64,000 nt of DNA from an uncultured archaeon (lineage in GTDB: Archaea; Aenigmatarchaeota; Aenigmatarchaeia; CG10238-14; SCSR01), in assembly GCA_964512235.1 (NCBI GenBank), contig CAZEGD010000004.1, positions 33,557 to 97,556 of the forward strand. The letters run 5' to 3'. The notes under the pieces were generated by a model, which was given only the letters and a program-made list of their open reading frames with translations, did not search any database and had not been told where the DNA came from. Of the stretch, positions 1 to 64,000 are shown piece by piece; position 1 is the stretch's first letter; each line of letters starts with the position of its first letter. The position numbers were made by a program, and so were the translations under genes.

Positions 1-332
1 CTGAACAATAGCGCACCTATGCCGCCGATGACTGTGAGCTTGATGGCTTCATAGCCACGGCCTTCATGCAGCAGCCTATGACCTGGTAATACAGATAAAG
101 CAGTGTCAGCGTCAGGTGCTCCCAAGTATATGCTCGGTATCATGTCGACAAACATCTCTGTCATACCAATCGCAACAATCATCACAATGCTCTGGTACGG
201 GCCAAGGCCAATGGCAGCGGATAGTATAAGCACCAACGGTATGGTAGTGTTCACATGCAACCCCGGACAAACACCTGCAAACACACCTATACCAATGCCT
301 ATGAATAGGAATAAAATCGTTTCAAGAAGCAT
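1..332 (-). CDS. TctA-family (DUF112) integral membrane protein, N-terminal part; the gene runs off the left edge
   Basis: Own translation of the minus strand from ATG 332-330: MLLETILFLFIGIGIGVFAGVCPGLHVNTTIP...YLGAPDADTALSVLPGHRLLHEGRGYEAIKL. The PGxHVNT and SVLPGHRLL motifs are recalled from archaeal TctA/DUF112 proteins. Absent from the ORF track because it is truncated. Confidence 0.5.
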   Translation of the reverse strand, partial: MLLETILFLFIGIGIGVFAGVCPGLHVNTTIPLVLILSAAIGLGPYQSIVMIVAIGMTEMFVDMIPSIYLGAPDADTALSVLPGHRLLHEGRGYEAIKLTVIGGIGALLF

Positions 333-726
333 AACCATCCTCCATGAGTCTTATATCACTCGTCTTTCTCGGAATAATCTGTAACTGTCCTAGGTATTCA
401 CCTACCAGACCATCGACTTCAAGTACATCCCCACGATGAAAGTTTGGATTTATCCCATCAGTTTTCATAGAACTCACAAAACCTGCAAACAATGGAACTT
501 GTAGGGTTGAACTACCATCCGAAAGCGTGAGGAATATGTGACCGTTCGGATGCTTGCTTACATAGCTCACGTACCCTGTTGTTGCGACGCTACGACCGGT
601 TAGGTCAAAATTTATCTCACTGAGCAATATTTGTCTGGGTTGTATGTTCACTGCGGCAATGTAGATAAGAAGCATGCCAGCTAGGGATGAGACTAGGCAA
701 ATTATAGTAATTGTTCGGTCTTCCAT
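322..726 (-). CDS. Membrane-anchored OB-fold (nucleic-acid-binding-like) domain protein
   Basis: 134 aa with an ATG start. One N-terminal TM helix, then a beta-rich domain (VATTGYVSYVSKHPNGHIFLTLSDGSSTLQVPLF...GDVLEVDGLVGEYLGQLQI) typical of tRNA_anti-like OB folds. Confidence 0.5.
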   Translation of the reverse strand: MEDRTITIICLVSSLAGMLLIYIAAVNIQPRQILLSEINFDLTGRSVATTGYVSYVSKHPNGHIFLTLSDGSSTLQVPLFAGFVSSMKTDGINPNFHRGDVLEVDGLVGEYLGQLQIIPRKTSDIRLMEDGYAS

Positions 727-782
727 AATTGAGTTGCAATGGCTGCGACCGAAATAAATTTAGGACTACATTTGGTGGTGTA

Positions 783-1124
783 TTAACATGTTACATGCAT
801 ATACGCTACAACCCGTTTTCCATTCCCAACAAATATGTTAAACCTATTTATAGCCTCAGGCGTTGGCTTAACAACCAATCTCACTTTCTTATCTTTTGCA
901 AACTTCCTTACATCCTCGCTGACTTTCATGTCGCCATACTGGCCGGTACCGATGACTACAATGTCTGACCGCTCGAACAAAAGCTTTAGGAAATCAGACT
1001 CGCCGATCTCGTGCCTAACCTCTGTCCTAGCTTCCTTGACCCTACCCTCCCAAGTCACCACTACATCGCTATCATAAGTCTTTCCATCAATCGTTATCGA
1101 GCCGAAACGCGTAGAGTCAATCAT
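783..1124 (-). CDS. Mth938-like domain protein (DUF498)
   Basis: 113 aa with an ATG start. FGSITIDGKTYDSDVVV...DIVVIGTGQYGDMKV...VVKPTPEAINRFN matches the Mth938 family pattern as I recall it. Confidence 0.55.
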   Translation of the reverse strand: MIDSTRFGSITIDGKTYDSDVVVTWEGRVKEARTEVRHEIGESDFLKLLFERSDIVVIGTGQYGDMKVSEDVRKFAKDKKVRLVVKPTPEAINRFNIFVGNGKRVVAYMHVTC

Positions 1125-1165
1125 ACTTATCTACTAAATTTATTATTAAAAATCTAAATTAACTT

Positions 1166-1876
1166 ATGCCAAAGCATCCAAAGAACTTTAATATCAAATT
1201 TGTGTTCTCACATATGCCACTTGCGGTTGTCTACTTTTTCATCGGATCTTCTCTGGGCACGATTGTAAGTTTTTTACTCTTTTTCTTGAACAGGGATTTT
1301 CTTGTCTACATACTTGAAATCTGGTTTAGGCGGCTGATGATTGGAATAAATCTGCTTGGCGGACACCAGACGCTCTGGTTCATACTCAATAACATAGTTG
1401 CACTCATGCTTGTTATCTTCGCGTCCGTGCTGATATTTTCCTTTGTGCTGAGAAGGAAAAATATACCAAAGCGTTTTAAAAGATTCAATAGTCTAGAACG
1501 GCACAATCCAAAGATAACTCTTTACAGTGCATATATGATACCGATAGGGGCGCTTATGATAAACGGGTTCCTTGTGAGCCTTTTCCTGACTTATGCATTA
1601 TTCAACTACGGGATTGAGAAAGCAACATCGGCTGTGATACTAATGGTGCCGCATGGTATGAATGAGATTATGTCCTTGTTCATCGCGTGTTCACTCGGGC
1701 TTGCATATTTGAAAATCCTCTCGCCGATGATAAAGAAGAAACAGATAGATAAATCAATAAAAGTCGGCAAAGCTTTGCTACTTTCGAAAACTACGCTTAT
1801 CTTTATTGTATTGATAGCAATACTTGTCGTGTTCAGCGGCTTTGTAGAGGGAATGCTCGTTCAATTCGTTATATGA
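1166..1876 (+). CDS. Polytopic membrane protein, SpoIIM-like (DUF95)
   Basis: 236 aa with about 6 hydrophobic helices. VPHGMNEIMSLFIACSLG resembles the HGxxEIP motif of the SpoIIM family. Confidence 0.4.
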   Translation: MPKHPKNFNIKFVFSHMPLAVVYFFIGSSLGTIVSFLLFFLNRDFLVYILEIWFRRLMIGINLLGGHQTLWFILNNIVALMLVIFASVLIFSFVLRRKNIPKRFKRFNSLERHNPKITLYSAYMIPIGALMINGFLVSLFLTYALFNYGIEKATSAVILMVPHGMNEIMSLFIACSLGLAYLKILSPMIKKKQIDKSIKVGKALLLSKTTLIFIVLIAILVVFSGFVEGMLVQFVI

Positions 1877-1879
1877 AAA

Positions 1880-4800
1880 TTAAGAAAATGATATTTCGAC
1901 TACTTTGCCCTTGAATTCCAGTTTGCCTTTGCGCTTGCCTGCAAGCTTGCCAACATCTATAACTTTTGCACCAACCTCTTTCTTCAATTCATCCTTGCGG
2001 CTTTGTAGGAGCTCGTTCGTTTCTTTGCCCGAGCTTATCGTTAGAGTTATGCTGTCTTTGACATTGTAGCCATGCTTCTTGCGCATACTCTGGATTTTTC
2101 GCACGACTTCTCTCATGAGGACTTCATCTTCATCAAAATCTTTCGATACAAACACTACAGCATCTTTAATCTTGGCTTGTGTGAAATCACCCTTTGGAGC
2201 TTTCTTTGCAGCTTCCACGCTAGTGACATTGCACATAATCTTCAGCACATCATTCAATTCCTTTACAGCTGACAAAGTCGTCTTATCTTCAGACGCTACA
2301 ACCAACTTTTTCAGAGGCCATCTCAATTTCAAGTCAGCTGACTGCCGGGCAGAGTAGCACGCATCTATCAGTCTTTTAGCAGCTTCCATTTCTTTCTCTA
2401 GTTTTCTATTTACCAGTTTCTTATTCACTTTTGGCCATTTTGTGAGATGGACAGATTCCTCTGCTTTCTTGTCAAATCCTCTCACCAAGTTCTGGTATAT
2501 CTCTTCGGATATGTAGGGAGATATTGGTGCCATGAGTCTGGCAAGTGTAACTAGGACTTCGTAAAGTGTTGCTAAAGCAACCTGCTTGCTCTTGCCACTT
2601 TCGCTAACCCATACACGGTCGCGTATGAGTTTTATATAGAATCTGCTCAGATCGTTAACGACGAAATCCATGAGTGTGCGTCCAGTCCGATGGAACTCAA
2701 AATTCTCAAAATAATCTTTAATCTCCGGAATTATGCTGTTGATCCTCGAAAGCAGCCATCTATCCTCTACGTTCAGATTCTTACCAATTCCAGGCTTGAA
2801 ATCTTTTGTACAATATGTTGTGAAAAATGAGTAGCTGTTCCAGAGGATGTTCATTGACCGGCGAATTTCCTCTGCCGTACGGAGGCTGAATTTTTGAGTC
2901 TCCCAAGCAGGCAATTCCCAACAATAGTACATACGTAGTACGTCCGAGCTGAGCTTTTCTAAAGCATCACCCGCCCACACAACATTCCCCAAACTCTTAC
3001 TCATCTTTTTACCTTTTTCATCAAGCACCCAACCGTTTAGCGCTGCTGCATCGTAGGATGAACGGTCAAATGCAGCTATACCACAGAAAAGCATGCTATA
3101 GAACCAGCCACGTATTTGGTCCTGACTCTCATCGATTAAATCAACCGGCCACAGTTTGTCAAAGAGTTCTTTACTTCCTTTTTTATGCGGATAACCAAGT
3201 GACGCCCATGGAGCTATGCCAGATTCAAACCAAACATCCACTATGTCTGGAATCCTTCGCATCTTCGCTTCACAATTGCTACAAACCAACTCTACTTTGT
3301 CAACTACATGCTTATGCAGATCCAGTTGCTTAGGTAGCTTATTGGATGCCTTTTCCCTGAGTTCAGCCTCAGAACCTATGACTTCCTTTTTGCCACATTT
3401 CTCACAAACCCAGACTGGTAATGGTATTCCCCAGTATCGCTGGCGTGATATACACCAGTCTACTACATCATCAAGCCAATTTCTCATCCTCTCTCGTGCA
3501 AACTCGGGAAGCCATTTTATGGACTCATTCGCACTTATCATCTTACCCTTTATTGTATCGACTGAAAAGAACCACTGCTTGCTCAGGCGATATATCAATG
3601 GGCTCTTGCACCGCCAGCACAGCGGGTAAGAATGCGTAACCCAACCAAAATGCAAAAGCATCCCCCTCTTCTCAAGTTTTTCTGCAATTTTTTTGTCCGC
3701 ATCTTTCACAAATGCCCCCCTGAACTCGCCTGCATCTTCTGTAAACTTGCCCTCGTCATCCACTGGCGAAACGGCAGGCAATCTATAGTGCAATCCCATA
3801 TAATGATCTTCCGGCCCATGACCTGGTGCGACATGCACGCTACCCGAGCCTTCATCTATTGTCACAAAGTCGAAGAACTCTCCCTTACTACCTTTACTTT
3901 CAGCTTCAAGTGCATGCTTGTAAGACTTTGACTTCAGAACTGGAATGGACAAAATTATCTTGTGCGCGTTTGCTTCTTTTTTCAGCTTCTGCTGCACTGG
4001 TGTCTCAAGCACCGGCAAATATTTTATGCCTTCAAGTTCCTTGCCTAAGAACTTCTCCTGTATTTCATACTCAAGCTTGCAAATCTCCTTGAGCACAGGT
4101 TCCACGCGCTCCTCAGCCATTACCAGTACATCATTTCCAACCTTCACTCTTACATAGTATTTGTCCGGCCTCACTGCTATAGCCACGTTGCTCACTAGAG
4201 TCCAAGGCGTAGTCGTGAAAATTACTATGTACTCATTCTTCTTGCCCTTGATTGGGAACTTGACGTATATGTACGGGTCTTTCACATCCGCATAGCTGTC
4301 AGTCACTTCATAGCCGGCAAGTGCAGTCTCACAGTGCGGGCACCAGAATGTAGATTTTTCGCCTTGTACGAGCATACCTTTCTCGAACAACTGCTTTACA
4401 GTCCACCATCCAGACTCTATGTAATAATTCTCCAGCGTCAAGTACGGCTCGTGCCAGCCACGCCAATCACCAAGTATGCGATATAGCTTGAGCCATTCCT
4501 TTTCATTGCCAAGAGCATGCTTTCGGCATGCTTCTATGAATTTGTCAACACCCATCTCTTCTATCTGCTTCTTCGAAGTTATGCCAAGTTCACGCTCGAC
4601 CATATTCTCTATAGGCAGGCCATGGCAGTCAAACCCCGGCTGCAGCCAGACGTTAAAGCCCTGCATTGCTTTAAACCGGGACCATACGTCTTTTAGCGTA
4701 CGTGTCTTTATGTGACCGACATGCGCGCGTGCATTCACATATGGCGGGCCATCCAGGAGATAGAATTTCTTCTTCTTACTATTTTTAAAATTGCTAATGT

Positions 4801-4891
4801 TCTGCGGGACATTCTTGTCTTCCCAGAACTTTCTAATGCCGCTTTCAATCTCTTTTGCGTTATACTGACCTTTAACCTCTTTTACCGCCAT
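1880..4891 (-). CDS. ileS: Isoleucyl-tRNA synthetase
   Basis: 1003 aa. Contains PPYVNARAHVGH (HIGH), GFDCHGLPIE, FWCPHCETALAGYEV and KMSKSLGN. Size and motifs fit archaeal IleRS. Confidence 0.93.
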   Translation of the reverse strand: MAVKEVKGQYNAKEIESGIRKFWEDKNVPQNISNFKNSKKKKFYLLDGPPYVNARAHVGHIKTRTLKDVWSRFKAMQGFNVWLQPGFDCHGLPIENMVERELGITSKKQIEEMGVDKFIEACRKHALGNEKEWLKLYRILGDWRGWHEPYLTLENYYIESGWWTVKQLFEKGMLVQGEKSTFWCPHCETALAGYEVTDSYADVKDPYIYVKFPIKGKKNEYIVIFTTTPWTLVSNVAIAVRPDKYYVRVKVGNDVLVMAEERVEPVLKEICKLEYEIQEKFLGKELEGIKYLPVLETPVQQKLKKEANAHKIILSIPVLKSKSYKHALEAESKGSKGEFFDFVTIDEGSGSVHVAPGHGPEDHYMGLHYRLPAVSPVDDEGKFTEDAGEFRGAFVKDADKKIAEKLEKRGMLLHFGWVTHSYPLCWRCKSPLIYRLSKQWFFSVDTIKGKMISANESIKWLPEFARERMRNWLDDVVDWCISRQRYWGIPLPVWVCEKCGKKEVIGSEAELREKASNKLPKQLDLHKHVVDKVELVCSNCEAKMRRIPDIVDVWFESGIAPWASLGYPHKKGSKELFDKLWPVDLIDESQDQIRGWFYSMLFCGIAAFDRSSYDAAALNGWVLDEKGKKMSKSLGNVVWAGDALEKLSSDVLRMYYCWELPAWETQKFSLRTAEEIRRSMNILWNSYSFFTTYCTKDFKPGIGKNLNVEDRWLLSRINSIIPEIKDYFENFEFHRTGRTLMDFVVNDLSRFYIKLIRDRVWVSESGKSKQVALATLYEVLVTLARLMAPISPYISEEIYQNLVRGFDKKAEESVHLTKWPKVNKKLVNRKLEKEMEAAKRLIDACYSARQSADLKLRWPLKKLVVASEDKTTLSAVKELNDVLKIMCNVTSVEAAKKAPKGDFTQAKIKDAVVFVSKDFDEDEVLMREVVRKIQSMRKKHGYNVKDSITLTISSGKETNELLQSRKDELKKEVGAKVIDVGKLAGKRKGKLEFKGKVVEISFS

Positions 4892-5084
4892 CTACAAACC
4901 TCTATTAAGAATTATATGGTGAATTCTAAATAAAACAGAAGTAGATTCATGCAACGATCCGATATTCACCCTTCATCAAACCACTTAGGAGTAATTTTAC
5001 AAGCTCAGGTATTTAAGAATTTGCTAAACCACTATCTTTTAAACATCGTCATTTTTAATAATAATTAAGTGAAAGGTAGATGGT

Positions 5085-6293
5085 ATGAAATTCCAACCGC
5101 CAAAGGGTACAAGGGATCTTATGCCGGAGGACGCGGCAAAGATGAAGAAAATAATAGAGACAGTGGAGACTATCTTTGAGCAATATGGCTTCGAGCCGTT
5201 GGTAACTCCTGCTTTTGAGAGCTTTGAACTGCTCTCAGCAAAAGGCGGACTTGGCGAAGCAGTAAAAGATGAGATTTATTATTTTAAGGACAAAAGCGAA
5301 CGCGAACTGGGATTGCGGTTCGACCTTACAATGCCACTTGCACGCATTGTTTCAAGCAACCCACAGATACCAAAGCCCTTCAAGCGATATTCAATCTGCA
5401 AAGTCTGGCGGTACGATAACCCACAGGCTCTGCGTTATAGGGAATTCTGGCAGGCCGACGTTGACACAATAGGTTCGGCAGGCTTGGATGCAGACGCAGA
5501 AGTGATAGCTGTAGCGTGCAAAGTCTTGGAAGCACTCGGCTTCAAGGATTTTAAAATTAGGGTAAACGACAGGAGAATTCTGGATAGCTTCCTAAAATCT
5601 GTTGGAATTGAAGAACCAAAAGAAGTCTTTAGGACTATAGACAAACTGGACAAGATTGGAGAAGACGGTATAAAGGATGAATTGAAAGGCAAAGGTGTAG
5701 ACGAGAAGAAAGTCAAAAAGATATTGAAATTTATAAAGTCCAGCAAGAAGAACAAACTCCACCAGCTGTTGAAGAAATTGTCTGCATATGGCTGTAAAAA
5801 ATACATAGAAGTGGACTTCAGTCTAGTGCGTGGATTGGAATATTATACAAGCATAGTCTTTGAAGCCAGTCTTGGGGCGAATGTAAGCTGCGGTGGCGGA
5901 GGAAGATATGACAATTTGATAAAAACTGTTGGTGGTACTGATTTACCAGCTACCGGTATTTCTCTGGGCTTAGACAGAATCCTTGAGGTGATGAAAGAAA
6001 AGGAAATGGGAGAAAAGAAGACAAATGTTAAAGTTTTTGTGGCAAACATAGAAGACACTGTCAAAGACACAATAAAGATTGCAGAGAAGATTAGAAAGAA
6101 AAATATATCATGCCAGACAAATTTGATGGGTTGGAATCTCACTAAGCAGTTGGAATATGCAAACAAAGTCGGCATACCATATGTGATAATTGTAGGCGAG
6201 AAGGAAATGAAGAGCAAGAAATTCAAGCTAAGGGATATGAAAAGCAAAAGTGAAGAAGAGCTTGAATTAAGAGAAATAATTAAGAGATTATAG
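5085..6293 (+). CDS. hisS: Histidyl-tRNA synthetase
   Basis: 402 aa. PKGTRDLMPED, RYDNPQALRYREFWQ, LVRGLEYYT and GGGRYDNL are class-II HisRS motifs. Confidence 0.93.
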   Translation: MKFQPPKGTRDLMPEDAAKMKKIIETVETIFEQYGFEPLVTPAFESFELLSAKGGLGEAVKDEIYYFKDKSERELGLRFDLTMPLARIVSSNPQIPKPFKRYSICKVWRYDNPQALRYREFWQADVDTIGSAGLDADAEVIAVACKVLEALGFKDFKIRVNDRRILDSFLKSVGIEEPKEVFRTIDKLDKIGEDGIKDELKGKGVDEKKVKKILKFIKSSKKNKLHQLLKKLSAYGCKKYIEVDFSLVRGLEYYTSIVFEASLGANVSCGGGGRYDNLIKTVGGTDLPATGISLGLDRILEVMKEKEMGEKKTNVKVFVANIEDTVKDTIKIAEKIRKKNISCQTNLMGWNLTKQLEYANKVGIPYVIIVGEKEMKSKKFKLRDMKSKSEEELELREIIKRL

Positions 6294-6386
6294 GTATATT
6301 TTCAAACCATCTTTAGAATCTCCGAGTGGTAGCAAGTAAAGAATAATATGTAAAAGTCGTGCACAGAGGCACGCATCGGCTTAAGC

Positions 6387-6509
6387 TTAGATTACCATCG
6401 CTCCTGAAAACATCGCCTTATCTTCAAGCACTAAGCCACATTTTCCACAGGTTAAGCCTTCATGGTTTCTTATCAATTTAGAGCTTCCACATTCCGGACA
6501 TTTTTCCAT
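6387..6509 (-). CDS. 40-aa stand-alone zinc-ribbon protein resembling the TFIIB N-terminal ribbon
   Basis: Own translation: MEKCPECGSSKLIRNHEGLTCGKCGLVLEDKAMFSGAMVI, with CxxC-x14-CxxC. Below the ORF-track size cutoff. Lies in an otherwise empty 440-nt gap. Confidence 0.4.
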   Translation of the reverse strand: MEKCPECGSSKLIRNHEGLTCGKCGLVLEDKAMFSGAMVI

Positions 6510-6769
6510 ATTTTTTCACCAATTTTATAACTTTACTTGTTGATTAAAACAATACAACGAACATTTAAAAGCTTTTTGTATATGAAAAACAACCATTTAA
6601 GCTTATGCTAGTGTCATGCTTGAAAGGTAAGAACTTAAATAGAAATCTTTAAAAGGCAGGTCTCCAATACAGTATTGAATAGAAGTAAGAGAAAATGTTT
6701 GAGAAAAAAGCAAGGACTAATTCTTACTGAATTGAAATGAAATTAGAAAAGTTAGAGGGAGTGATTAGA

Positions 6770-8572
6770 ATGATAAATAGATTAATTCCTGATACGTCAG
6801 TGATTATTAACGGTACGCTCTCAGAACTTATAGAATCTGACGAGCTAAAGAACATAGAGATTGTTATACCGATAGCTGTACTGGATGAATTGCAGGCACA
6901 AGCTTCTAAAGGAAGGGAATCTGGCTTTATAGGTCTGGAAGAGATTAAGCATCTGCGAGAAGTATGCAAAAAGAAGAAGATTAAACTTAGGTTCACAGGC
7001 GAAAGGCCAAGCCTGGAAGATATAAAGCTTGCAAAAGCCGGCAGGGTTGACGCAATCATACGTGACGTAGCTAAGCACGAACCGGGCGAGCTCATCACAT
7101 CGGACTACGTGCAGGCTCTGGTAGCAGAAGCGGAAGGTGTGAAAGTAAGATACTTTGCGCTGGAAATAAAGACTACCGGGCTGGAGTTTGAGAAGTTCTT
7201 CACAGAGGATACCATCAGTGTTCATTTGAAAGAAGATGTGGAGCCTCTGGCGAAGAGAGGTAAGCCTGGAAAGTTCAAGCTTGTAAAATTGAGTAAAGAA
7301 CCGATGGAGAAGGAACAGCTAGAAAAGATGATTAAGGAAATCAATGATGCGGTAAGGAAGGTTGAGAAAGCATCGGTGGAAATCAGCATGCGGGGCGCGT
7401 TAGTGCTACAGCTTGGTCAATATAGGATTGCAATAGCAAGGCCGCCTTTTTCAGATGGGTTGGAAGTGACAATTGTAAGACCGATAATTAAGATGAGCTT
7501 GGAGGATTACAAGCTGTCGTCAAAGCTTATGAAGCGCTTGCGTGAAAGGGCGGAAGGTGTGTTGATAGCAGGTCCGCCCGGTAGTGGCAAGACTACGCTT
7601 GCGAGTGGCTTGGCTGAATTCTATCGTAGGCAGGACAAAATAGTAAAGACTTTGGAATCGCCACGCGATTTGCAAGTCGGTCCGGAGATTACACAATACG
7701 CGCCGCTTGAAGGCAAGTTCGAAAAGACAGCAGACATACTCCTGCTTGTCAGGCCGGACTATTCCATATTCGACGAAGTGAGGAAGCCCAACGACTTCGC
7801 AGTATTCGCGGATTTGCGGCTGGCCGGTGTAGGCATGATTGGAGTCGTGCATGCAAGCAAGGCAATAGATGCAATACAAAGATTTATGGGAAAGATTGAT
7901 TTAGGTATGATACCGCACGTGATTGACACCATAATCTTCGTGGATGCTGGAGAAGTGAAGAAAGTATACGAGCTTAGCATGTCTGTGAAAGTCCCGTCAG
8001 GTATGAAAGAAGCAGACTTAGCTAGGCCTGTAGTGGAAGTGAAGAACTTTGAGAGTGGCAAACTAGAGTATGAAATCTACACGTTTGGTGAAGAGAACAT
8101 AGTTCTCCCCGTGCAAGCCGCAGCCGAGAGCAGCGGCCTGAAGAAACTTGCAGCCGAGCGTATAATGCAGGAAATTAAAAAGTTCGATCCACATGCAGAA
8201 GTTGAGTTTACATCTGACAGCAGAGTGACAGTGAGAATGGACAATGAAAGAATAGGGAAAATAATAGGTAGAGAAGGTGCAACAATAAATAAATTGCAAG
8301 ATCGACTAGGTATACACATAGATGTAGAACCGAAGGTACCTACACTTGGTGAAGAATTGGAATTTAGGCTAGAAGAAAAGGGGAACTCAATAGAACTCAT
8401 TTTCGGCAGACAACATGTAGGCGAAAGTGCAAACATATATGTGGATGAAGAATTTGTATTTTCTGCAATAATCGGCAAAAAGGCAAAGATAAAAGTCACA
8501 AAACGGTCGGATATTGGAAAGAATCTGTTGAAGGCTGTAGCCAGCAACAAAGAAATACGCGTGATGGCCTAA
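6770..8572 (+). CDS. PIN domain / PilT-like ATPase / KH domain protein (COG1855-type)
   Basis: N-terminal LIPDTSVIINGTL (PIN), Walker A GPPGSGKTT, and C-terminal KIIGREGATINKLQDRLG (KH). Start moved to ATG 6770, which is preceded by GAGGGAG; ATG 6737 is also possible. Confidence 0.85.
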   Translation: MINRLIPDTSVIINGTLSELIESDELKNIEIVIPIAVLDELQAQASKGRESGFIGLEEIKHLREVCKKKKIKLRFTGERPSLEDIKLAKAGRVDAIIRDVAKHEPGELITSDYVQALVAEAEGVKVRYFALEIKTTGLEFEKFFTEDTISVHLKEDVEPLAKRGKPGKFKLVKLSKEPMEKEQLEKMIKEINDAVRKVEKASVEISMRGALVLQLGQYRIAIARPPFSDGLEVTIVRPIIKMSLEDYKLSSKLMKRLRERAEGVLIAGPPGSGKTTLASGLAEFYRRQDKIVKTLESPRDLQVGPEITQYAPLEGKFEKTADILLLVRPDYSIFDEVRKPNDFAVFADLRLAGVGMIGVVHASKAIDAIQRFMGKIDLGMIPHVIDTIIFVDAGEVKKVYELSMSVKVPSGMKEADLARPVVEVKNFESGKLEYEIYTFGEENIVLPVQAAAESSGLKKLAAERIMQEIKKFDPHAEVEFTSDSRVTVRMDNERIGKIIGREGATINKLQDRLGIHIDVEPKVPTLGEELEFRLEEKGNSIELIFGRQHVGESANIYVDEEFVFSAIIGKKAKIKVTKRSDIGKNLLKAVASNKEIRVMA

Positions 8573-9621
8573 AGAAGATCCATATCCCAACCTTGTAGAA
8601 TGAATTTAATTCTCTTTCCTATTTTCAGCAGCAGCTTTAGCTTTAGGTCGGAACCATGCAGCAATCTGCTGTAAAGCATACCACGCTTTATGGGTCTCTT
8701 CAATTTCTTTTTCCATTTTTTATCATATTCACGCCTTAGGAATCTTGCATCAAATCTGTTTTCACGCAAAGCTCTTACACAAGCTCGGCTACAGAAAGTT
8801 GCACTGATAAGACCGTAAATCACACCACCGCCTGAAAACGGTTTAACTTGGCATGCAGCATCACCTACTAACAATACCCTTTCTGCAACCGTGTCCATCA
8901 AACCAAAATTGATTGTACCTGCAACATCCGGTTTCTTAGTCTTGCCAATCCTAGATTTCAAGAAACTGTCAAAGTACTGCCTAGCTTTATTCTTTGTTGC
9001 AATTCCAATCCTTGCTTTATGTAAACTCAGTGGAATAACCCATCCGAAGAATTCTGGCGAGATGTCCTTGCCAAACCAAAGCTCTACAGAGTCTTTATCA
9101 AATTTGCCATTTACAGTTGCCTGTACGCCAATCAGCTTGTTGTCAGGTTGCTTTAGTTTAGCTTGGCTTGCAACTATAGAATTAGGACCATCAGCACCAA
9201 CAAGAATCTTAGCTTCAAACATACCTTTTGTAGTCTTCACTTTTATAGAATCTTTTGTTCGAGTAAAACTGATGAATCTAGTACCAAGTCTTATTTTTGC
9301 TTTCCTTTTAGCACGTTTGTACAAATATTTGTCCAGTTTTGCACGGTCAATGACATATACTGGCTTATCTGAATTTAATTCAAAGTTGACTGAATGTGAA
9401 GAGAATTTTGCACGATTTACAGTATTGATGATAATATTCTTTGGTAGTCTAGGAAGTAGTTCTTTCAATCGCCAACTGACTAGACCAGCACACTGCACAG
9501 GTTTGCCTACGCTTTTGTGCTCTTCAATTACAAGCACTTCGTACCCTTTACTAGAAATCAGTTCAGCTGTCCGACAGCCGGCAGGTCCAGCACCAATAAC
9601 GATTACGTCGTAATTTGGCAT
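8569..9621 (-). CDS. Geranylgeranyl reductase family flavoprotein
   Basis: 350 aa. YDVIVIGAGPAGCRTAE dinucleotide-binding motif, GKPVQCAGLVS and LLVGDAACQVKPFSGGG. Confidence 0.85.
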   Translation of the reverse strand: MPNYDVIVIGAGPAGCRTAELISSKGYEVLVIEEHKSVGKPVQCAGLVSWRLKELLPRLPKNIIINTVNRAKFSSHSVNFELNSDKPVYVIDRAKLDKYLYKRAKRKAKIRLGTRFISFTRTKDSIKVKTTKGMFEAKILVGADGPNSIVASQAKLKQPDNKLIGVQATVNGKFDKDSVELWFGKDISPEFFGWVIPLSLHKARIGIATKNKARQYFDSFLKSRIGKTKKPDVAGTINFGLMDTVAERVLLVGDAACQVKPFSGGGVIYGLISATFCSRACVRALRENRFDARFLRREYDKKWKKKLKRPIKRGMLYSRLLHGSDLKLKLLLKIGKRIKFILQGWDMDLL

Positions 9622-9651
9622 AATGAGAACTTAGACTAAGAAGCTTTAAAT

Positions 9652-10359
9652 TTATCTTCCGAAATTCTTTTGCATAGAATTGTACCATTCTATAGCTTTT
9701 ATCAGCTCAGCTTTGCTAAAGTCCGGCCAGAGTGTTTCGGTAAAATAGATTTCGGCATATGCTGCCTGCCAGAGCATAAGATTAGAAAGCCTGCTCATAC
9801 CACCAGTACGAATAACTAAATCAACTGGGACAGACACTAACAAGTTCTTGTTTACCACCTTTTCAGACACTTCAATGCGTCCAGTCTTTATTGTCCTCTC
9901 CGCAATCTTTCTCATAACTTTAGTTAATTCAAACTTGCTACTATATGCTATTAGGATGTTCAGCGCTTTCTTCTGATATTTTGCAGTCTTTTGCATTATC
10001 TTCCCCATAAGCCTTACAAGCTTCGGCGGCAGTCTGTCAAGGTCGCCTACAAAACGTACTTTTACCTCATACTTTTTAAAAATTGATTTTTCCTTTTCCC
10101 ATCTTTTTAGAAAGTCGGAAAATACGTTAAATATTTCATCCAACTCCTTCTTTGGCCTGTTTAAGTTTTCAGTTGATAGGACATAGGCTGATACATGTGG
10201 CACGCCTAGCTCTAGACACCAGTTCAACATACTCTCAAAATTCTTTCCGCCTTGTTTATGACCGAATAGATTCAATCTGTTCTTGTGCGCCCATCTACGG
10301 TTGCCGTCCAGAATGAACGCTATATGATTAGGTACACTCATTCCATTTTCCTTGACCAT
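9652..10359 (-). CDS. uppS: Cis-prenyltransferase (undecaprenyl diphosphate synthase family)
   Basis: 235 aa. HIAFILDGNRRWA, TENLNRPKKEL, IRTGGMSRLSNLMLWQAAYAEIYF. Confidence 0.9.
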   Translation of the reverse strand: MVKENGMSVPNHIAFILDGNRRWAHKNRLNLFGHKQGGKNFESMLNWCLELGVPHVSAYVLSTENLNRPKKELDEIFNVFSDFLKRWEKEKSIFKKYEVKVRFVGDLDRLPPKLVRLMGKIMQKTAKYQKKALNILIAYSSKFELTKVMRKIAERTIKTGRIEVSEKVVNKNLLVSVPVDLVIRTGGMSRLSNLMLWQAAYAEIYFTETLWPDFSKAELIKAIEWYNSMQKNFGR

Positions 10360-10398
10360 CCAACCACTTAATTAGTTTAAAATCACTGATTATTTAAG

Positions 10399-11172
10399 TC
10401 ATACTGTTATGAGTTTTGCATGTGTTAATTGTTTAACGCCGTGATTTGTCATCAAAAAGTCATTCTCTATTCTGCAGCCACCTGTGCCTTTGACATATAC
10501 CGCAGGCTCGATTGTGAAAACCATACCCGGCTGGAATTTTATTTCTTTAAGCGCTTCCCACTTTCTCATTATTCTTTCCTTCTTCTTTTTGCTCAAACGC
10601 CTGATTTTTTTCTTTTTTATGTTTCCGATGTATGGAAGCTCATGGACCTTTGTGCCAATACCATGGCCGATTGCATGTGGCAGTTCAAATCCTTTACGCT
10701 TCAGGAACTTCTCCACTTTATCATGCACTTTCCAGCAATTTTTACCTACTTTTACAGTTCTAACAGCCATTTTGTATGCCTGCAGCGCAGACTCTACAAT
10801 CTTTTTCTCACGTTTTCCAATTTTACCTTTGATAAATGGTACTGTTATGTCTGTCTTGTAACCTTTGTAGTTTGCACCGAAGTCTATGTAGCCAATGCCA
10901 CGTATTTCCTTCTTTGCAGCGTAAGGTCTTGGATGTATTTGGACAGAGCGTTTGCCAGATGCAACTAGAGTCATGAATGCCAGCGAAGCTCCTTTGGACT
11001 TTAACTGCTTCCTCACCCTTCTTGCAAGCTCCTTTTCTGTAATTCTTTCCTTTAGGGATTCCTCTATCACAGATATGCACGAGTTGGTAATCTCTGCTGA
11101 CTTCTTTAGGAGTGAGATTTCTTGCTTGGATTTTATCATCCTTTCCAATGTGTTTTTTGCGAAGGCTCTCAT
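10399..11172 (-). CDS. M24-family metallopeptidase (Xaa-Pro/Met aminopeptidase fold) with a basic insertion
   Basis: YIDFGANYKGYKTDITV, HAIGHGIGTKVHE, GMVFTIEPAVY, GCRIEND. Start set to ATG 11172; the track start at 11181 is GTG. Confidence 0.8.
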   Translation of the reverse strand: MRAFAKNTLERMIKSKQEISLLKKSAEITNSCISVIEESLKERITEKELARRVRKQLKSKGASLAFMTLVASGKRSVQIHPRPYAAKKEIRGIGYIDFGANYKGYKTDITVPFIKGKIGKREKKIVESALQAYKMAVRTVKVGKNCWKVHDKVEKFLKRKGFELPHAIGHGIGTKVHELPYIGNIKKKKIRRLSKKKKERIMRKWEALKEIKFQPGMVFTIEPAVYVKGTGGCRIENDFLMTNHGVKQLTHAKLITV

Positions 11173-11294
11173 TTTGACCACTTTTACAAGATTGAGCCAG
11201 TTATCGGTTCTCTTAAATACCTTATTGTCTTGAATTAAATTATAGGCGCTATTAGGAGAGAGATTGCTTGAAGATTTTAGACTATGGGTTAAGA

Positions 11295-11522
11295 ATGACC
11301 AAACGAAAGCTGGAAGAAATAAAACGTGAGAGAAAAATGCCTATGGTAGTCTGCGCCAAGATTGATTGTATAGATGAACTGAAAGAAAAAGACCCTTATG
11401 TGATAGTTGCGGACGGTGGTAACTACAGGATGGTCTATCATTTTTCATGCTGTCCGCCAGAACTGCTCTTGGAGACTTTTGAGGAATTAAAGAAAAAGAA
11501 CCATGAATATTCTACAGAATGA
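11295..11522 (+). CDS. Hypothetical small protein
   Basis: The track ORF starts at TTG 11268 and the first ATG is at 11295. No recognisable motif. Its 3' end overlaps the convergent M29 gene. Confidence 0.3.
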   Translation: MTKRKLEEIKRERKMPMVVCAKIDCIDELKEKDPYVIVADGGNYRMVYHFSCCPPELLLETFEELKKKNHEYSTE

Positions 11523-12624
11523 ACTTTCCATCCTTCATTATTACCTTTCCATCCGCATACAGCCTGCTGCCTTTCCCCATGGTCTTGAAGAAGTCCCAGT
11601 GCATAGTTGCCTCGTTCTTACCGCCGAATAGTTTGTTTGCACCTATTGCTATGTGGATGGTACCCAGCAACTTCTCGTCCACTATGATCATACCACCTGT
11701 AGGCTTCGCATTAGGATTAGTTCCTATACCAAGCTCTGCAATAGTGGTCTTCTTGCCGCTTGCATGCTTCAGCACGTCCTCAAAATTCTTCAAACCCTTC
11801 CTGATTTTGTATTTTACGACTTTGCCCCGCCGGAACTTGAACCACACACCCTCCACCTGCTTCCCATAGTGCCACATGCAAGGAAGGTCGAAATAAATTT
11901 CACCGTTCGCAGAATTTTCCACAGGCGCTGTAAAGACTTCCCCATCAGGCAAGTTAATATAACCAATTTCGCCTTTCTTCTCTATGACACCAACAGAGTT
12001 TATAAATTTCCTGTTCTTTACGGAAAATTCCAAGTCAGTTCTGTCTCCAACAATTCTAATCTTCTTAGTACCTTTCAATCTTTTGACCAACTTTTCATTG
12101 AAGCGATATAATTTTTTATAATCGATGTCTATAGTATTCCAAAAAATCCTTTCCAGCTTCTTGAAAGGTATCTTTAATGCCTTGGCATTCTCCTTGGTCG
12201 GAAAACCTATAAGGGCGGATTTCAAAACCTTTCTCATCAACTTCTTTTCTTTCGCCTTTCTCAACGGCTTTATTGCCTTCCTGCGGATTTCTACTTTCTC
12301 CTGCGGTAGTTGCCTTGCCAGGAAAGGATTGTCGTCTTCTATGTGCATCTCAGCGTCTACAACTTTCAGATGGTTCCATCCAAGTCTAGGCTTGAACTTC
12401 AAGAATTTTGGATTGATATTTTTGTATATTTTCAGAGCTAATTCATCACTACCATAGGATATCGTCGGTTGGGCTCCAACCATTGCACATTCGTATGCAA
12501 TCGCCTCGGCAAACTTCAATGCCCTCGGCCCGCAAGTGATCACTACTACATCCTTCGGCTTTATCCCAAAGTTGACCCTTACAATGGTCTTCGCGATTTT
12601 CTGCAGTCTCTTCTTAGAAACCAT
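11512..12624 (-). CDS. M29-family aminopeptidase (aminopeptidase T/S type)
   Basis: 370 aa. LPDGEVFTAPVE, ELGIGTNP, GTIHIAIG and EATMHWDF match thermophilic metalloprotease M29 as I recall it. Confidence 0.85.
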   Translation of the reverse strand: MVSKKRLQKIAKTIVRVNFGIKPKDVVVITCGPRALKFAEAIAYECAMVGAQPTISYGSDELALKIYKNINPKFLKFKPRLGWNHLKVVDAEMHIEDDNPFLARQLPQEKVEIRRKAIKPLRKAKEKKLMRKVLKSALIGFPTKENAKALKIPFKKLERIFWNTIDIDYKKLYRFNEKLVKRLKGTKKIRIVGDRTDLEFSVKNRKFINSVGVIEKKGEIGYINLPDGEVFTAPVENSANGEIYFDLPCMWHYGKQVEGVWFKFRRGKVVKYKIRKGLKNFEDVLKHASGKKTTIAELGIGTNPNAKPTGGMIIVDEKLLGTIHIAIGANKLFGGKNEATMHWDFFKTMGKGSRLYADGKVIMKDGKFIL

Positions 12625-12656
12625 GTTAATTATTGTGTTTGCTCCAATAAATTAGT

Positions 12657-12929
12657 TCATCTATACTTCTGCAAACGCTTTATTGCCTCGTCCTTTACGA
12701 TTTCTTCTGTTGTTCTAGGATCTGCAGCCAGAGTACCATTACCCCATTCACCTACTTCTTTTCTAGCATCTTCTGTAGCTTCCTTTTTTTCGTAAAGGCC
12801 AGATTTTCCTTCAGGGTTATGACCTGGAATCTCAGGACCAGTATTGAGATTATTCACAATATGTTCAGGTTGACTTGATGCAAGTGCTGTATACAGCATC
12901 CTTGTCAGCTTCTTGGATTTGTCTACCAT
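12657..12929 (-). CDS. Hypothetical protein
   Basis: 90-aa ORF with an ATG start in an otherwise unoccupied interval. No motif recognised. Confidence 0.4.
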   Translation of the reverse strand: MVDKSKKLTRMLYTALASSQPEHIVNNLNTGPEIPGHNPEGKSGLYEKKEATEDARKEVGEWGNGTLAADPRTTEEIVKDEAIKRLQKYR

Positions 12930-13028
12930 ATTACCATCTGTAAGTAGTTACAGCTTATAAGGATATCGGTCTTATTGTATATAATAAACTTTTAAGGAAT
13001 TCCCATCTCAATTAGAATAGTAGTGTAT

Positions 13029-13116
13029 GGACCCGTAGCTCAGTTTGGATAGAGCAACTGCCTCCTAAGCATGTTGAGTAGAAAGAAGGTCGAGGGTTCA
13101 AATCCCTCCGGGTCCG
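13029..13116 (+). tRNA. tRNA-Arg(CCU) with an insertion of about 13 nt 3' of the anticodon loop
   Basis: Hand-folded. Acceptor GGACCCG/CGGGTCC, D arm GCTC..GAGC, anticodon arm ACTGC-CTCCTAA-GC.., T arm GAGGG-TTCAAAT-CCCTC, discriminator G. 88 nt = 75 + 13. Confidence 0.8.
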
Positions 13117-13117
13117 C

Positions 13118-13123
13118 TTTTTT
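13118..13123 (+). terminator. Oligo-T tract immediately after the tRNA
   Basis: TTTTTT begins 2 nt after the discriminator base. Archaeal termination at oligo-T is established. Confidence 0.4.
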
Positions 13124-13147
13124 ATTCCTAGAAATTTCAGTTAATTT

Positions 13148-14083
13148 ATGGAATGGATGATATTTGCGTTGCTGGCGCCTGCTTTGTGGACCATACCAAT
13201 TATTATAGACAAATTCCTATTAGACAAGTTTGTAAAGGATCCAATTTCATATTCCATAGTTATGGAGCTGTTATGGTTAGTTTTTATTTTTGGGGTAATT
13301 ATTGCGAAACCCATATCTATAGCTTTTCCACTTATGATACTTGGCATTCTTGCCGGTATGATTGGTATGGGTGGCTATTTTATCTATTGTAAAGTCATAC
13401 AGATTGAGGAAGTATCTAGAGTCATTTCGCTTACATACGTAAGTTCGTTATTTACAGCATTCTTTGCATTCTTCATTTTTAGGGAAATATTCACATTTCA
13501 GAAGTATCTCGGAATATTACTTATAGTAATCGGAGCAATATCCCTGTCATATAGAAGAAAAACAAGGAGAAAGATAAAGAAAAGACTTAGCATATTACGC
13601 AATCTTCCAATCATTCCATCACTCGCATTAATATTGGTCATGTCTCTTTTCGGCTCTCTCGTATCTATTCTAGATAAATACGTATTATTTTCAGTTGACT
13701 ATTGGTCATTATTTGTTTGGATAGCTTTAGGAGAGTTAGTAATAACATCTTTGGTACTGTTAAAAAGTGGAGTGAGAAAAAATCTTCAGAAGACGCTAAG
13801 AAATTTGAAAATAAATAAGAAGTTTTTTGCATTTGCATTTATTACTGAGATTCTAGCATTCTTTGGACTCATTGCATCACTTATTGCGATTTCATTAGGT
13901 CCTGTCTCACTTGTTTCCGCTCTTTCCGCAGTCTGCCCTCTTTACCTCTTATTTGGGACCATTCTTCTTAGCATCTTCATACCCAAAGTGCTAAAGGAAG
14001 AAATTAGTAAATCTACAGTAGCGCTAAAGATTTTTTCCACACTTTTAATAGTCATTGGCACTTCTCTTATAGTCTTAGCTTAA
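13148..14083 (+). CDS. EamA/DMT-superfamily transporter
   Basis: 311 aa with about 10 TM helices in two halves. The N-terminus ALLAPALWTIPIIIDKFLL is EamA-like. Confidence 0.65.
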   Translation: MEWMIFALLAPALWTIPIIIDKFLLDKFVKDPISYSIVMELLWLVFIFGVIIAKPISIAFPLMILGILAGMIGMGGYFIYCKVIQIEEVSRVISLTYVSSLFTAFFAFFIFREIFTFQKYLGILLIVIGAISLSYRRKTRRKIKKRLSILRNLPIIPSLALILVMSLFGSLVSILDKYVLFSVDYWSLFVWIALGELVITSLVLLKSGVRKNLQKTLRNLKINKKFFAFAFITEILAFFGLIASLIAISLGPVSLVSALSAVCPLYLLFGTILLSIFIPKVLKEEISKSTVALKIFSTLLIVIGTSLIVLA

Positions 14084-14116
14084 ACTTTCTTAAATCTAAA
14101 CCACCAAATTAATCTT

Positions 14117-14593
14117 ATGCTGGCCATAATCATAGGAGTCGCAATTCTCGCAATAGTCATATACGTAGCTTTTAAAATGATGGGAAGCATCGTCGTTGGC
14201 TTGGGATTGATAGCCATAGTATTCGTGGCGAGCTATTTCATTTTGGGTTCAGTCCCCAATCTCCGCGAAGTACCGATAATAGGCAGATATTTGCCAGAGT
14301 TGCCGACTACCACAGGCGATGCTATAGCCATCATTCGCAATGTTTTGTACAGCTTGAAGGTACTCGATGTCTCTAGAGATATAGATGGAAGGCTGCTGGT
14401 GTCGGTTGCAAACACGGGAAAGATGGAACTCTCAGGATTCAAAGTATTCGTAGATGGCCAGCAGGTTAGTGTATTGAACAATATAGAAGATTCCTTAAGT
14501 TCGGGAAAGGTTGCAATACTGCAACTGGACTGGAGCAGTGACTACAGTGAAATAGAAGTGAAAACCAATCGAGTCACAGTTACATACCCCTGA
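14117..14593 (+). CDS. Hypothetical membrane protein (2 N-terminal TM helices plus a beta-rich domain)
   Basis: 158 aa with an ATG start. Lies directly upstream of the giant surface protein on the same strand. Confidence 0.5.
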   Translation: MLAIIIGVAILAIVIYVAFKMMGSIVVGLGLIAIVFVASYFILGSVPNLREVPIIGRYLPELPTTTGDAIAIIRNVLYSLKVLDVSRDIDGRLLVSVANTGKMELSGFKVFVDGQQVSVLNNIEDSLSSGKVAILQLDWSSDYSEIEVKTNRVTVTYP

Positions 14594-14651
14594 TTGTTCC
14601 CTTGTTGCTAAAATTATATTTAGATAAAATAAATTAGATTTAGGGAAAACG

Positions 14652-17600
14652 ATGAAAAACAAAAGGAATAGACTGTTTTTGGCTGTAATTTCAACGGCTC
14701 TAATGATATTTTTAGTGTTAAACATATCTCTAGCCTCAGGAGTAGTCCAAAGCTCTCCCGAAGAATGGTTCAATGTCACGCCTACGGAGCTTAGGATTAA
14801 CTGGACTACAACAACTGACGGATGGTATTCGGGGAATGTGACTGTTATAGGCAATAGTAGCCTGAATGCCAGTATTACATTGAAGTTGTCGAACGACACT
14901 ACAAGGCTTACCAGGAACTATTCGCAAAGCTATCCACCTATCCCAGAACCATGCCAATATGGTGTATACCTCATCGTCCAGCGCAGTGACGGGACTGGGA
15001 ATAATACGTATGAATCCATAAATGGCACCAATTCTACAAACAACAGGACGACATTTACGTTGATTAACAGGGATATGCAATGCTATCCAGGAAGGTATTT
15101 TACGAATACTTTCTCAATCACCAACACCTCAGACGAGACTGCAAATATATCTATAATTTTGGATATACCGATATCCGTGTATAACACGCTTGACAACACG
15201 ACAGGAATAGCAAGCTTTGATGGAATAATTCCTGTAAACGGAACTAGTGCATACCATTCCTTCTTCTTCAACGCCACAAATTCCACCAATACATCTGAAG
15301 TGAGAAATGCAACTGGAGTGATGATAAACCTAAGCTCATCGTCAGATATGGACATCTTCCTCTTTGATAGCTCTGGTAATCTTATGGCAAAGTCTATTAA
15401 CAAGACACATAACAACGAGAGTCTACTTTATAATTATCTACCTAATTCCAGCGGGGAGATGTGGGAAATACGCGTTTTTGGTAATTCTACTTCACAGATA
15501 TCTTATAGCGGCAATCTGGTATTCACAACACTTGCTGTAGAAGTAGATGGTTTAGCAGTCAAAACTATCCCCCTTGGAGGCGTGAATGTCAGTGAGAATG
15601 TAACATCCACCGCCGTTATAATCAACAAGGGCAATCTCACCCTAAATAATGTCCGGGAGTATATAGATGTATATGCTGTCAAAGGATTCAGGGGCAGTAT
15701 TGGAAATAATTTCTCAGTTCTAATCCCTAATTCGTCCATAACTAGTAAAGTAAAAGTTATGCTCAACTGGACAGGCTCTGCAAATTATTCATTCAATCTA
15801 TACAACCAAGATGGCGTACTTGTCGCAAACTCAACTAACAAGCATACATATGCAAACATAAGCGGTGCGATGCAAGAGGAGTATACTGAAACTACGAACA
15901 TAGGCTCGACAACAAAATACTGGACAATAGAAGTTTTGAACAGTACAAGTCAGACAGATCCTTACAATGTTACAGCTTATATTTATGTCCCATCCTCGGA
16001 TTGGATAAATACAAACTTTACAACCATAACCCTCAATGGCACAAACCAAGAAGATATAAATGTAACTCTTACTGTTCCCACAAGTGCTATGAGCGGTAGC
16101 TATGAGGCATATGTACGATACTTAGACGATCGCGGGGCTGGCATATCCGTCAAACTGACAACAGAAGTATCCACGCCAATGCTTTTGATAAACAATACTA
16201 TGTCTTCTGCCACCTATACGATGATAGAGAATTATGGTACAAATTTAACACGCCAATTTCATTTTAACATCAGCAACCCAGGTGGCTACGATCTTACGCT
16301 TAACATAACGAACAGTAGCAACCAATTAACCTGCGCGGAAGGATCTCCAGTCTCTTGTGCAGGTTGGGAAGGAAATTTCACTTATAATCTATCCTCCCCT
16401 CTTGTCGTTCCAGCCGGGGAGTGGAGACTGTTCCATGTGAACATGACATTCAACGAATCTATGCCTGCAAACACACTTTACAGCGGTTGGATACGCTTCA
16501 ATAGTACAAATAACTCTACAGAGAACTCTATAGAGAACACTAGCCACCCATATGAAGAATTTATGCTGAACATACGTCTGAATCTTACTGATGAAATCGA
16601 TGTGTGGTTGGATTTCATGTCCGAGGAACATTTGAACAAGACTGCGAATGGCACAAAATTAGAGAATATAACAATACGTGCCCGTTTGTATTACAAGAAT
16701 GGGTCTCAAGTAGATGAAGGCGAAGGTTTTGATGTCTTACACAACATCTCGAACTTTACTGCTGTGTGGCTGCAAGAGGGTAACTTAACTATTGCAGCAT
16801 CGAGAATACCTGGAGGAGTAGAAAGTCTGAATTTCTACAACGCAACTACTGATATGGACACATTTTATTGTAGCAGTGGCGATTGCCCAAGCGTGGTCTG
16901 GAATGGTGAAGACGGTTATTACATAAATGCGACCATACCCGCGAACACACCCGGCGGCAGGTACATAGTCAATCTCAACCTTACGTACGATCGTAGCAAT
17001 TATTCATACATAGGAAGAAGTGTGTTCAACGGTAGCGTTCTGTTCATAGATAACACAGGTCTGGTCATGAGTACTAACACTTCCATCTCCAGTATGGTCA
17101 ATCAGACATCGACTCTATTTTACGTAAATGTCAGCAACTATGGCGCACTTGACGCTTCTGCAGCAACAATAAGGTTCAACACGGGCAGCTGCGGTTATAG
17201 CGTAAGCGGTGCGACAGGGAACAAGAGCGGAAATGGGTGTACTATCGGCAGTTATGGTAGTGGAATTTACACTTTCACATTACCCGCATTCAACTCCAGC
17301 TGCATTGTCTGGTGGACAGTCACTGCTGGCAGCTCTGCTGCAGCTGCCTGCCCAGCCAGCATCGTAGGTGGTGGTGAAACATGGTTCGATACCCATGCGA
17401 TAAACGTAAGTGTTACTGTAACAAAAGATTCTGACACGGTTTCACCTCCTCCATCTGGTGGTAGTACTGCCACCACTACAACGACAACTCTACCTCCAAC
17501 CGCTAATTTATCTTTCACAGAGTCGCCTACTCTGGTTGTTATAACGCAAAACACTACAAACAGCACGGGAGTGCAGGTGAAGAATACAGGAGACGTATCG

Positions 17601-18335
17601 CAGGCTATAACATTCACAGTTGTAGATATAGACTCAAGCTGGTGGAGTGTGAATTCGACCAATGCAACAATTGCGTCTGGGAAGATAGCAGGTTTCAATG
17701 TCACTTTCACTGTCGGTAATGTTGACATAAAGAATTATGCAGGCAAGTTCAAAGCCACAAGCTCAGACAAGACAGTTACATCAGACTTCACACTACACGT
17801 ACTACCAAGCAAAAGCAATGAAACTGGAATTAACGATACCCTAGCAATATACCGTTCAGAGATACTGCAATTGGGCGCGACAATAAATGTGACTAAGGCG
17901 CAAGGCGTGAACGTCACACTCGCAGAAATCAGCTTCAATGCTTTAATGTCCCAGCTAGAGGACGCTGAAAATTATGCTGCTGCTGGTGATTACTTTAATG
18001 CATACCAGCTCTTTGACGGCATTGAGACGCAAATAGCGAATGTGCGAGCAGACTTGGAGGCAGCCGAGCAAAGGCATGCCGAGCAGACAACATCCAATTG
18101 GATAACAATAGGACTGGTGATAGTTATAATCGCTGTGGCTGCCGTTCTTGTCTATCTATTCTGGCCGACCAAGAGCAAGTACAAACCAGGAAAGGGATAT
18201 GCCTATAGGGAAAAGAGGGAGAAGATTGGTAAAAAGCAGCTCAAATCAACAGTGGAAAAGACAAAAGACTTCGCATCGGTCGTAAAGTCAAAAATCAAAA
18301 AAGAAAAGAAGAAGGAATATTACGAATTGAAATAG
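14652..18335 (+). CDS. Giant secreted, C-terminally membrane-anchored surface glycoprotein candidate (S-layer-like)
   Basis: 1227 aa. Signal peptide MKNKRNRLFLAVISTALMIFLVLNISLASG, about 80 N-x-S/T sequons by manual count, Thr/Pro linker STATTTTTTLPPT, TM helix ITIGLVIVIIAVAAVLVYLFW and a Lys-rich tail. Confidence 0.8.
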   Translation: MKNKRNRLFLAVISTALMIFLVLNISLASGVVQSSPEEWFNVTPTELRINWTTTTDGWYSGNVTVIGNSSLNASITLKLSNDTTRLTRNYSQSYPPIPEPCQYGVYLIVQRSDGTGNNTYESINGTNSTNNRTTFTLINRDMQCYPGRYFTNTFSITNTSDETANISIILDIPISVYNTLDNTTGIASFDGIIPVNGTSAYHSFFFNATNSTNTSEVRNATGVMINLSSSSDMDIFLFDSSGNLMAKSINKTHNNESLLYNYLPNSSGEMWEIRVFGNSTSQISYSGNLVFTTLAVEVDGLAVKTIPLGGVNVSENVTSTAVIINKGNLTLNNVREYIDVYAVKGFRGSIGNNFSVLIPNSSITSKVKVMLNWTGSANYSFNLYNQDGVLVANSTNKHTYANISGAMQEEYTETTNIGSTTKYWTIEVLNSTSQTDPYNVTAYIYVPSSDWINTNFTTITLNGTNQEDINVTLTVPTSAMSGSYEAYVRYLDDRGAGISVKLTTEVSTPMLLINNTMSSATYTMIENYGTNLTRQFHFNISNPGGYDLTLNITNSSNQLTCAEGSPVSCAGWEGNFTYNLSSPLVVPAGEWRLFHVNMTFNESMPANTLYSGWIRFNSTNNSTENSIENTSHPYEEFMLNIRLNLTDEIDVWLDFMSEEHLNKTANGTKLENITIRARLYYKNGSQVDEGEGFDVLHNISNFTAVWLQEGNLTIAASRIPGGVESLNFYNATTDMDTFYCSSGDCPSVVWNGEDGYYINATIPANTPGGRYIVNLNLTYDRSNYSYIGRSVFNGSVLFIDNTGLVMSTNTSISSMVNQTSTLFYVNVSNYGALDASAATIRFNTGSCGYSVSGATGNKSGNGCTIGSYGSGIYTFTLPAFNSSCIVWWTVTAGSSAAAACPASIVGGGETWFDTHAINVSVTVTKDSDTVSPPPSGGSTATTTTTTLPPTANLSFTESPTLVVITQNTTNSTGVQVKNTGDVSQAITFTVVDIDSSWWSVNSTNATIASGKIAGFNVTFTVGNVDIKNYAGKFKATSSDKTVTSDFTLHVLPSKSNETGINDTLAIYRSEILQLGATINVTKAQGVNVTLAEISFNALMSQLEDAENYAAAGDYFNAYQLFDGIETQIANVRADLEAAEQRHAEQTTSNWITIGLVIVIIAVAAVLVYLFWPTKSKYKPGKGYAYREKREKIGKKQLKSTVEKTKDFASVVKSKIKKEKKKEYYELK

Positions 18336-18374
18336 ACTATTACTTTTATTTACAGAGCAAATACTGCCCCCGTA

Positions 18375-18383
18375 TTTTTTTTT
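18375..18383 (+). terminator. T9 tract about 40 nt downstream of the surface-protein stop codon
   Basis: Sequence cccccgTATTTTTTTTTgc. Oligo-T terminator logic. Confidence 0.4.
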
Positions 18384-18509
18384 GCATATCTCACAGAATT
18401 TTACAGCTTCGATTACATCCTTATTCGACTATAGACTGTAGTGACCATTTCTATTATTGTAAAATCAAAACCAATAAACCATTCAACAGCCAAATATTAA
18501 CTGGGTAAG

Positions 18510-18674
18510 GTGTCTGATTTGGATGCTACTATAGGTGCGGGGTCCGTAGATCCTGGATGGTGGGGTGACCCGAAAATATGGTTGATTGTAGCCATATCTC
18601 TAATAGTGATAGTCATAGTTGGCATCTATATGAAAGCGCTCATAGAGCACCAAGGGTTTAATCTGAGAAGATAA
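18510..18674 (+). CDS. Possible 54-aa single-pass membrane protein
   Basis: Own translation from GTG 18510: ..GAGSVDPGWWGDPKIWLIVAISLIVIVIVGIYMKALIEHQGFNLRR. It has a clear TM segment but no ATG and no homology evidence. Confidence 0.25.
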   Translation: MSDLDATIGAGSVDPGWWGDPKIWLIVAISLIVIVIVGIYMKALIEHQGFNLRR

Positions 18675-18675
18675 T

Positions 18676-18846
18676 CTATCCTTTTAACCTTTCCAGTATC
18701 TCTATCTGCCTTTGTATCTTATCTACGCTCTCCTTCATCTCTTCCTTTTCATCATAATCAGTCGTCAAATTCATCTTATTCACGATTTCAACTTTTTTCA
18801 ATTTTAGATTTTCAATCTCCTCTTCTACATCTCTCGGTATCATCAT
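18676..18846 (-). CDS. Possible 56-aa coiled-coil protein
   Basis: Own translation: MMIPRDVEEEIENLKLKKVEIVNKMNLTTDYDEKEEMKESVDKIQRQIEILERLKG. Starts 13 nt after the stop of the upstream same-strand gene. Confidence 0.35.
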   Translation of the reverse strand: MMIPRDVEEEIENLKLKKVEIVNKMNLTTDYDEKEEMKESVDKIQRQIEILERLKG

Positions 18847-18858
18847 CAATCACATACT

Positions 18859-19308
18859 TTAAACGAATGAAATCTTGTTCCTTTTCATAGCCTTTATGAA
18901 TAAACTGTATATGGGAAGCATAATCTTGCTCTTGAACTCAGGCTCCAGCTGGGCAATCTGCTCGAATCTCTCTGCAAATATCACCTTCTCCATCAACGAT
19001 TTGCCATTGGATACTATAGCTTCCACATCCCTGAGGTCAGTCTTTGCATAGCGTGCCGCGAGCGAGAGTATTTTATCCATGTTGCCTAGGATAGCAGTCT
19101 TGTGGCCTTGTAAGAAGTTTTGCTCCGTCATCATAGAATTGAATTCGCGCTTAATCTTTATCATCCTGGGCGACAGCTTAGGGTCTTTTGACCGCATGAT
19201 TATGTTGTCACCGAAGTTCCCGCGGAATCGTCTGACATCGAAAAGCTCTTCCATCGCCAGGCATAGCCCTATGGGTAATATGTCGTTTATAGTCACAGCC
19301 ACATACAT
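18859..19308 (-). CDS. Hypothetical protein
   Basis: About 149 aa. The track start at 19311 is GTG; ATGs lie at 19308 and 19254. No motif recognised. Confidence 0.45.
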   Translation of the reverse strand: MYVAVTINDILPIGLCLAMEELFDVRRFRGNFGDNIIMRSKDPKLSPRMIKIKREFNSMMTEQNFLQGHKTAILGNMDKILSLAARYAKTDLRDVEAIVSNGKSLMEKVIFAERFEQIAQLEPEFKSKIMLPIYSLFIKAMKRNKISFV

Positions 19309-19392
19309 CACATCTAATACTTCATTAAAGCATCTAATAATTATTTGTATGATATAAATTTATTGTGGAGATTATGTATAGAGGCGGTCGAT

Positions 19393-21129
19393 GTGAAGAA
19401 TAGAAAGCAGATAAGGCAACCGATAGTCTCAGTTCTGGGTCATGTAGACCACGGCAAGACTTTGCTACTGGATAAGATACGGGGCACAAGTGTGCAGGCA
19501 GGCGAGGCAGGGGGCATAACTCAGCATGTGGGAGCCAGCTCGATACCAATCGATACAATCAAGAAGATATGCGGTCCTTTGATGGAGAGAATCGGTGCGG
19601 AGATAACAATTCCCGGTTTGCTATTTATAGACACACCTGGGCATGAAGCATTCACCACACTTCGCAAACGAGGTGGTAGTGTGGCTGATTTGGCAGTTCT
19701 TGTGATAGACATAAATGCAGGGTTCCAGCCGCAGACCGACGAGAGTTTGACATTCTTAAAAGAATTCAAGGCACCATTCGTGGTTGCAGCGACAAAGATA
19801 GATAGGATTGCTGGATGGAACCCACAGAAAGGGAGCTTCTTGAAGAGCTTTGCCAAGCAGCGAGATGATGTGAAAGACGATCTTGAGAGGAAAGTCTACA
19901 GCATAGTTGCACAGCTTGACGAACGCCAGATAAGCGCAGAAAGGTTTGACAGATTTGAAAAAATAGAAGATTTCACCAAGCGCGTGGCAATAGTACCGTG
20001 CTCTGGACTGACTGGGGAAGGAGTGCCGGATCTTTTAATGGTCCTTACTGGATTGGCACAGCATTTTTTGAAAGACAGACTTGCAGTATCCGATACGGGA
20101 AGAGGTACAGTGCTAGAGCTTAAAGAAGTGCGGGGATTCGGGCCGACTATTGATGTGATAATATACGATGGTAGTGTGAGGAAGAATGATTACATAGTTA
20201 TTGGCGGCAAAGAACCGACAGTTGCAAAAGTCAAAGCTCTACTACGGCCTAGACCGTTGAAGGAATTGCGGGTGGAGAAGCAGTTTGAGAGCGTAGAATC
20301 GGTGTCTGCTGCATCTGGAATAAAGATAGCTGCGCCTGGCCTGGCAGATGTCATAGCAGGGTCACCAATAATTGCAGTACGTAGTGAGAAAGGAGTGGAA
20401 GCTGCAAAGGATGATGTGCAAAAAGATGTGGAAGAAGTGGAGTTTGAGAAAGACATACAGGGCATTATAGTCAAAGCTGATACGCTTGGGGGATTGGAGG
20501 CGTTAGTAAAGATGATGCAAGCAGAGGACATATCTATACGCAAAGCGGAAGTAGGCAACATCAACAAGCAGGACATAATTGAGGCTGGGAATGTAAAGGA
20601 CAAACTCAAGCGCGTAGTGCTTGCATTTAATGTTCATGCACTTCCAGATGCCGATGCAATGGCTAAAGACACGAAAGTCAAGATTTTCAGCAACAACATA
20701 ATCTACAAAATGGTGGAAGACTACAAAGACTGGAGATTGAATAGGAGAGAGCGTGAGATGGAGGAAAAGATGAAATCAGTGCAAAGGCCGGTGAAGCTAA
20801 AAATTCTGAGAGGTTGCATATTTCATGCGGCAAACCCTTGCATAGTCGGCGTTGAAGTTACAGGCTATCTGCAGATAGGCATACAGCTGAAGAATGAATC
20901 TGGCAAGACTGTGGGAAAAGTCAAAGGGATACAGAAGGAAGGCAAGAGCATAAATTCAGCAAAGACAGGAGACAAAGTCGCTATAAGTATGAACGAGCCT
21001 GTTGCGGGGAGAACGATAAATGAGAGTGATGTACTAGTTGCAGCACTTACGGCAAATGATAAGAAGACTCTGCAGGAAGTGTATGACAAACTTACGGACG
21101 ATGAAAAGATACTTCTAGGTTCACTTTAA
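19393..21129 (+). CDS. infB: Translation initiation factor aIF5B (IF2 family GTPase)
   Basis: [40 protein letters not shown]. The track start at 19345 is TTG. GTG 19393 is preceded by GAGGCGG and gives the usual N-terminus. Confidence 0.9.
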   Translation: [578 protein letters not shown]

Positions 21130-21972
21130 TTTTTTAATCTTTCCAAGTTCTGTCCCGTCCAACATATAGGCAGAAGCGTTTGATACATCAAAGACGTTAT
21201 TCGTCAATAACGGCCCTATATACTCACTTCTCTTTTTCTTATTCAGAGCTATGCCACCTAGGATTGGATTGAACGTAGGCATTATTACAGTCTGCAGTTT
21301 TCCAATCTTTTCCTTCGATTTTATTTTGTACTTCTTCTTCACAAGTCTTTCATTGAGTTTGGACTTTATCCAAGCCGGCTCTACGATGCGAAAGCCGAAG
21401 CTGTCTCTGAATTCTACGCCAGGATGCGAATGCGCCATAAATAGATAATCACATTGCATAAGGCTTTTGCTGGGCCATGCATGTCCGTGGAAGAAACCAT
21501 ATTTACCGATGCAGAAACCTCGACTGCTACAGACTTTTACAGACTTCGGCACAATCTTTTCTATAAAATCATCATGGTTCCCTTTAACGAGAATTACTTT
21601 CACTTTTTTCACCAAATTGTCAACTAACTTTGGAATCTCCCTGAGTTCACGGAAACTAGTGCCAGGCACTTTATGCTTTAGGTCACCGACTATGGCAATC
21701 GTATCAGCCTTAGTCATCTTTATCAGCTTGGAGAGCTCTTTCTGGAATTTCTCAGCTTGCGGTGCAATCACTATGCCGGACTGAAAGAGCTCATTCTCCA
21801 ATCCTATATGCAAGTCTGCAATGACTAGAATTTTCCTTCTCTTACCGTCAATCCTATCCGATATCAGAACTGCAGGATGATTCCGTATGAAACGAATGGT
21901 CATACTTAATTCTTCAACTGAATATTGAAAAGACTTTCGTTCCCTCGTCGGAACTCCACCTACAAAACTCAT
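21121..21972 (-). CDS. Calcineurin-like metallophosphoesterase (archaeal SbcD/Mre11-related family)
   Basis: 283 aa. ILVIADLHIG, IVGDLKH, VKGNHD, FFHGH, MAHSHP. Confidence 0.8.
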   Translation of the reverse strand: MSFVGGVPTRERKSFQYSVEELSMTIRFIRNHPAVLISDRIDGKRRKILVIADLHIGLENELFQSGIVIAPQAEKFQKELSKLIKMTKADTIAIVGDLKHKVPGTSFRELREIPKLVDNLVKKVKVILVKGNHDDFIEKIVPKSVKVCSSRGFCIGKYGFFHGHAWPSKSLMQCDYLFMAHSHPGVEFRDSFGFRIVEPAWIKSKLNERLVKKKYKIKSKEKIGKLQTVIMPTFNPILGGIALNKKKRSEYIGPLLTNNVFDVSNASAYMLDGTELGKIKKLK

Positions 21973-22162
21973 ATAATAATCTAATGTTAAATTATTGAAA
22001 ATTGATTACCAGAATTCGCTAGTCCTCTTCGTAGGTTTGTAAATAGACAAGATGATAAAATGAAATTAATCTTGGAAGTCAGAGATAAGAAATGGAATGA
22101 AATTAAAGATTCAGTTTTCAAATTAAGAAAAGAAATTAAAGATAGTAGTTTAGTCTCACAAT

Positions 22163-24529
22163 TTACATAGATATAATTTTGGTAAAACCGTCTTTTGCTT
22201 TATCGCGCTCTAGTCGATAGAGATTGCCCGTTACAGCTTCTTCAAGTTTCTCGTTATGTGTAATTAAAAAGACTTGGTCTACTAAGTTTGGCATACATTC
22301 ACGTAATGTCTTTGCCAAATCTTCCACTGCAATCGAGTCTAGATTTGCAGTTGGTTCGTCAAGCACAAGCATAGGCATTTGCGGGGCAAGCACGAGTGCA
22401 AAGGCTATCCTCAAAGCCAGGCAAGCTATACTACGCTCGCCACCCGATGCAACACCCTCTGCGTTTATCCACGCACCCGAGCGCTCTTGCAGTTGCAGCA
22501 CGTAGTCACCTTCTTCCACTGCAAGCTGCACGTCTGTAAAATCCCTGTACGGATAAAGAGTTTGCCACAGCTCTCCCATACGGATGTTTACAGCTGAAAC
22601 AAAGTTCTCCCTAAGCTGAATCTGTGTCTGCTTTAACGCTTCAGTAAAAATTTTCAATTCCCTAACAAGTTTGCTAAGTCTATCCACTTCATCCCTATCC
22701 TTCTCCAGCTGCTGCAATGCAGCTTCATATCCTCTCACCCTATCATCCCTCTCTTTTACCATTTCGTCTATTCCACCAATCTTCATTTCAAGCTCCATTT
22801 CCTTCACCAATGCATTCTTCAACCATGTCTCTAGTTTTTCCAATTCCCGTCCCTTCATTTTGCCTTCATGCTTAGCCAGATGCCGCTTCAGCTCTTCTCT
22901 CTCCTTTGTCAATTCTTTCAGCCTCCTTTCCCTCTCTTGATAGTCCTTTATTTTTTCTTGTATCAATTGCAGCTGCTGCTTATCTTTTGCTACTCTGTCC
23001 AGCCCTTCACGCATATTTTCAATCTCCCTTCTCACAGCAGACAACTGGTTGTCTAAAACAATAGCAGCTTCGCTGTTTTGTCTGAAAAGCTGCTTGGAAC
23101 TTTCCAACTCAGCCCGCATCTCGTCAAAATTCTTTATTTCTATCAGAAGCTCCTTCATTTTCTCAGCTGCGGACTTTATCTTTTCAATCTGCTCTTCTGT
23201 AAGTTGCCTTTTCTTCTCCACATCTCCTATTCTTCCTCTCAGTCCGTTCAGTTCAATTTCTCTCCTTTCTATCAAAAGTTTTCTCCTTTCATTTGAGAGC
23301 TCGGAGTCACATACAGGACACTTCCCCTCTACGGTTGACAAAGTCTCAAGCACATCCTGCAAATTGCTTATTTTCGCTTTGAACTCAGCAAGCTCGGATA
23401 TGATACTGCTGAGCATGCTGTTTTTTTCAGTGAGTTGCTCTTCTACGTTCTCACCAGTCGCGTCTCTTAAATGCTCGAATTCTTTCTTCAGCCTAAGTTT
23501 TTCTTCAATCTCCCTTTCCAATCTTTCTATCTTCTCCTTCCTCAAAAATTCTATCTTTGATTTCGACTCAGCTACTCTACTATTCAGTTCATTATAGCTA
23601 CTTTGCCTCTCTTCGATTCTTTTATTCAATCCGGCCACTTGATCTGAGATATTTTGCAGCTTTTCTTCAAAGTCTTTTTGGTCCATATCACCCAATATCG
23701 ACCGCAACTCAGCTATAATCCCTTCAGTCTCTTTAATCGCACTGTCTATTCCACTCTCGTCCCTTTTCGATGCTTGCAAATCTTCGTATATCTTTCTCAA
23801 TTCTGTAACTTCTACCTCAAGCTCTTCCTTTCTCTTTTTCACATCTTTCAGGTCAGCTTCCAATCCTTTTTTAGCTTTTAGTGACTTCTGAATACCTGCC
23901 TTCATTTCTTCAAGCATGTTCTTGATATCCTCAGGTTTTGCCTGTCCAATTATACTCTCTTTTCCAACCATCCTTTCCGCTGTCTTGTTCGTCAGCTTCA
24001 CAGTAGCGGCACGTGCCTTCTCAAATTTCTCAATCATCAACAGTTCATCTATCCTTTTCATCCTCTGCCCCTTGCCAAGAGTAAGGAAGTAGTCTAAGTT
24101 GTTCTGCTCTGCATAGATGGCTTTGCTGAACAAATCATAGTTCACTTTAAGGATTTTTTCCACAGTCTCAGTCACGCGCTGAGTGCTTGGCGACTCTAAG
24201 ATTTTGCCATCCTTTTTGACTTCAGAGTATGTAGTGCCTCTTCCGCGTTGGATAGACCGTTTTGCCGAATACGTTGATCCGTCAATCTCAAACTCTACCT
24301 CCACTTCCGTCGTGTCCTTTAACTCGGGTTTTTTCATTATAACATCGTCAAGTTTCAGCTTCCTCATCTGAAGCGTCGGAAAAGTACCGAAAAAAGCAAA
24401 GCAGATTGCATCCAATACGGAAGTCTTGCCAGAACCTAGGATGCCCACTAAGGCATTCGTCCCTGGGCTAAATACCAACTCGGAATCAGCGTGCGACCGC
24501 CAGTTCTTCAGCTTTATTTTCGTTATCAT
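22163..24529 (-). CDS. rad50: Rad50 SMC-like ATPase
   Basis: MITKIKLKNWRSH..GILGSGKTSVLDAI (Walker A), long coiled coils, zinc hook GKCPVCDSEL, signature SGGERS, Walker B LVLDEPT. Start set to ATG 24529; the track start is TTG 24550. Confidence 0.92.
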   Translation of the reverse strand: MITKIKLKNWRSHADSELVFSPGTNALVGILGSGKTSVLDAICFAFFGTFPTLQMRKLKLDDVIMKKPELKDTTEVEVEFEIDGSTYSAKRSIQRGRGTTYSEVKKDGKILESPSTQRVTETVEKILKVNYDLFSKAIYAEQNNLDYFLTLGKGQRMKRIDELLMIEKFEKARAATVKLTNKTAERMVGKESIIGQAKPEDIKNMLEEMKAGIQKSLKAKKGLEADLKDVKKRKEELEVEVTELRKIYEDLQASKRDESGIDSAIKETEGIIAELRSILGDMDQKDFEEKLQNISDQVAGLNKRIEERQSSYNELNSRVAESKSKIEFLRKEKIERLEREIEEKLRLKKEFEHLRDATGENVEEQLTEKNSMLSSIISELAEFKAKISNLQDVLETLSTVEGKCPVCDSELSNERRKLLIERREIELNGLRGRIGDVEKKRQLTEEQIEKIKSAAEKMKELLIEIKNFDEMRAELESSKQLFRQNSEAAIVLDNQLSAVRREIENMREGLDRVAKDKQQLQLIQEKIKDYQERERRLKELTKEREELKRHLAKHEGKMKGRELEKLETWLKNALVKEMELEMKIGGIDEMVKERDDRVRGYEAALQQLEKDRDEVDRLSKLVRELKIFTEALKQTQIQLRENFVSAVNIRMGELWQTLYPYRDFTDVQLAVEEGDYVLQLQERSGAWINAEGVASGGERSIACLALRIAFALVLAPQMPMLVLDEPTANLDSIAVEDLAKTLRECMPNLVDQVFLITHNEKLEEAVTGNLYRLERDKAKDGFTKIISM

Positions 24530-24863
24530 ATATCTCTCCACACATTTCAATTATTTCTTTGAACATCTCATCATTGACTGGACCTTTTTCTTTCACTTGG
24601 TAGGGGTTGTATATTTCTATATCTTTTTTTGTCAGTGTAGAAGGGTGTCTATCTATTATTTTCAAGAATAGTGGAAATCTCGACGCCACCATCTTATTCT
24701 CTCGTATTATATGATTTATGGCTGCGGTGGCAACAGACGAATTTCTTGGTTCATAACCTAATCTTTCTGCAAATGGTATATTATCTAGCTTCATATGGAC
24801 CGAATAGAATTTCTCGTATAGTTCATGACTCATTACAACGATGTAATTTGAAAGTTTTATCAT
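24486..24863 (-). CDS. Hypothetical 125-aa protein encoded between mre11 and rad50
   Basis: Its ATG overlaps the mre11 stop (TAATG), and its 3' end overlaps rad50 by 44 nt. No motif recognised. Confidence 0.5.
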   Translation of the reverse strand: MIKLSNYIVVMSHELYEKFYSVHMKLDNIPFAERLGYEPRNSSVATAAINHIIRENKMVASRFPLFLKIIDRHPSTLTKKDIEIYNPYQVKEKGPVNDEMFKEIIEMCGEIYDNENKAEELAVAR

Positions 24864-26101
24864 TACACCACGTCCAATGTCTTCTGTTCGCCTGTCAAAA
24901 CATTATAGGCATTGTCTATGCTACCATCGACAAGCATGCCAAATATCCTTTCATGATTGAAGCTGCCTGCAAATTTCAATTCATCTAGATTGTCTTTCAG
25001 CAATTGCAGTCCCATCTCTTCCACTGAAAGCTTCTGCTCACGCACTTTTCTGAGAAATTCAACCTTTTTTGCAAGCTCCGGGTTTTCCAATTTCTTTACT
25101 ATTCTCAGCAACATACTGTCTGCATACTTCTTTTCCATTTCTTTCAGTTGTTGCTCTATCACTTCACTTGAGCTACCGGTTATTTTTATTTTCACCAACG
25201 GCTGCTTTCCAAAACTGTCAGCAGTTGATAAAATACCATCCAATTCTTTCTCTATCCTCTCCCTAAGCGAATCACCAGCTACAATCTCGCGCAAAAAGAA
25301 TTTTCTATTGTTCTTCAAAGGTACAAACTCTATATCCAATTCCTTCTCTGCATCAATGTCAATCATATAGAATCCTTTCTCTCCCTCTGCTTCATTCTCT
25401 TCAAACTGCGTTATCACTGTGCTGCCTGGAAAAAGCAACGGAGTGCCATCAGCTTTCTCAATTCCATGCACGTGCAAATGACCGTCGATAATCAAATCGA
25501 ATCCCTTAGGCAAGTCGCTCAGTTTAAGCATAGCTGGCTCAAGGGGCGAGTAGATGAAAGGGTCTATACTCTGGTGCAGAATTAACATGTTTGCATAATC
25601 TTCCATAGGCTGCGGATTCCATTCCTGTAGGGTCTGCTTTGCATAACGTTCAGGCACGCCAGACATACCGTGAATGGCAATGCGAACACCATCCTTTTCC
25701 AAGCATATAGTCTCTTTATGCAAGTGTATAAGTATGCCCGCATTCTCCAACGCTTCGATTATGTTTGACCCATGCCGGCGCTCGTGCGTTCCATGGATTG
25801 CAACTATGGGAAGATGTCGTAAAGTCCGATTGGATATTTTCTTAAGTTCTTTGCTACAACTGATTAACTTTATTCCACTATCATTTTCGAGCAATGGCTT
25901 GACGAGTATTTTTGTCGCCCGGGAAAGGACATCTGTCTTTGGAAATCTAGAATCGAATATGTCGCCCGGCATCAATACCAAGTCCGCACCTAGGGATATT
26001 GCAGTATGCATAGCTTCACTTGCATTTCCAAAACTATCCTGCTCAAGCTCTGAGTTATAACCATGACCAAAATGCAAGTCTGAAATAACGGCAATTTTCA
26101 T
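24863..26101 (-). CDS. mre11: Mre11 nuclease
   Basis: MKIAVISDLHFG, LVLMPGDIFD, VAIHGTHE, IILHQS, IDGHLH phosphoesterase motifs. Start set to ATG 26101; the track start is GTG 26113. Confidence 0.9.
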   Translation of the reverse strand: MKIAVISDLHFGHGYNSELEQDSFGNASEAMHTAISLGADLVLMPGDIFDSRFPKTDVLSRATKILVKPLLENDSGIKLISCSKELKKISNRTLRHLPIVAIHGTHERRHGSNIIEALENAGILIHLHKETICLEKDGVRIAIHGMSGVPERYAKQTLQEWNPQPMEDYANMLILHQSIDPFIYSPLEPAMLKLSDLPKGFDLIIDGHLHVHGIEKADGTPLLFPGSTVITQFEENEAEGEKGFYMIDIDAEKELDIEFVPLKNNRKFFLREIVAGDSLRERIEKELDGILSTADSFGKQPLVKIKITGSSSEVIEQQLKEMEKKYADSMLLRIVKKLENPELAKKVEFLRKVREQKLSVEEMGLQLLKDNLDELKFAGSFNHERIFGMLVDGSIDNAYNVLTGEQKTLDVV

Positions 26102-26231
26102 ACAAGACGCCACACTACTAAACTATTGAGGCTGAATTTATTTATATTACGAGGGCACATTTCCGTTAAGATAGCCTTTGGCAATACCTAAAGCTTAAAA
26201 AGATTAGATAACACCTTTTTTTAAGATATAT

Positions 26232-26564
26232 ATGGCAGTTCAGAGAGAAGCAGAACTCAAAAGGAAATTTATCTTAAGTGTAAAGCGTGTTAAACCGTAT
26301 ATTCATCGCATCCCTAATACTTCTCCTTTTTCAACTGACTTGAATGGTTCTTACGCATCATTTCAACGTTATTCTCTTGAATTGGAAGATGTGAATAACC
26401 CAGAAGATGTATACAGCTATGACACCAACGAGCGATTTGAAGAGGGGGACACTTTGGAAGTGATACGTTCCCCTTATGATAAGCTATTTTCTCAAAATGC
26501 TCTTGAAAGAGATGTAAACGGAAAGACTGAACGGATACCGATAAAGAGTATCAAAAAGGCTTAG
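26232..26564 (+). CDS. Hypothetical protein
   Basis: 110-aa ORF with an ATG start in its own interval. No motif recognised. Confidence 0.45.
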   Translation: MAVQREAELKRKFILSVKRVKPYIHRIPNTSPFSTDLNGSYASFQRYSLELEDVNNPEDVYSYDTNERFEEGDTLEVIRSPYDKLFSQNALERDVNGKTERIPIKSIKKA

Positions 26565-26628
26565 CGACGTTTTCGCTGCCTCAAATCATTTTATCAATCT
26601 AAAAATCATAAAAATAATAAGTGTTAGA

Positions 26629-28098
26629 ATGAAGGAAGATGTCAAACAGGAAGGATTGACCATAAAAAAAGGTGAAAACTTCTCGGAATGGTACACTCAG
26701 GTAGTGCAGAAGGCAGAGCTTGCGGACATAAGGTACAATGTGAAGGGGTTCATAGTTTTTCGTCCGTGGTCGGTATTGTCCATGGAGAAGATGTTCGATT
26801 TATTAGAACATGAGCTGCAGAATAAGGGTCATCTGCCGACGATATTCCCGGCCGTGATACCAGAGTCCAATTTCAAGCTGGAGGCAGAGCACGTTAAGGG
26901 ATTCCTGCCTGAGGTTTTCTGGGTCTCCGATGCTGGAAGCGATGGAAAGAAGCTTGAAGAGAGACTTGCACTAAGACCAACTAGCGAGACTGCGATGTAC
27001 AAAGTCTACAGTCAGTGGATAAGAAGCTGGAGGGATCTTCCGCTGAAGATATATCAGAGAGCGCAGATATGGAGATATGAAACCAAAGCCACAAGGCCGT
27101 TCATACGCAGTAGAGAGTTCTACTGGATTGAGAGTCATGACGTTTTTGCGACACAGGAGGAAGCCATATCTCAAGTTAAGGAAGATATGGAGACTAGCGA
27201 GAACATCATACATAGAATGTTCTGCGTCCCATTCCTGTTTTTTGAGAGACCGGAGCATGACAAGTTCCCGGGTGCCGTACACACTTATGCAGCAGACACT
27301 GTAATGCCAGATGGTAAATCATTGCAACTACCTTCCACACATCTGTTAGAGCAGAACTTTTCAAAACCTTTCAACATAAAATTCGTGGACAAGGACAAAA
27401 ATGAGAAGTATGCATGGCAGACATGCTATGGCCCTTGCGTGTCCAGGATATATGCCGCTGTGATTTCAATACATGGTGACGATAAGGGATTAGTAATACC
27501 GCCTGCCATAGCGCCGATAGAAGTGATAATTGTACCCATATACAAAAACGAGACTAAAAAGCAAGTCATGGAGAAGACAATTGAGATAAAGGGAAAAATT
27601 GAGAAGGCTGGCATGACTGTGAAGATTGATGATCGTGAAGAGTATACACCGGGGTGGAAGTTCAACCATTGGGAACTGAAAGGAGTACCGATAAGACTGG
27701 AAATTGGACCTAAAGATATCAAAGAAAAACAAGTGATTCTAGTGGACAGGAGCACGGGCGAGAAAGCTAAGGTAAAGGAGAGTGACGTGGCAAAGGCTGT
27801 GAAGAAGACTCTGATGGATATACAGAAGAATATGTTGAAGAAGGCGGACAAGTACTTCAAGGACTATATGAGCACAGCCAAGGACAAGAAGGAACTTAAG
27901 AGAATACTGAGCGAGAAAGGTGGATTGGTGAAGATAGAGTGGTGCGGGGACGTAAAGTGCGCGAATGCCATAAAAGATGACACTACAGGCGGAGTCATCC
28001 GGGGAACGCTTTTCAACAAGAAAGAAAAAGCAAAGGGAAAGTGTATATGGTGCGGTAAGGACGCTAAGCAAGTAGTTTATATATCAAAGCAGTACTGA
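26629..28098 (+). CDS. proS: Prolyl-tRNA synthetase (archaeal/eukaryotic type)
   Basis: 489 aa. FSEWYTQVVQKAEL, LRPTSET, IWRYETKATRPFIRSREFYWIE, and a C-terminal Zn-binding domain CIWCG. Confidence 0.93.
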   Translation: MKEDVKQEGLTIKKGENFSEWYTQVVQKAELADIRYNVKGFIVFRPWSVLSMEKMFDLLEHELQNKGHLPTIFPAVIPESNFKLEAEHVKGFLPEVFWVSDAGSDGKKLEERLALRPTSETAMYKVYSQWIRSWRDLPLKIYQRAQIWRYETKATRPFIRSREFYWIESHDVFATQEEAISQVKEDMETSENIIHRMFCVPFLFFERPEHDKFPGAVHTYAADTVMPDGKSLQLPSTHLLEQNFSKPFNIKFVDKDKNEKYAWQTCYGPCVSRIYAAVISIHGDDKGLVIPPAIAPIEVIIVPIYKNETKKQVMEKTIEIKGKIEKAGMTVKIDDREEYTPGWKFNHWELKGVPIRLEIGPKDIKEKQVILVDRSTGEKAKVKESDVAKAVKKTLMDIQKNMLKKADKYFKDYMSTAKDKKELKRILSEKGGLVKIEWCGDVKCANAIKDDTTGGVIRGTLFNKKEKAKGKCIWCGKDAKQVVYISKQY

Positions 28099-28163
28099 AG
28101 CAGAAGATTCTAAGTGATTAAACATGTTGAATTATTTAAGTTTAGAGTGGCTATAATAATTTT

Positions 28164-28433
28164 ATGGCAGAACCAATGGAACCAAAAGACTTTGATAAAA
28201 TTGTAGAAAAGTATCCTATAAATCCAGAATTAGAAGATTTATTGCGTATAGGCAGGTATACAGAAGGTAGAAGTGTTCATAGTTTAAAAGAGAAAGGATT
28301 AGTCAAAGGAGTACCAGTAAAATCAAGAATCACGCCCGATAGTGTAAATACAGGAACTGTCTTAACAGAGCATGGAAAAGAGGTTCGCCAAAATGTTTTA
28401 GATTTTTATAAGAGTTTAACAGAAAAAACATAA
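28164..28433 (+). CDS. Hypothetical protein
   Basis: 89-aa ORF with an ATG start. No motif recognised. Confidence 0.45.
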   Translation: MAEPMEPKDFDKIVEKYPINPELEDLLRIGRYTEGRSVHSLKEKGLVKGVPVKSRITPDSVNTGTVLTEHGKEVRQNVLDFYKSLTEKT

Positions 28434-28493
28434 GCAAAAGATATTTAAATAATAACTAACAATTTGATTTATCATAAGGTTACTGATCCTAAG

Positions 28494-29135
28494 GTGAATG
28501 ATTTGGCAAAGTTTGGAGAAGAAAAACCTGAAATTAGAAAAACAGGCACGACTACGATTGGCATAATCTGCAAGGATGGAGTTGTAGTCGCGGCTGAAAA
28601 GAAGAGTACAATGGGCTACCTTGTAGCAAGCAAGGAGACAAAGAAGATAGTGCCAGTAGAGGATCACATAGTAGTAACAACTGCTGGTGCGGCAGGGGAC
28701 GCTCAATCAGTGTCCCGCTATTTGCGAGCAGAATTGAAGCTGTTTGCGATTCAGAATAAGCGCAGGATAAGCGTAAAAGGAGCTGCTACGCTGTTGGCAA
28801 ACATATTGCATGGTGGTAGATGGACATTTTTGCCATATATGGTCCAGCTGATCATTGCTGGCTATGACACAAATCCGCGTGTTTTTAGCTTGGATGCGAT
28901 AGGCGCGATTGAAGAAGAGAGTAAATTCTTTTCCACCGGCTCGGGTTCGCCATTCGCTTTTGGCGTGCTTGAGGACTCGTATAAAGAGGGCATTTCAGTT
29001 GCAGAGGGCGCGAGGCTTGCCGAGCGCGCAATAAGAGCTGCCGTAGAGCGTGACATCGCTTCGGGCGGTAAAGGCATAGATATAGCAACTATAACCAAAG
29101 ACGGTATAAAATTAGAGACGCGCGATTTCAAATGA
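28494..29135 (+). CDS. psmB: Proteasome beta subunit
   Basis: Propeptide followed by G|TTTIGIICKDGVVVAAEKK, then TAGAAGDAQ and GSGS. Start uncertain: the track start is TTG 28464, and GTG 28494 is chosen here. Confidence 0.88.
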   Translation: MNDLAKFGEEKPEIRKTGTTTIGIICKDGVVVAAEKKSTMGYLVASKETKKIVPVEDHIVVTTAGAAGDAQSVSRYLRAELKLFAIQNKRRISVKGAATLLANILHGGRWTFLPYMVQLIIAGYDTNPRVFSLDAIGAIEEESKFFSTGSGSPFAFGVLEDSYKEGISVAEGARLAERAIRAAVERDIASGGKGIDIATITKDGIKLETRDFK

Positions 29136-29197
29136 TTGAGGCATTATTGGATTTTTAAAGAAGTATATAGTCCTTTTTGTTCGAAGGAAGTTCTGAT

Positions 29198-31075
29198 ATG
29201 GTAGTAGTGGAAATAGTTAAAAAAGTAAAAGCAGCACTGCCAAAAGAAGTGATAAGCAGGGTAGAGTTGGAAGGCTCAGAGATAATTGTATACACGGGTG
29301 ATGAAGAATTCTTTAAGGCTCATGAGGAAGCTGTACGAGCAGTTGTCAGCCAGATAAAGAAAAGGATAGAAGTCAGGCCAGAGAGTAATCTCACTAAAGA
29401 GAAGAAGTATACAGAAGAAAAGATAAAAGAGATAGTGCCTGAAGGCGCTAAAATCCATGAAATCTATTTCGAGCCGGAACGTAGCCTAGTCATAATTGTA
29501 GCAGAGAAGCCAGGATTGGTCATAGGCAGGGGCGGTGATACTTTCCGTAAGATCCGCTCAGAAACAATGTGGGTTCCAAGAATAGAGCGCGTACCTTCTA
29601 TAAAGTCCGATGTCATCAATGGCATACGCAAGATGCTTCATAAGGAAGTGAAGTTCCGCAAGAGGTTTTTGAATAGGGTAGGCAAGAACATCTTTGGCGA
29701 GCGCGAAGCAAAGCGCACTTGGATACGGGCTATAGCTTTGGGTGGCTTTCGGGAAGTTGGCCGTAGCTGCATGCTACTGGAGACACCAAAGTCAAAAGTG
29801 CTTGTAGAGTGCGGCGTGAATGTCGGCGGTACGGGCAGTGACATGTACCCATACTTGAACACTAAAGAGTTTGACTATAGTGAGCTTGATGCAATCATAT
29901 GTTCGCATGCGCACTTAGACCACTTGGGATGCGTGCCTATGCTTTACGAGTATGGCTATGACGGCCCGCTGTATTTGACAACGCCCACTGTAGACATGGC
30001 CACGTTGCTGTGGCTGGATTTCATAGACGTCATGCAGCGCAACGCTGCCAAGCCTTTGTTCACGGCAAAGGGAGTAAAAGAAGCACTCAAGCATTGCATA
30101 CCGCTCGAGTATGGAGAGGTGTCGGACGTAGCGCCAGATGTTAGGCTTACGTTTCAGAACTCCGGTCATATACTGGGATCTGCACTCATACATCTGCACA
30201 TAGGGGAAGGCATGCACAATATAGTATGGGCTGTCGACATGAAGTTTGCACGCACCACCCTACTTGACCCAGCTTTCACGGATTTCCAACGCGTTGAGAC
30301 GCTTTTCATCGAGTCAACATATGGCGGGAATGAAAACTTGATGCCGCATAGGCAAGAGTCGGAAATGGAATTGATGGAGATAGTCAACAGGACTATGGAG
30401 CGCGGAGGCACTGTACTGATACCAAGCTTTGCAGTAGAGCGTGCGCAGGATGTCATGGCAATACTAGTGCGCAATGGCTTCCAGCATCCAGTATTTGTAG
30501 ACGGTATGATATGGGATGCTACAGGCATATTTACCGCTTATCCCGAGTATTTGTCTAGGCATGTGCAGAGACTGATATTCAACGGAGAGGACCCTTTCCT
30601 CAGCAAGATATTCAAACGCATAGCCTCGCCTAGCGAGAGGGAGAAGTCATGGGAAACCAAGCCATCAGTCATAATTTCAACAAGCGGTATGCTTGTCGGT
30701 GGGCCGGTATTAAGCCACTTGGAAGCTCTTGCCGAAGACGAAAAGAATACAATACTCTTCGTAGGCTATCAAGGAGAGGGCACACTAGGCAGGAGGATAC
30801 AGAAAGGCTGGAAAGAGATACCAATGAAAATGAATAATGGAAGAACTGTAACACTAAAACTGCAGATGAATGTAGAGACAATAGAAGGATTGAGCGGACA
30901 CAGTGACCGCAACCAACTCGTCAATTTCATCGGGCAATTAAAAGACAAGCCAGACAGAGTAGTCGTCTGTCATGGCGAGCCTAAAAGAACGATAGAACTT
31001 GCAAGAACGATTCACAAGCTATTTCATACAGAGACAGTATCGCCTAAGAATTTGGAATCAGTGAGATTGAGATAA
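29198..31075 (+). CDS. aCPSF1-type beta-CASP ribonuclease with N-terminal KH domains
   Basis: KH region GLVIGRGGDTFRKI, metallo-beta-lactamase motif HAHLDHLG, and beta-CASP region with C-terminal HGE. Start set to ATG 29198; the track start is TTG 29177. Confidence 0.9.
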   Translation: MVVVEIVKKVKAALPKEVISRVELEGSEIIVYTGDEEFFKAHEEAVRAVVSQIKKRIEVRPESNLTKEKKYTEEKIKEIVPEGAKIHEIYFEPERSLVIIVAEKPGLVIGRGGDTFRKIRSETMWVPRIERVPSIKSDVINGIRKMLHKEVKFRKRFLNRVGKNIFGEREAKRTWIRAIALGGFREVGRSCMLLETPKSKVLVECGVNVGGTGSDMYPYLNTKEFDYSELDAIICSHAHLDHLGCVPMLYEYGYDGPLYLTTPTVDMATLLWLDFIDVMQRNAAKPLFTAKGVKEALKHCIPLEYGEVSDVAPDVRLTFQNSGHILGSALIHLHIGEGMHNIVWAVDMKFARTTLLDPAFTDFQRVETLFIESTYGGNENLMPHRQESEMELMEIVNRTMERGGTVLIPSFAVERAQDVMAILVRNGFQHPVFVDGMIWDATGIFTAYPEYLSRHVQRLIFNGEDPFLSKIFKRIASPSEREKSWETKPSVIISTSGMLVGGPVLSHLEALAEDEKNTILFVGYQGEGTLGRRIQKGWKEIPMKMNNGRTVTLKLQMNVETIEGLSGHSDRNQLVNFIGQLKDKPDRVVVCHGEPKRTIELARTIHKLFHTETVSPKNLESVRLR

Positions 31076-31079
31076 ATTT

Positions 31080-32390
31080 CTAATACGGATATCCTATTCC
31101 AAAGTCTAGTTTATACAATTCAAGAACGTCCATCTCATAGACGTTCACGAATGAAGTCACATAGCCTACGCGGAGGTCTGTAATGGTTGCTGCTTTTTCT
31201 TTGTTGCTCGCCCATAGCAAGAGTGATATGATTAAATTCTTTAAGTCATCACCAACACCCAAACCATCTTCTGTGAAGTTCGCTATCCATGCAGTTCTCC
31301 AGCTAGAAGCGTTATTCAATACCACACCACAAGCTTTCTCTGGTGCTACATTCGTCCTAATGACAAAAGCACGGCTGTAATCATCATCGCTTGGCTTTAT
31401 GCTCTCTATTCCAGTCTCTTGGATGAAGTCTACAAATTCATACTCAGTACTCTCGAAAGCAATTCTGACTTGGTCTGCAGAATCTACGTATGCAATCCGA
31501 AAGTCGAAACCATCTATTGTAAATTCATCGCCAGCATACAATGCTCCCGTATTCTCTTCACCATCACCATTTGTATCAAAATAGACGCTAGTACTGTCAC
31601 ATACCCAGAACTGCCGGTTGAGCTCGCGGACTGTAAAGCTTCCAGTCATGTTGGACTGTGTACATTTCGATGTTGTCTCACCTGCAGCATCAGCTGAAAG
31701 ACGGTATGGTAAGTTATAAAAGAGTTTGTAGGTTTGATAGGTCAATTGGTTGCCTGTATCTGGTTTCACAATGAGATTAACATCATTCCCCCATTCTATG
31801 CCATTATCTATGCCGAATATGTCCCTCTGTACATCACCTACGTCTGCAAAGAAATCCATTACTTCAACAATCCCACCACCTGCAATCAAATAATCTTCAA
31901 TCTGCAAGCGATAACTGGACAAATCTATATTGTCACTCCATATGACTAAAACATCAGAAGGTATTATAGAATCCAGAGTGGACTGATAGACAATAAATTC
32001 TATAGGCCGGCCGTTGATTCTGACGCCAAGAAGCCAACTGTTCAACGCATCTATTTGATTATTGTCGCATACGCACGAAATTCTTACTGTGTTTTTCACA
32101 GCGTCTTTTGTATTGGACCATGTTATCAAACTTGATTCTGAAAATATTGTTGCGAGAAAATCGTCGAAAGAATTGCTGTCAAACGAGTATTCATACGTCC
32201 TTCCAATACCGTCTACTGTAAATGCCACATCCCTTCCCCTGAGAAGCAATTGCGCAGAGTCCCATTCAGATTTATAACTGAGACCTGGAAAGAGGGCAGC
32301 AAATGCTGTGATAAGTACCACAGACACAATTATCAATTCCAAGATGTTGATAAACCCTTTGCACTTCTTTGACTTTAACAATCCAATCAC
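31080..32390 (-). CDS. Large (about 436 aa) protein with a prepilin-like N-terminus
   Basis: N-terminus ..KSKKCKG|FINILELIIVSVVLITAFAALF (basic stretch, Gly, hydrophobic helix). The GTG start overlaps the upstream stop (GTGA). Confidence 0.6.
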   Translation of the reverse strand: MIGLLKSKKCKGFINILELIIVSVVLITAFAALFPGLSYKSEWDSAQLLLRGRDVAFTVDGIGRTYEYSFDSNSFDDFLATIFSESSLITWSNTKDAVKNTVRISCVCDNNQIDALNSWLLGVRINGRPIEFIVYQSTLDSIIPSDVLVIWSDNIDLSSYRLQIEDYLIAGGGIVEVMDFFADVGDVQRDIFGIDNGIEWGNDVNLIVKPDTGNQLTYQTYKLFYNLPYRLSADAAGETTSKCTQSNMTGSFTVRELNRQFWVCDSTSVYFDTNGDGEENTGALYAGDEFTIDGFDFRIAYVDSADQVRIAFESTEYEFVDFIQETGIESIKPSDDDYSRAFVIRTNVAPEKACGVVLNNASSWRTAWIANFTEDGLGVGDDLKNLIISLLLWASNKEKAATITDLRVGYVTSFVNVYEMDVLELYKLDFGIGYPY

Positions 32391-32917
32391 CAAGTCTGTA
32401 TTGTCAGTTCGCCATAATTTCCAGAGCTAAGTGCGACAAGTCTTCTAATACTTCCCACACTCGGTCCAGTCGTTATTGTTGGAGGTGAACAATCTAGCAA
32501 AACAATATCGGTTGAGCTGTCTTTGACGATTATAGAAATTTGATAGTCTTCTGGGTCAATGCCAAGTCTGTCTGCTACATCCGTATAGTCTGAGTTGCAT
32601 ATTGAATCTAGTGCAACAGTCTTGTCTACAGAGAGAAAATTTGTTTTAATACCCTCTGAAAGCCCGAAACGCTTTACATCACCTGGAGCTATTGTATGCC
32701 AATCCGCAGGCTCGCCGACATTGTTTATTAAAAGTTCTGACAACTGATAAGTTTCGGATTTTATATACTCTTCATGGACAGCTCTTAGATATGCTGGAGT
32801 TTGCTGCATGAGCTGAAATGCGATATATGAAGCTAAAGTAATGAAAAGAGTTATTGAGACTATATACTCTACATTTATCTGCCCCTTTTTATTTTCACAT
32901 AGCAATCCATTCAACAA
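32387..32917 (-). CDS. Prepilin-like protein (class III signal peptide)
   Basis: N-terminus ..ENKKGQ|INVEYIVSITLFITLASYIAF. TTG start, so the exact start is uncertain. Confidence 0.55.
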   Translation of the reverse strand: MLNGLLCENKKGQINVEYIVSITLFITLASYIAFQLMQQTPAYLRAVHEEYIKSETYQLSELLINNVGEPADWHTIAPGDVKRFGLSEGIKTNFLSVDKTVALDSICNSDYTDVADRLGIDPEDYQISIIVKDSSTDIVLLDCSPPTITTGPSVGSIRRLVALSSGNYGELTIQTW

Positions 32918-32920
32918 CTC

Positions 32921-33862
32921 TCACACTCCAAGCACACCTAAGCGTAGGAGGACGCTAAACGCGCCAAATGTTATACCTACCAGTATTATGCTATGCTTAA
33001 AACCAGCCAGTATTGAACTCTCACTTATTTGGCCAGCAATCAGGCCGGAGAAGAACGATTGAATGATGCTCATGAAGAAGAAGAGCGATATGTAATACGC
33101 ACCTATTACAGTCGGATCTTCTATTCCAAATATCCATGTAGACGTAGCTTCAAAGAGGCCGCAGACTGAGCACTCAAATCCGCCACATGACATGCAGGGG
33201 TTGCTTACGCCAAGTACACTTCCCTCTACCTCTCCACCAACTTCGAATATTGGTATCATGAGATTGTTTATAGCTATGACAATAATGATGAATATCAATG
33301 ATATCGCATACATCATAAGTACGTACTGGTTGAGGAGAGACTTCCTCTCCTTTTCTGAATCTGAAAGTATATTTGAATTGTCGGCGATAGAATCCATCGT
33401 AGCTACGAGATCGCCTCCCGAAACCCTAGCCTCCCGCAGTATCCTTGCTGATGTGAAAAGCCTCTTGCTGCTCCTGACACGGTCTGAGAACTGGCTAAGC
33501 ACTTCGTCTATTGGTAGACCCCAACTCAACTGGTTGCTCATCTTTTCCACTTCATCCGACAATTTACCATAGTCTATCCCGCTAGCCATTGTTATGGCCT
33601 TATGGAGTGGCATACCAGATCGCAGCGCTTCTATAATGTCCCTAAGAAAAAGAGGCAAACGGTCTTCCATTTCCCTTATTCTCCTATACTTTTCGTAACG
33701 TATGAGAAATTGTGGAATGGCTATGATAAGCGCGGCGAGGATTACGGCATTGCCAATAATGCCAACATCTCCAATTAGCATGCCTATAATGATAAAGATT
33801 GCAGCTACCGCTATGGAGATTAGGAGAATCTTCCACCCACCAACTAATCTTAGATCAACCAT
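32921..33862 (-). CDS. T2SS-F domain membrane platform protein (TadC-like)
   Basis: LPLFLRDIIEALRSGMPLHKAI and LSQFSD..LFTSARILREA..GGDL are T2SSF features, with TM helices at both ends. ATG 33862 lies directly after the upstream stop. Confidence 0.75.
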   Translation of the reverse strand: MVDLRLVGGWKILLISIAVAAIFIIIGMLIGDVGIIGNAVILAALIIAIPQFLIRYEKYRRIREMEDRLPLFLRDIIEALRSGMPLHKAITMASGIDYGKLSDEVEKMSNQLSWGLPIDEVLSQFSDRVRSSKRLFTSARILREARVSGGDLVATMDSIADNSNILSDSEKERKSLLNQYVLMMYAISLIFIIIVIAINNLMIPIFEVGGEVEGSVLGVSNPCMSCGGFECSVCGLFEATSTWIFGIEDPTVIGAYYISLFFFMSIIQSFFSGLIAGQISESSILAGFKHSIILVGITFGAFSVLLRLGVLGV

Positions 33863-33863
33863 C

Positions 33864-34733
33864 TTACTCACCAGTCGGAGATATAGACCTTATCAAAAAA
33901 ATGAATAACGTAGATATCAATGGCAAAAAGACAAAGATTAGAAAGAACTGTAATAATATTGTGTCACTCCCACCACCACCTAAGCCCGACATTATTGCAG
34001 TCAAGATTGTAAAGAATATCGCACCAAGCACGATTGTAGTGAGGTATACCTCTATGTATACAGTGAGCTGGTGAGAGAACTCATAGAGCTTCCTTCTATA
34101 TTCATTCATGTAGCTTCTAGCCTTCTCTTTCAGATACATGTTTACATCACCGCCTGATCTCATAGTGGAGAGCATGCCCCAAAGCAGCTCTCTGAAGTTC
34201 TTTGATGTGGCCCTGTCCACTGCCCGTTCAAGCGCGGTGTTTATATCTATGCCAAACATATCCACGTCGTTTGTAATTGCCTCGATTTCTTTGGTTATCT
34301 GGCCATATTCGCTGAACTTTGCAAAGAGTTTGAATATCTTGTCAATCGAGAGCTTAGTGCTTGCCACTGTTGAAAGATAGAGTGATGCAAACGGCAGATA
34401 GTTGTCCACATCCTTGCCCTTCTGCGATATTATCGTCTGTGGATAGTATGTAAAAAGAAAAAATGCACCCACTGCGGCTAAGATGGAAAGCGTAAATGCA
34501 GTGATAAGACTGAATATGACCGTCTTGATTAAAAGAGCTAATACAAGCGACAGGATAGGAAGAGCGACTATGAAGGTTATCATACTTGCCAAGAGCGCCA
34601 TGCTCAAAAATTCCTGCAGAGATATTTTCATCTTTGCCTTTTTGATATTGACTTTCAATTCTGAGAAGTGCGGTGCAATATTTTCTATATGTTCTCCAAA
34701 AATCCTATAAGCAAGTCTTCTGTAAGATCCCAT
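33864..34733 (-). CDS. T2SS-F domain membrane platform protein (TadB-like)
   Basis: LPFASLYLSTVASTKLSIDKIFKLFA...ALERAVDRATSKNFRELLWGMLSTMRSGGD, with flanking TM helices. Start set to ATG 34733. Confidence 0.7.
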   Translation of the reverse strand: MGSYRRLAYRIFGEHIENIAPHFSELKVNIKKAKMKISLQEFLSMALLASMITFIVALPILSLVLALLIKTVIFSLITAFTLSILAAVGAFFLFTYYPQTIISQKGKDVDNYLPFASLYLSTVASTKLSIDKIFKLFAKFSEYGQITKEIEAITNDVDMFGIDINTALERAVDRATSKNFRELLWGMLSTMRSGGDVNMYLKEKARSYMNEYRRKLYEFSHQLTVYIEVYLTTIVLGAIFFTILTAIMSGLGGGGSDTILLQFFLIFVFLPLISTLFIFLIRSISPTGE

Positions 34734-34783
34734 CACATGCACCAGTTATAAGTTTGATAAACTCAAACAAACATTCTTTATTG

Positions 34784-36544
34784 TCAATCCAGCATTGCTG
34801 CCAATGTTTCTTGCGGATTGGTGTAATAAGCATTGATAACTTTGCTTACGTCAATATAGTTGTTTATATTGTTTTCCTTCATCCACTTCATTACTAGCAT
34901 CCTTCTTTCCAATTCGTCTATAACATCCTTCTCTTTTAAGCCACCCTGATCAGCTACCTTTTTCAGCGCTATGCTCTTACCGACAACATCAAACTTGTCA
35001 GTGGTTGAGTTCCATCTGAATACTGTATTGACTATTGGCTTGCCTGCTTTCGAATCGTATTTTATCATCTCAGTTATTTCTGTCACCCGGCGGATAAATT
35101 TCCCCCTATACCTCATCCTGCCGAGGAATACAATTAAATCTAGACTTCCAAGGAGAGTAGGCGGAAGGCTTATCGGCGGCGTAGTCAACCTGTCCATAAG
35201 TTTTGGTATGTTTTCAGCGTGTATAGTCGCTAGAGACGGGTGGCCAGTAGCCATCTGCTGGAAGAGTATGTAGGCTTCCGGGCCGCGCACTTCACCAACT
35301 ATGATGTAATCCGGTCTCTGCCTCAAGCTCTCTTTCAGTAGATCGAATAAATCAACCTCACCCCTCTTTTCTCCCTTGCCTATGGAAACTCTCGCTACAG
35401 TAGGCACCCAGTGTGGATGTGGCAATCGTAGCTCAGCTGTATCCTCCATGCTAATTATCTTTTTGTCCGGGCGGATGAAGAGTGAAAGGACGTTGAGCAG
35501 AGTAGTCTTGCCAGAGGCCGTACCGCCTGGGACGAGTATGCTTTTCCCATTATCTACCATAAACCACAAAAATGCCGCAGTCTTTATGTCTAGAGTGTTG
35601 TAGTGCATGAGATGCGTGGGTGTAAGTGGAGTTTTAGTGAACTTTCTTATTGTGAAGTTGCTGCCTCGTCTTGCAATGTCTGTGGCAAGTGTAGCCTGTA
35701 GCCTGCTGCCATCGGGCAGTGACCCATCTATAAGCGGTGTTGCGACTGAAATTGACTTGCCGCAAAGCTGTGAAAGCCTTGTAACAAAAGAATCGAGTTC
35801 TTCCATTTCTTTGAAGACCACATTTGTCATCACTGAAGCAACCTTTGGCTCGCGATGGAATATAAAGACTGGTATGCCAACACCATCACAGCTTATATCC
35901 TCTATGTTCGGGTCCTGCATAATCGGTTCTATCCTGCCGAGACCGATGAAATCACGTTCTATGTAATATTGAATTATCTGTTTCTCAGCTCTACTCACTT
36001 GGAGCCCAAAATATTCTACAATTTCCCTTATCTGCTTTTGCAGGTAATCTCTCACTTCAATTTTTTTCAATTTTGAAAAATCCACATCCAACCTTTGCTC
36101 AAGAAGCTCCTTTATCTTTGTAATCATACTTGAAAGCTTCTTTGTGAGGTGTGGCTCGGTTACTTGATAGACATAACCATACCGGTTAGGGTCCCAGAAG
36201 ATCTTTGCGTAGGCATATACAGGCTCATTCTTTTTCGGTTTAGGCGGTATAAGCGGATAAGCACCAGAGTATATTTCCTTCTCGATTTTTGATTTGATTT
36301 TTGAAACTCTTACCCTTCGTTTTTTGAACTCCGGTATTTCAAATCCCTCTAGTTCTGCTTTTAGTTCTGCCTCTTTTTTCTTGTCCTCTGGTTCTATGAG
36401 TCTAAGTGCACCCGTTACTTCAATTGGTCCCCTTTGTTTGACTGGAATTAGTTGCCCAGCTTTCACAGGCAAATCTTCCTCCCCAGACATCAATGACTTG
36501 TACCCAAGGACCAACCTCTTCACAACTCTAGTTCCCACATTCAT
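34784..36544 (-). CDS. Type II/IV secretion-family ATPase (FlaI/TadA/VirB11-like)
   Basis: Walker A PGGTASGKTTLLNVL, IISMEDTAEL, DYIIVGEVRGPEA and ATGHPSLATIHA. Start set to ATG 36544. Confidence 0.9.
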   Translation of the reverse strand: MNVGTRVVKRLVLGYKSLMSGEEDLPVKAGQLIPVKQRGPIEVTGALRLIEPEDKKKEAELKAELEGFEIPEFKKRRVRVSKIKSKIEKEIYSGAYPLIPPKPKKNEPVYAYAKIFWDPNRYGYVYQVTEPHLTKKLSSMITKIKELLEQRLDVDFSKLKKIEVRDYLQKQIREIVEYFGLQVSRAEKQIIQYYIERDFIGLGRIEPIMQDPNIEDISCDGVGIPVFIFHREPKVASVMTNVVFKEMEELDSFVTRLSQLCGKSISVATPLIDGSLPDGSRLQATLATDIARRGSNFTIRKFTKTPLTPTHLMHYNTLDIKTAAFLWFMVDNGKSILVPGGTASGKTTLLNVLSLFIRPDKKIISMEDTAELRLPHPHWVPTVARVSIGKGEKRGEVDLFDLLKESLRQRPDYIIVGEVRGPEAYILFQQMATGHPSLATIHAENIPKLMDRLTTPPISLPPTLLGSLDLIVFLGRMRYRGKFIRRVTEITEMIKYDSKAGKPIVNTVFRWNSTTDKFDVVGKSIALKKVADQGGLKEKDVIDELERRMLVMKWMKENNINNYIDVSKVINAYYTNPQETLAAMLD

Positions 36545-36643
36545 TATATACACCACTTTTCATAGCCAATACCCTAGCTTCACCTATCTATAATTTATTT
36601 TGGGGTTTATTTAGGATTAAATTTAATGATTATCGACGAGGTT

Positions 36644-37087
36644 TTAATTTTTTGACGAAAGATTCAGTTCATTCCGACTTTTGTCATAAATTAAGCTCAT
36701 CGTTATTATGGAGGGTGCACTGCCATCAAGCTGCAGCGACTCGTTTAGGTCGTGCAGTGACGATGTGAACGTCCTGAATTTGGGCGCTGTTGAAGTCTCT
36801 ATACCTTCGCTGCTAAAGACCACTTCTGTGAAATAGCCGGCGGATATGTTGAAGATGTTAACTTTGCTTTCGATTACATCGCATTCCATGCATCCTACAG
36901 AGGATACAGCCGTAGAAGTCAAATAACTGCTTGTAAGCTTCAATGAAGCAATTGCAACATCCCCTCTAAATATATCGCTACGCATCTTGAATAGTGAGCC
37001 CACTCCAATGAATACTCCAAACCCGATTAGGAAAAACAATACGAACTGAATTATTACAGATTGCGCTTTAGACCTCTTTTTAAACAT
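36644..37087 (-). CDS. Prepilin-like protein (class III signal peptide)
   Basis: MFKKRSKAQ|SVIIQFVLFFLIGFGVFIGVG. The ATG is adjacent to the upstream stop. Confidence 0.6.
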   Translation of the reverse strand: MFKKRSKAQSVIIQFVLFFLIGFGVFIGVGSLFKMRSDIFRGDVAIASLKLTSSYLTSTAVSSVGCMECDVIESKVNIFNISAGYFTEVVFSSEGIETSTAPKFRTFTSSLHDLNESLQLDGSAPSIITMSLIYDKSRNELNLSSKN

Positions 37088-37747
37088 CTACTCAAAAAGA
37101 ATTTTCACTTCTGTGGTAATTAATCTTTTGCTGCCTTGCGTTATAGTTTGTACATCGCCTCGGCTGATTCTTATGGATTTTCCTGTAGAAATCAGAGGAC
37201 CGCCCTCCCGCCTGACAAGATTTATCTTATAGCCTCTTGTCCCGCTACTTTCATCTATCTCTCTAAACCACATCCTATACGTTATATTATAATTTACCCC
37301 AGTGGAGTCCGCACGCGCACAGACAACACTTCCCTCATCTATTCCTAGAACACCAATTTCAGGAGGGCATGTCCCTCCATCCGTAAACGATATCCAATCC
37401 ATATCCACACCTATGTTAGACACCTTAGAAGCTATCATAAACTCTATGGAATTATTCTCCTCTCCACTACCATCATATTCATTCAGCGTCCACAATCCAT
37501 CTATGTTGGAATAAAAAGTCTTCTCCCCACCGTTGTTCGCCACGTCTTCAATCATTCTAGGCAGGGAATTCACATTGGTTCCATCAAAATAGCTGTCCAT
37601 CCTGTCTACAACAGTCCGTCCTTGCTGCTTCTCTATAAGGGGAATCCCCCACATGTATGCCGTACCGACTAGGCCTATGGCTATGACTACGAGTATAACG
37701 GCTGAAATGATGTCACCTTGTCCCTTTCTACCGGCGAACATACTCAT
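37088..37747 (-). CDS. Prepilin-like protein (class III signal peptide)
   Basis: MSMFAGRKGQ|GDIISAVILVVIAIGLVGTAYMW. First gene of the pilus-like cluster. Confidence 0.65.
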   Translation of the reverse strand: MSMFAGRKGQGDIISAVILVVIAIGLVGTAYMWGIPLIEKQQGRTVVDRMDSYFDGTNVNSLPRMIEDVANNGGEKTFYSNIDGLWTLNEYDGSGEENNSIEFMIASKVSNIGVDMDWISFTDGGTCPPEIGVLGIDEGSVVCARADSTGVNYNITYRMWFREIDESSGTRGYKINLVRREGGPLISTGKSIRISRGDVQTITQGSKRLITTEVKILFE

Positions 37748-37825
37748 ATTATTCCTTTAGTTTTTCTAATGCTTTAATTTATAGATATTATGGCTCTTAT
37801 CAATTACCATAAAGAGAAGCATCGT

Positions 37826-38299
37826 CTATTGTTGAACTGTCCTTGACGGTGGGAACAGTCTCCGCATAGGCGGCTTCATTTTAGACTTTCTAAGTTTATC
37901 GCTAAGCTCGTCTACGGACTCGAGCATGGATTGCGTACCTTCTGCTACCTTCTTGTTACTCTCAATCAATGCATCCATCTTCTCCAACATCGGCTTTAAC
38001 GACTCGGTGGGCGATGACTCTTCAACGGCAGAAGCTTTGATAAATGACAGAAGCTCATTGAGATGGCTTATCAATTCGTCGAGCTTTGCAGGCAGCTTTG
38101 ATATCTCTATTCGCAATGCATCGTCTGCTTTGGCAATCTCATCCACTATCTGCTGGTTCATCCTCACCATTTCTACAATTTCTTTAAAGAAATCTCTGGT
38201 ATCCATACCAGGACTGTCTTCCATCTTTCTCATTCTCTTTTCCAATCTGCGTATGGGAGACATAGGAATAAGTTCGTACTCTTCATCATCCTTTGGCAT
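37826..38299 (-). CDS. Hypothetical coiled-coil protein
   Basis: 157 aa with an ATG start, heptad-rich and acidic. Lies immediately upstream of the pilus-like cluster on the same strand. Confidence 0.5.
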   Translation of the reverse strand: MPKDDEEYELIPMSPIRRLEKRMRKMEDSPGMDTRDFFKEIVEMVRMNQQIVDEIAKADDALRIEISKLPAKLDELISHLNELLSFIKASAVEESSPTESLKPMLEKMDALIESNKKVAEGTQSMLESVDELSDKLRKSKMKPPMRRLFPPSRTVQQ

Positions 38300-38352
38300 A
38301 ATAACTATTTGGCTTGAGAAGCTAATAAAAGTTTATAGTTTAGACCGATATT

Positions 38353-38946
38353 TTAACCGTCAGAAGTATTGAATAACTCTGCTACCCTTCTATTAAAAAT
38401 CTTGTCTTTGTCTTCAATCCTGTAGAATGTTTGTTCGTCTGTTTTACCGCCGATTAATTCAAGACGCAGATAGAGATAAAAGAATTCAGTGATCATTTCA
38501 TCAACATACACTTCATACCCCATCTCTCTTGCACATTTTGCAAATTTGGTGACACAATCATTCAGTGCAAAACCACCGACTATTAGTTTACTGTGTGGTT
38601 CTAAGTCTAACTTCTCTTCCACAGCTCTGACAACCCTATCCCAAGTGATAGGTATGTGTGGACTTTCTACTGGTGTAAAATCTGACACTAAAACATCTTT
38701 TTCGTCGGTGTGTAGCCTAGTCGTGAGTAATGATATGTCATATTCTCCATTCGATTTTGAATCTAATTTTGGAGGCAGCACTATGGCTCTATGATAACCG
38801 TCGTATTTAGAAAATATTTTCTGCAACATCTCTTCTAATTTTTCGATAGTATACCCATTATTTTCTGCAGTAAATTTCACATTTCTCTCGCGGAAATATA
38901 CAAACCCCTCTAAGGGATGAACTATAACAACTTTTACATCTTCCAT
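38353..38946 (-). CDS. Hypothetical protein
   Basis: 197 aa with an ATG start. Only a weak resemblance (LIVGGFALNDCV) to isochorismatase-like folds, which is not enough to call. Confidence 0.45.
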   Translation of the reverse strand: MEDVKVVIVHPLEGFVYFRERNVKFTAENNGYTIEKLEEMLQKIFSKYDGYHRAIVLPPKLDSKSNGEYDISLLTTRLHTDEKDVLVSDFTPVESPHIPITWDRVVRAVEEKLDLEPHSKLIVGGFALNDCVTKFAKCAREMGYEVYVDEMITEFFYLYLRLELIGGKTDEQTFYRIEDKDKIFNRRVAELFNTSDG

Positions 38947-38979
38947 ACTACGACTATCAAGAAAAACATTTAAATGACT

Positions 38980-40626
38980 TTAGTATTCAGGCATTCCGCC
39001 CGGAGGCATCGGTGGCATCCCACCTCTGTTGAGCTTGCTTGCTGAAATGATATCATCTATTCTAAGTATCATTTCTGCAGCCTCGGAAGCAGAAGTTATT
39101 GCTTGAGTCTTTACTTTCAATGGCTCAATAACGCCGAAGATGTTTGCATCTTCGACTCTACCTTTTTCTATGTTTATCCCGGTTGTAGCCTTACCCTGGT
39201 CGTGCATAGCTCTCAATTCGACTAAAATATCTATAGGATCAAGACCAGCATTCTCTGCAAGCGCACGCGGCACGATTTCAATCGCGTCTGCAAACCCAAG
39301 TACTGCAAGCTGCTCGCGACCGGAGAACTTCTCTGCAAACTTTCTAAGTCTGCGTGCGACTTCTGCTTCAGGCGCACCTGCACCTGCAACAACTTTACCA
39401 ACAACTATAGCACTTGCCACTGCACCCACTGCATCCTCCACGCTTCTATCTACTTCATCAACAACATGATCAGTGCTGCCACGGACGAGGATAGTCACTG
39501 CTTTCGGGTCTTTACAATCACGGACAAAAAGCATTGATTCACCGCCCACTTTCTTTTCCTCTACGACTTTGGCAAAGCCCAAATCCTCTGGGCTTAAATC
39601 ATCCAAGCTCGTAACAATGCGTCCGCCTGTTGCTTTGGAAAGCTTTTCCATGTCAGACTTCTTCACTCTACGAGCAGCAATTACGCCACGCTTTGCCAGA
39701 TAATGTTGGGCTACATCGTCAATTCCCTTCTGGCATAGCAGCACGTTTGCACCGCTTGATGTAACCTTCTCTACCATATTTTTGAGCATCTTCTGCTCTT
39801 GTTCTACGAATGCCTGTATCTGGTCCGGAGCTGTGATGCGTATCTGCGCGTCCGTTTCCGTTTCCTTCACTTCCAATGCAGCATCCACCAGAGCAATCTT
39901 CGCATCTTCAATCTTTTTCTCCATTCCAGGATGGACGATTTCCTTGTCAATAACTATACCCCTTATCAGCTCAGTTTGTTCGGCAGAGCCGCCATGTTTC
40001 TTCTCACGCTTTATGTCTTCAGTATCAACAACAACTTTGCCGTTTTCAGTCCTTGCAACCGCTTTCACAGCCTTAACTACTATGTCAGCAATCGTTGGCG
40101 ATGCACGCTCCATGCTTTTGCCGGACATCGATGTAAGTGCAATCTTCATGAGCAATTCTTCATCTTCGACCGTGACAGGCTGTGCAATCTCATCCAGAAT
40201 CTTTAGTGCTTCCTCTTTTGCAATCCTAAAACCGCGAGTGATGACTGTAGGATGTATCTCTTGATCGAGCAAGTCCTCTGCTTCTTTCAATAAGGCACCG
40301 GCTACTATTACTGCTGTAGTAGTGCCATCCCCCACTTCCTCATTCTGCGTCTTCGCAACTTCAACCATCATCTTCGCAGCAGGATGCTCAATCTCCATTT
40401 CCTCAAGAATTGTAACCCCGTCATTAGTTATAACAATATCGCCTATGCTGTCCACGAGCATCTTGTCCATTCCCTTCGGGCCAAGAGTAGTCTTTACAGC
40501 GTCTGCCACTGCCTTTGCAGCAGCAATATTCTGCTTTTGTGCACCTTTTCCAGTCTGCCTGAATGTGCCCTCTGGCAGTATCAATACAGGCTGTCCGCCC
40601 ATTTGTCCGATTGCAGCTTGAACCAT
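38980..40626 (-). CDS. ths: Thermosome subunit (group II chaperonin)
   Basis: [39 protein letters not shown], and a C-terminal [14 protein letters not shown] tail. ATG 40626 is preceded by GGAGGT; the track start is GTG 40641. Confidence 0.95.
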
Positions 40627-40659
40627 TTTACCAACCTCCACTAATCAGTTTTATAATGT

Positions 40660-40676
40660 ATGTGTATGTGGGTATA
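40660..40676. promoter_or_regulatory. 17-nt motif ATGTGTATGTGGGTATA next to a TATA-like TTATAA; an identical copy lies at 45737-45753
   Basis: Exact 17-mer found by eye in two intergenic promoter regions: upstream of the thermosome, and in the regulator/NUDIX gap. Confidence 0.3.
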
Positions 40677-40696
40677 CAAGTATTTAAAGGTTTTGG

Positions 40697-40788
40697 AAAG
40701 GGATTCTGTCGCAAGTTCGGGTCATAGCTGAGAATGTCTAATTCGGGTGATGAAAGACCAACTGAAAATGCGACAGAATCCGCCCTTT
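40697..40788. repeat. Hairpin / MITE-like element with 13-bp perfect terminal inverted repeats GGATTCTGTCGCA...TGCGACAGAATCC
   Basis: IR arms at 40701-40713 and 40769-40781, flanked by AAAGGG / CCCTTT. The arm resembles the IS6-family IR consensus GGTTCTGTTGCAAA as I recall it. Confidence 0.5.
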
Positions 40789-40866
40789 AATAAGAAAAAA
40801 CGATATTTATAAATATGGGAAATCCTATGAAGAAATACTTCTTTAATTGATTAAGTTGTGAAAAAT

Positions 40867-41208
40867 ATGGCTAAGAAAAAAATTAGAAGAATGAAGGTTA
40901 GAGGGAAAAAAGTAAAAAGAAAAGAAGTCAGAAGAGAAGAAATTATAGAACTAAGAGAAAAAACCAAATTGAGTAATACAAGTATTGTGGAACTATTAAA
41001 CGAAAATTTTATAAAAAAATTAAAATCGTTGAAAAATGAAGCGATAGTGCCCATATCTCTTATTTTATTTGGGGGAACAAATAAAAAAATGGCGATTATG
41101 TTACTATCTCACGAAAGCCCAAAAGATTATAAGAAAAAAATACTTAGTATTAGTTCTTCAGATGAGACGTTTTTGGAAAAGATTAAAAATATAATTAAAA
41201 ATATGTGA
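40867..41208 (+). CDS. Hypothetical Lys-rich protein in the AT-rich island
   Basis: MAKKKIRRMKVRGKKVKRKEVRREE.. Start set to ATG 40867; the track start is GTG 40858. No motif recognised. Confidence 0.4.
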   Translation: MAKKKIRRMKVRGKKVKRKEVRREEIIELREKTKLSNTSIVELLNENFIKKLKSLKNEAIVPISLILFGGTNKKMAIMLLSHESPKDYKKKILSISSSDETFLEKIKNIIKNM

Positions 41209-41594
41209 TTGGTATGCTTCAACATAAAACTGCAACTGAAATAATTAAAGCTACAACTAAAAGAATTGAAAACAGGGAAGTATTTGTAACTTATGATGAT
41301 TTATTAATACCAGTATCTTTTGAAAGAAAGATGCAAGATTTAGAAGATGAACTTGGATTATTAAAAAAAGAGATTAGAGAAATTAAAAAGAGTGAAGTAA
41401 CTCTTTTGATTCGGACAATAAATGATAACATGGCTGAAATTGAAATAAAAAGATTTATTAAGTTAAAGAAAAAAGAAGGTATTTCTTCTATTGATGATTT
41501 TGAAATTATGGAAAGATTAAAATTGCCTATTGAACAAATTGATAAAGTTCTCGAAAAATTTGAAAGAACAGGGATTATTCGTGAAAGAAGATGA
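41205..41594 (+). CDS. Hypothetical protein with a possible C-terminal winged-helix domain
   Basis: The GTG start overlaps the upstream stop (ATGTGA); ATG 41214 is an alternative. The C-terminus ISSIDDFEIMERLKLPIEQIDKVLEKFERTGIIRE is wHTH-like. Confidence 0.4.
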   Translation: MIGMLQHKTATEIIKATTKRIENREVFVTYDDLLIPVSFERKMQDLEDELGLLKKEIREIKKSEVTLLIRTINDNMAEIEIKRFIKLKKKEGISSIDDFEIMERLKLPIEQIDKVLEKFERTGIIRERR

Positions 41595-41811
41595 ACTTAA
41601 ACCTGGAACATACGATAACAAAATCGTTTTTAGAATTGATAAAAGTCGGTGGATAAGGATATGTGAAGTTATTAGTGATAAGATTTTATTAAAGGCTAAC
41701 AGAATTGGAAAACAACATGTTGTTCCTGATACACACAAAGATAAAACACGACAAGTTGACGCTGAAGGATTTGTAAGAATTAGACCGAAAAGAATTTGGG
41801 ATATAAAATAA
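41530..41811 (+). CDS. Hypothetical protein, start uncertain
   Basis: The 93-aa ORF overlaps the previous gene by 65 nt in another frame. In-frame GTG near 41579 (position not verified) would avoid most of the overlap. Confidence 0.3.
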   Translation: MNKLIKFSKNLKEQGLFVKEDELKPGTYDNKIVFRIDKSRWIRICEVISDKILLKANRIGKQHVVPDTHKDKTRQVDAEGFVRIRPKRIWDIK

Positions 41812-41952
41812 TTATTTTTTAATCTCTTTTTTTAATAATTGTTCAATCAATTCAGAAAGATTCACACCCTTTCTAATGGCATAAATCTTAGCTTCCTTCC
41901 ATAATTTCGGGTCTATCTTTATGCTTGTAGTTTGTCTTGTCACAATTACCAC
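41812..41952 (-). CDS. 46-aa ribbon-helix-helix (CopG/Arc-like) protein
   Basis: Own translation from GTG 41952: VVIVTRQTTSIKIDPKLWKEAKIYAIRKGVNLSELIEQLLKKEIKK. It shows a beta-strand then helix-helix pattern. Divergent from the transposase gene. Confidence 0.5.
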   Translation of the reverse strand: MVIVTRQTTSIKIDPKLWKEAKIYAIRKGVNLSELIEQLLKKEIKK

Positions 41953-42065
41953 TATATTTTATCTATTTTGAGTAGTATATAAAGATATAATATTCTACTA
42001 CGCATATTCCACAATACAATAATATTTATATACTACGAGTATTATATAATACATAGGTAATAAGA

Positions 42066-43199
42066 ATGGATAACAGAGAAATTCGTGGCTATTCCATACT
42101 TGCGAAAGGTGATACGCCACAAGCAATCAGCAAAGAAGAGTTTTTAGTTCCTTCGCAATCAAGCGATAAAAAATATAAGGTTACTCACATAGAAGGTTGG
42201 ACTTGCGAATGCAAAGATTTTAAATATAGAAAACAAACCTGTAAGCACATTCATTCAATCCGATTCTGGTTGAAGCTTAGAGATGGTGTAAGTTCAAATG
42301 AGCTAATGGAACTTGAAAATGATATAGAAGGCACTAATAGTTGTCCTAATTGCAATTCGCTGAACATAGTGAAAAATGGCAGTCGAAAGACTAACGCTGG
42401 AATTAGGCAAAGATACCTATGCAAAGATTGTAAAAGCCGATTTGTTTTAGACCCGATAAAATATGTCAAAGGTAATGGCAAGATAGTGACTTTGACTATG
42501 GATTTATATTTCAAAGGTCTTAGTCTGCGAAACATAACTGATACGATTTATCAATTCTATGGATTGAAGCTACACCACGAAACGATAAGAAGATGGATAT
42601 TGAAGTTTTCTCAAAAGTGCAAGGAATATACAGACAAACTTAAACCAGAGGTTTCTAAGAAGTGGCACGCAGACGAGATGATGATGAAAGTGAAAAAAGA
42701 TAAAAAATGGGTTTGGTTGTGGAATGTGATTGACAGCGAGACAAGATTTCTGCTTACGCAGAGCGTAACCAAAAACAGAAAGGTAAAAGACGCAACAGAA
42801 CTTTTTAACAAAGCAAAAGAGCGTGCTGATGGTAGACCAAGCTGGTTGGTAACTGATGGATTACAAACATACAGAAAGGCATTCACTAAGGCGTTTTACA
42901 AAAGAAAAGGTTTCAGACCAGAGCACATACGAGGTAAAAAATTCAAGGATAAGGTAAACAACAATATCGTAGAGCGTATGCAAGGCAGTATCCGAGACCG
43001 TGAGAAAGTTATGCGTGCTCTCGGCTCAGTTGATACAGCAAGTAGAATGATGGACGGTTGGCAAGTGTATTATAATTTTATACGACCACATCAGGCTCTA
43101 AATGGATTGACACCAAGCCAAGTTGCAGAGATAGATTTGAATTTGGGTAGGAATAGATGGTTGAGTTTGGTAAGAAAAAGTGTAAACAACAAAGTCTAA
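42066..43199 (+). mobile_element. IS6-family DDE transposase gene with N-terminal SWIM finger and zinc ribbon
   Basis: SWIM motif WTCECKDFKYRKQTCKHIH; ribbon CPNCNS..x20..CKDCKS; HTH LYFKGLSLRNITDTIYQFYGLKLHHETIRRW. DDE triad in WHADEMMMKV, LVTDGLQTY and NNIVERMQGSIRDRE, followed by YYNFIRPHQAL. Confidence 0.8.
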
Positions 43200-43209
43200 T
43201 CCGTAAATT

Positions 43210-43716
43210 TTACGAAGATAATGCTTTTATAGAATTCTCTCCCAGATTTCCAAATTCATCACATACTACTGGTATATGGAGTTTTACTTCTACTCCTGTT
43301 TCTTGACTTCTAGCTGAAACTTTCACTATTCCAATTATGTTCGGTTGTCCATCAAGATTCGACAAGTCTTTAGCTACAGGCAAGATAGAATTGAAATGTT
43401 CCCCTCCGTATATGCTAGTAGTATAGACATCAACTATCCACTGCTCTTTTAGATATTCTGCTGACTCGTTTACCGAATCAAATGATTTAAGTTCGACTAA
43501 TCTGTAGTTCATACTAATAATAGCGACCTTTGACGCTACATCTAATCTATTCTCTATTGTGTCCTTACATTTTTGTTCATATTGGTTTAAGTTCCGAAAT
43601 TGGAAAGAAATGCCAGATAGAATATCAAAAAGATTGCCCACTATACTCGGGTTGTAGTATAGAGTAAGTCCAGCTATTACCACGACTATAAGCACCACAA
43701 CAAACACTTTTCTCAT
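43210..43716 (-). CDS. Hypothetical N-terminally anchored protein
   Basis: 168 aa. MRKVFVVVLIVVVIAGLTLYY signal/anchor. No motif recognised. Confidence 0.5.
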   Translation of the reverse strand: MRKVFVVVLIVVVIAGLTLYYNPSIVGNLFDILSGISFQFRNLNQYEQKCKDTIENRLDVASKVAIISMNYRLVELKSFDSVNESAEYLKEQWIVDVYTTSIYGGEHFNSILPVAKDLSNLDGQPNIIGIVKVSARSQETGVEVKLHIPVVCDEFGNLGENSIKALSS

Positions 43717-43763
43717 AATCTAGATACTACCCATATCCAAATTTAAGCGTTTTGAATTACCCT

Positions 43764-43857
43764 TCACCCGAATGCGACACCAAGAAAAATCACCCGAGTT
43801 TGTGGACAAAACCTGGAAAGGGGTTCTGTGTAACTATCGGTTGAAATAATAGAATCC
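43764..43857. repeat. Cluster of degenerate copies of the IS6-like inverted-repeat and TTCGGGT motifs
   Basis: 43764-43781 TCACCCGAATGCGACACC is the reverse complement of TGTCGCA..TTCGGGTGA at 40707-40724. 43814-43834 TGGAAAGGGGTTCTGTGTAAC matches 40694-40713. 43851-43857 is AGAATCC. Confidence 0.4.
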
Positions 43858-43927
43858 TTCGGGTTGTCTAAAACGGTTGATTTGGTTATAGTAAAGCTTA
43901 ATTATACACAAAATCCGTAATCTGATT

Positions 43928-44362
43928 ATGGGTAAGGATGTTAAAATAACAGACTTCTTGAAAGTCTTCTTTCCATTCACAGCATTTCTAATGATGGCGA
44001 CTCTAACGGTTGGTTATTATCTCTTGAATGTCTGCGTTCAAAAGCCAGACATATTTTCTGAGACTCTCTGTCAGACTTCACAGTCATTCTTCGCCAACAC
44101 AGTAAAATTAGTCTTTTATGAGATGACATTTATCAGTTGCTCTATATTCTTTTACTTATTTTCCTTTTTTCCATTTGTTACAAGAAGGATTTCAAAATAT
44201 TCACAAGTCTTTTCACTGTTCTTTCTTTTTATGTCATTGTTTCTTATTGTAGCTCCATTTTTTGTCCAAGTAGTTCCAATCCCCTATAATTTGTTACTAG
44301 CATTTTCTGTAATTTTTGATATCATTCTAATTTATGGAATCTATAAGAGAATAGAAAACTGA
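43928..44362 (+). CDS. Hypothetical polytopic membrane protein
   Basis: 144 aa with 4 hydrophobic segments and an ATG start. Confidence 0.5.
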   Translation: MGKDVKITDFLKVFFPFTAFLMMATLTVGYYLLNVCVQKPDIFSETLCQTSQSFFANTVKLVFYEMTFISCSIFFYLFSFFPFVTRRISKYSQVFSLFFLFMSLFLIVAPFFVQVVPIPYNLLLAFSVIFDIILIYGIYKRIEN

Positions 44363-44501
44363 TAGTTATCTTTGACTCAATCTTATCAAATCTAACCATT
44401 TATTCTGTCCCAATTTTAAGTCTATACCACTCACCTCTGCTGGCGTCATTCCATCTAAATCCTATAACATCTTACTAAATCTCTGGACTGATTTCAACCT
44501 C

Positions 44502-44735
44502 TTAGAATACGCGTGTCAACAGGAAGAGTGCGAAAAGAATCACCACTACTGGCCAGAATGGAATATCTGTCAGGTAGCCATATTCCCTCACAAACCAGAA
44601 GGCACCGACCAGCAAAAGAAACAATCCAAAGCCCATTCTAGTCTTCCTTTTATGTGGCTTCCAGTCCTTTTCCATCCTCTTTCTCCATGCTTTGTATTCC
44701 TTCTCGCTCATCCCCATGTGCTTCTTCTTAGCCAT
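44502..44735 (-). CDS. Hypothetical small membrane protein
   Basis: 77 aa. Basic N-terminus followed by two TM helices. Confidence 0.5.
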   Translation of the reverse strand: MAKKKHMGMSEKEYKAWRKRMEKDWKPHKRKTRMGFGLFLLLVGAFWFVREYGYLTDIPFWPVVVILFALFLLTRVF

Positions 44736-44781
44736 ATAATCAATTTTTCATTTGGGTCATATAAGCATTCTCTAGAAAATT

Positions 44782-45696
44782 CTACTTCTCTTCAATCCGC
44801 TTCTTCAATTCTTTCGCACTCTCTACCTCAGGCAGTTCATCCTCCAGCAGAATAGGAACACCCCCCACTTCATGCTCTTTAGTCTTCTTTGCGACAAAGA
44901 ATGCAGAGGATGAGAAGATTCCAGAGAGTTTCTTCACTGTCGATGCTTCGCGTTTCATCTTTACACTGTTCTTTGACAGTCCAGTGATCACTGAATACTT
45001 CTCTTTACCTACAATCTCCACAGGCGCGGACTGTACAGGCGAGTTGTCAACGCCTATGCGCTTGAGCTCCTTGCTGACTCTGCTCTGAAAAGTGTTGACA
45101 GGCTTCAACCGAGTCTCTTCCGCAACCTTCGGTTTGTAAGTATCCTTCAATTCCGTCTTCAATACAATCTCAAGCTTTTTTACAGTCTTCTCTGTCGGGT
45201 TTACACGCTTAGCCTCAATCTCATACATCGCTTTCTTAGATATACCAACAAGCGCGGAAAGCTCTTCGAGCGTGAATTGTAGTTTCTTTCTCTTCTCCCG
45301 GACAGCTTCAGTATCAATAGCCAAAGTATGCCTGCCCTTTGCAGATTGAGCAGCATAAGCTTCCTCTTCCAGTATGTTCTCAAAAAGATCAGGCGTCACT
45401 ACAGGCAGACCGAATCGGTTGTAGATTGTATCCTTGCTCAAGAATTCCCTGTTGTTCTTCATAGAGACGACAAATGGATAGGCCGACATAAAGTATGAAA
45501 TGGCACGAAGGCTCATTGCTTGCTGCTGATCCAGACCATCGATATTTATGAGCACCTTCACAAGCATAAGCTGCTTTTGCTTTCTATCAGCGCGCTTAGC
45601 AGCAATGTCAAAGCATCCATGGCTGAGCAGGACTTCATAGTCCCGCTTAAGCAAAGAGTTAACTACTTTCTTCACTAAAAACTGTTTATTGAACAT
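44782..45696 (-). CDS. Archaeal HTH (XRE-type) transcriptional regulator, COG1395-like
   Basis: 304 aa. Central helix-turn-helix LQFTLEELSALVGISKKAMYEIEAKRVNPT between conserved N- and C-terminal domains. Confidence 0.7.
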   Translation of the reverse strand: MFNKQFLVKKVVNSLLKRDYEVLLSHGCFDIAAKRADRKQKQLMLVKVLINIDGLDQQQAMSLRAISYFMSAYPFVVSMKNNREFLSKDTIYNRFGLPVVTPDLFENILEEEAYAAQSAKGRHTLAIDTEAVREKRKKLQFTLEELSALVGISKKAMYEIEAKRVNPTEKTVKKLEIVLKTELKDTYKPKVAEETRLKPVNTFQSRVSKELKRIGVDNSPVQSAPVEIVGKEKYSVITGLSKNSVKMKREASTVKKLSGIFSSSAFFVAKKTKEHEVGGVPILLEDELPEVESAKELKKRIEEK

Positions 45697-45736
45697 TTAC
45701 ATCACTAATGATTATTGCTGATGAGTAGACTTATAA

Positions 45737-45753
45737 ATGTGTATGTGGGTATA
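45737..45753. promoter_or_regulatory. Second copy of the 17-nt motif ATGTGTATGTGGGTATA, preceded by TTATAA
   Basis: Lies in the 56-nt divergent gap between the HTH regulator (-) and the NUDIX gene (+). Its last base is the A of the NUDIX ATG. Confidence 0.3.
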
Positions 45754-46232
45754 TGGTCGGAAGAGATCCAAGATTCAAGAGAGAATTCAGCGCAGGCGCA
45801 GTCATTTTCTACAGGGGAGATAGCAAACTCCAATACCTGCTTCTGCACTATCATTTCAAGGGAGACTATTGGGACTTTCCCCGTGGCAATCTAGAGCAGG
45901 GAGAAGGTTCGATTGATGCAGCAGAGCGTGAGATAAAAGAAGAGACGGGCCTGACAAAGAGCGACATCAAATTCCTGCCAGACTTTAAAGAGGCGGTGCA
46001 GTGGTTCTATTTCTGGCAAGGCATTCGCAGATTCAAGCGTGCTACATATTTCCTAGCAGAATCGAAAAAGAGAGACGTAAAAATTTCAGAAGAGCATGTA
46101 GAATTCAAGTGGATGCCGTTCGAGCAAGCATTTGAGCAGTTGACATTCAACAACTCTAAGCAAGTACTGAAGAAAGCTAACGAATTTCTTCGCAAGAGGC
46201 CAACGATTAAAAAGTTTTTAAAGGAGAAATAA
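45753..46232 (+). CDS. NUDIX hydrolase
   Basis: Nudix box PRGNLEQGEGSIDAAEREIKEETGL. 159 aa. Confidence 0.85.
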   Translation: MVGRDPRFKREFSAGAVIFYRGDSKLQYLLLHYHFKGDYWDFPRGNLEQGEGSIDAAEREIKEETGLTKSDIKFLPDFKEAVQWFYFWQGIRRFKRATYFLAESKKRDVKISEEHVEFKWMPFEQAFEQLTFNNSKQVLKKANEFLRKRPTIKKFLKEK

Positions 46233-46245
46233 TTAATAGAGAATG

Positions 46246-46371
46246 CGGGCCATTAGCTCAGTTTGGTTAGAGCGCTAGCAGACTAAGCTCTGACGCAAGT
46301 CTTATAAGGCAGCTGAGCGTTCAGCACTGGCGTAAAAACTAGTGGTCGCCGGTTCAAATCCGGCATGGCCC
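46246..46371 (+). tRNA. tRNA with 51 extra nt in the anticodon arm; best parse is tRNA-Ile(UAU) with two introns
   Basis: Hand-folded. Acceptor GGGCCAT/ATGGCCC plus A73 (Ile-like), D arm GCTC..GAGC, T arm GCCGG-TTCAAAT-CCGGC, and anticodon stem halves CTAGC ... CTAG separated by 60 nt. 126 nt = 75 + 51. Confidence 0.7.
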
Positions 46372-46405
46372 ATTCTTTTTATCCTCAGAAATCTCAAAAA
46401 TTATT

Positions 46406-46789
46406 ATGTGTCTAAAACGCGTGAATATTAAAAAGGCTGTAATATCCGGAGTGATAATCTACGCATTGCTATTCCTAGCAGCATCCGCTCTACTGTTTAC
46501 AGTGACAGACCAAACCATCTTCGGTACAATATCATTTCTGGTATTGGTGATATTGACTGCAGTGGTAATGAAGAAATATTACTTCAAAGGCATGAAAGTA
46601 AAGAAGCCACTGCAAGAGGGATTAGGCGTGGGTATAATACTGGTGCTCGTATTCCTCGCAATAGAAATACCAGTGATGGTGTACGGGTTTGCCAGTGACA
46701 TGGCTTGGTATTACTTTACATCATGGGATATACTGCTTGGATATATATCACTGCTGGTCGTGCCTGTATTAGTTGCCTGGAAGAAATGA
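46406..46789 (+). CDS. Hypothetical membrane protein
   Basis: 127 aa with 4 TM helices and an ATG start. Confidence 0.5.
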   Translation: MCLKRVNIKKAVISGVIIYALLFLAASALLFTVTDQTIFGTISFLVLVILTAVVMKKYYFKGMKVKKPLQEGLGVGIILVLVFLAIEIPVMVYGFASDMAWYYFTSWDILLGYISLLVVPVLVAWKK

Positions 46790-46856
46790 GGGAATAGAGC
46801 AGTCAATCCCTTCCATTATTCTTAACTATAAAATTTAGAAAAGAGCATTGATTATT

Positions 46857-48461
46857 ATGGAGAAGAAAAATTTTGAATTCTGGCTTGACAAACTGGCAAG
46901 GAAAATAGTTGAAAGAGAGAAGAAGCTCGAGCGCGGCATAAAGGTCTTTAGAACTGAGTCAGGATTGGGTGCAAGTGGCATACCGCACATAGGCAGCTTT
47001 GGTGATGCTGCCCGTCAGTACGGGGTGACGCTTGCTCTACGTGATGCTGGCTTTAAGTCAGAATATATTGCTTACTCGGATGACAGGGATGGATTGCGGA
47101 AGGTGCCTTTGCAAATGCCAAATTGGCTTGAGGAACACTTGGCAAAGCCAGTCACAGACATACCTGATCCATTTGAGTGCCATGGCAGCTACGGTGAGCA
47201 CATGGGTGCGCTGTTGAGAGAGGCGATTGAAGCCGCAGGCATAGACTATACTTTCCAGTCTGCAGCAGAGAATTACAAGAAAGGCATGCTTGATAAAGAA
47301 ATAGAAAAAATTCTTTTAGGCGCTGCTTTAGTAGGTAAAATTTCTCAAAAATTGATTGGGCAGAAGAAGTTTGTTACTATGCTTCCCTACTTTCCAGTCT
47401 GCGAGCACTGCGGAAGGATATACACTACGCGCGCATACGAGCTGTTGCCCAAGGAGCATAAAGTGCTCTACATATGCGACCAGCAATTCACAGGCAAGAA
47501 TCTGAACACGGGTAAAAAGATTGTGATAAGGGGATGCGGTCATAAAGGCGAAGCAAAATATTTCAAGGGCACGGGCAAGCTCAGTTGGAAATGCGAGTTT
47601 GCTGCGCGCTGGCATGTACTGAAAATCGTTTTTGAAGCACATGGCAAAGACATACGTGATTCAGTAAGGGTGAATGATGAAGTATGTAGACAAATTATAG
47701 GATGGGAACCGCCACTGCATTTTGTATATGAGATGTTTTTGGAAAAAGGTGGAAAGAAGATATCCAAATCGATTGGCAACGTGCTATCGCCTCAAGTATG
47801 GTTTAATTATGCAACATCCACAAGTTTACTTCTCCTTATGCTCAAACGTGCAGAAGGCACTAGAGAGATTGACGTTACAGACATCCCGAGATATATGGAT
47901 GAAGTGGACAAGCTTGAAGACATTTATTCCAATGCCGTAGACGTTAAGAATCCAAGAGACAGATTTAATGCCAAGAGACTCTTTGAATTCATCCATCTCC
48001 TCAAGCCGCCAGTGAAAGGAATCCATGTACCATACAACATAATGGTGGAGATTGCAAAGATACTGCCCGAGAAGAACCAGTCAAAGTTTGCAGTGGAAAA
48101 ATTGAAAGAATTCAACTACAAAGTCGATGCTAAATCAAAGAAAGAGATAGCTAAGCGGCTGGGATATGCAAAGAATTGGAATGAAGACTTCCTAAAACAA
48201 GAGAGGATAGAAGTGAAGTTAACAGCTGGGGAAAAGACTGCAATAAAAGATTTGATAGAAATTATAAAAAAAGAAAGAGATGGTGAAAAGTTGCAGACGA
48301 AGATATTCAACATGGCAAAGGCGAATGAGATTAAGCCCAAAAAGTTTTTCAAAGTGCTCTATCAAATACTTCTAAACTCCAACAAAGGACCCAGACTTGG
48401 CCCCTATATAGTAGATATTGGAAAAATAGAAGTAATTAAAAAATTGAAGGACACATTATAA
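46857..48461 (+). CDS. lysK: Class I lysyl-tRNA synthetase
   Basis: SGIPHIGSFGDAAR (HIGH-like), DDRDGLRKVP, KISKSIGN. Start set to ATG 46857; the track start is TTG 46848. Confidence 0.9.
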   Translation: MEKKNFEFWLDKLARKIVEREKKLERGIKVFRTESGLGASGIPHIGSFGDAARQYGVTLALRDAGFKSEYIAYSDDRDGLRKVPLQMPNWLEEHLAKPVTDIPDPFECHGSYGEHMGALLREAIEAAGIDYTFQSAAENYKKGMLDKEIEKILLGAALVGKISQKLIGQKKFVTMLPYFPVCEHCGRIYTTRAYELLPKEHKVLYICDQQFTGKNLNTGKKIVIRGCGHKGEAKYFKGTGKLSWKCEFAARWHVLKIVFEAHGKDIRDSVRVNDEVCRQIIGWEPPLHFVYEMFLEKGGKKISKSIGNVLSPQVWFNYATSTSLLLLMLKRAEGTREIDVTDIPRYMDEVDKLEDIYSNAVDVKNPRDRFNAKRLFEFIHLLKPPVKGIHVPYNIMVEIAKILPEKNQSKFAVEKLKEFNYKVDAKSKKEIAKRLGYAKNWNEDFLKQERIEVKLTAGEKTAIKDLIEIIKKERDGEKLQTKIFNMAKANEIKPKKFFKVLYQILLNSNKGPRLGPYIVDIGKIEVIKKLKDTL

Positions 48462-48463
48462 TT

Positions 48464-49510
48464 ATGAGTATTTTCTCGGAGATAGAGTCGGCAATATTCA
48501 AGCGTGAAGAAGTTCTCAGCACGGAATATATGCCAGCAGAATTGCCACATAGAGAGGGAGAAGTCCAGCAGCTTGCACGCAACATAATGCCAGCTTCGCG
48601 CGGGAGGAAGCCACAGAACACATTCTTGCATGGTCCGCCGGGGATAGGTAAGACTGCCGTCACTAAGCATGTATTCCATGAATTTGAGGAATACAGCGAC
48701 CGTGTACGTTGCATATATATCAACTGCTGGGATTTCAAGTCAGCCACTGCTGTCTTCTCGGAAATGGCCAATCAGATGGGATTCTTCGTGCAGCGGCATG
48801 GCTGGGGAAAGGATGAAGTGATGAATAGGTTCATAGAAGCGTTAAAGAAATCCAAGAAAAGCATAGTGATGTGCTTGGATGAAGTAGACCAGTTGCAGAT
48901 GGAAGCGATGTACGACCTTCTGCGCATTAACCAATATGTGCAAAGCTCAGTCGGCATAATTTTTATCTCCAACAATCCAGGAGTTTTTGCGACGGCCGAA
49001 CCTAGAATCAGAAGCAGTCTAGCAACGACAGACATAGAATTCCAAGCATACACCATAGCTGAGATGAAAGATATCTTGCAGAATCGTGCAAAGGATGCCT
49101 TTCATTCTATAGATATAGTTGCAGTTATGCTTTGCGCCAATGAAGCCGTGCAAAAAGGTGGAGACGTGCGTGTAGGGATGCAGTGTCTGTTGAAGGCAGG
49201 TAGAGAAGCAGAGAAGGATAATGCAAGGAAAGTGAGAGTAGAACATGTGAAGAAGATATTGCGCAGAGTGAAGCCAGCCAAGCCACAGCTGCTTAAAGAG
49301 AGGGTAACGGAAACGGAGAGGCAGATATTGAAGATTCTGGGCAGCAAAGAATGGAAGTCCGGAGAGCTCTATAGAGAATATAAAAAACAAGTCAGCAACC
49401 CGATAAGCGATCGTGCGTTCAGAGATTATGTCAACCATCTTGCAGAAATTAAGCTTGTGAAGATAAAGCCGAAGCGCGTAGGCCGCCAGAGGATTATTTC
49501 TAAAGCGTAA
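48464..49510 (+). CDS. cdc6: Orc1/Cdc6 replication initiator
   Basis: LPHREGEVQQLA, Walker A GPPGIGKTA, Walker B CLDEVD, and a C-terminal winged helix. Starts 2 nt after the lysK stop. Confidence 0.9.
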   Translation: MSIFSEIESAIFKREEVLSTEYMPAELPHREGEVQQLARNIMPASRGRKPQNTFLHGPPGIGKTAVTKHVFHEFEEYSDRVRCIYINCWDFKSATAVFSEMANQMGFFVQRHGWGKDEVMNRFIEALKKSKKSIVMCLDEVDQLQMEAMYDLLRINQYVQSSVGIIFISNNPGVFATAEPRIRSSLATTDIEFQAYTIAEMKDILQNRAKDAFHSIDIVAVMLCANEAVQKGGDVRVGMQCLLKAGREAEKDNARKVRVEHVKKILRRVKPAKPQLLKERVTETERQILKILGSKEWKSGELYREYKKQVSNPISDRAFRDYVNHLAEIKLVKIKPKRVGRQRIISKA

Positions 49511-49561
49511 ATTTTCTAAATCACATAAATTTATATAGAGAATAATTATTGTATTGCATAA

Positions 49562-49636
49562 GCCTCCGTAGCTCAACTTGGATAGAGCAGCGGACTTCTA
49601 ATCCGTTGGTTGAGGGTTCAAATCCCTCCGGGGGCA
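49562..49636 (+). tRNA. tRNA-Arg(UCU)
   Basis: Hand-folded. GCCTCCG-TA-GCTC-AACTTGGATA-GAGC-A-GCGGA-CTTCTAA-TCCGT-TGGTT-GAGGG-TTCAAAT-CCCTC-CGGGGGC-A. 75 nt with no insertion. Confidence 0.9.
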
Positions 49637-49680
49637 TAAATAATTAAACCCCAGAAATCACTATTCTAATGTAGATTACG

Positions 49681-50454
49681 ATGACAAGAATAATTCTTAT
49701 AGTCTCGGGCAAAGGTGGTGTGGGAAAGACAACTTTAACTTCAAATCTATCCTACGCACTCGCCGAGCTTGGAGAAGATGTAATAGCAATAGATGCAAAC
49801 TTAACTACACCCAACCTAGGACTGCATACAGGCATGCATCTCACTACGCATACTCTGCATGACGTGCTAAGAGGGGAGGTTGATATTGACAAGACAGTCT
49901 ATACGCATCCTTATGGCTTTAGAATCATCCCAGCTAGCATGTCAATAGATGACCTAACAGGTACCGATCCCAGTAAGCTATCGGAAGTTACAATGAACCT
50001 GTTGGGAAAGGCAGATTTTATAATCCTAGATTCCTCGGCAGGCCTAGGCAGAGAGACAGTGAGTGCAATTGCAGCCGTGGATGAAGTGATTATTATAGTA
50101 AATCCGACAATACCCAGTGTGGTTGACGCATTGAAAACGGCAGAGCTTGCAAGAAAGCTAGGCAAGGAAATAGTGGGCGTTGTTGTCAACCGACGGGGCA
50201 AAGGAAGGTACGAGCTTTCCAATGAAAAAATAGAAAGTATGATCGAAGCACCGATTATGGCAGAGATACCTGAAGATGAGAATATTGCAAAATGCATTGC
50301 AATGAAGCGGCCTGTAGTTGAATACGACATGCATTCACCTGCTGCGGTTGAAATCAGAAGATTGGCACACAGGCTCACTGGCCAAAAGTTCGATTATAGA
50401 AGGCCGTTAAGGATGTCATTCTTTGGTAGACTTGCGAATTGGATGAATAGATAG
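49681..50454 (+). CDS. minD: MinD/ParA-family P-loop ATPase
   Basis: Deviant Walker A SGKGGVGKTT, IAIDAN and IILDSSAG. Confidence 0.85.
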   Translation: MTRIILIVSGKGGVGKTTLTSNLSYALAELGEDVIAIDANLTTPNLGLHTGMHLTTHTLHDVLRGEVDIDKTVYTHPYGFRIIPASMSIDDLTGTDPSKLSEVTMNLLGKADFIILDSSAGLGRETVSAIAAVDEVIIIVNPTIPSVVDALKTAELARKLGKEIVGVVVNRRGKGRYELSNEKIESMIEAPIMAEIPEDENIAKCIAMKRPVVEYDMHSPAAVEIRRLAHRLTGQKFDYRRPLRMSFFGRLANWMNR

Positions 50455-50464
50455 AACCATAATT

Positions 50465-52120
50465 CTAAAATTCTTCCAAGCTCATTTCCATCGCTGCCAC
50501 GGGCATTTCCAACTGCCAATTATTTAGCACAGCAGGCGACAGCTCACCCACTATACCGATTGATTCTTTGTTTACTATAATCTCTGCAACCCTTCCCGGG
50601 ATGAAGCTCCTATGCTCAGTAGCTTTCAGTTTGTAGTCTACTCCAAGATTCGCTAATAATGCATCAACCATGGAGGATATCTCCTCGTAGCTTGCCTTTG
50701 GGTTTGCGATTGCACATGCGAGCTTTCTCACGTCTCTCGCCCTCGTCTCTTTGGTCTTGTCGAGTATTACAACATCTCCAACTTCAAACACCCTCTGCGG
50801 ATATTCTACATGCTGGTTGCTTGAGAGGAATTCCATCAAACTCGGCAGCATCCAGTTGCGAAATACGCACCAATTCAATGAGACAGGATTCTCAATCTCG
50901 GCTATAGTCGTCGCTTTCAGATTCATCCTCTCAAATAGGTTTGCTTTATTTGTCAAAGTGTAAGAGAGTACTTCCTGCATCCCTAGACCTACCATAAGCT
51001 CTGCGATTCTGTTTGAAAAGACTTCCTTTTGACTTACACTCCCCACAGTTGCAAGCTCTGGTACTATAGGTTCAATTTTGTTGTAGCCGTAAGAGACTAT
51101 TATATCTTCTACCACATCCCTTTGATGCAGTATGTCTTGTCTATATGCCGGATAGAGTACTTCAATTCTCTTGCCGCGCTTTGCCGACTTTGTCTTGTAT
51201 CTAGCCTGCTCTAGCAGCTTACGTATTTGGCTTACAGTCAAATCCAATCCAGAAATTCTATTTGCATAATCTACATCGACAAATGCCTTCTTTGGTGTCA
51301 AATCCGGAGTGGTCATTCTTCTGCTCGGGTATACAACTCTCACGCTACGTATTTTTCCTCCCCGGTCTGCTAGAGCCGCAACAATGACATTTAGGGCTGG
51401 TATGAGGAATTTGAAGTTGAATCCAGTACATTCTATGAAGACATCTTTAGTCTTCTTTGTCACCTTACCTGTATAGTCAGAATTGATTATCGGCGGCATT
51501 GAAAGCACATTGCCAGCAGAGTCGATGAATATCGGATACTCTTTGCATCCTTTGAGCAAATTGCCGAATTCTTTCCCCTTCGGATGCTGCTTTAAGATTT
51601 CCTTAGGCGTCATCTCTTTTGTAAATTCTAATGGCACAAACTTTATGCCGTCTGGCTTGACTGTTGTATATTTTATCGGCAGCTTTATTTTGCGTAAGTC
51701 ATAAATGCCTATTGCAACTTCTTCCCTATTTCTCCCAAAAGTTACGGCTGTCTTTTCTTGCAGCTGCACCATTTGCGATAATACATCGTCATTAATTCTC
51801 AAGCCCTTTACAACTGCACATACTGTCAGCGGTCGGACTTTGGAGACTTTCTTACTGACCTTCACTACAACTTTTGACTTACCAACTTTGTATTTCTTCA
51901 CGCTGGCTTTTTTTATCCTTCCACTTATCTCCCTTGCAATTCCTTCCGCACTCCAGAGGTCCGGCCTGTTGCTGTCTTTTACGTCGAGTTTAATCGAGTC
52001 CCCATCTACAGCATCTACTTCAGACTTTGCATAGATAACCAAGTCTTCCAATTCTTTTATTGTCAGCTTCTTTCCGATTAGTTTGCACAGATCCTTTTGT
52101 GAGACTTCTATTGTTGGCAT
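50465..52120 (-). CDS. pheT: Phenylalanyl-tRNA synthetase beta subunit
   Basis: 551 aa. MPTIEVSQKDLCKLIGK..., NRPDLWSAEGIAREI and the B3/4 and B5 region pattern of archaeal PheT. Confidence 0.9.
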   Translation of the reverse strand: MPTIEVSQKDLCKLIGKKLTIKELEDLVIYAKSEVDAVDGDSIKLDVKDSNRPDLWSAEGIAREISGRIKKASVKKYKVGKSKVVVKVSKKVSKVRPLTVCAVVKGLRINDDVLSQMVQLQEKTAVTFGRNREEVAIGIYDLRKIKLPIKYTTVKPDGIKFVPLEFTKEMTPKEILKQHPKGKEFGNLLKGCKEYPIFIDSAGNVLSMPPIINSDYTGKVTKKTKDVFIECTGFNFKFLIPALNVIVAALADRGGKIRSVRVVYPSRRMTTPDLTPKKAFVDVDYANRISGLDLTVSQIRKLLEQARYKTKSAKRGKRIEVLYPAYRQDILHQRDVVEDIIVSYGYNKIEPIVPELATVGSVSQKEVFSNRIAELMVGLGMQEVLSYTLTNKANLFERMNLKATTIAEIENPVSLNWCVFRNWMLPSLMEFLSSNQHVEYPQRVFEVGDVVILDKTKETRARDVRKLACAIANPKASYEEISSMVDALLANLGVDYKLKATEHRSFIPGRVAEIIVNKESIGIVGELSPAVLNNWQLEMPVAAMEMSLEEF

Positions 52121-52129
52121 TTATTCACC

Positions 52130-53377
52130 TTATCTTACCATCCTCTGTTGTCGTAACCACTTCAAATTCCTGCTGAATAAATATCTAATGTCAGTTATGT
52201 TGAGAGCATGCATAGCCAACCTGTCTATACCAAATCCCCAAGCGATTACAGGTTCCCTTATCCCCAACGGCTCGGTAAGCTCTGTCCTGAACATACCTGC
52301 ACCCGCAGCTTCTATCCAACCCAGTTCAGGATGCTTGATTGAAATCTGGCAGCTGGGTTCGGTGAATGGATAATAATCTGAATAGAATTTCACCTTCTTT
52401 GCACCTGCAATTTCATAGGCAAACTGCTTCAGAAGCCCCAACAGATGTTTAAATGTTAAATCTTCAGCTATGACAAATCCACCTGTCTGGTTGAATTCGA
52501 CACCATGTGTCACATCTATTACATCCGGCCTATAGCATCGGACGATGTTGAAATACTTTCCTGGAATTTCCACACCTTTTGAAAGATAACGTGGCGATAT
52601 GGCTGTGTCATGTGCGCGGGGCATTAGTCTAGAGGCTTTCTTTGCATCCCATTTATAACCCCAGCCACTACTTCCAGTGGTCCAACCATTTTCATGCGAT
52701 GCTTTTACATTTGAAACAATTTTATTACTAGGCAACTTTCCATATTTTGGATATTTTAGATTGTATGTCTGTGTCCAGTCCCTTGCCGGATGGTTTTGCG
52801 GCTGGAAGAGTGCATCAAAGTTCCAGAACTCAGTCTCTACAGTCGGCCCGGTCATTTCTTTGAACCCAAGCTCCACGAGTTTTTGCCTTACTTGCATGAG
52901 GAACTGGTTGTAAGGCTGGCGTTTGCCTGGATAGATATTCTTCCCTACAGCCTCTACGTTAAAGGGTTTGAATTTCACTTTCCTCCACAGTCCCGTCTTC
53001 AGCAGTTGTGGAGTGAGGTTTGTAACTTCCTTACCCACGAGCTTGTCTACTTCACCACTGACAACTTTTTTCACAAGTTTTCTCTGTATGAGGATTTCAA
53101 GAATTCTTGTATCTACATCTCCATCATTATCAACCTTTTTCAACGCCTCCTCTTCTGGCATTGTAGCAGGTTCACCTGAAAGACGCAGCTCATCTCCTTC
53201 CACTTCAATCAAGCCCTTTTTCTTTGCCCATTGAAGTGCAATGCTAAAATTATCTATCTTCTGCTTCGCCTCGTCAAATCTCAACGACCCACTACGCAAG
53301 GCTTCTACGAGAACTTTCTCAGGTAGTCCATTTTCTAGATATTTTCTACCCTCTTCAGTAAGTACGAACTTCTGCAT
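52130..53377 (-). CDS. pheS: Phenylalanyl-tRNA synthetase alpha subunit
   Basis: FQPQNHPARD, RCYRPD, FTEPS, GFGIDRLAM class-II motifs. Adjacent to pheT. Confidence 0.9.
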   Translation of the reverse strand: MQKFVLTEEGRKYLENGLPEKVLVEALRSGSLRFDEAKQKIDNFSIALQWAKKKGLIEVEGDELRLSGEPATMPEEEALKKVDNDGDVDTRILEILIQRKLVKKVVSGEVDKLVGKEVTNLTPQLLKTGLWRKVKFKPFNVEAVGKNIYPGKRQPYNQFLMQVRQKLVELGFKEMTGPTVETEFWNFDALFQPQNHPARDWTQTYNLKYPKYGKLPSNKIVSNVKASHENGWTTGSSGWGYKWDAKKASRLMPRAHDTAISPRYLSKGVEIPGKYFNIVRCYRPDVIDVTHGVEFNQTGGFVIAEDLTFKHLLGLLKQFAYEIAGAKKVKFYSDYYPFTEPSCQISIKHPELGWIEAAGAGMFRTELTEPLGIREPVIAWGFGIDRLAMHALNITDIRYLFSRNLKWLRQQRMVR

Positions 53378-53419
53378 AATAACCAGTTAATAAGAATTAG
53401 TCGTTTCTAATTTAAAATC

Positions 53420-54535
53420 TTAAATATTCTTCTCAAGTATCTTCCTTGCCTTTGGAAGCATCTTCTTCTTTTTCGCCTGATGGCTTTTCAAGAATTTGTT
53501 TATTATATCTATGATTTCCTCTTTCATCTCCCCATCAAGCAATTTGCCAGCTTTGTAGTCTTCACGCACTTTTTGCACCTTTTTGTCATCATCAACAAAA
53601 TGATAATAATAGAGTTCGTATACAACTGACTTATCTGGATCACCACCCAGCTTGCGCTGCAGTTCAACAGTCTTCTGCCCACCTGTGAGGGCAGTCATAA
53701 CCTTCTTTCTCACAATCTCAGGACTGTCATTGAGAGTGAGCATAGACACGGGGTCACGCTTGCTCATCTTTGACTCGCCTTTGAGCGAGCGGAAGAACTT
53801 GTGAAATATAGCGCATGATGGGAGAAAGTTGAATCGATCTTTCATCTTCGCACTTATGTCACGCGTCAGGAAAATATGCGGTGCTTGGTCTGCGCCTATG
53901 GGCACGAGCACGCGTTTAGGTCCGCCAAACTCAGGCAGCTGTGGCATGAGTATGTCACCGCATTGCGTGAGTGCCGCAAAATAGAGTCCGGGCTGCCTTT
54001 TGCCGTATAGGTTGCGCAGATGGTTGAATGTCACCCTTCGGCTGAAAAGATAGGCTAAATTCATCACTCTCCGCTCTTGAGACTGTCTATATATGTAAGC
54101 ATTTTTTGGATCGAGTCCAAGGGCAAGCAAGTCTGCTATGTTGTCTATTGCAATCTCCAACTGCTTGTCTAGAGGCAGACCGTTGTCTACCATGCCTTCC
54201 AAGTCAGCAATCGCATAGAACACTTTAGCTTTGAACTCTTTCTGGAAATAGATTATCTTCTCTGCAGTCATTTTGCTGCCCAGATGAAAATTATTAGTCG
54301 GTTTTATACCTGTCATTATAGCTATATCTTCACCCTTCTCACGCGCGTCAACGAATTTGTCAAAATCTATGTGGCCGAAGTCTATCCCACGCCGCAGAAA
54401 TCTGCTCGGGTTCTTTATTTTATCCAGTATATCTTTTGTTATCGGCTTTATTCCAACCTGCTTGAAAAGCTTAGAATAATCGTATATAGTACTGCTTCCA
54501 AACGGGTCTAATACGTTTTCTTGTTCAGTTTCCAT
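53420..54535 (-). CDS. trpS: Tryptophanyl-tRNA synthetase (archaeal/eukaryotic type)
   Basis: TGIKPTNNFHLGS (HIGH-like), PIGADQAPHIFLTRDI, KMSKRD. 371 aa. Confidence 0.8.
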   Translation of the reverse strand: METEQENVLDPFGSSTIYDYSKLFKQVGIKPITKDILDKIKNPSRFLRRGIDFGHIDFDKFVDAREKGEDIAIMTGIKPTNNFHLGSKMTAEKIIYFQKEFKAKVFYAIADLEGMVDNGLPLDKQLEIAIDNIADLLALGLDPKNAYIYRQSQERRVMNLAYLFSRRVTFNHLRNLYGKRQPGLYFAALTQCGDILMPQLPEFGGPKRVLVPIGADQAPHIFLTRDISAKMKDRFNFLPSCAIFHKFFRSLKGESKMSKRDPVSMLTLNDSPEIVRKKVMTALTGGQKTVELQRKLGGDPDKSVVYELYYYHFVDDDKKVQKVREDYKAGKLLDGEMKEEIIDIINKFLKSHQAKKKKMLPKARKILEKNI

Positions 54536-54775
54536 AGCTATTCACCACACTAACTAATAATTTGTTTTTAGGGTTTAATAGAAATAATGCTAAGGAAAAG
54601 TCAGTATTCACTAAAGTGTAATCCATTGGTACGGCATCACATCACAGTTACTTTATTCGATTTAATCGTTTATAAATCTTTTATCAAGACCAGAACTAGC
54701 ACAGCATCACTATAAAGGTGTTAATATAAAAAGACTTGTTAATATAATTAGACTAATAAAGATGGTGATACAAAG

Positions 54776-55432
54776 ATGCCGATATTCAAAATTGTAGTGA
54801 GCGAGCCTAAGACAAGGAAGTCTTACCAGATTGAAGTAGACCAAGAGAAAGTGCCAATGCTGATTGGAAAGAAGATGGGGGAAGACTTCGATGGAAATAC
54901 AATAGGACTCGCAGGATATACACTGGAAATCAGAGGCGGGACAGATATAGACGGCTTTCCAATGCATCCTAATTTGAAAGGTCAGGGAAAGAAAAAGTTA
55001 CTCTTATCTAGTAGACCTGGTTTTCACCCGCCCCAGAAAGGTCAGCGCAGACGCAAGATGGTCCGAGGCAATACAGTTTCTTCAGATATAATACAGCTTA
55101 ATGTGAAAGTTGTAAAAGCTGGTACAGAACCATTAGAGAAATTGTTACCGAAGAAGGTGAAAGAAGGTGAAGTGAAGAAAGAAGAAGCAAAACCTGAAAA
55201 GAAGGAAGAAACTAAAAAGCCAGAGGCTAAGCCGGAGAAGAAAGCAGAGGAAAAGAAGGAAGAAGTGAAGAAAGAGGAACCTAAAAAAGAAGAGAAGCCA
55301 AAAACAGAAGAAAAACCAAAGGAGCAGAAACCAGTAGAAGAGAAAAAAGCTGAAGAAAAACCGGTAGAGCCAGAACCGGAGAAGAAAGATGCAAAACCAG
55401 AAACAACTGGGGGTGGAGAAGGTAAAGAGTAA
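54776..55432 (+). CDS. rps6e: Ribosomal protein S6e with a long Lys/Glu-rich C-terminal extension
   Basis: MPIFKIVVSEPKTRKSYQIEV..GYTLEIRGGTDIDGFPM..RRRKMVRGN, then about 95 aa of KE/KP repeats. Confidence 0.9.
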   Translation: MPIFKIVVSEPKTRKSYQIEVDQEKVPMLIGKKMGEDFDGNTIGLAGYTLEIRGGTDIDGFPMHPNLKGQGKKKLLLSSRPGFHPPQKGQRRRKMVRGNTVSSDIIQLNVKVVKAGTEPLEKLLPKKVKEGEVKKEEAKPEKKEETKKPEAKPEKKAEEKKEEVKKEEPKKEEKPKTEEKPKEQKPVEEKKAEEKPVEPEPEKKDAKPETTGGGEGKE

Positions 55433-56654
55433 AACTGATCCTAAACTGATACCTAGCGCAAATATAGGGATGGTTGGACATGTTGCGCACGGAAAGACTA
55501 CGCTCACAGAAGCTCTTACAGGCAAACTTACGCTTACTCATTCTGAAGAACTCAAACGCGGCATTACAATACGCTTAGGCTATGCAGATGCTAGAATTTA
55601 CAGGTGTAAGAAATGCAGCCGGTATTTCACATACGAAGGACCTGATGCTAAGTGCCCGTATTGCTTTTCTGATTCTGAATTGCAAAATACGGTAAGCTTT
55701 GTAGATGCGCCTGGACATGAGACGCTGATGGCTACTGTCCTTACAGGCGCGGCACTAATGGACGGAGCTATATTAATTATCGCTGCCAATGAACGCTGCC
55801 CACAGCCACAGACACGCGAACATTTGACTGCACTTGAAGCTGTTGGCATAGAGAACATAATAATTGTGCAAAACAAGATAGACTTGGTAGATGAGAAGCG
55901 AGCTAAGGAGAGTTACAAAGAAATAAAGAAATTTATCAAAGGCACAAAATTGGAAAACTCACCCATCATCCCCATATCTGCACAGCAGAAGATAAACATA
56001 GACGTAGTGCTAGAAGCAATAGAGAAAATGATACCTAATTCTACATCACAGGAAGGAGAATTCAGGATGCTAGTGGCAAGGAGCTTTGACATAAACAAGC
56101 CAGGTACCACACCTAGCAAGATTGTGGGCGGTGTGGTGGGTGGTAGCATAGTTACGGGCAAAATAAAGGTTGGAGACGAGATAGAGATAAAGCCAGGCGT
56201 AAAAATCAAAGATGCTTACAGGCCGTTGACTACAAAAGTCATTGGACTGCAAAAAGCAGGCATAAATCTGGAAGAGGCTGGTCCAAGAGGATTGCTGGGT
56301 GTGATGACCACTTTAGATCCAGCACTTACAAAAGCCGACTCGATTGTAGGCAATGTAGTGGGACTGCCAGGCAAGCTACCTGAAGCTAAGGATGAAGTGA
56401 GAATAGAGATAAAACTGTTAGACCGGGTTGTAGGCTCTAAAGAGATGGGAAGAGTAGAGCCCATACGAGTCGGTGAGAGCTTGATGATTAATGCTGGTAC
56501 TGCGCGATCGATAGGAATTGTAACTGAACAGAAAAAAGGCATGCTTACACTAAAGCTAAAGATACCGATATGTGTAGAAGAAAAAGAAAGAATAGTCATC
56601 TCTAGACAACTATCTGGTCGCTGGCGACTTATTGGTTACGGAACTACTTTGTAG
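55389..56654 (+). CDS. eif2g: Translation initiation factor aIF2 gamma
   Basis: NIGMVGHVAHGKTTL, zinc knuckle CKKCSRY..CPYC, VDAPGHE, QNKIDL. ATG 55389 overlaps rps6e by 44 nt; GTG 55413 is an alternative. Confidence 0.9.
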   Translation: MQNQKQLGVEKVKSKTDPKLIPSANIGMVGHVAHGKTTLTEALTGKLTLTHSEELKRGITIRLGYADARIYRCKKCSRYFTYEGPDAKCPYCFSDSELQNTVSFVDAPGHETLMATVLTGAALMDGAILIIAANERCPQPQTREHLTALEAVGIENIIIVQNKIDLVDEKRAKESYKEIKKFIKGTKLENSPIIPISAQQKINIDVVLEAIEKMIPNSTSQEGEFRMLVARSFDINKPGTTPSKIVGGVVGGSIVTGKIKVGDEIEIKPGVKIKDAYRPLTTKVIGLQKAGINLEEAGPRGLLGVMTTLDPALTKADSIVGNVVGLPGKLPEAKDEVRIEIKLLDRVVGSKEMGRVEPIRVGESLMINAGTARSIGIVTEQKKGMLTLKLKIPICVEEKERIVISRQLSGRWRLIGYGTTL

Positions 56655-56655
56655 C

Positions 56656-57048
56656 TTATGTGCAGTATACGTTTGCAACTATGCTATTCCCAGTTGGGGG
56701 TGTCAATCGATATACACAACTTCTACCACCTGATCCGTCACAGACATCTGTGAGATCTGATATTTGACCTGGCTCTATTGTCCCAGATGATGGAGCTGTA
56801 CCACTGGTAGTAGTATCAACACTAGGTGCTGTTTGGACCCAAGATATACCACCTGTAGATATGGCCACTGTTCCTATATTCCTTATTCTAAGCGTTACCG
56901 TTCCGGCAGTACAATAGTAATCTGCTATCTCTATGCCCTGAGTCCTCGTTGTAAATATCCCTGAAATGTACATATAAGCCATTCCTGCAATTGCAATAGT
57001 AATCATCAGCATCAGAATAGTCGCTATTACTGCTGATACACCTTTCAT
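56656..57048 (-). CDS. Archaeal type-IV-pilin-like protein (Pilin_N/DUF1628-type N-terminus)
   Basis: MKG|VSAVIATILMLMITIAIAGMAYMY, with AGGTGA 10 nt upstream of ATG 57048. The track ORF extends to an upstream TTG at 57123. Confidence 0.7.
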   Translation of the reverse strand: MKGVSAVIATILMLMITIAIAGMAYMYISGIFTTRTQGIEIADYYCTAGTVTLRIRNIGTVAISTGGISWVQTAPSVDTTTSGTAPSSGTIEPGQISDLTDVCDGSGGRSCVYRLTPPTGNSIVANVYCT

Positions 57049-57157
57049 TTTAATATTCACCTTATTTCTAATTATGTGAACGGGTATATAAATAAATTTT
57101 AATACCCTTTCTGCGATTAGCATAAAACTGAATATTAGTTAAAACATATGATTTATT

Positions 57158-57556
57158 ATGGCTAAATCAAGCAGGGTACATAAAGTAATTTTAGACACAA
57201 ACTTTCTGGTCGACATTGTGAGATTTAAAGTGGATTTAGGCTCTATAGGGGAATTATTACCTAGTAGGTATAAACTTCTTATACCTGAAGCTGTAGAGAA
57301 GGAGCTAAAGAAAATGAAAAGTAAAAATGCAAAAGCAGCGATTAAGCTAGCCAAGCTACGGGATCTGAAAATTATCAAGAACCATGCAAGCGTCAGGGGA
57401 GCTGACAACATGATCGTATCCCTTGCTGAAAGTATGCAAGACAAAAAAAGCAAAATTGCAGTCGCAACCAATGATGCGGAGCTTAGGAAAAGGTTAAAAG
57501 CCTTGGGAGTAAAAACAATTTATTTAAGGGCGAGAAAACATTTAGAAATAGGTTGA
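57158..57556 (+). CDS. PIN-domain nuclease (Fcf1/Utp24-like, COG1412-type)
   Basis: VILDTNFLV..., VATNDAELRKRLKALGV. 132 aa. Confidence 0.7.
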   Translation: MAKSSRVHKVILDTNFLVDIVRFKVDLGSIGELLPSRYKLLIPEAVEKELKKMKSKNAKAAIKLAKLRDLKIIKNHASVRGADNMIVSLAESMQDKKSKIAVATNDAELRKRLKALGVKTIYLRARKHLEIG

Positions 57557-57571
57557 GTCGGAGGTATGGGA

Positions 57572-58099
57572 ATGAATTTACTGCATGATATAAGCTTTGG
57601 AAAACCAGATGAGATTAACGTAGTTGTGGAGAATTGCAGAGGTTCGTCCAACAAAATAGAGTACGATAAGGACGAGGGAGCGTTTAAGCTTGACAGAGTG
57701 TTCCACTCCGCCGTCTTTTGGCCATTTGATTACGGGTTCGTACCGCAGACATGGCACGGTGATGATGATCCATTGGATGTTGCATTGCTTACGACTTATC
57801 AGACTTTTCCAGGCTGTGTAGTTGTAGCCAGACCAGTAGCTCTGCTTATGATGGAGGATGAAAAAGGAGTGGACGATAAAGTCATAGCGGTGCCCGTGGA
57901 TGACCCTAGATTCGCAAATATGAAAGATGTAAACGATATACCAGAACATATGAAAAAAGAGATAAAAGAATTCTTCGAGACCTATAAAAGGTTAGAACCG
58001 AAAAAATGGGTAAAGGTGAAAAACTGGGAGACTGCACAGAAGGCAAAGGATTCAATAAAAGAAGCGGTTGAAAATTACAAAAAGAAGTTCAAAAAATAG
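57572..58099 (+). CDS. ppa: Inorganic pyrophosphatase (family I)
   Basis: NVVVENCRGSSNKIEYD, PFDYGFVPQT, DDPLDV. GGAGGT lies 7 nt before ATG 57572; ATG 57566 is also in frame. Confidence 0.9.
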   Translation: MNLLHDISFGKPDEINVVVENCRGSSNKIEYDKDEGAFKLDRVFHSAVFWPFDYGFVPQTWHGDDDPLDVALLTTYQTFPGCVVVARPVALLMMEDEKGVDDKVIAVPVDDPRFANMKDVNDIPEHMKKEIKEFFETYKRLEPKKWVKVKNWETAQKAKDSIKEAVENYKKKFKK

Positions 58100-58114
58100 T
58101 AAAGGTGTGTTTTT

Positions 58115-58699
58115 ATGTATAGAATAGTCACAGTGAGAGAGCGCATACGTGTGCCGCCCGAGAAACTGAATATGAAGGTTGAAGATGCTGTCAAAGCAGC
58201 GATAGCTGATCAGTTCGAAGGCGTGTTAAATCCACGCATAGGTATGATAGTCTCTGTGGGAGGAGTAGACAAGGTGGAAGAGGGAAAAATACTTCCGAAT
58301 GATCCTGGCGTATATTATAACACTGTATTCAAGCTGCTGACATTCAAGCCTGAACTCCAAGGACTTGTGAATGGCGAAGTCATAGACAATACGGAGTTTG
58401 GCTCTTTCGTACGCATAGGACCTTTGGACGGTCTCATACATATATCACAACTAATGGATGATTTTGTGAGCTTTGACAACAAGAACTCTCTGTTCTTGGG
58501 CAGGGAGAGCAAGCGTACGCTGAAAGAAGGCGATCTAGTACGGGCTCGAATAATATCTGCTAGCTTTGGCAAAGACAACAAGATCGGATTGACTATGCGA
58601 CAGAGCGGCCTAGGCAACATAGCATGGATAGAGGAAGATAAGAAAAAGAAAGGAATGAAAAAAGAAAAGAAAAAGACTAAGGAGAAGAAAAAGAAGTGA
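58115..58699 (+). CDS. rpo7: RNA polymerase subunit Rpo7 (E')
   Basis: MYRIVTVRERIRVPPEKL.., with an S1 domain GEVIDNTEFGSFVRIGPLDGLIHISQ. Confidence 0.9.
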   Translation: MYRIVTVRERIRVPPEKLNMKVEDAVKAAIADQFEGVLNPRIGMIVSVGGVDKVEEGKILPNDPGVYYNTVFKLLTFKPELQGLVNGEVIDNTEFGSFVRIGPLDGLIHISQLMDDFVSFDNKNSLFLGRESKRTLKEGDLVRARIISASFGKDNKIGLTMRQSGLGNIAWIEEDKKKKGMKKEKKKTKEKKKK

Positions 58700-58704
58700 T
58701 AAAA

Positions 58705-58893
58705 ATGGGAAGGAGAACTCAGGCATGCCGCAACTGTAGAAAATTTACGACTGAGAAACAGTGCCCATCATGCAAATCCACGAACCTTTCAACGAGCTGG
58801 AAAGGTATGGTAATTATTATAGATCCGGAGAGTGAGATAGCAAAGATACTCAAAATAGAAGAACCCGGTAAATATGCACTCTATGTGGGATGA
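58705..58893 (+). CDS. spt4: Transcription elongation factor Spt4 (RpoE'')
   Basis: ACRNCRKF..CPSCKS zinc ribbon followed by WKGMVIIIDPE. Start at ATG 58705, or at GTG 58696 overlapping the rpo7 stop. Confidence 0.85.
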   Translation: MGRRTQACRNCRKFTTEKQCPSCKSTNLSTSWKGMVIIIDPESEIAKILKIEEPGKYALYVG

Positions 58894-58923
58894 TTTTAGT
58901 AAATTTTGATTTGAAGTGGTTGT

Positions 58924-59214
58924 ATGCAGTTCGATATTGTAGAAGAGAAAAAAAATGTGTTTTTCCATAGGAAGGATTTGACGATAAAAATCAAGCATAC
59001 AGGTGCATCAACCCCCTCGAAAGCAGAACTAGTGAAAGAGCTTGCAAAGAAGTACAAAGTCGATGACTCGCAAGTCGTAGTAGATTACATCTTCACTATG
59101 CACGGTCTCAACGAATCCACGGCAAAAGTTAAGATTTTAGACGAAAAACCAAAAGTTGAAGAAAAGAAAGAGGAAAGTGAAAAAATTGAAACACAAGCCA
59201 GTGAAAGTAAGTAA
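58924..59214 (+). CDS. rps24e: Ribosomal protein S24e
   Basis: [37 protein letters not shown].. Confidence 0.9.
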
Positions 59215-59386
59215 TCTTTTCAAAGTTTCTGAAGGCAAAGTAGAGAGGACTAGGAAGCTTTGTCCGAGATGTGGAGAGGGCACATTTATGGCAAAGCACA
59301 AAAGCAGATACTATTGCGGCCGTTGTCACTACACAGAGTTTCTAACTAAAGAAGAAAAGGCTCCACAACAGTCAAAATCCAGCTAG
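59201..59386 (+). CDS. rps27ae: Ribosomal protein S27ae
   Basis: [35 protein letters not shown] zinc ribbon. GTG 59201 is chosen; the track start TTG 59156 would add a 15-aa basic leader. Confidence 0.8.
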
Positions 59387-60045
59387 AACAACTTTAAGGC
59401 TTCCATAAATCTATTCATTTCCGGTCCAGTCGTACTCTCTCCAACAGCTACGGCCGAGCTATTTGCTATAGCACACGAGCCAACAAAAGGCGAGCCAAAG
59501 TTCGCAGTCCCTATTCCAACTTTCACATCCAAAGCATTTTCTACAGCTTTGAGTTCCTCATCTTTAGCATCCCTATGCAACAGGCAGCCGTTATTTGTTG
59601 CAAGACCACAAGATCCTACTGTGCTCATGCCTGCTATGGTTGTACATATGGCGTCTACACCCAAACAACGCTCTATCTCATCTTTGTATTTTTCAAGCGG
59701 CTTTCCTATTACTGCACCTTTGTCATTGCATAGCACCAAGTTGCCCACTGCTGTAAATTTCGATTCAAGCACCAAGACATCCAGACCGAGCAATCTTAAA
59801 CTGTCGACTTCTTCCTTTCTTGCAATCGACGGTATGACTATGCCATTCGAATTAATGCAGCAAAACATTCCAACCAAATCAGTACGAACTATAGTGGTTT
59901 TGACAACTTTAACATCAAGTGTATCCTCTACCCTTTTCATATCTTTTTCAGAAATCACATTACCAAGAATGCATAGCTTTTCTGACGACCGTCCAAACAA
60001 TCCTATGTTATGGTCACCGTAGAAATTAAGTTGAATTATGCGCAT
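59383..60045 (-). CDS. eif6: Translation initiation factor aIF6
   Basis: 220 aa with the pentein repeat pattern: NIGLFG.., [31 protein letters not shown]. Confidence 0.9.
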
Positions 60046-60064
60046 CGCATTACCTTCTACTCAT

Positions 60065-60376
60065 TTATTCCATCAATTCTGCCCTAATAATGTCACCTTC
60101 TTTAATTACTTTGACACGCAGTTTTGTAGCCGGTTTTTGTATACCTCTAGACCACAACTTTTCATTCAATCCTTTGCCGATTACTATCTTATCTGCTCGA
60201 GTTTTTTTCTCTAAAAGTCTACGTAGAATGTTTGCAGCGTCTTTAGTCCTTCTCCAATGAGGCTTTCTCGTCAGAATCTCTCTCAGATTTATGGTTATGA
60301 CTCTTTCTTCACCAGTTGCAGCCTTGGTCTTTGCTTCTTTTTTCTCTGCGGCCTTCTTTGTTTTTTCATCTGCCAT
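60065..60376 (-). CDS. rpl31e: Ribosomal protein L31e
   Basis: ERVITINLREILTRKPHWRRTKDAANILRRLL...LNEKLWSRGIQKP. Confidence 0.9.
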   Translation of the reverse strand: MADEKTKKAAEKKEAKTKAATGEERVITINLREILTRKPHWRRTKDAANILRRLLEKKTRADKIVIGKGLNEKLWSRGIQKPATKLRVKVIKEGDIIRAELME

Positions 60377-60398
60377 ATGTTTTAATTATGAGAAAACT

Positions 60399-60435
60399 AC
60401 TTAAATATAGTAGCACAAACTTTATAAAGATAGCT
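60399..60435 (+). promoter_or_regulatory. Conserved pilin-gene upstream block, copy 1 (TTAAATA box ... CTTTATAAAG)
   Basis: ACTTAAATATAGTAGCACAAACTTTATAAAGATAGCT directly precedes the ATG. Near-identical blocks lie at 61030-61066 and 61648-61684. Confidence 0.5.
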
Positions 60436-60909
60436 ATGATTGGAAAGAAAGGTATCAGTCCAATGATTGCAATCGTCCTGCTGATTGCTTTTACAGTGGC
60501 GGTGGGTGGCATTCTCAGCTTATGGCTGACTACTCTAACATCAACTCAGACTACTACTACGGGATCGGCAGCTGAGAAGCAGATACTATGTGCACGCAGC
60601 GTGTTGACAATAGATGAAGTGCGTTATAATGATGCAGGAGATGCAGCAAATATCACATACAGATATACATATGGAACAGAAGCTTTGTCGGATCTTAACT
60701 TCTTCTTCATAGATGAAAGCAGAAACACATACAATAGGTCATTTGCAACACTTATGACAATGGGTCCGGGGGACTCTAATACAACATCAATAGTCCTAAC
60801 AGGAATGTCAGGAAGTCTGCAGGAAGTTAGACTAGTGGCAAAATGTCAAAGCACATACCCAGTATCATCGACCTGCAAATCAGGGCAAGGTTGTATGAAT
60901 AAAGTGTAG
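60436..60909 (+). CDS. Archaeal type-IV-pilin-like protein, tandem paralog 1 (157 aa)
   Basis: MIGKKG|ISPMIAIVLLIAFTVAVGGILSLW, a Thr-rich stretch, Cys in ILCARS, and a C-terminal CQSTYPVSSTCKSGQGCM. The track ORF starts upstream at an alternative codon. Confidence 0.8.
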   Translation: MIGKKGISPMIAIVLLIAFTVAVGGILSLWLTTLTSTQTTTTGSAAEKQILCARSVLTIDEVRYNDAGDAANITYRYTYGTEALSDLNFFFIDESRNTYNRSFATLMTMGPGDSNTTSIVLTGMSGSLQEVRLVAKCQSTYPVSSTCKSGQGCMNKV

Positions 60910-60963
60910 ATTAAGGAAGTCTGAAACGTTAAAAAATGGATGTAGACTTTCTCTTTTCCCACA

Positions 60964-60972
60964 TTTTTTTTT
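60964..60972 (+). terminator. T9 tract about 55 nt after the paralog 1 stop
   Basis: Sequence ccacaTTTTTTTTTgc. Oligo-T terminator logic. Confidence 0.4.
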
Positions 60973-61029
60973 GCTAAATACAGCTCATTATTTAATTAAA
61001 TATTTATTTTCTTCTTTTCTAAAAAAGTT

Positions 61030-61066
61030 ATTTAAATACAATAGCACAAACTTTATAAAGATAGCT
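61030..61066 (+). promoter_or_regulatory. Conserved pilin-gene upstream block, copy 2
   Basis: ATTTAAATACAATAGCACAAACTTTATAAAGATAGCT directly precedes the ATG. Confidence 0.5.
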
Positions 61067-61609
61067 ATGATTGGAAAGAAAGGTATCAGTCCAATGATTG
61101 CAATCGTCCTGCTGATTGCTTTTACAGTGGCGGTGGGTGGCATTCTCAGCTTATGGCTGACTACTCTAACATCAACTCAGACTACTACTACGGGATCGGC
61201 AGCTGAGAAGCAGATACTATGTGCACGCAGCGTCCTATCAATTGAGGAAGTGACTCATTCTGTAATAGGTAGTGATAATCTTGTCAACGTTACAGTTGTA
61301 TACAAATATGGAGATGAGAATCTCTACAATTTCACTTTGACTTTTATAGATAACGCTAGAAATTCCTTTACGTTAAATCAAACCAGACTATCCGAAATAG
61401 TCGTTCAATATAACAATAGTGCAGGAGAGCAATTCAGCCCTGGGATGATGACAGTATGGAGCTTAAACCTAACAGATGCACAGTCAGGTGAGACTGGGGC
61501 AGATAGTCTAACAGGTACTTCATTACAGTCAGTAAGAGTTCGGGCACTCTGCCAAACTAATTATCCAGTATCAGGCGAGTGCAAATCAGGCCAATCTTGT
61601 ATGGCTTAA
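61067..61609 (+). CDS. Archaeal type-IV-pilin-like protein, tandem paralog 2 (180 aa)
   Basis: The first 55 aa are identical to paralog 1, the core is divergent, and the C-terminus is CQTNYPVSGECKSGQSCMA. Confidence 0.8.
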   Translation: MIGKKGISPMIAIVLLIAFTVAVGGILSLWLTTLTSTQTTTTGSAAEKQILCARSVLSIEEVTHSVIGSDNLVNVTVVYKYGDENLYNFTLTFIDNARNSFTLNQTRLSEIVVQYNNSAGEQFSPGMMTVWSLNLTDAQSGETGADSLTGTSLQSVRVRALCQTNYPVSGECKSGQSCMA

Positions 61610-61647
61610 AAAAAATTATATCGTCTTTTCTCTCTTTTGAGTAAAAT

Positions 61648-61684
61648 ACTTAAATACAATAGCACAAACTTTATAAAGATAGCT
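61648..61684 (+). promoter_or_regulatory. Conserved pilin-gene upstream block, copy 3
   Basis: ACTTAAATACAATAGCACAAACTTTATAAAGATAGCT directly precedes the ATG. Confidence 0.5.
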
Positions 61685-62170
61685 ATGATTGGAAGGAAAG
61701 GTATCAGTCCAATGATTGCAATCGTCCTGCTGATTGCTTTTACAGTAGCAGTTGGTGGTATTCTCAGCATATGGCTGACTACTCTAACATCAACTCAGAC
61801 TACTACTACGGGCTCAGCTGCTGAGAAACAGGTGCTGTGTGCACGCAGCGTTTTAGAGATCACAGAAGTATATTATGAAGGTCCACGAAATGCAAATGTC
61901 ACTGTTTCATACACATATGGTACAGAAAGCCTTAGCAACTTCAATTTCTTCTTTGTGGATGATGCAAGAAACTCTGAGAACAAAACTGTAGCTCCTTCTT
62001 CTGGTACGACGCTAACTCCAGGAGATTCAGATACATTTGCTATTACAGATTTGAGTACTTTGAGCTCTTCAGGATCATTACAATCCGTAAGGGTAATTGC
62101 AACATGCCAAGATACTTATCCAGTATCAGGCGAGTGCAAATCTGGACAGTCTTGCATGAATAAATACTAG
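61685..62170 (+). CDS. Archaeal type-IV-pilin-like protein, tandem paralog 3 (161 aa)
   Basis: MIGRKG|ISPMIAIVLLIAFTVAVGGILSIW..., with C-terminal CQDTYPVSGECKSGQSCMNKY. Confidence 0.8.
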   Translation: MIGRKGISPMIAIVLLIAFTVAVGGILSIWLTTLTSTQTTTTGSAAEKQVLCARSVLEITEVYYEGPRNANVTVSYTYGTESLSNFNFFFVDDARNSENKTVAPSSGTTLTPGDSDTFAITDLSTLSSSGSLQSVRVIATCQDTYPVSGECKSGQSCMNKY

Positions 62171-62217
62171 CAGCAACCTGTAAAGCAGTTGAAAGAACTT
62201 TTCTACGTTTTTCTCTA

Positions 62218-62226
62218 TTTTTTTTT
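62218..62226 (+). terminator. T9 tract about 50 nt after the paralog 3 stop
   Basis: Sequence ctctaTTTTTTTTTca. Oligo-T terminator logic. Confidence 0.4.
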
Positions 62227-62264
62227 CAAAATACTTAAGCCATGGTAAGAGAAACTCTATTAAG

Positions 62265-62804
62265 ATGGTAATGATTAAAATCGGTGAAAATGGCATCAGC
62301 CCAATGATCGCAACTGTCCTGCTGATTGCTTTCACAGTAGCTGTTGCTGGCATAGTCGGCTTATGGATTACAACTCTAACCAGCACACAAACAGAGACTA
62401 CGGGCTCAGCTGCTGAGAAACAGGTGCTGTGTGCACGCAGTATAATCACCATAGATGAAGTGACTTCAAAATTCAACACAACATCGGGTGGCGATTCATT
62501 TAACGTCACTGTTGTATATTCCTATGGTACAGAAGATTTGTATTATTTCAATATCACGCTTATAGATAACATTAGAAATTCCTTTACAGCAACACCTGTC
62601 AATGTGACAAACTTCAACAAAACGAATCCGTTCAGACCAGGCGATTCAAATGTCTTTAATATTAACATAGACGATAGGAACACTGTTGAAAAGACAGGTG
62701 ACTTACTAGGCACTTCCCTGTATTTAGTGAGAGTAATTGCAAAGTGCCAAACTAATTATCCAGTATCAGGCGAGTGCAAATCAGGCCAGGGATGCATGGA
62801 ATAG
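62265..62804 (+). CDS. Archaeal type-IV-pilin-like protein, tandem paralog 4 (about 179 aa)
   Basis: MVMIKIGENG|ISPMIATVLLIAFTVAVAGIVGLW..., with C-terminal CQTNYPVSGECKSGQGCME. Its upstream block differs from those of copies 1-3. Confidence 0.75.
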   Translation: MVMIKIGENGISPMIATVLLIAFTVAVAGIVGLWITTLTSTQTETTGSAAEKQVLCARSIITIDEVTSKFNTTSGGDSFNVTVVYSYGTEDLYYFNITLIDNIRNSFTATPVNVTNFNKTNPFRPGDSNVFNINIDDRNTVEKTGDLLGTSLYLVRVIAKCQTNYPVSGECKSGQGCME

Positions 62805-62830
62805 GATAAAGCAAGAAATCTTAGAAATAT

Positions 62831-63001
62831 TCAAACCTTTACCGTTGACCTTCTCCATCTCTTTTTTGTCACATTTATCCTTCTAGTTCTAGCCCGCTTT
62901 AGGCCGAACTTCTTTATGTCAGCCCATCTGGGCGCGAGGCGGACTTTCTTTATTTTTGCAAGCTTTATCTTTTTGCTTATAGTCTTCTTACCCATATTCA
63001 T
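62831..63001 (-). CDS. rpl39e: Ribosomal protein L39e
   Basis: Own translation: MNMGKKTISKKIKLAKIKKVRLAPRWADIKKFGLKRARTRRINVTKKRWRRSTVKV. Below the ORF-track cutoff. Starts right after the rrp42 stop. Confidence 0.8.
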   Translation of the reverse strand: MNMGKKTISKKIKLAKIKKVRLAPRWADIKKFGLKRARTRRINVTKKRWRRSTVKV

Positions 63002-63763
63002 CTAAACCTTTATCAATTTTCTCATTTCTTTACTCTTCTTCAATGCCATATCTATAATTGTCTCCACTTCTTTAATCGTTAGCCCACTTGAACCTTGCTT
63101 CTGTATAGCACATATTTTTCCATCATCGCGCACACCAATGCTAATCTTTGTGTCAACAACTTCTTCCTCTTGCATATTAGGGTCTAGCAGGAATTTATCG
63201 CCGATTTTACAAACAGTTATTGTTACTGGTTTCTGCGAGAGTGGCAAAGGGCCTTGAAATTCAGTAAGCACGATTTTATCGTCTTCGATTTTAGGCAGCT
63301 TAGTTGTCAACAGTGCGACTACAGAGGCAAGAGCTGCACAGTCTACCAAGTTGCCATCATTATTGATTATATGTATGTCCACTGAGACTCCCCAAACTTT
63401 CTCCTTTGGTGTTATGCAAAGTTTCTTCAAATCTATCATTTCCGATTCGCGTATGCCCCTATCTACGATACGTGCAAGCTCTACTGCGTCTTCGCCAGGC
63501 GGACCGGACTCGAAGTCAGGTGAAGCCAACGGCGTGAACTCTGCCGATACCATAAGCATACCTTCCTCAGGAGTGTCTGAGAATGGTGTGGAAGTCACCA
63601 TCTTCACACCCACAATGATTTTTGTATTCCCAAATCTTACAAGTGCAGATCCTTCAGCTTTATTAATAAAATTCGGCACAATCTCAATTTCCCTAAATTC
63701 TTCGAACTTCCTACCGTCTACTCTTCTTCCCTTTTCAATTAGCTCTAGAGCATAACTCCTCAT
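63002..63763 (-). CDS. rrp42: Exosome subunit Rrp42 (RNase PH-like, inactive)
   Basis: GRRVDGRKFEEFREIEI, AEGSALVRFGNTKIIVGVK, ESGPPGEDAVELARIVDR. Confidence 0.85.
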   Translation of the reverse strand: MRSYALELIEKGRRVDGRKFEEFREIEIVPNFINKAEGSALVRFGNTKIIVGVKMVTSTPFSDTPEEGMLMVSAEFTPLASPDFESGPPGEDAVELARIVDRGIRESEMIDLKKLCITPKEKVWGVSVDIHIINNDGNLVDCAALASVVALLTTKLPKIEDDKIVLTEFQGPLPLSQKPVTITVCKIGDKFLLDPNMQEEEVVDTKISIGVRDDGKICAIQKQGSSGLTIKEVETIIDMALKKSKEMRKLIKV

Positions 63764-64000
63764 TTTTTCTCACTTCCGCTTTCGTATTTTTTCAACAGCA
63801 CTTCCCTCTGCATATCATATATCTTCTTGCAATTTTCCTTTGCAAACTCTATGAGTTTCATAAATTCATCCTTTGTCAGTCTACCATCCATCTGCAAAAG
63901 TGTAATCAACCCTTTGTTTGGCATCATTGCAAACGATACGTCTGCATCAGAATTGTTATCCTCTATGCCGTTAAGGTCAAGCACAAGTTCGCCATCCACT
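63760..64000 (-). CDS. rrp41: Exosome subunit Rrp41, C-terminal part; the gene continues past the right edge
   Basis: ..DGELVLDLNGIEDNNSDADVSFAMMPNKGLITLLQMDGRLTKDEF.. matches the Rrp41 C-terminus. 4-nt overlap with rrp42. Confidence 0.75.
   Translation of the reverse strand, partial: VDGELVLDLNGIEDNNSDADVSFAMMPNKGLITLLQMDGRLTKDEFMKLIEFAKENCKKIYDMQREVLLKKYESGSEKK

Follow-up and report, generated by a model that had tools for sequence, protein, structure and literature searches.

Four tandem archaeal pilin genes with homogenised ends and divergent cores at a conserved genomic site

Four adjacent genes for pilin-like proteins with conserved ends and divergent middles raise the question of whether they form a cassette for antigenic or adhesin variation, as was originally predicted, or simply encode several subunits of one filament. 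The genes lie in a 64-kb window (the whole stretch of DNA analysed) from an Aenigmatarchaeota (DPANN) archaeon with a small genome, and all named records with family members are assigned to Candidatus Aenigmatarchaeota. [quoted passage not shown]

Gene structure, predicted fold and assembly genes

Open reading frames and translations placed four genes on one strand between 60436 and 62804, with the predicted lengths of 157, 180, 161 and 179 aa: c1 (short type, 60436-60909, +), c2 (long type, 61067-61609, +), c3 (short type, 61685-62170, +) and c4 (long type, 62265-62804, +). All are full length, each with a start codon and a predicted signal peptide, and their products are archaeal type IV pilin or archaellin-like proteins. 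The cleavage site KKG/ISPM (slash, cleavage) was expected in all four; c1-c3 carry it (class III signal peptide MIGKKG/ISPM in c1), but c4 has the atypical GENG/ISPM, and a strain variant of c4 on contig L009 reads GEKG there. The -2 position of the c4 site is Asn, with no charged residue. The K-G/I-S of the array matches the KGIS cleavage motif listed for Sulfolobus acidocaldarius UpsB (PMC4371748). N-x-S/T sequons differ from copy to copy as anticipated (3, 5, 2 and 5 in c1-c4), the sole one common to all being N(V/I)T, which follows the first strand.

Column counts between the four paralogs, given in c3 numbering, agreed with most of the conservation pattern originally predicted. The near-invariant first 55 or so residues have 45 of 55 columns invariant, the partly conserved Y.YG.E.L...D..RN strand region (residues 56-96) has 13 of 41, and residues 131-161, including the conserved C-terminal box C-Q..YPVS..CKSGQ.CM, have 18 of 31. 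Four Cys stand at fixed positions in all four proteins; the family at large (111 members) keeps Cys52 and Cys141 without exception, and conservation of Cys151 and Cys157 is 90% or more. The variable middle is present and divergent, with 2 of 34 columns invariant in residues 97-130 (one conserved Pro-Gly), but it measures about 30-53 aa rather than 40-70. As for the assignment to DUF1628-type pilins, the pilin N-terminus stands, with all four proteins matching NCBIfam TIGR02537 (archaellin/type IV pilin N-terminal domain) at about 25 bits against a cut-off of 20, whereas Pfam PF07790 (the former DUF1628, Pilin_N) gives 14-23 bits, under its gathering score of 25.2. The best named match of the window pilins is NCBIfam UpsA, at 21-45 bits against a cut-off of 130 and mostly through the N-terminal helix alone.

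AlphaFold models of c2 (pLDDT 91.2) and c3 (pLDDT 88.4) both show a helix at residues 9-53, about 64% non-polar, followed by a beta sandwich. The variable stretch, for which a surface loop or tip had been considered, lies within the common beta-sandwich scaffold of both models. The closest PDB fold for c2 is 8fk7 (E 5e-5, 19% identity), which is also the closest PDB sequence profile (E 4e-4); the profile match to Natrinema PilA2 (8gi2) covers residues 2-48 only (E 0.43).

A block of 37 nt ahead of c1 (60399-60435, +; ACTTAAATA...TTTATAAAGATAGCT) resembles a promoter and recurs before c2 (61030-61066, +) and c3 (61648-61684, +); as predicted, it is near-identical in these copies (34-36 of 37 positions). 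The block of c4 is degenerate, with 62% identity to c1 across the 260-nt repeat unit; given this and the Asn at -2, c4 may be poorly processed or expressed. The two A/T boxes of the block recur at an equal distance from the ATG upstream of the first array gene in other genomes, and the distal one may be a TATA element. The T9 tracts reported after copies 1 and 3 are present at 60964-60972 (+) and, ahead of the c4 promoter region, at 62218-62226 (+). From general archaeal termination, we take the tract after c1 to be a candidate oligo-T terminator.

A fifth, distant pilin-like gene (56656-57048, -; 130 aa, class III signal peptide MKG/VSAV) encodes a protein that is without the C-terminal Cys box and 23% identical to c1. 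It scores above the TIGR02537 cut-off and matches the UpsA model at E 1e-11, yet far under that model's cut-off. Contigs L006 and L008 have a counterpart in the equivalent position, following the eIF2-gamma gene.

At 25 kb upstream of the array there is a FlaI/FlaJ-like assembly operon. Its FlaI/ArlI-like secretion ATPase (34784-36556, -; Pfam T2SSE E 1e-33; NCBIfam FlaI 419 bits, cut-off 550) is the probable assembly motor. Two T2SSF-domain membrane proteins (32921-34742, -, encoded at 33864-34742 and 32921-33871; Pfam T2SSF E 1e-15 each) correspond to the N-terminal and C-terminal halves of the ArlJ and UpsF models and together would make up a split FlaJ/TadC-like platform. Four further genes gave no family match but appear pilin-like from their translations: two upstream of the ATPase (37088-37747, -, 219 aa, RKGQ/GDIISAV; 36644-37087, -, 147 aa) have N-terminal charged and then hydrophobic segments, and two downstream of the platform (32387-32917, -, 176 aa; 31080-32393, -, 437 aa) have hydrophobic N-terminal segments after K/R-G. 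No prepilin peptidase gene was found within the 64-kb window.

Conserved cores and homogenised ends

Family members occupy a recurrent genomic site: of the 54 GTDB loci at which a member was found, 28 have S24e/S27ae/eIF6/L31e on one side and Rrp42 on the other. Between one and four copies are found at this syntenic exosome/ribosomal gene site across species, with a single copy in most species representatives. L001, L003, L008, L009, L010 and L011 all have a long-type gene with a short-type gene after it. The order of types is c1-c2-c3-c4 in the window, c4'-c1'-c4'' in L005 and c2'-c3' in L001, L003 and L008, and L006 has three copies, all c4-like.

The cores had been taken for a hypervariable insert. 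This was not borne out, since orthologs occur on other Aenigmatarchaeota contigs and core identity is 53-86% with these orthologs versus 30-48% between neighbours in the window. By core, the identities are 74-77% for c4 (to P0004, P0008 and P0009), 70% for c2 (to its ortholog P0007, L010_1778), 86% and 75% for c3 (to L009/P0006 and L001/P0012, respectively) and 53-64% for c1 (to P0024, P0022 and P0029). Ortholog dN/dS is 0.14 for c3 (against L001), 0.12 for c4 (against L005_1736) and 0.41 for c1. The middles thus diverge between paralogs, yet ortholog cores are under purifying selection, and by these comparisons each core appears to be a vertically inherited, stable isotype. Between c3 and its L009 strain counterpart, core dN/dS is 1.6 (9.2 non-synonymous and 1.8 synonymous changes, with a 12-nt indel), so some local diversification of exposed loops may occur. 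Antigenic or adhesin variation is likewise not supported, the cores being conserved and the four genes complete, without silent cassettes.

An arrangement of one expression locus with silent cassettes was considered and rejected, as all four genes are complete, with start codon and signal peptide, and three have a promoter-like block.

Near-identical flanks with signatures of recombination, the other element of the original prediction, were confirmed at both gene ends. Ungapped comparison defined a 5' homology block in c1 (60411-60602, +; the promoter-proximal 25 nt and codons 1-56) that is 100% identical over 192 nt to its partner in c2 (61042-61233, +). It comprises a run of 50 concordant polymorphic sites, and c1-c2 dS is 0 in the block versus about 1.9 in the cores. 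N-terminal dS of c1 or c2 against c3 is 0.30, and core dS between window copies is at least 1.7, which is saturated. At the other end, 44 nt of Cys-box DNA in c2 (61550-61593, +) are identical to 62745-62788 in c4, with 15 concordant polymorphic sites in a run, and C-box dS among c2, c3 and c4 is 0.33-0.46. Permutation of polymorphic sites gave p <= 1e-4 for the c1-c2, c2-c3 and c2-c4 tracts, and the likeness of the ends greatly exceeds what chance would give. In each of the seven multi-copy arrays that were compared, N-terminal DNA clusters by genome, and cores by type: N-terminal nucleotide identity is 83-100% between adjacent array-mates and 77-82% for non-adjacent pairs and c4, versus 67-82% for core-defined orthologs between genomes. 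In L023, another array, two genes share N-terminal DNA at 99.3% identity and have cores that are 54% identical. These patterns indicate that the array ends evolve in concert, with conversion or exchange tracts at both gene ends. Further recombination signatures are a sharp breakpoint within c3 in the strain variant L009 and, unless it is an assembly collapse, the exact loss of a single repeat unit in contig L015.

Interpretation of the array

As four isotypes of one filament, the proteins would each lose a class III signal peptide of the first six or so residues by cleavage after Gly. The 45-residue helix would then form the filament core and the Ig-like beta sandwich its exposed surface, with the C-terminal Cys box probably stapling the sandwich by disulfides. 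Helix and Cys-box module would be nearly identical between copies because both must fit the single FlaI/FlaJ-like machine and one another. The likeness of the ends would reflect purifying selection in part and, in part, homologous recombination between tandem copies, by gene conversion or unequal exchange; this recombination would also transfer the promoter and at times add or delete a whole gene unit. The sandwich surfaces would be four old, separately conserved versions, short in c1 and c3 and long in c2 and c4, and may offer distinct surfaces and glycosylation patterns for host or substrate attachment, the choice of copy or mixture being set by expression and not by DNA rearrangement.

The original idea can also be recast in an evolutionary, population-level form, in which the locus varies its repertoire by recombination: with identical 5' blocks that span promoter, signal peptide and helix, and conserved 3' Cys-box DNA, serving as homology arms, whole pilin cassettes would be gained, lost or swapped within and between strains, and populations would differ in their pilins for host range or for evading filament-receptor viruses. 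This is quite unlikely, although several observations fit it. The c1 core is flanked by the 192-nt perfect repeat, and contig L015/L091 lacks exactly that 631-bp unit of the window, with 100% identity on both sides and a junction within the c1/c2 block. Whereas c1 was found on no other contig of the protein collection, sequences identical to c2, c3 and c4 are present in other samples, and in L001, from a related species, the first gene after L31e is of the c2 type, as in L015. Type order and content vary between genomes, as set out above for the window, L005 and L001/L003/L008. L009 shows 0 differences from the window in 618 nt and then about 5.5% divergence from within c3, and its poly-T tract before c4 is T8 versus T9 in the window. 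However, the L015 junction falls in an exact repeat exceeding usual assembler k-mers, and other contigs from the same samples break at these repeats, so the missing unit may be a real variant or may reflect a collapse during assembly. Between species the cores are conserved under purifying selection, no chimeric cores were seen, no family members were found on viral contigs, no inverted repeats, G4 motif or recombinase gene were found at the locus, and the observed turnover is on an evolutionary time scale.

The unit missing from L015, together with the strain mosaic, would also fit a livelier cassette turnover than stable isotypes imply.

An obligate heteropolymer, in which long- and short-type subunits co-assemble (for example, alternating) and the paralogs act as partners in one structure and not as alternatives, is unlikely. 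Precedents are the filament that Methanocaldococcus villosus builds from two archaellins (ArlB1/ArlB2; PMC8821640) and the two divergent archaellins of Halorubrum (FlaB1/FlaB2; PMC7349177); identical helices would permit mixed packing, and an adjacent long and short pair is the commonest multi-copy arrangement (window c2-c3, L001, L003, L008-L011). Most species representatives, however, have a single copy at the syntenic site, so one subunit would be enough for a filament in these relatives, and some arrays, such as that of L006, hold one type only. A reading of the proteins as archaellins, whose filament would rotate for swimming, and not as adhesive pilins, with the array as an ordinary archaellin multigene family, is very unlikely. 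A survey of Aenigmarchaeota found just a subset of archaellum genes (PMC8407114), and neither ArlH (KaiC-like) nor recognisable ArlF, G, C, D, E or X was found beside the ATPase. FlaI is the best-scoring model for this ATPase, and ArlJ for the platform, but the FlaI score is under the equivalog cut-off. The helix is long, and its non-polar fraction falls within the range given for archaeal flagellins (57-71%, versus 80-90% for pilins; PMC10334743). Relatives are labelled 'flagellin-like protein' by JGI, and c3 and c4 have weak Pfam Arch_flagellin matches, which at 12-20 bits are under the gathering score of 29.5. The mature proteins, of 150-175 residues, are small for archaellins, and the solved structure nearest to them belongs to a non-supercoiling 'flagellar-like' pilus.

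Comparison with known systems

In Neisseria, pilE and pilS likewise combine a conserved N-terminus, a variable region and a conserved Cys-bearing C-terminus with homologous recombination between copies, and a single pilin gene is expressed, the silent copies being promoterless and 5'-truncated and the initiator G4-forming. The array differs in having four complete copies with signal peptides, three of them with a promoter-like block, no G4, and cores that are conserved between genomes and not reshuffled.

The layout had been thought undescribed, but tandem major-pilin paralogs are documented in archaea (PMC4858521; PMC4371748), where major pilins lie outside the T4P operon, singly or in tandem, and readily undergo tandem duplication (PMC4858521). 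Sets of paralogs that share an almost unchanged hydrophobic N-terminus are known as well (PMC4371748). Like the array, Haloferax volcanii PilA1-PilA6 are paralogous major pilins with a near-identical hydrophobic N-terminal domain and differing C-terminal domains and sequons, encoded apart from the pilB/pilC operon (PMC4858521); each builds pili, and their adhesion properties differ (PMC4371748). Homology of the array to them is detectable in the N-terminal helix alone, as in the match to the related Natrinema PilA2 given above. Unlike them, the array is strictly tandem at one syntenic site, has an additional conserved C-terminal four-Cys box and a far longer, partly polar helix, and is homogenised at the DNA level in a 5' block that includes the promoter.

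The closest match by profile and fold, the flagellar-like type IV pilus of Pyrobaculum calidifontis (8fk7), comes from another phylum (Thermoproteota). Its subunit combines an Ig-like outer domain with a helix intermediate in length and polarity, is N-glycosylated and has an intramolecular disulfide (PMC10334743); the Cys box and multi-isotype array of the window are not among the features given for it in the sections consulted. Sulfolobus acidocaldarius UpsA/UpsB are pilin paralogs that also stand next to each other, and their cleavage sites read K-[GA]-I-S, but at the scores given above the array pilins are not equivalogs of UpsA. Archaellin arrays (arlB/flaB) share tandem paralogs, conserved N-termini, divergent globular domains and a long, partly polar helix, and are duplication-prone, with up to nine paralogs (PMC4858521). 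The array differs from these in scoring below the Pfam archaellin model, in that no ArlH or other motor accessory genes were seen beside the ATPase, and in lying in a ribosomal/exosome neighbourhood and not an ATPase operon. Overall, the array is comparable to Haloferax PilA1-6 and archaellin arrays and is probably not a rapid surface-switching system.

Architecture and family membership of the pilin array

Four open reading frames arranged head to tail on the plus strand of the window encode pilin-like proteins of 157, 180, 161 and 179 amino acids: c1 (60436-60909), c2 (61067-61609), c3 (61685-62170) and c4 (62265-62804), respectively, with c1 and c3 being of a short type and c2 and c4 of a long type. 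Together they form a true array of four archaeal type IV pilins (archaellin-like) in a genome of the Aenigmatarchaeota. The original prediction of such an array was confirmed with four small corrections; the protein lengths it gave agree with the ORF translations, sequence comparison recovers the 37-nt block upstream of c1-c3, and both T9 tracts are present in the sequence. Opposite-strand ORFs at the array read the conserved block in antisense and were not considered credible genes.

Conservation is distributed unevenly along the four proteins. In an alignment of c1-c4 (c3 numbering), 45 of 55 columns are invariant across residues 1-55, 13 of 41 across residues 56-96, 2 of 34 across residues 97-130 and 18 of 31 across residues 131-161, the last segment including the C-Q..YPVS..CKSGQ.CM box. 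Four Cys residues occupy matching positions in c1-c4 and may form disulfides; across 111 aligned family members, two of these are invariant and the other two are at least 90% conserved. Sequons differ in number and position between the copies (3, 5, 2 and 5 in c1-c4), as had been predicted. The stretch between the conserved ends, put at 40-70 residues and described as unalignable by eye, is about 30-53 residues long and still holds a conserved Pro-Gly, with two invariant columns in residues 97-130.

The leaders of c1-c3 read M-I-G-(K/R)-K-G before the cleavage site and I-S-P-M-I-A after it, followed by ~25 hydrophobic residues, a class III signal peptide pattern by which these proteins would be processed. 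A KKG sequence before the cleavage site, attributed to all four copies, does not extend to c4, which has GENG followed by ISPM, with Gly at -1 and Asn at -2. A charged residue is normally needed at -2, and the strain variant on contig L009 (893-1041) has Lys at this position (GEKG). The promoter-like block of c4 is degenerate and, together with the Asn at -2, suggests that expression of c4 may be weak or its processing poor. Direct comparison of upstream regions of family genes showed that each of c1, c2 and c3 is preceded by a separate copy of a pair of A/T-rich boxes (-35 and -15 relative to the ATG), an arrangement that favours separate promoters for these genes; one box of each pair would be the TATA element. 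Copies in some relatives abut without a spacer in an operon-like arrangement. Sigma-70 promoter and hairpin terminator models are inapplicable to archaea. An Rfam scan of the whole window returned only three tRNAs and no match in or near the array; one of the three, spanning 126 nt (46247-46372) and absent from the ARAGORN output, is probably an intron-containing archaeal tRNA.

All four pilins pass the TIGR02537 model for archaellin/type IV pilin N termini (25.1-25.8 bits against a cut-off of 20). For PF07790 (Pilin_N, formerly DUF1628), the family named in the label given initially, scores of 14.4-23.3 bits lie below the gathering score of 25.2; precomputed PF07790 matches are present in some homologs. 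Scores against the archaellin family PF01917 (ArlB/FlaB) are also below threshold for c3 and c4 (12.3 and 19.9 bits, respectively, against 29.5), and c1 and c2 gave no match to this family.

AlphaFold models of c2 (pLDDT 91.2) and c3 (pLDDT 88.4), built on family alignments, predict a helix over residues 9-53 followed by a beta sandwich of 7-8 strands; in the long type, the paralog-variable region is extended by two short helices and by longer loops. The family profile matches solved archaeal filament subunits in the PDB, the best being 8fk7 (E 4e-4), and the same entry is the best fold match of the c2 model (E 5e-5). The 8fk7 subunit belongs to the 'flagellar-like archaeal type IV pilus' of Pyrobaculum calidifontis and has a disulfide and an N-glycan (PMC10334743). 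A Foldseek search with the c3 model retrieved only generic antibody-like Ig (Ig-V) domains (TM 0.3-0.5) and was uninformative. Within the mature N terminus, 30 of 47 residues (~64%) are non-polar, a proportion that falls within the range reported for archaeal flagellins and not ordinary pilins (PMC10334743). Archaellins have an extended, partly polar N-terminal helix, and the window pilins are likewise predicted to have one.

Long-lived cores and concerted gene ends

A profile search retrieved 641 relatives, and an exhaustive search of 1.84 billion representatives (50%-identity protein library) yielded 622 clusters at E <= 1e-10. When the divergent middle parts (cores) were compared, they were found to group by type across genomes. 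The c4 core is 74-77% identical to those of its orthologs P0004, P0008 and P0009, the c2 core 70% identical to that of P0007, the c3 core 86% and 75% identical to those of P0006 and P0012, and the c1 core 53-64% identical to those of P0024, P0022 and P0029; the window cores share only 30-48% identity with one another. With the exception of two loops, the 'variable' region of the c3 type is readable across 12 sequences. Core dN/dS values (Nei-Gojobori) were 0.14 for c3 and its counterpart on contig L001, and 0.12 and 0.41 for c4 and c1, respectively, against their counterparts on contig L005. The only exception to this ortholog range of 0.12-0.41 is the strain pair formed by c3 and L009, at 1.6 from a small sample. 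From these identities and ratios, the middles read as ordinary diverged paralogs under constraint, that is, as old isotypes with orthologs elsewhere and not as the hypervariable inserts originally proposed, although divergence is certainly uneven along the gene. The original proposal is thus refuted in part by the test set out for it, under which the central regions would align well and show ordinary divergence spread evenly.

The gene ends behave differently from the cores. Positions 60411-60602 of c1 are identical to 61042-61233 of c2, a 192-nt block that extends from 25 nt upstream of the ATG to codon 56 and beyond which identity collapses. In the N-terminal block, dS is 0 between c1 and c2, 0.30 between either of these and c3, 0.5 between c3 and c4 and 0.95 between c2 and c4; in the four-Cys C-terminal box it is 0.33-0.46 among c2, c3 and c4, and in the cores it is at least 1.7 (saturated) for all pairs. 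Purifying selection alone was rejected as the cause of the alike ends, because amino-acid constraint does not account for synonymous sites that are also alike beside saturated cores. Permutation tests on polymorphic sites identified a 50-site run between c1 and c2, a 17-site tract over the promoter and 5' end between c2 and c3, and a tract of 15 Cys-box sites (44 nt identical) between c2 and c4, each at p <= 1e-4. N-terminal DNA is 83-100% identical between adjacent array-mates in all 7 multi-copy arrays compared, falls to 77-82% for non-adjacent pairs and c4, and is 67-82% identical between core-defined orthologs of different genomes. One pair in array L023 combines N-terminal DNA that is 99.3% identical with cores that are 54% identical. 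Concerted evolution of the gene ends is clear, and the simplest explanation of these patterns is recurrent gene conversion or unequal exchange between tandem copies.

Genomic address, strain variants and assembly machinery

The array lies at the same site in the related contigs L001, L003, L005, L006 and L008, flanked on one side by S24e, S27ae, eIF6 and L31e and on the other by a small L39e-like gene followed by Rrp42-Rrp41-Rrp4-SBDS-proteasome alpha, the archaeal exosome neighbourhood. A GTDB scan with patterns from the four window proteins alone, which were too specific, returned no loci, and one seeded by the 111-sequence alignment returned 60. Among 54 GTDB loci carrying a full-length member, 28 have these neighbours at most 3 kb away, and the 28 hold one to four copies, one being the commonest number; where there are several copies, the commonest arrangement is a long-type gene with a short-type gene after it. 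Every named GTDB record with a family member is Candidatus Aenigmatarchaeota, and the best named relatives of the eIF2-gamma gene beside the array are in Candidatus Aenigmatarchaeota MAGs (67-69% identity). After the eIF2-gamma gene comes a fifth, distant pilin-like gene (56656-57048, minus strand), whose 130-aa product lacks the Cys box; this gene is syntenic, with counterparts at the same position in the Aenigmatarchaeota contigs L006 and L008. Between the array and Rrp42 lies a basic 56-aa ORF (62831-63001, minus strand) that has 54-aa counterparts in L001 and L002 and is L39e-like by eye, yet has no Pfam or NCBIfam match. The array neighbourhood of L003 includes an ORF with a faint LAGLIDADG match (11001-11981), which lies amid proteasome and RNase P genes. 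A pattern-seeded search of viral contigs yielded no relatives and, within its limits, gives no sign of virus-borne cassettes.

Two contigs show possible signs of recent recombination in the population. Over its 1625 bp, L015 (= L091, Ga0315543_1052589; sample 3300031651) matches window positions 59622-60602 and 61042-61877, which it joins, at 100% identity. Compared with the window it lacks exactly one 631-bp unit (the c1 core), and its junction falls within the 192-nt perfect repeat. L012 (= L089), from the same sample, and L090, from another, are 100% identical to 61883-63004 and 61759-62811, respectively. A search of the protein collection did not find c1 on other contigs, and in L001 the c2 type is the first gene after L31e. 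Taken together, these sequence matches make it plausible that the three-copy haplotype is real and that c1 is a recent gain or loss via the homology block; either this is so or L015 is an assembly collapse, an assembler path through the repeat, and the short-read contigs in question do break at these repeats. That c1 is an artefact of the window contig was considered unlikely, with orthologs of c1-type cores present elsewhere (P0022, P0024 and P0029). Unit-level copy-number variation is possible. L009 shows no differences from the window over 618 nt (61360-61977) and is ~5.5% divergent from inside c3 onward (comparison span 61360-62413), the differences including a 12-nt loop indel, a T9/T8 tract before c4 and a change from Asn to Lys at -2 of c4. 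This pattern looks like an inter-strain recombination breakpoint, unless the contig is chimeric. The poly-T tract (62218-62226, between c3 and the c4 promoter region; ~845-852 in L009), T9 in the window and T8 in L009, has its length polymorphism just upstream of the promoter-like element.

A type IV filament assembly operon (31080-37747, minus strand) is located ~25 kb upstream of the array, and with it a probable cognate assembly ATPase and membrane platform in the window. It encodes a FlaI-like T2SSE ATPase (34784-36556, minus strand; E 1e-33 against Pfam T2SSE; 419 bits against NCBIfam FlaI, which has a cut-off of 550) and a FlaJ/TadC-like platform split into two T2SSF genes (32921-34742, minus strand), flanked by four genes with pilin-like N termini. 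The operon looks complete, running from two pilin-like genes through the ATPase and split platform to two more pilin-like genes, one of which encodes 437 aa. Scores of the ArlI-like and split ArlJ-like genes lie below equivalog cut-offs; no ArlH-like gene is found next to the operon, nor is ArlH or another archaellum accessory gene (ArlF/G, ArlX, ArlC/D/E) recognisable in the window. A survey of Aenigmatarchaeota reported only some of the archaellum genes, namely FlaG, FlaI and FlaJ (PMC8407114). Among 38 window ORFs scanned, none had a Pfam match to a prepilin peptidase (PibD/FlaK/EppA); a 236-aa membrane ORF (1166-1876) was discarded as a candidate, having neither a family match nor an obvious GxGD motif. 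A T2SSE-like ATPase segment also occurs, together with PIN and KH domains, in a 611-aa protein (6737-8572) that has no relation to the filament operon. Elsewhere in the window, a low-GC patch (40000-44000; 0.34-0.36 against ~0.42 elsewhere) contains an ORF for a DDE transposase (DDE_Tnp_IS240/rve; 42066-43199), probably an insertion sequence, and a 1227-aa ORF (14652-18335) with no Pfam match at E <= 1e-4 may encode a large lineage-specific protein.

Alternative explanations and comparison with known pilin systems

In the preferred explanation, the helix and Cys-box module would have to fit a single assembly machine and the neighbouring filament subunits, and would be kept uniform by selection and recombination between copies. 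The sandwich surface would be free to differ, and may have stabilised as four enduring versions that vary in their loops and sequons. Uniform assembly parts combined with four surface versions could allow one machine to produce filaments of different surface, or mixed filaments, the choice among c1-c4 presumably being made by transcription. A new variation mechanism is not what the locus shows.

Three other explanations were weighed. An obligate heteropolymer of long and short types, which is compatible with the preferred explanation, appears unlikely, given that most relatives have a single copy. Somewhat less probable is population-level gain, loss and exchange of cassettes, in which the 5' block (promoter, leader and helix) and the 3' Cys-box DNA would act as built-in homology arms through which strains of a host-dependent DPANN archaeon living side by side could insert, excise and swap whole pilin cassettes. 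On this view, the one-unit deletion in L015 would represent an existing haplotype, and c1 would have been gained recently. The filament surfaces available in such a population would keep changing, for host attachment or escape from filament-binding viruses. It is more doubtful still that the proteins are true archaellins: the helix and the FlaI-like ATPase speak for this assignment, but ArlH is missing from the window, the models are sub-threshold and the proteins are small.

DPANN archaea need cell contact, for which surface filaments are prime candidates, and to our knowledge no surface filament from Aenigmatarchaeota has been characterised. The array supplies a well-defined, lineage-specific subunit family with a fixed genomic address and a clear split between assembly and surface modules. 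It also illustrates cleanly how gene ends can evolve in concert next to divergent cores of long standing, and makes four defined isotypes and their machinery available for structural and ecological work.

Neisseria pilE/pilS comprises one expression locus and silent, promoterless, 5'-truncated donor cassettes. In contrast, all four window genes have a start codon, a leader and a complete helix, and c1-c3 carry near-identical promoter-like blocks. The reshuffled mosaic variable regions of Neisseria are not matched by window cores that group by type across genomes, and the ortholog dN/dS of these cores does not show diversifying selection, apart from the small-sample c3-L009 pair. As to a dedicated element that would initiate recombination, no G3+ quadruplex motif was found on either strand of 60000-63100, and no inverted repeats at the array locus. 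Without silent truncated copies, reshuffled cores or a quadruplex motif, Neisseria-type programmed antigenic variation fails each defining feature tested.

A closer likeness is seen with Haloferax PilA1-6 (arCOG02416), a set of paralogs that have nearly the same H-domain and whose genes lie outside the pilB/pilC operon, as the window pilins are nearly uniform over their first 55 residues and encoded 25 kb from the ATPase operon. The two sets show no homology past the helix, as haloarchaeal PilA2 (8gi2) matches query positions 2-48 only (E 0.43). In archaea generally, genes for major pilins are found away from the T4P operon and tend to undergo tandem duplication (PMC4858521). The six Haloferax pilins sharing a near-identical H-domain can each form pili, and adhesion differs among them (PMC4371748); by analogy, the logic proposed for the window array, including any role in adhesion, would be the same as that shown experimentally for PilA1-6.
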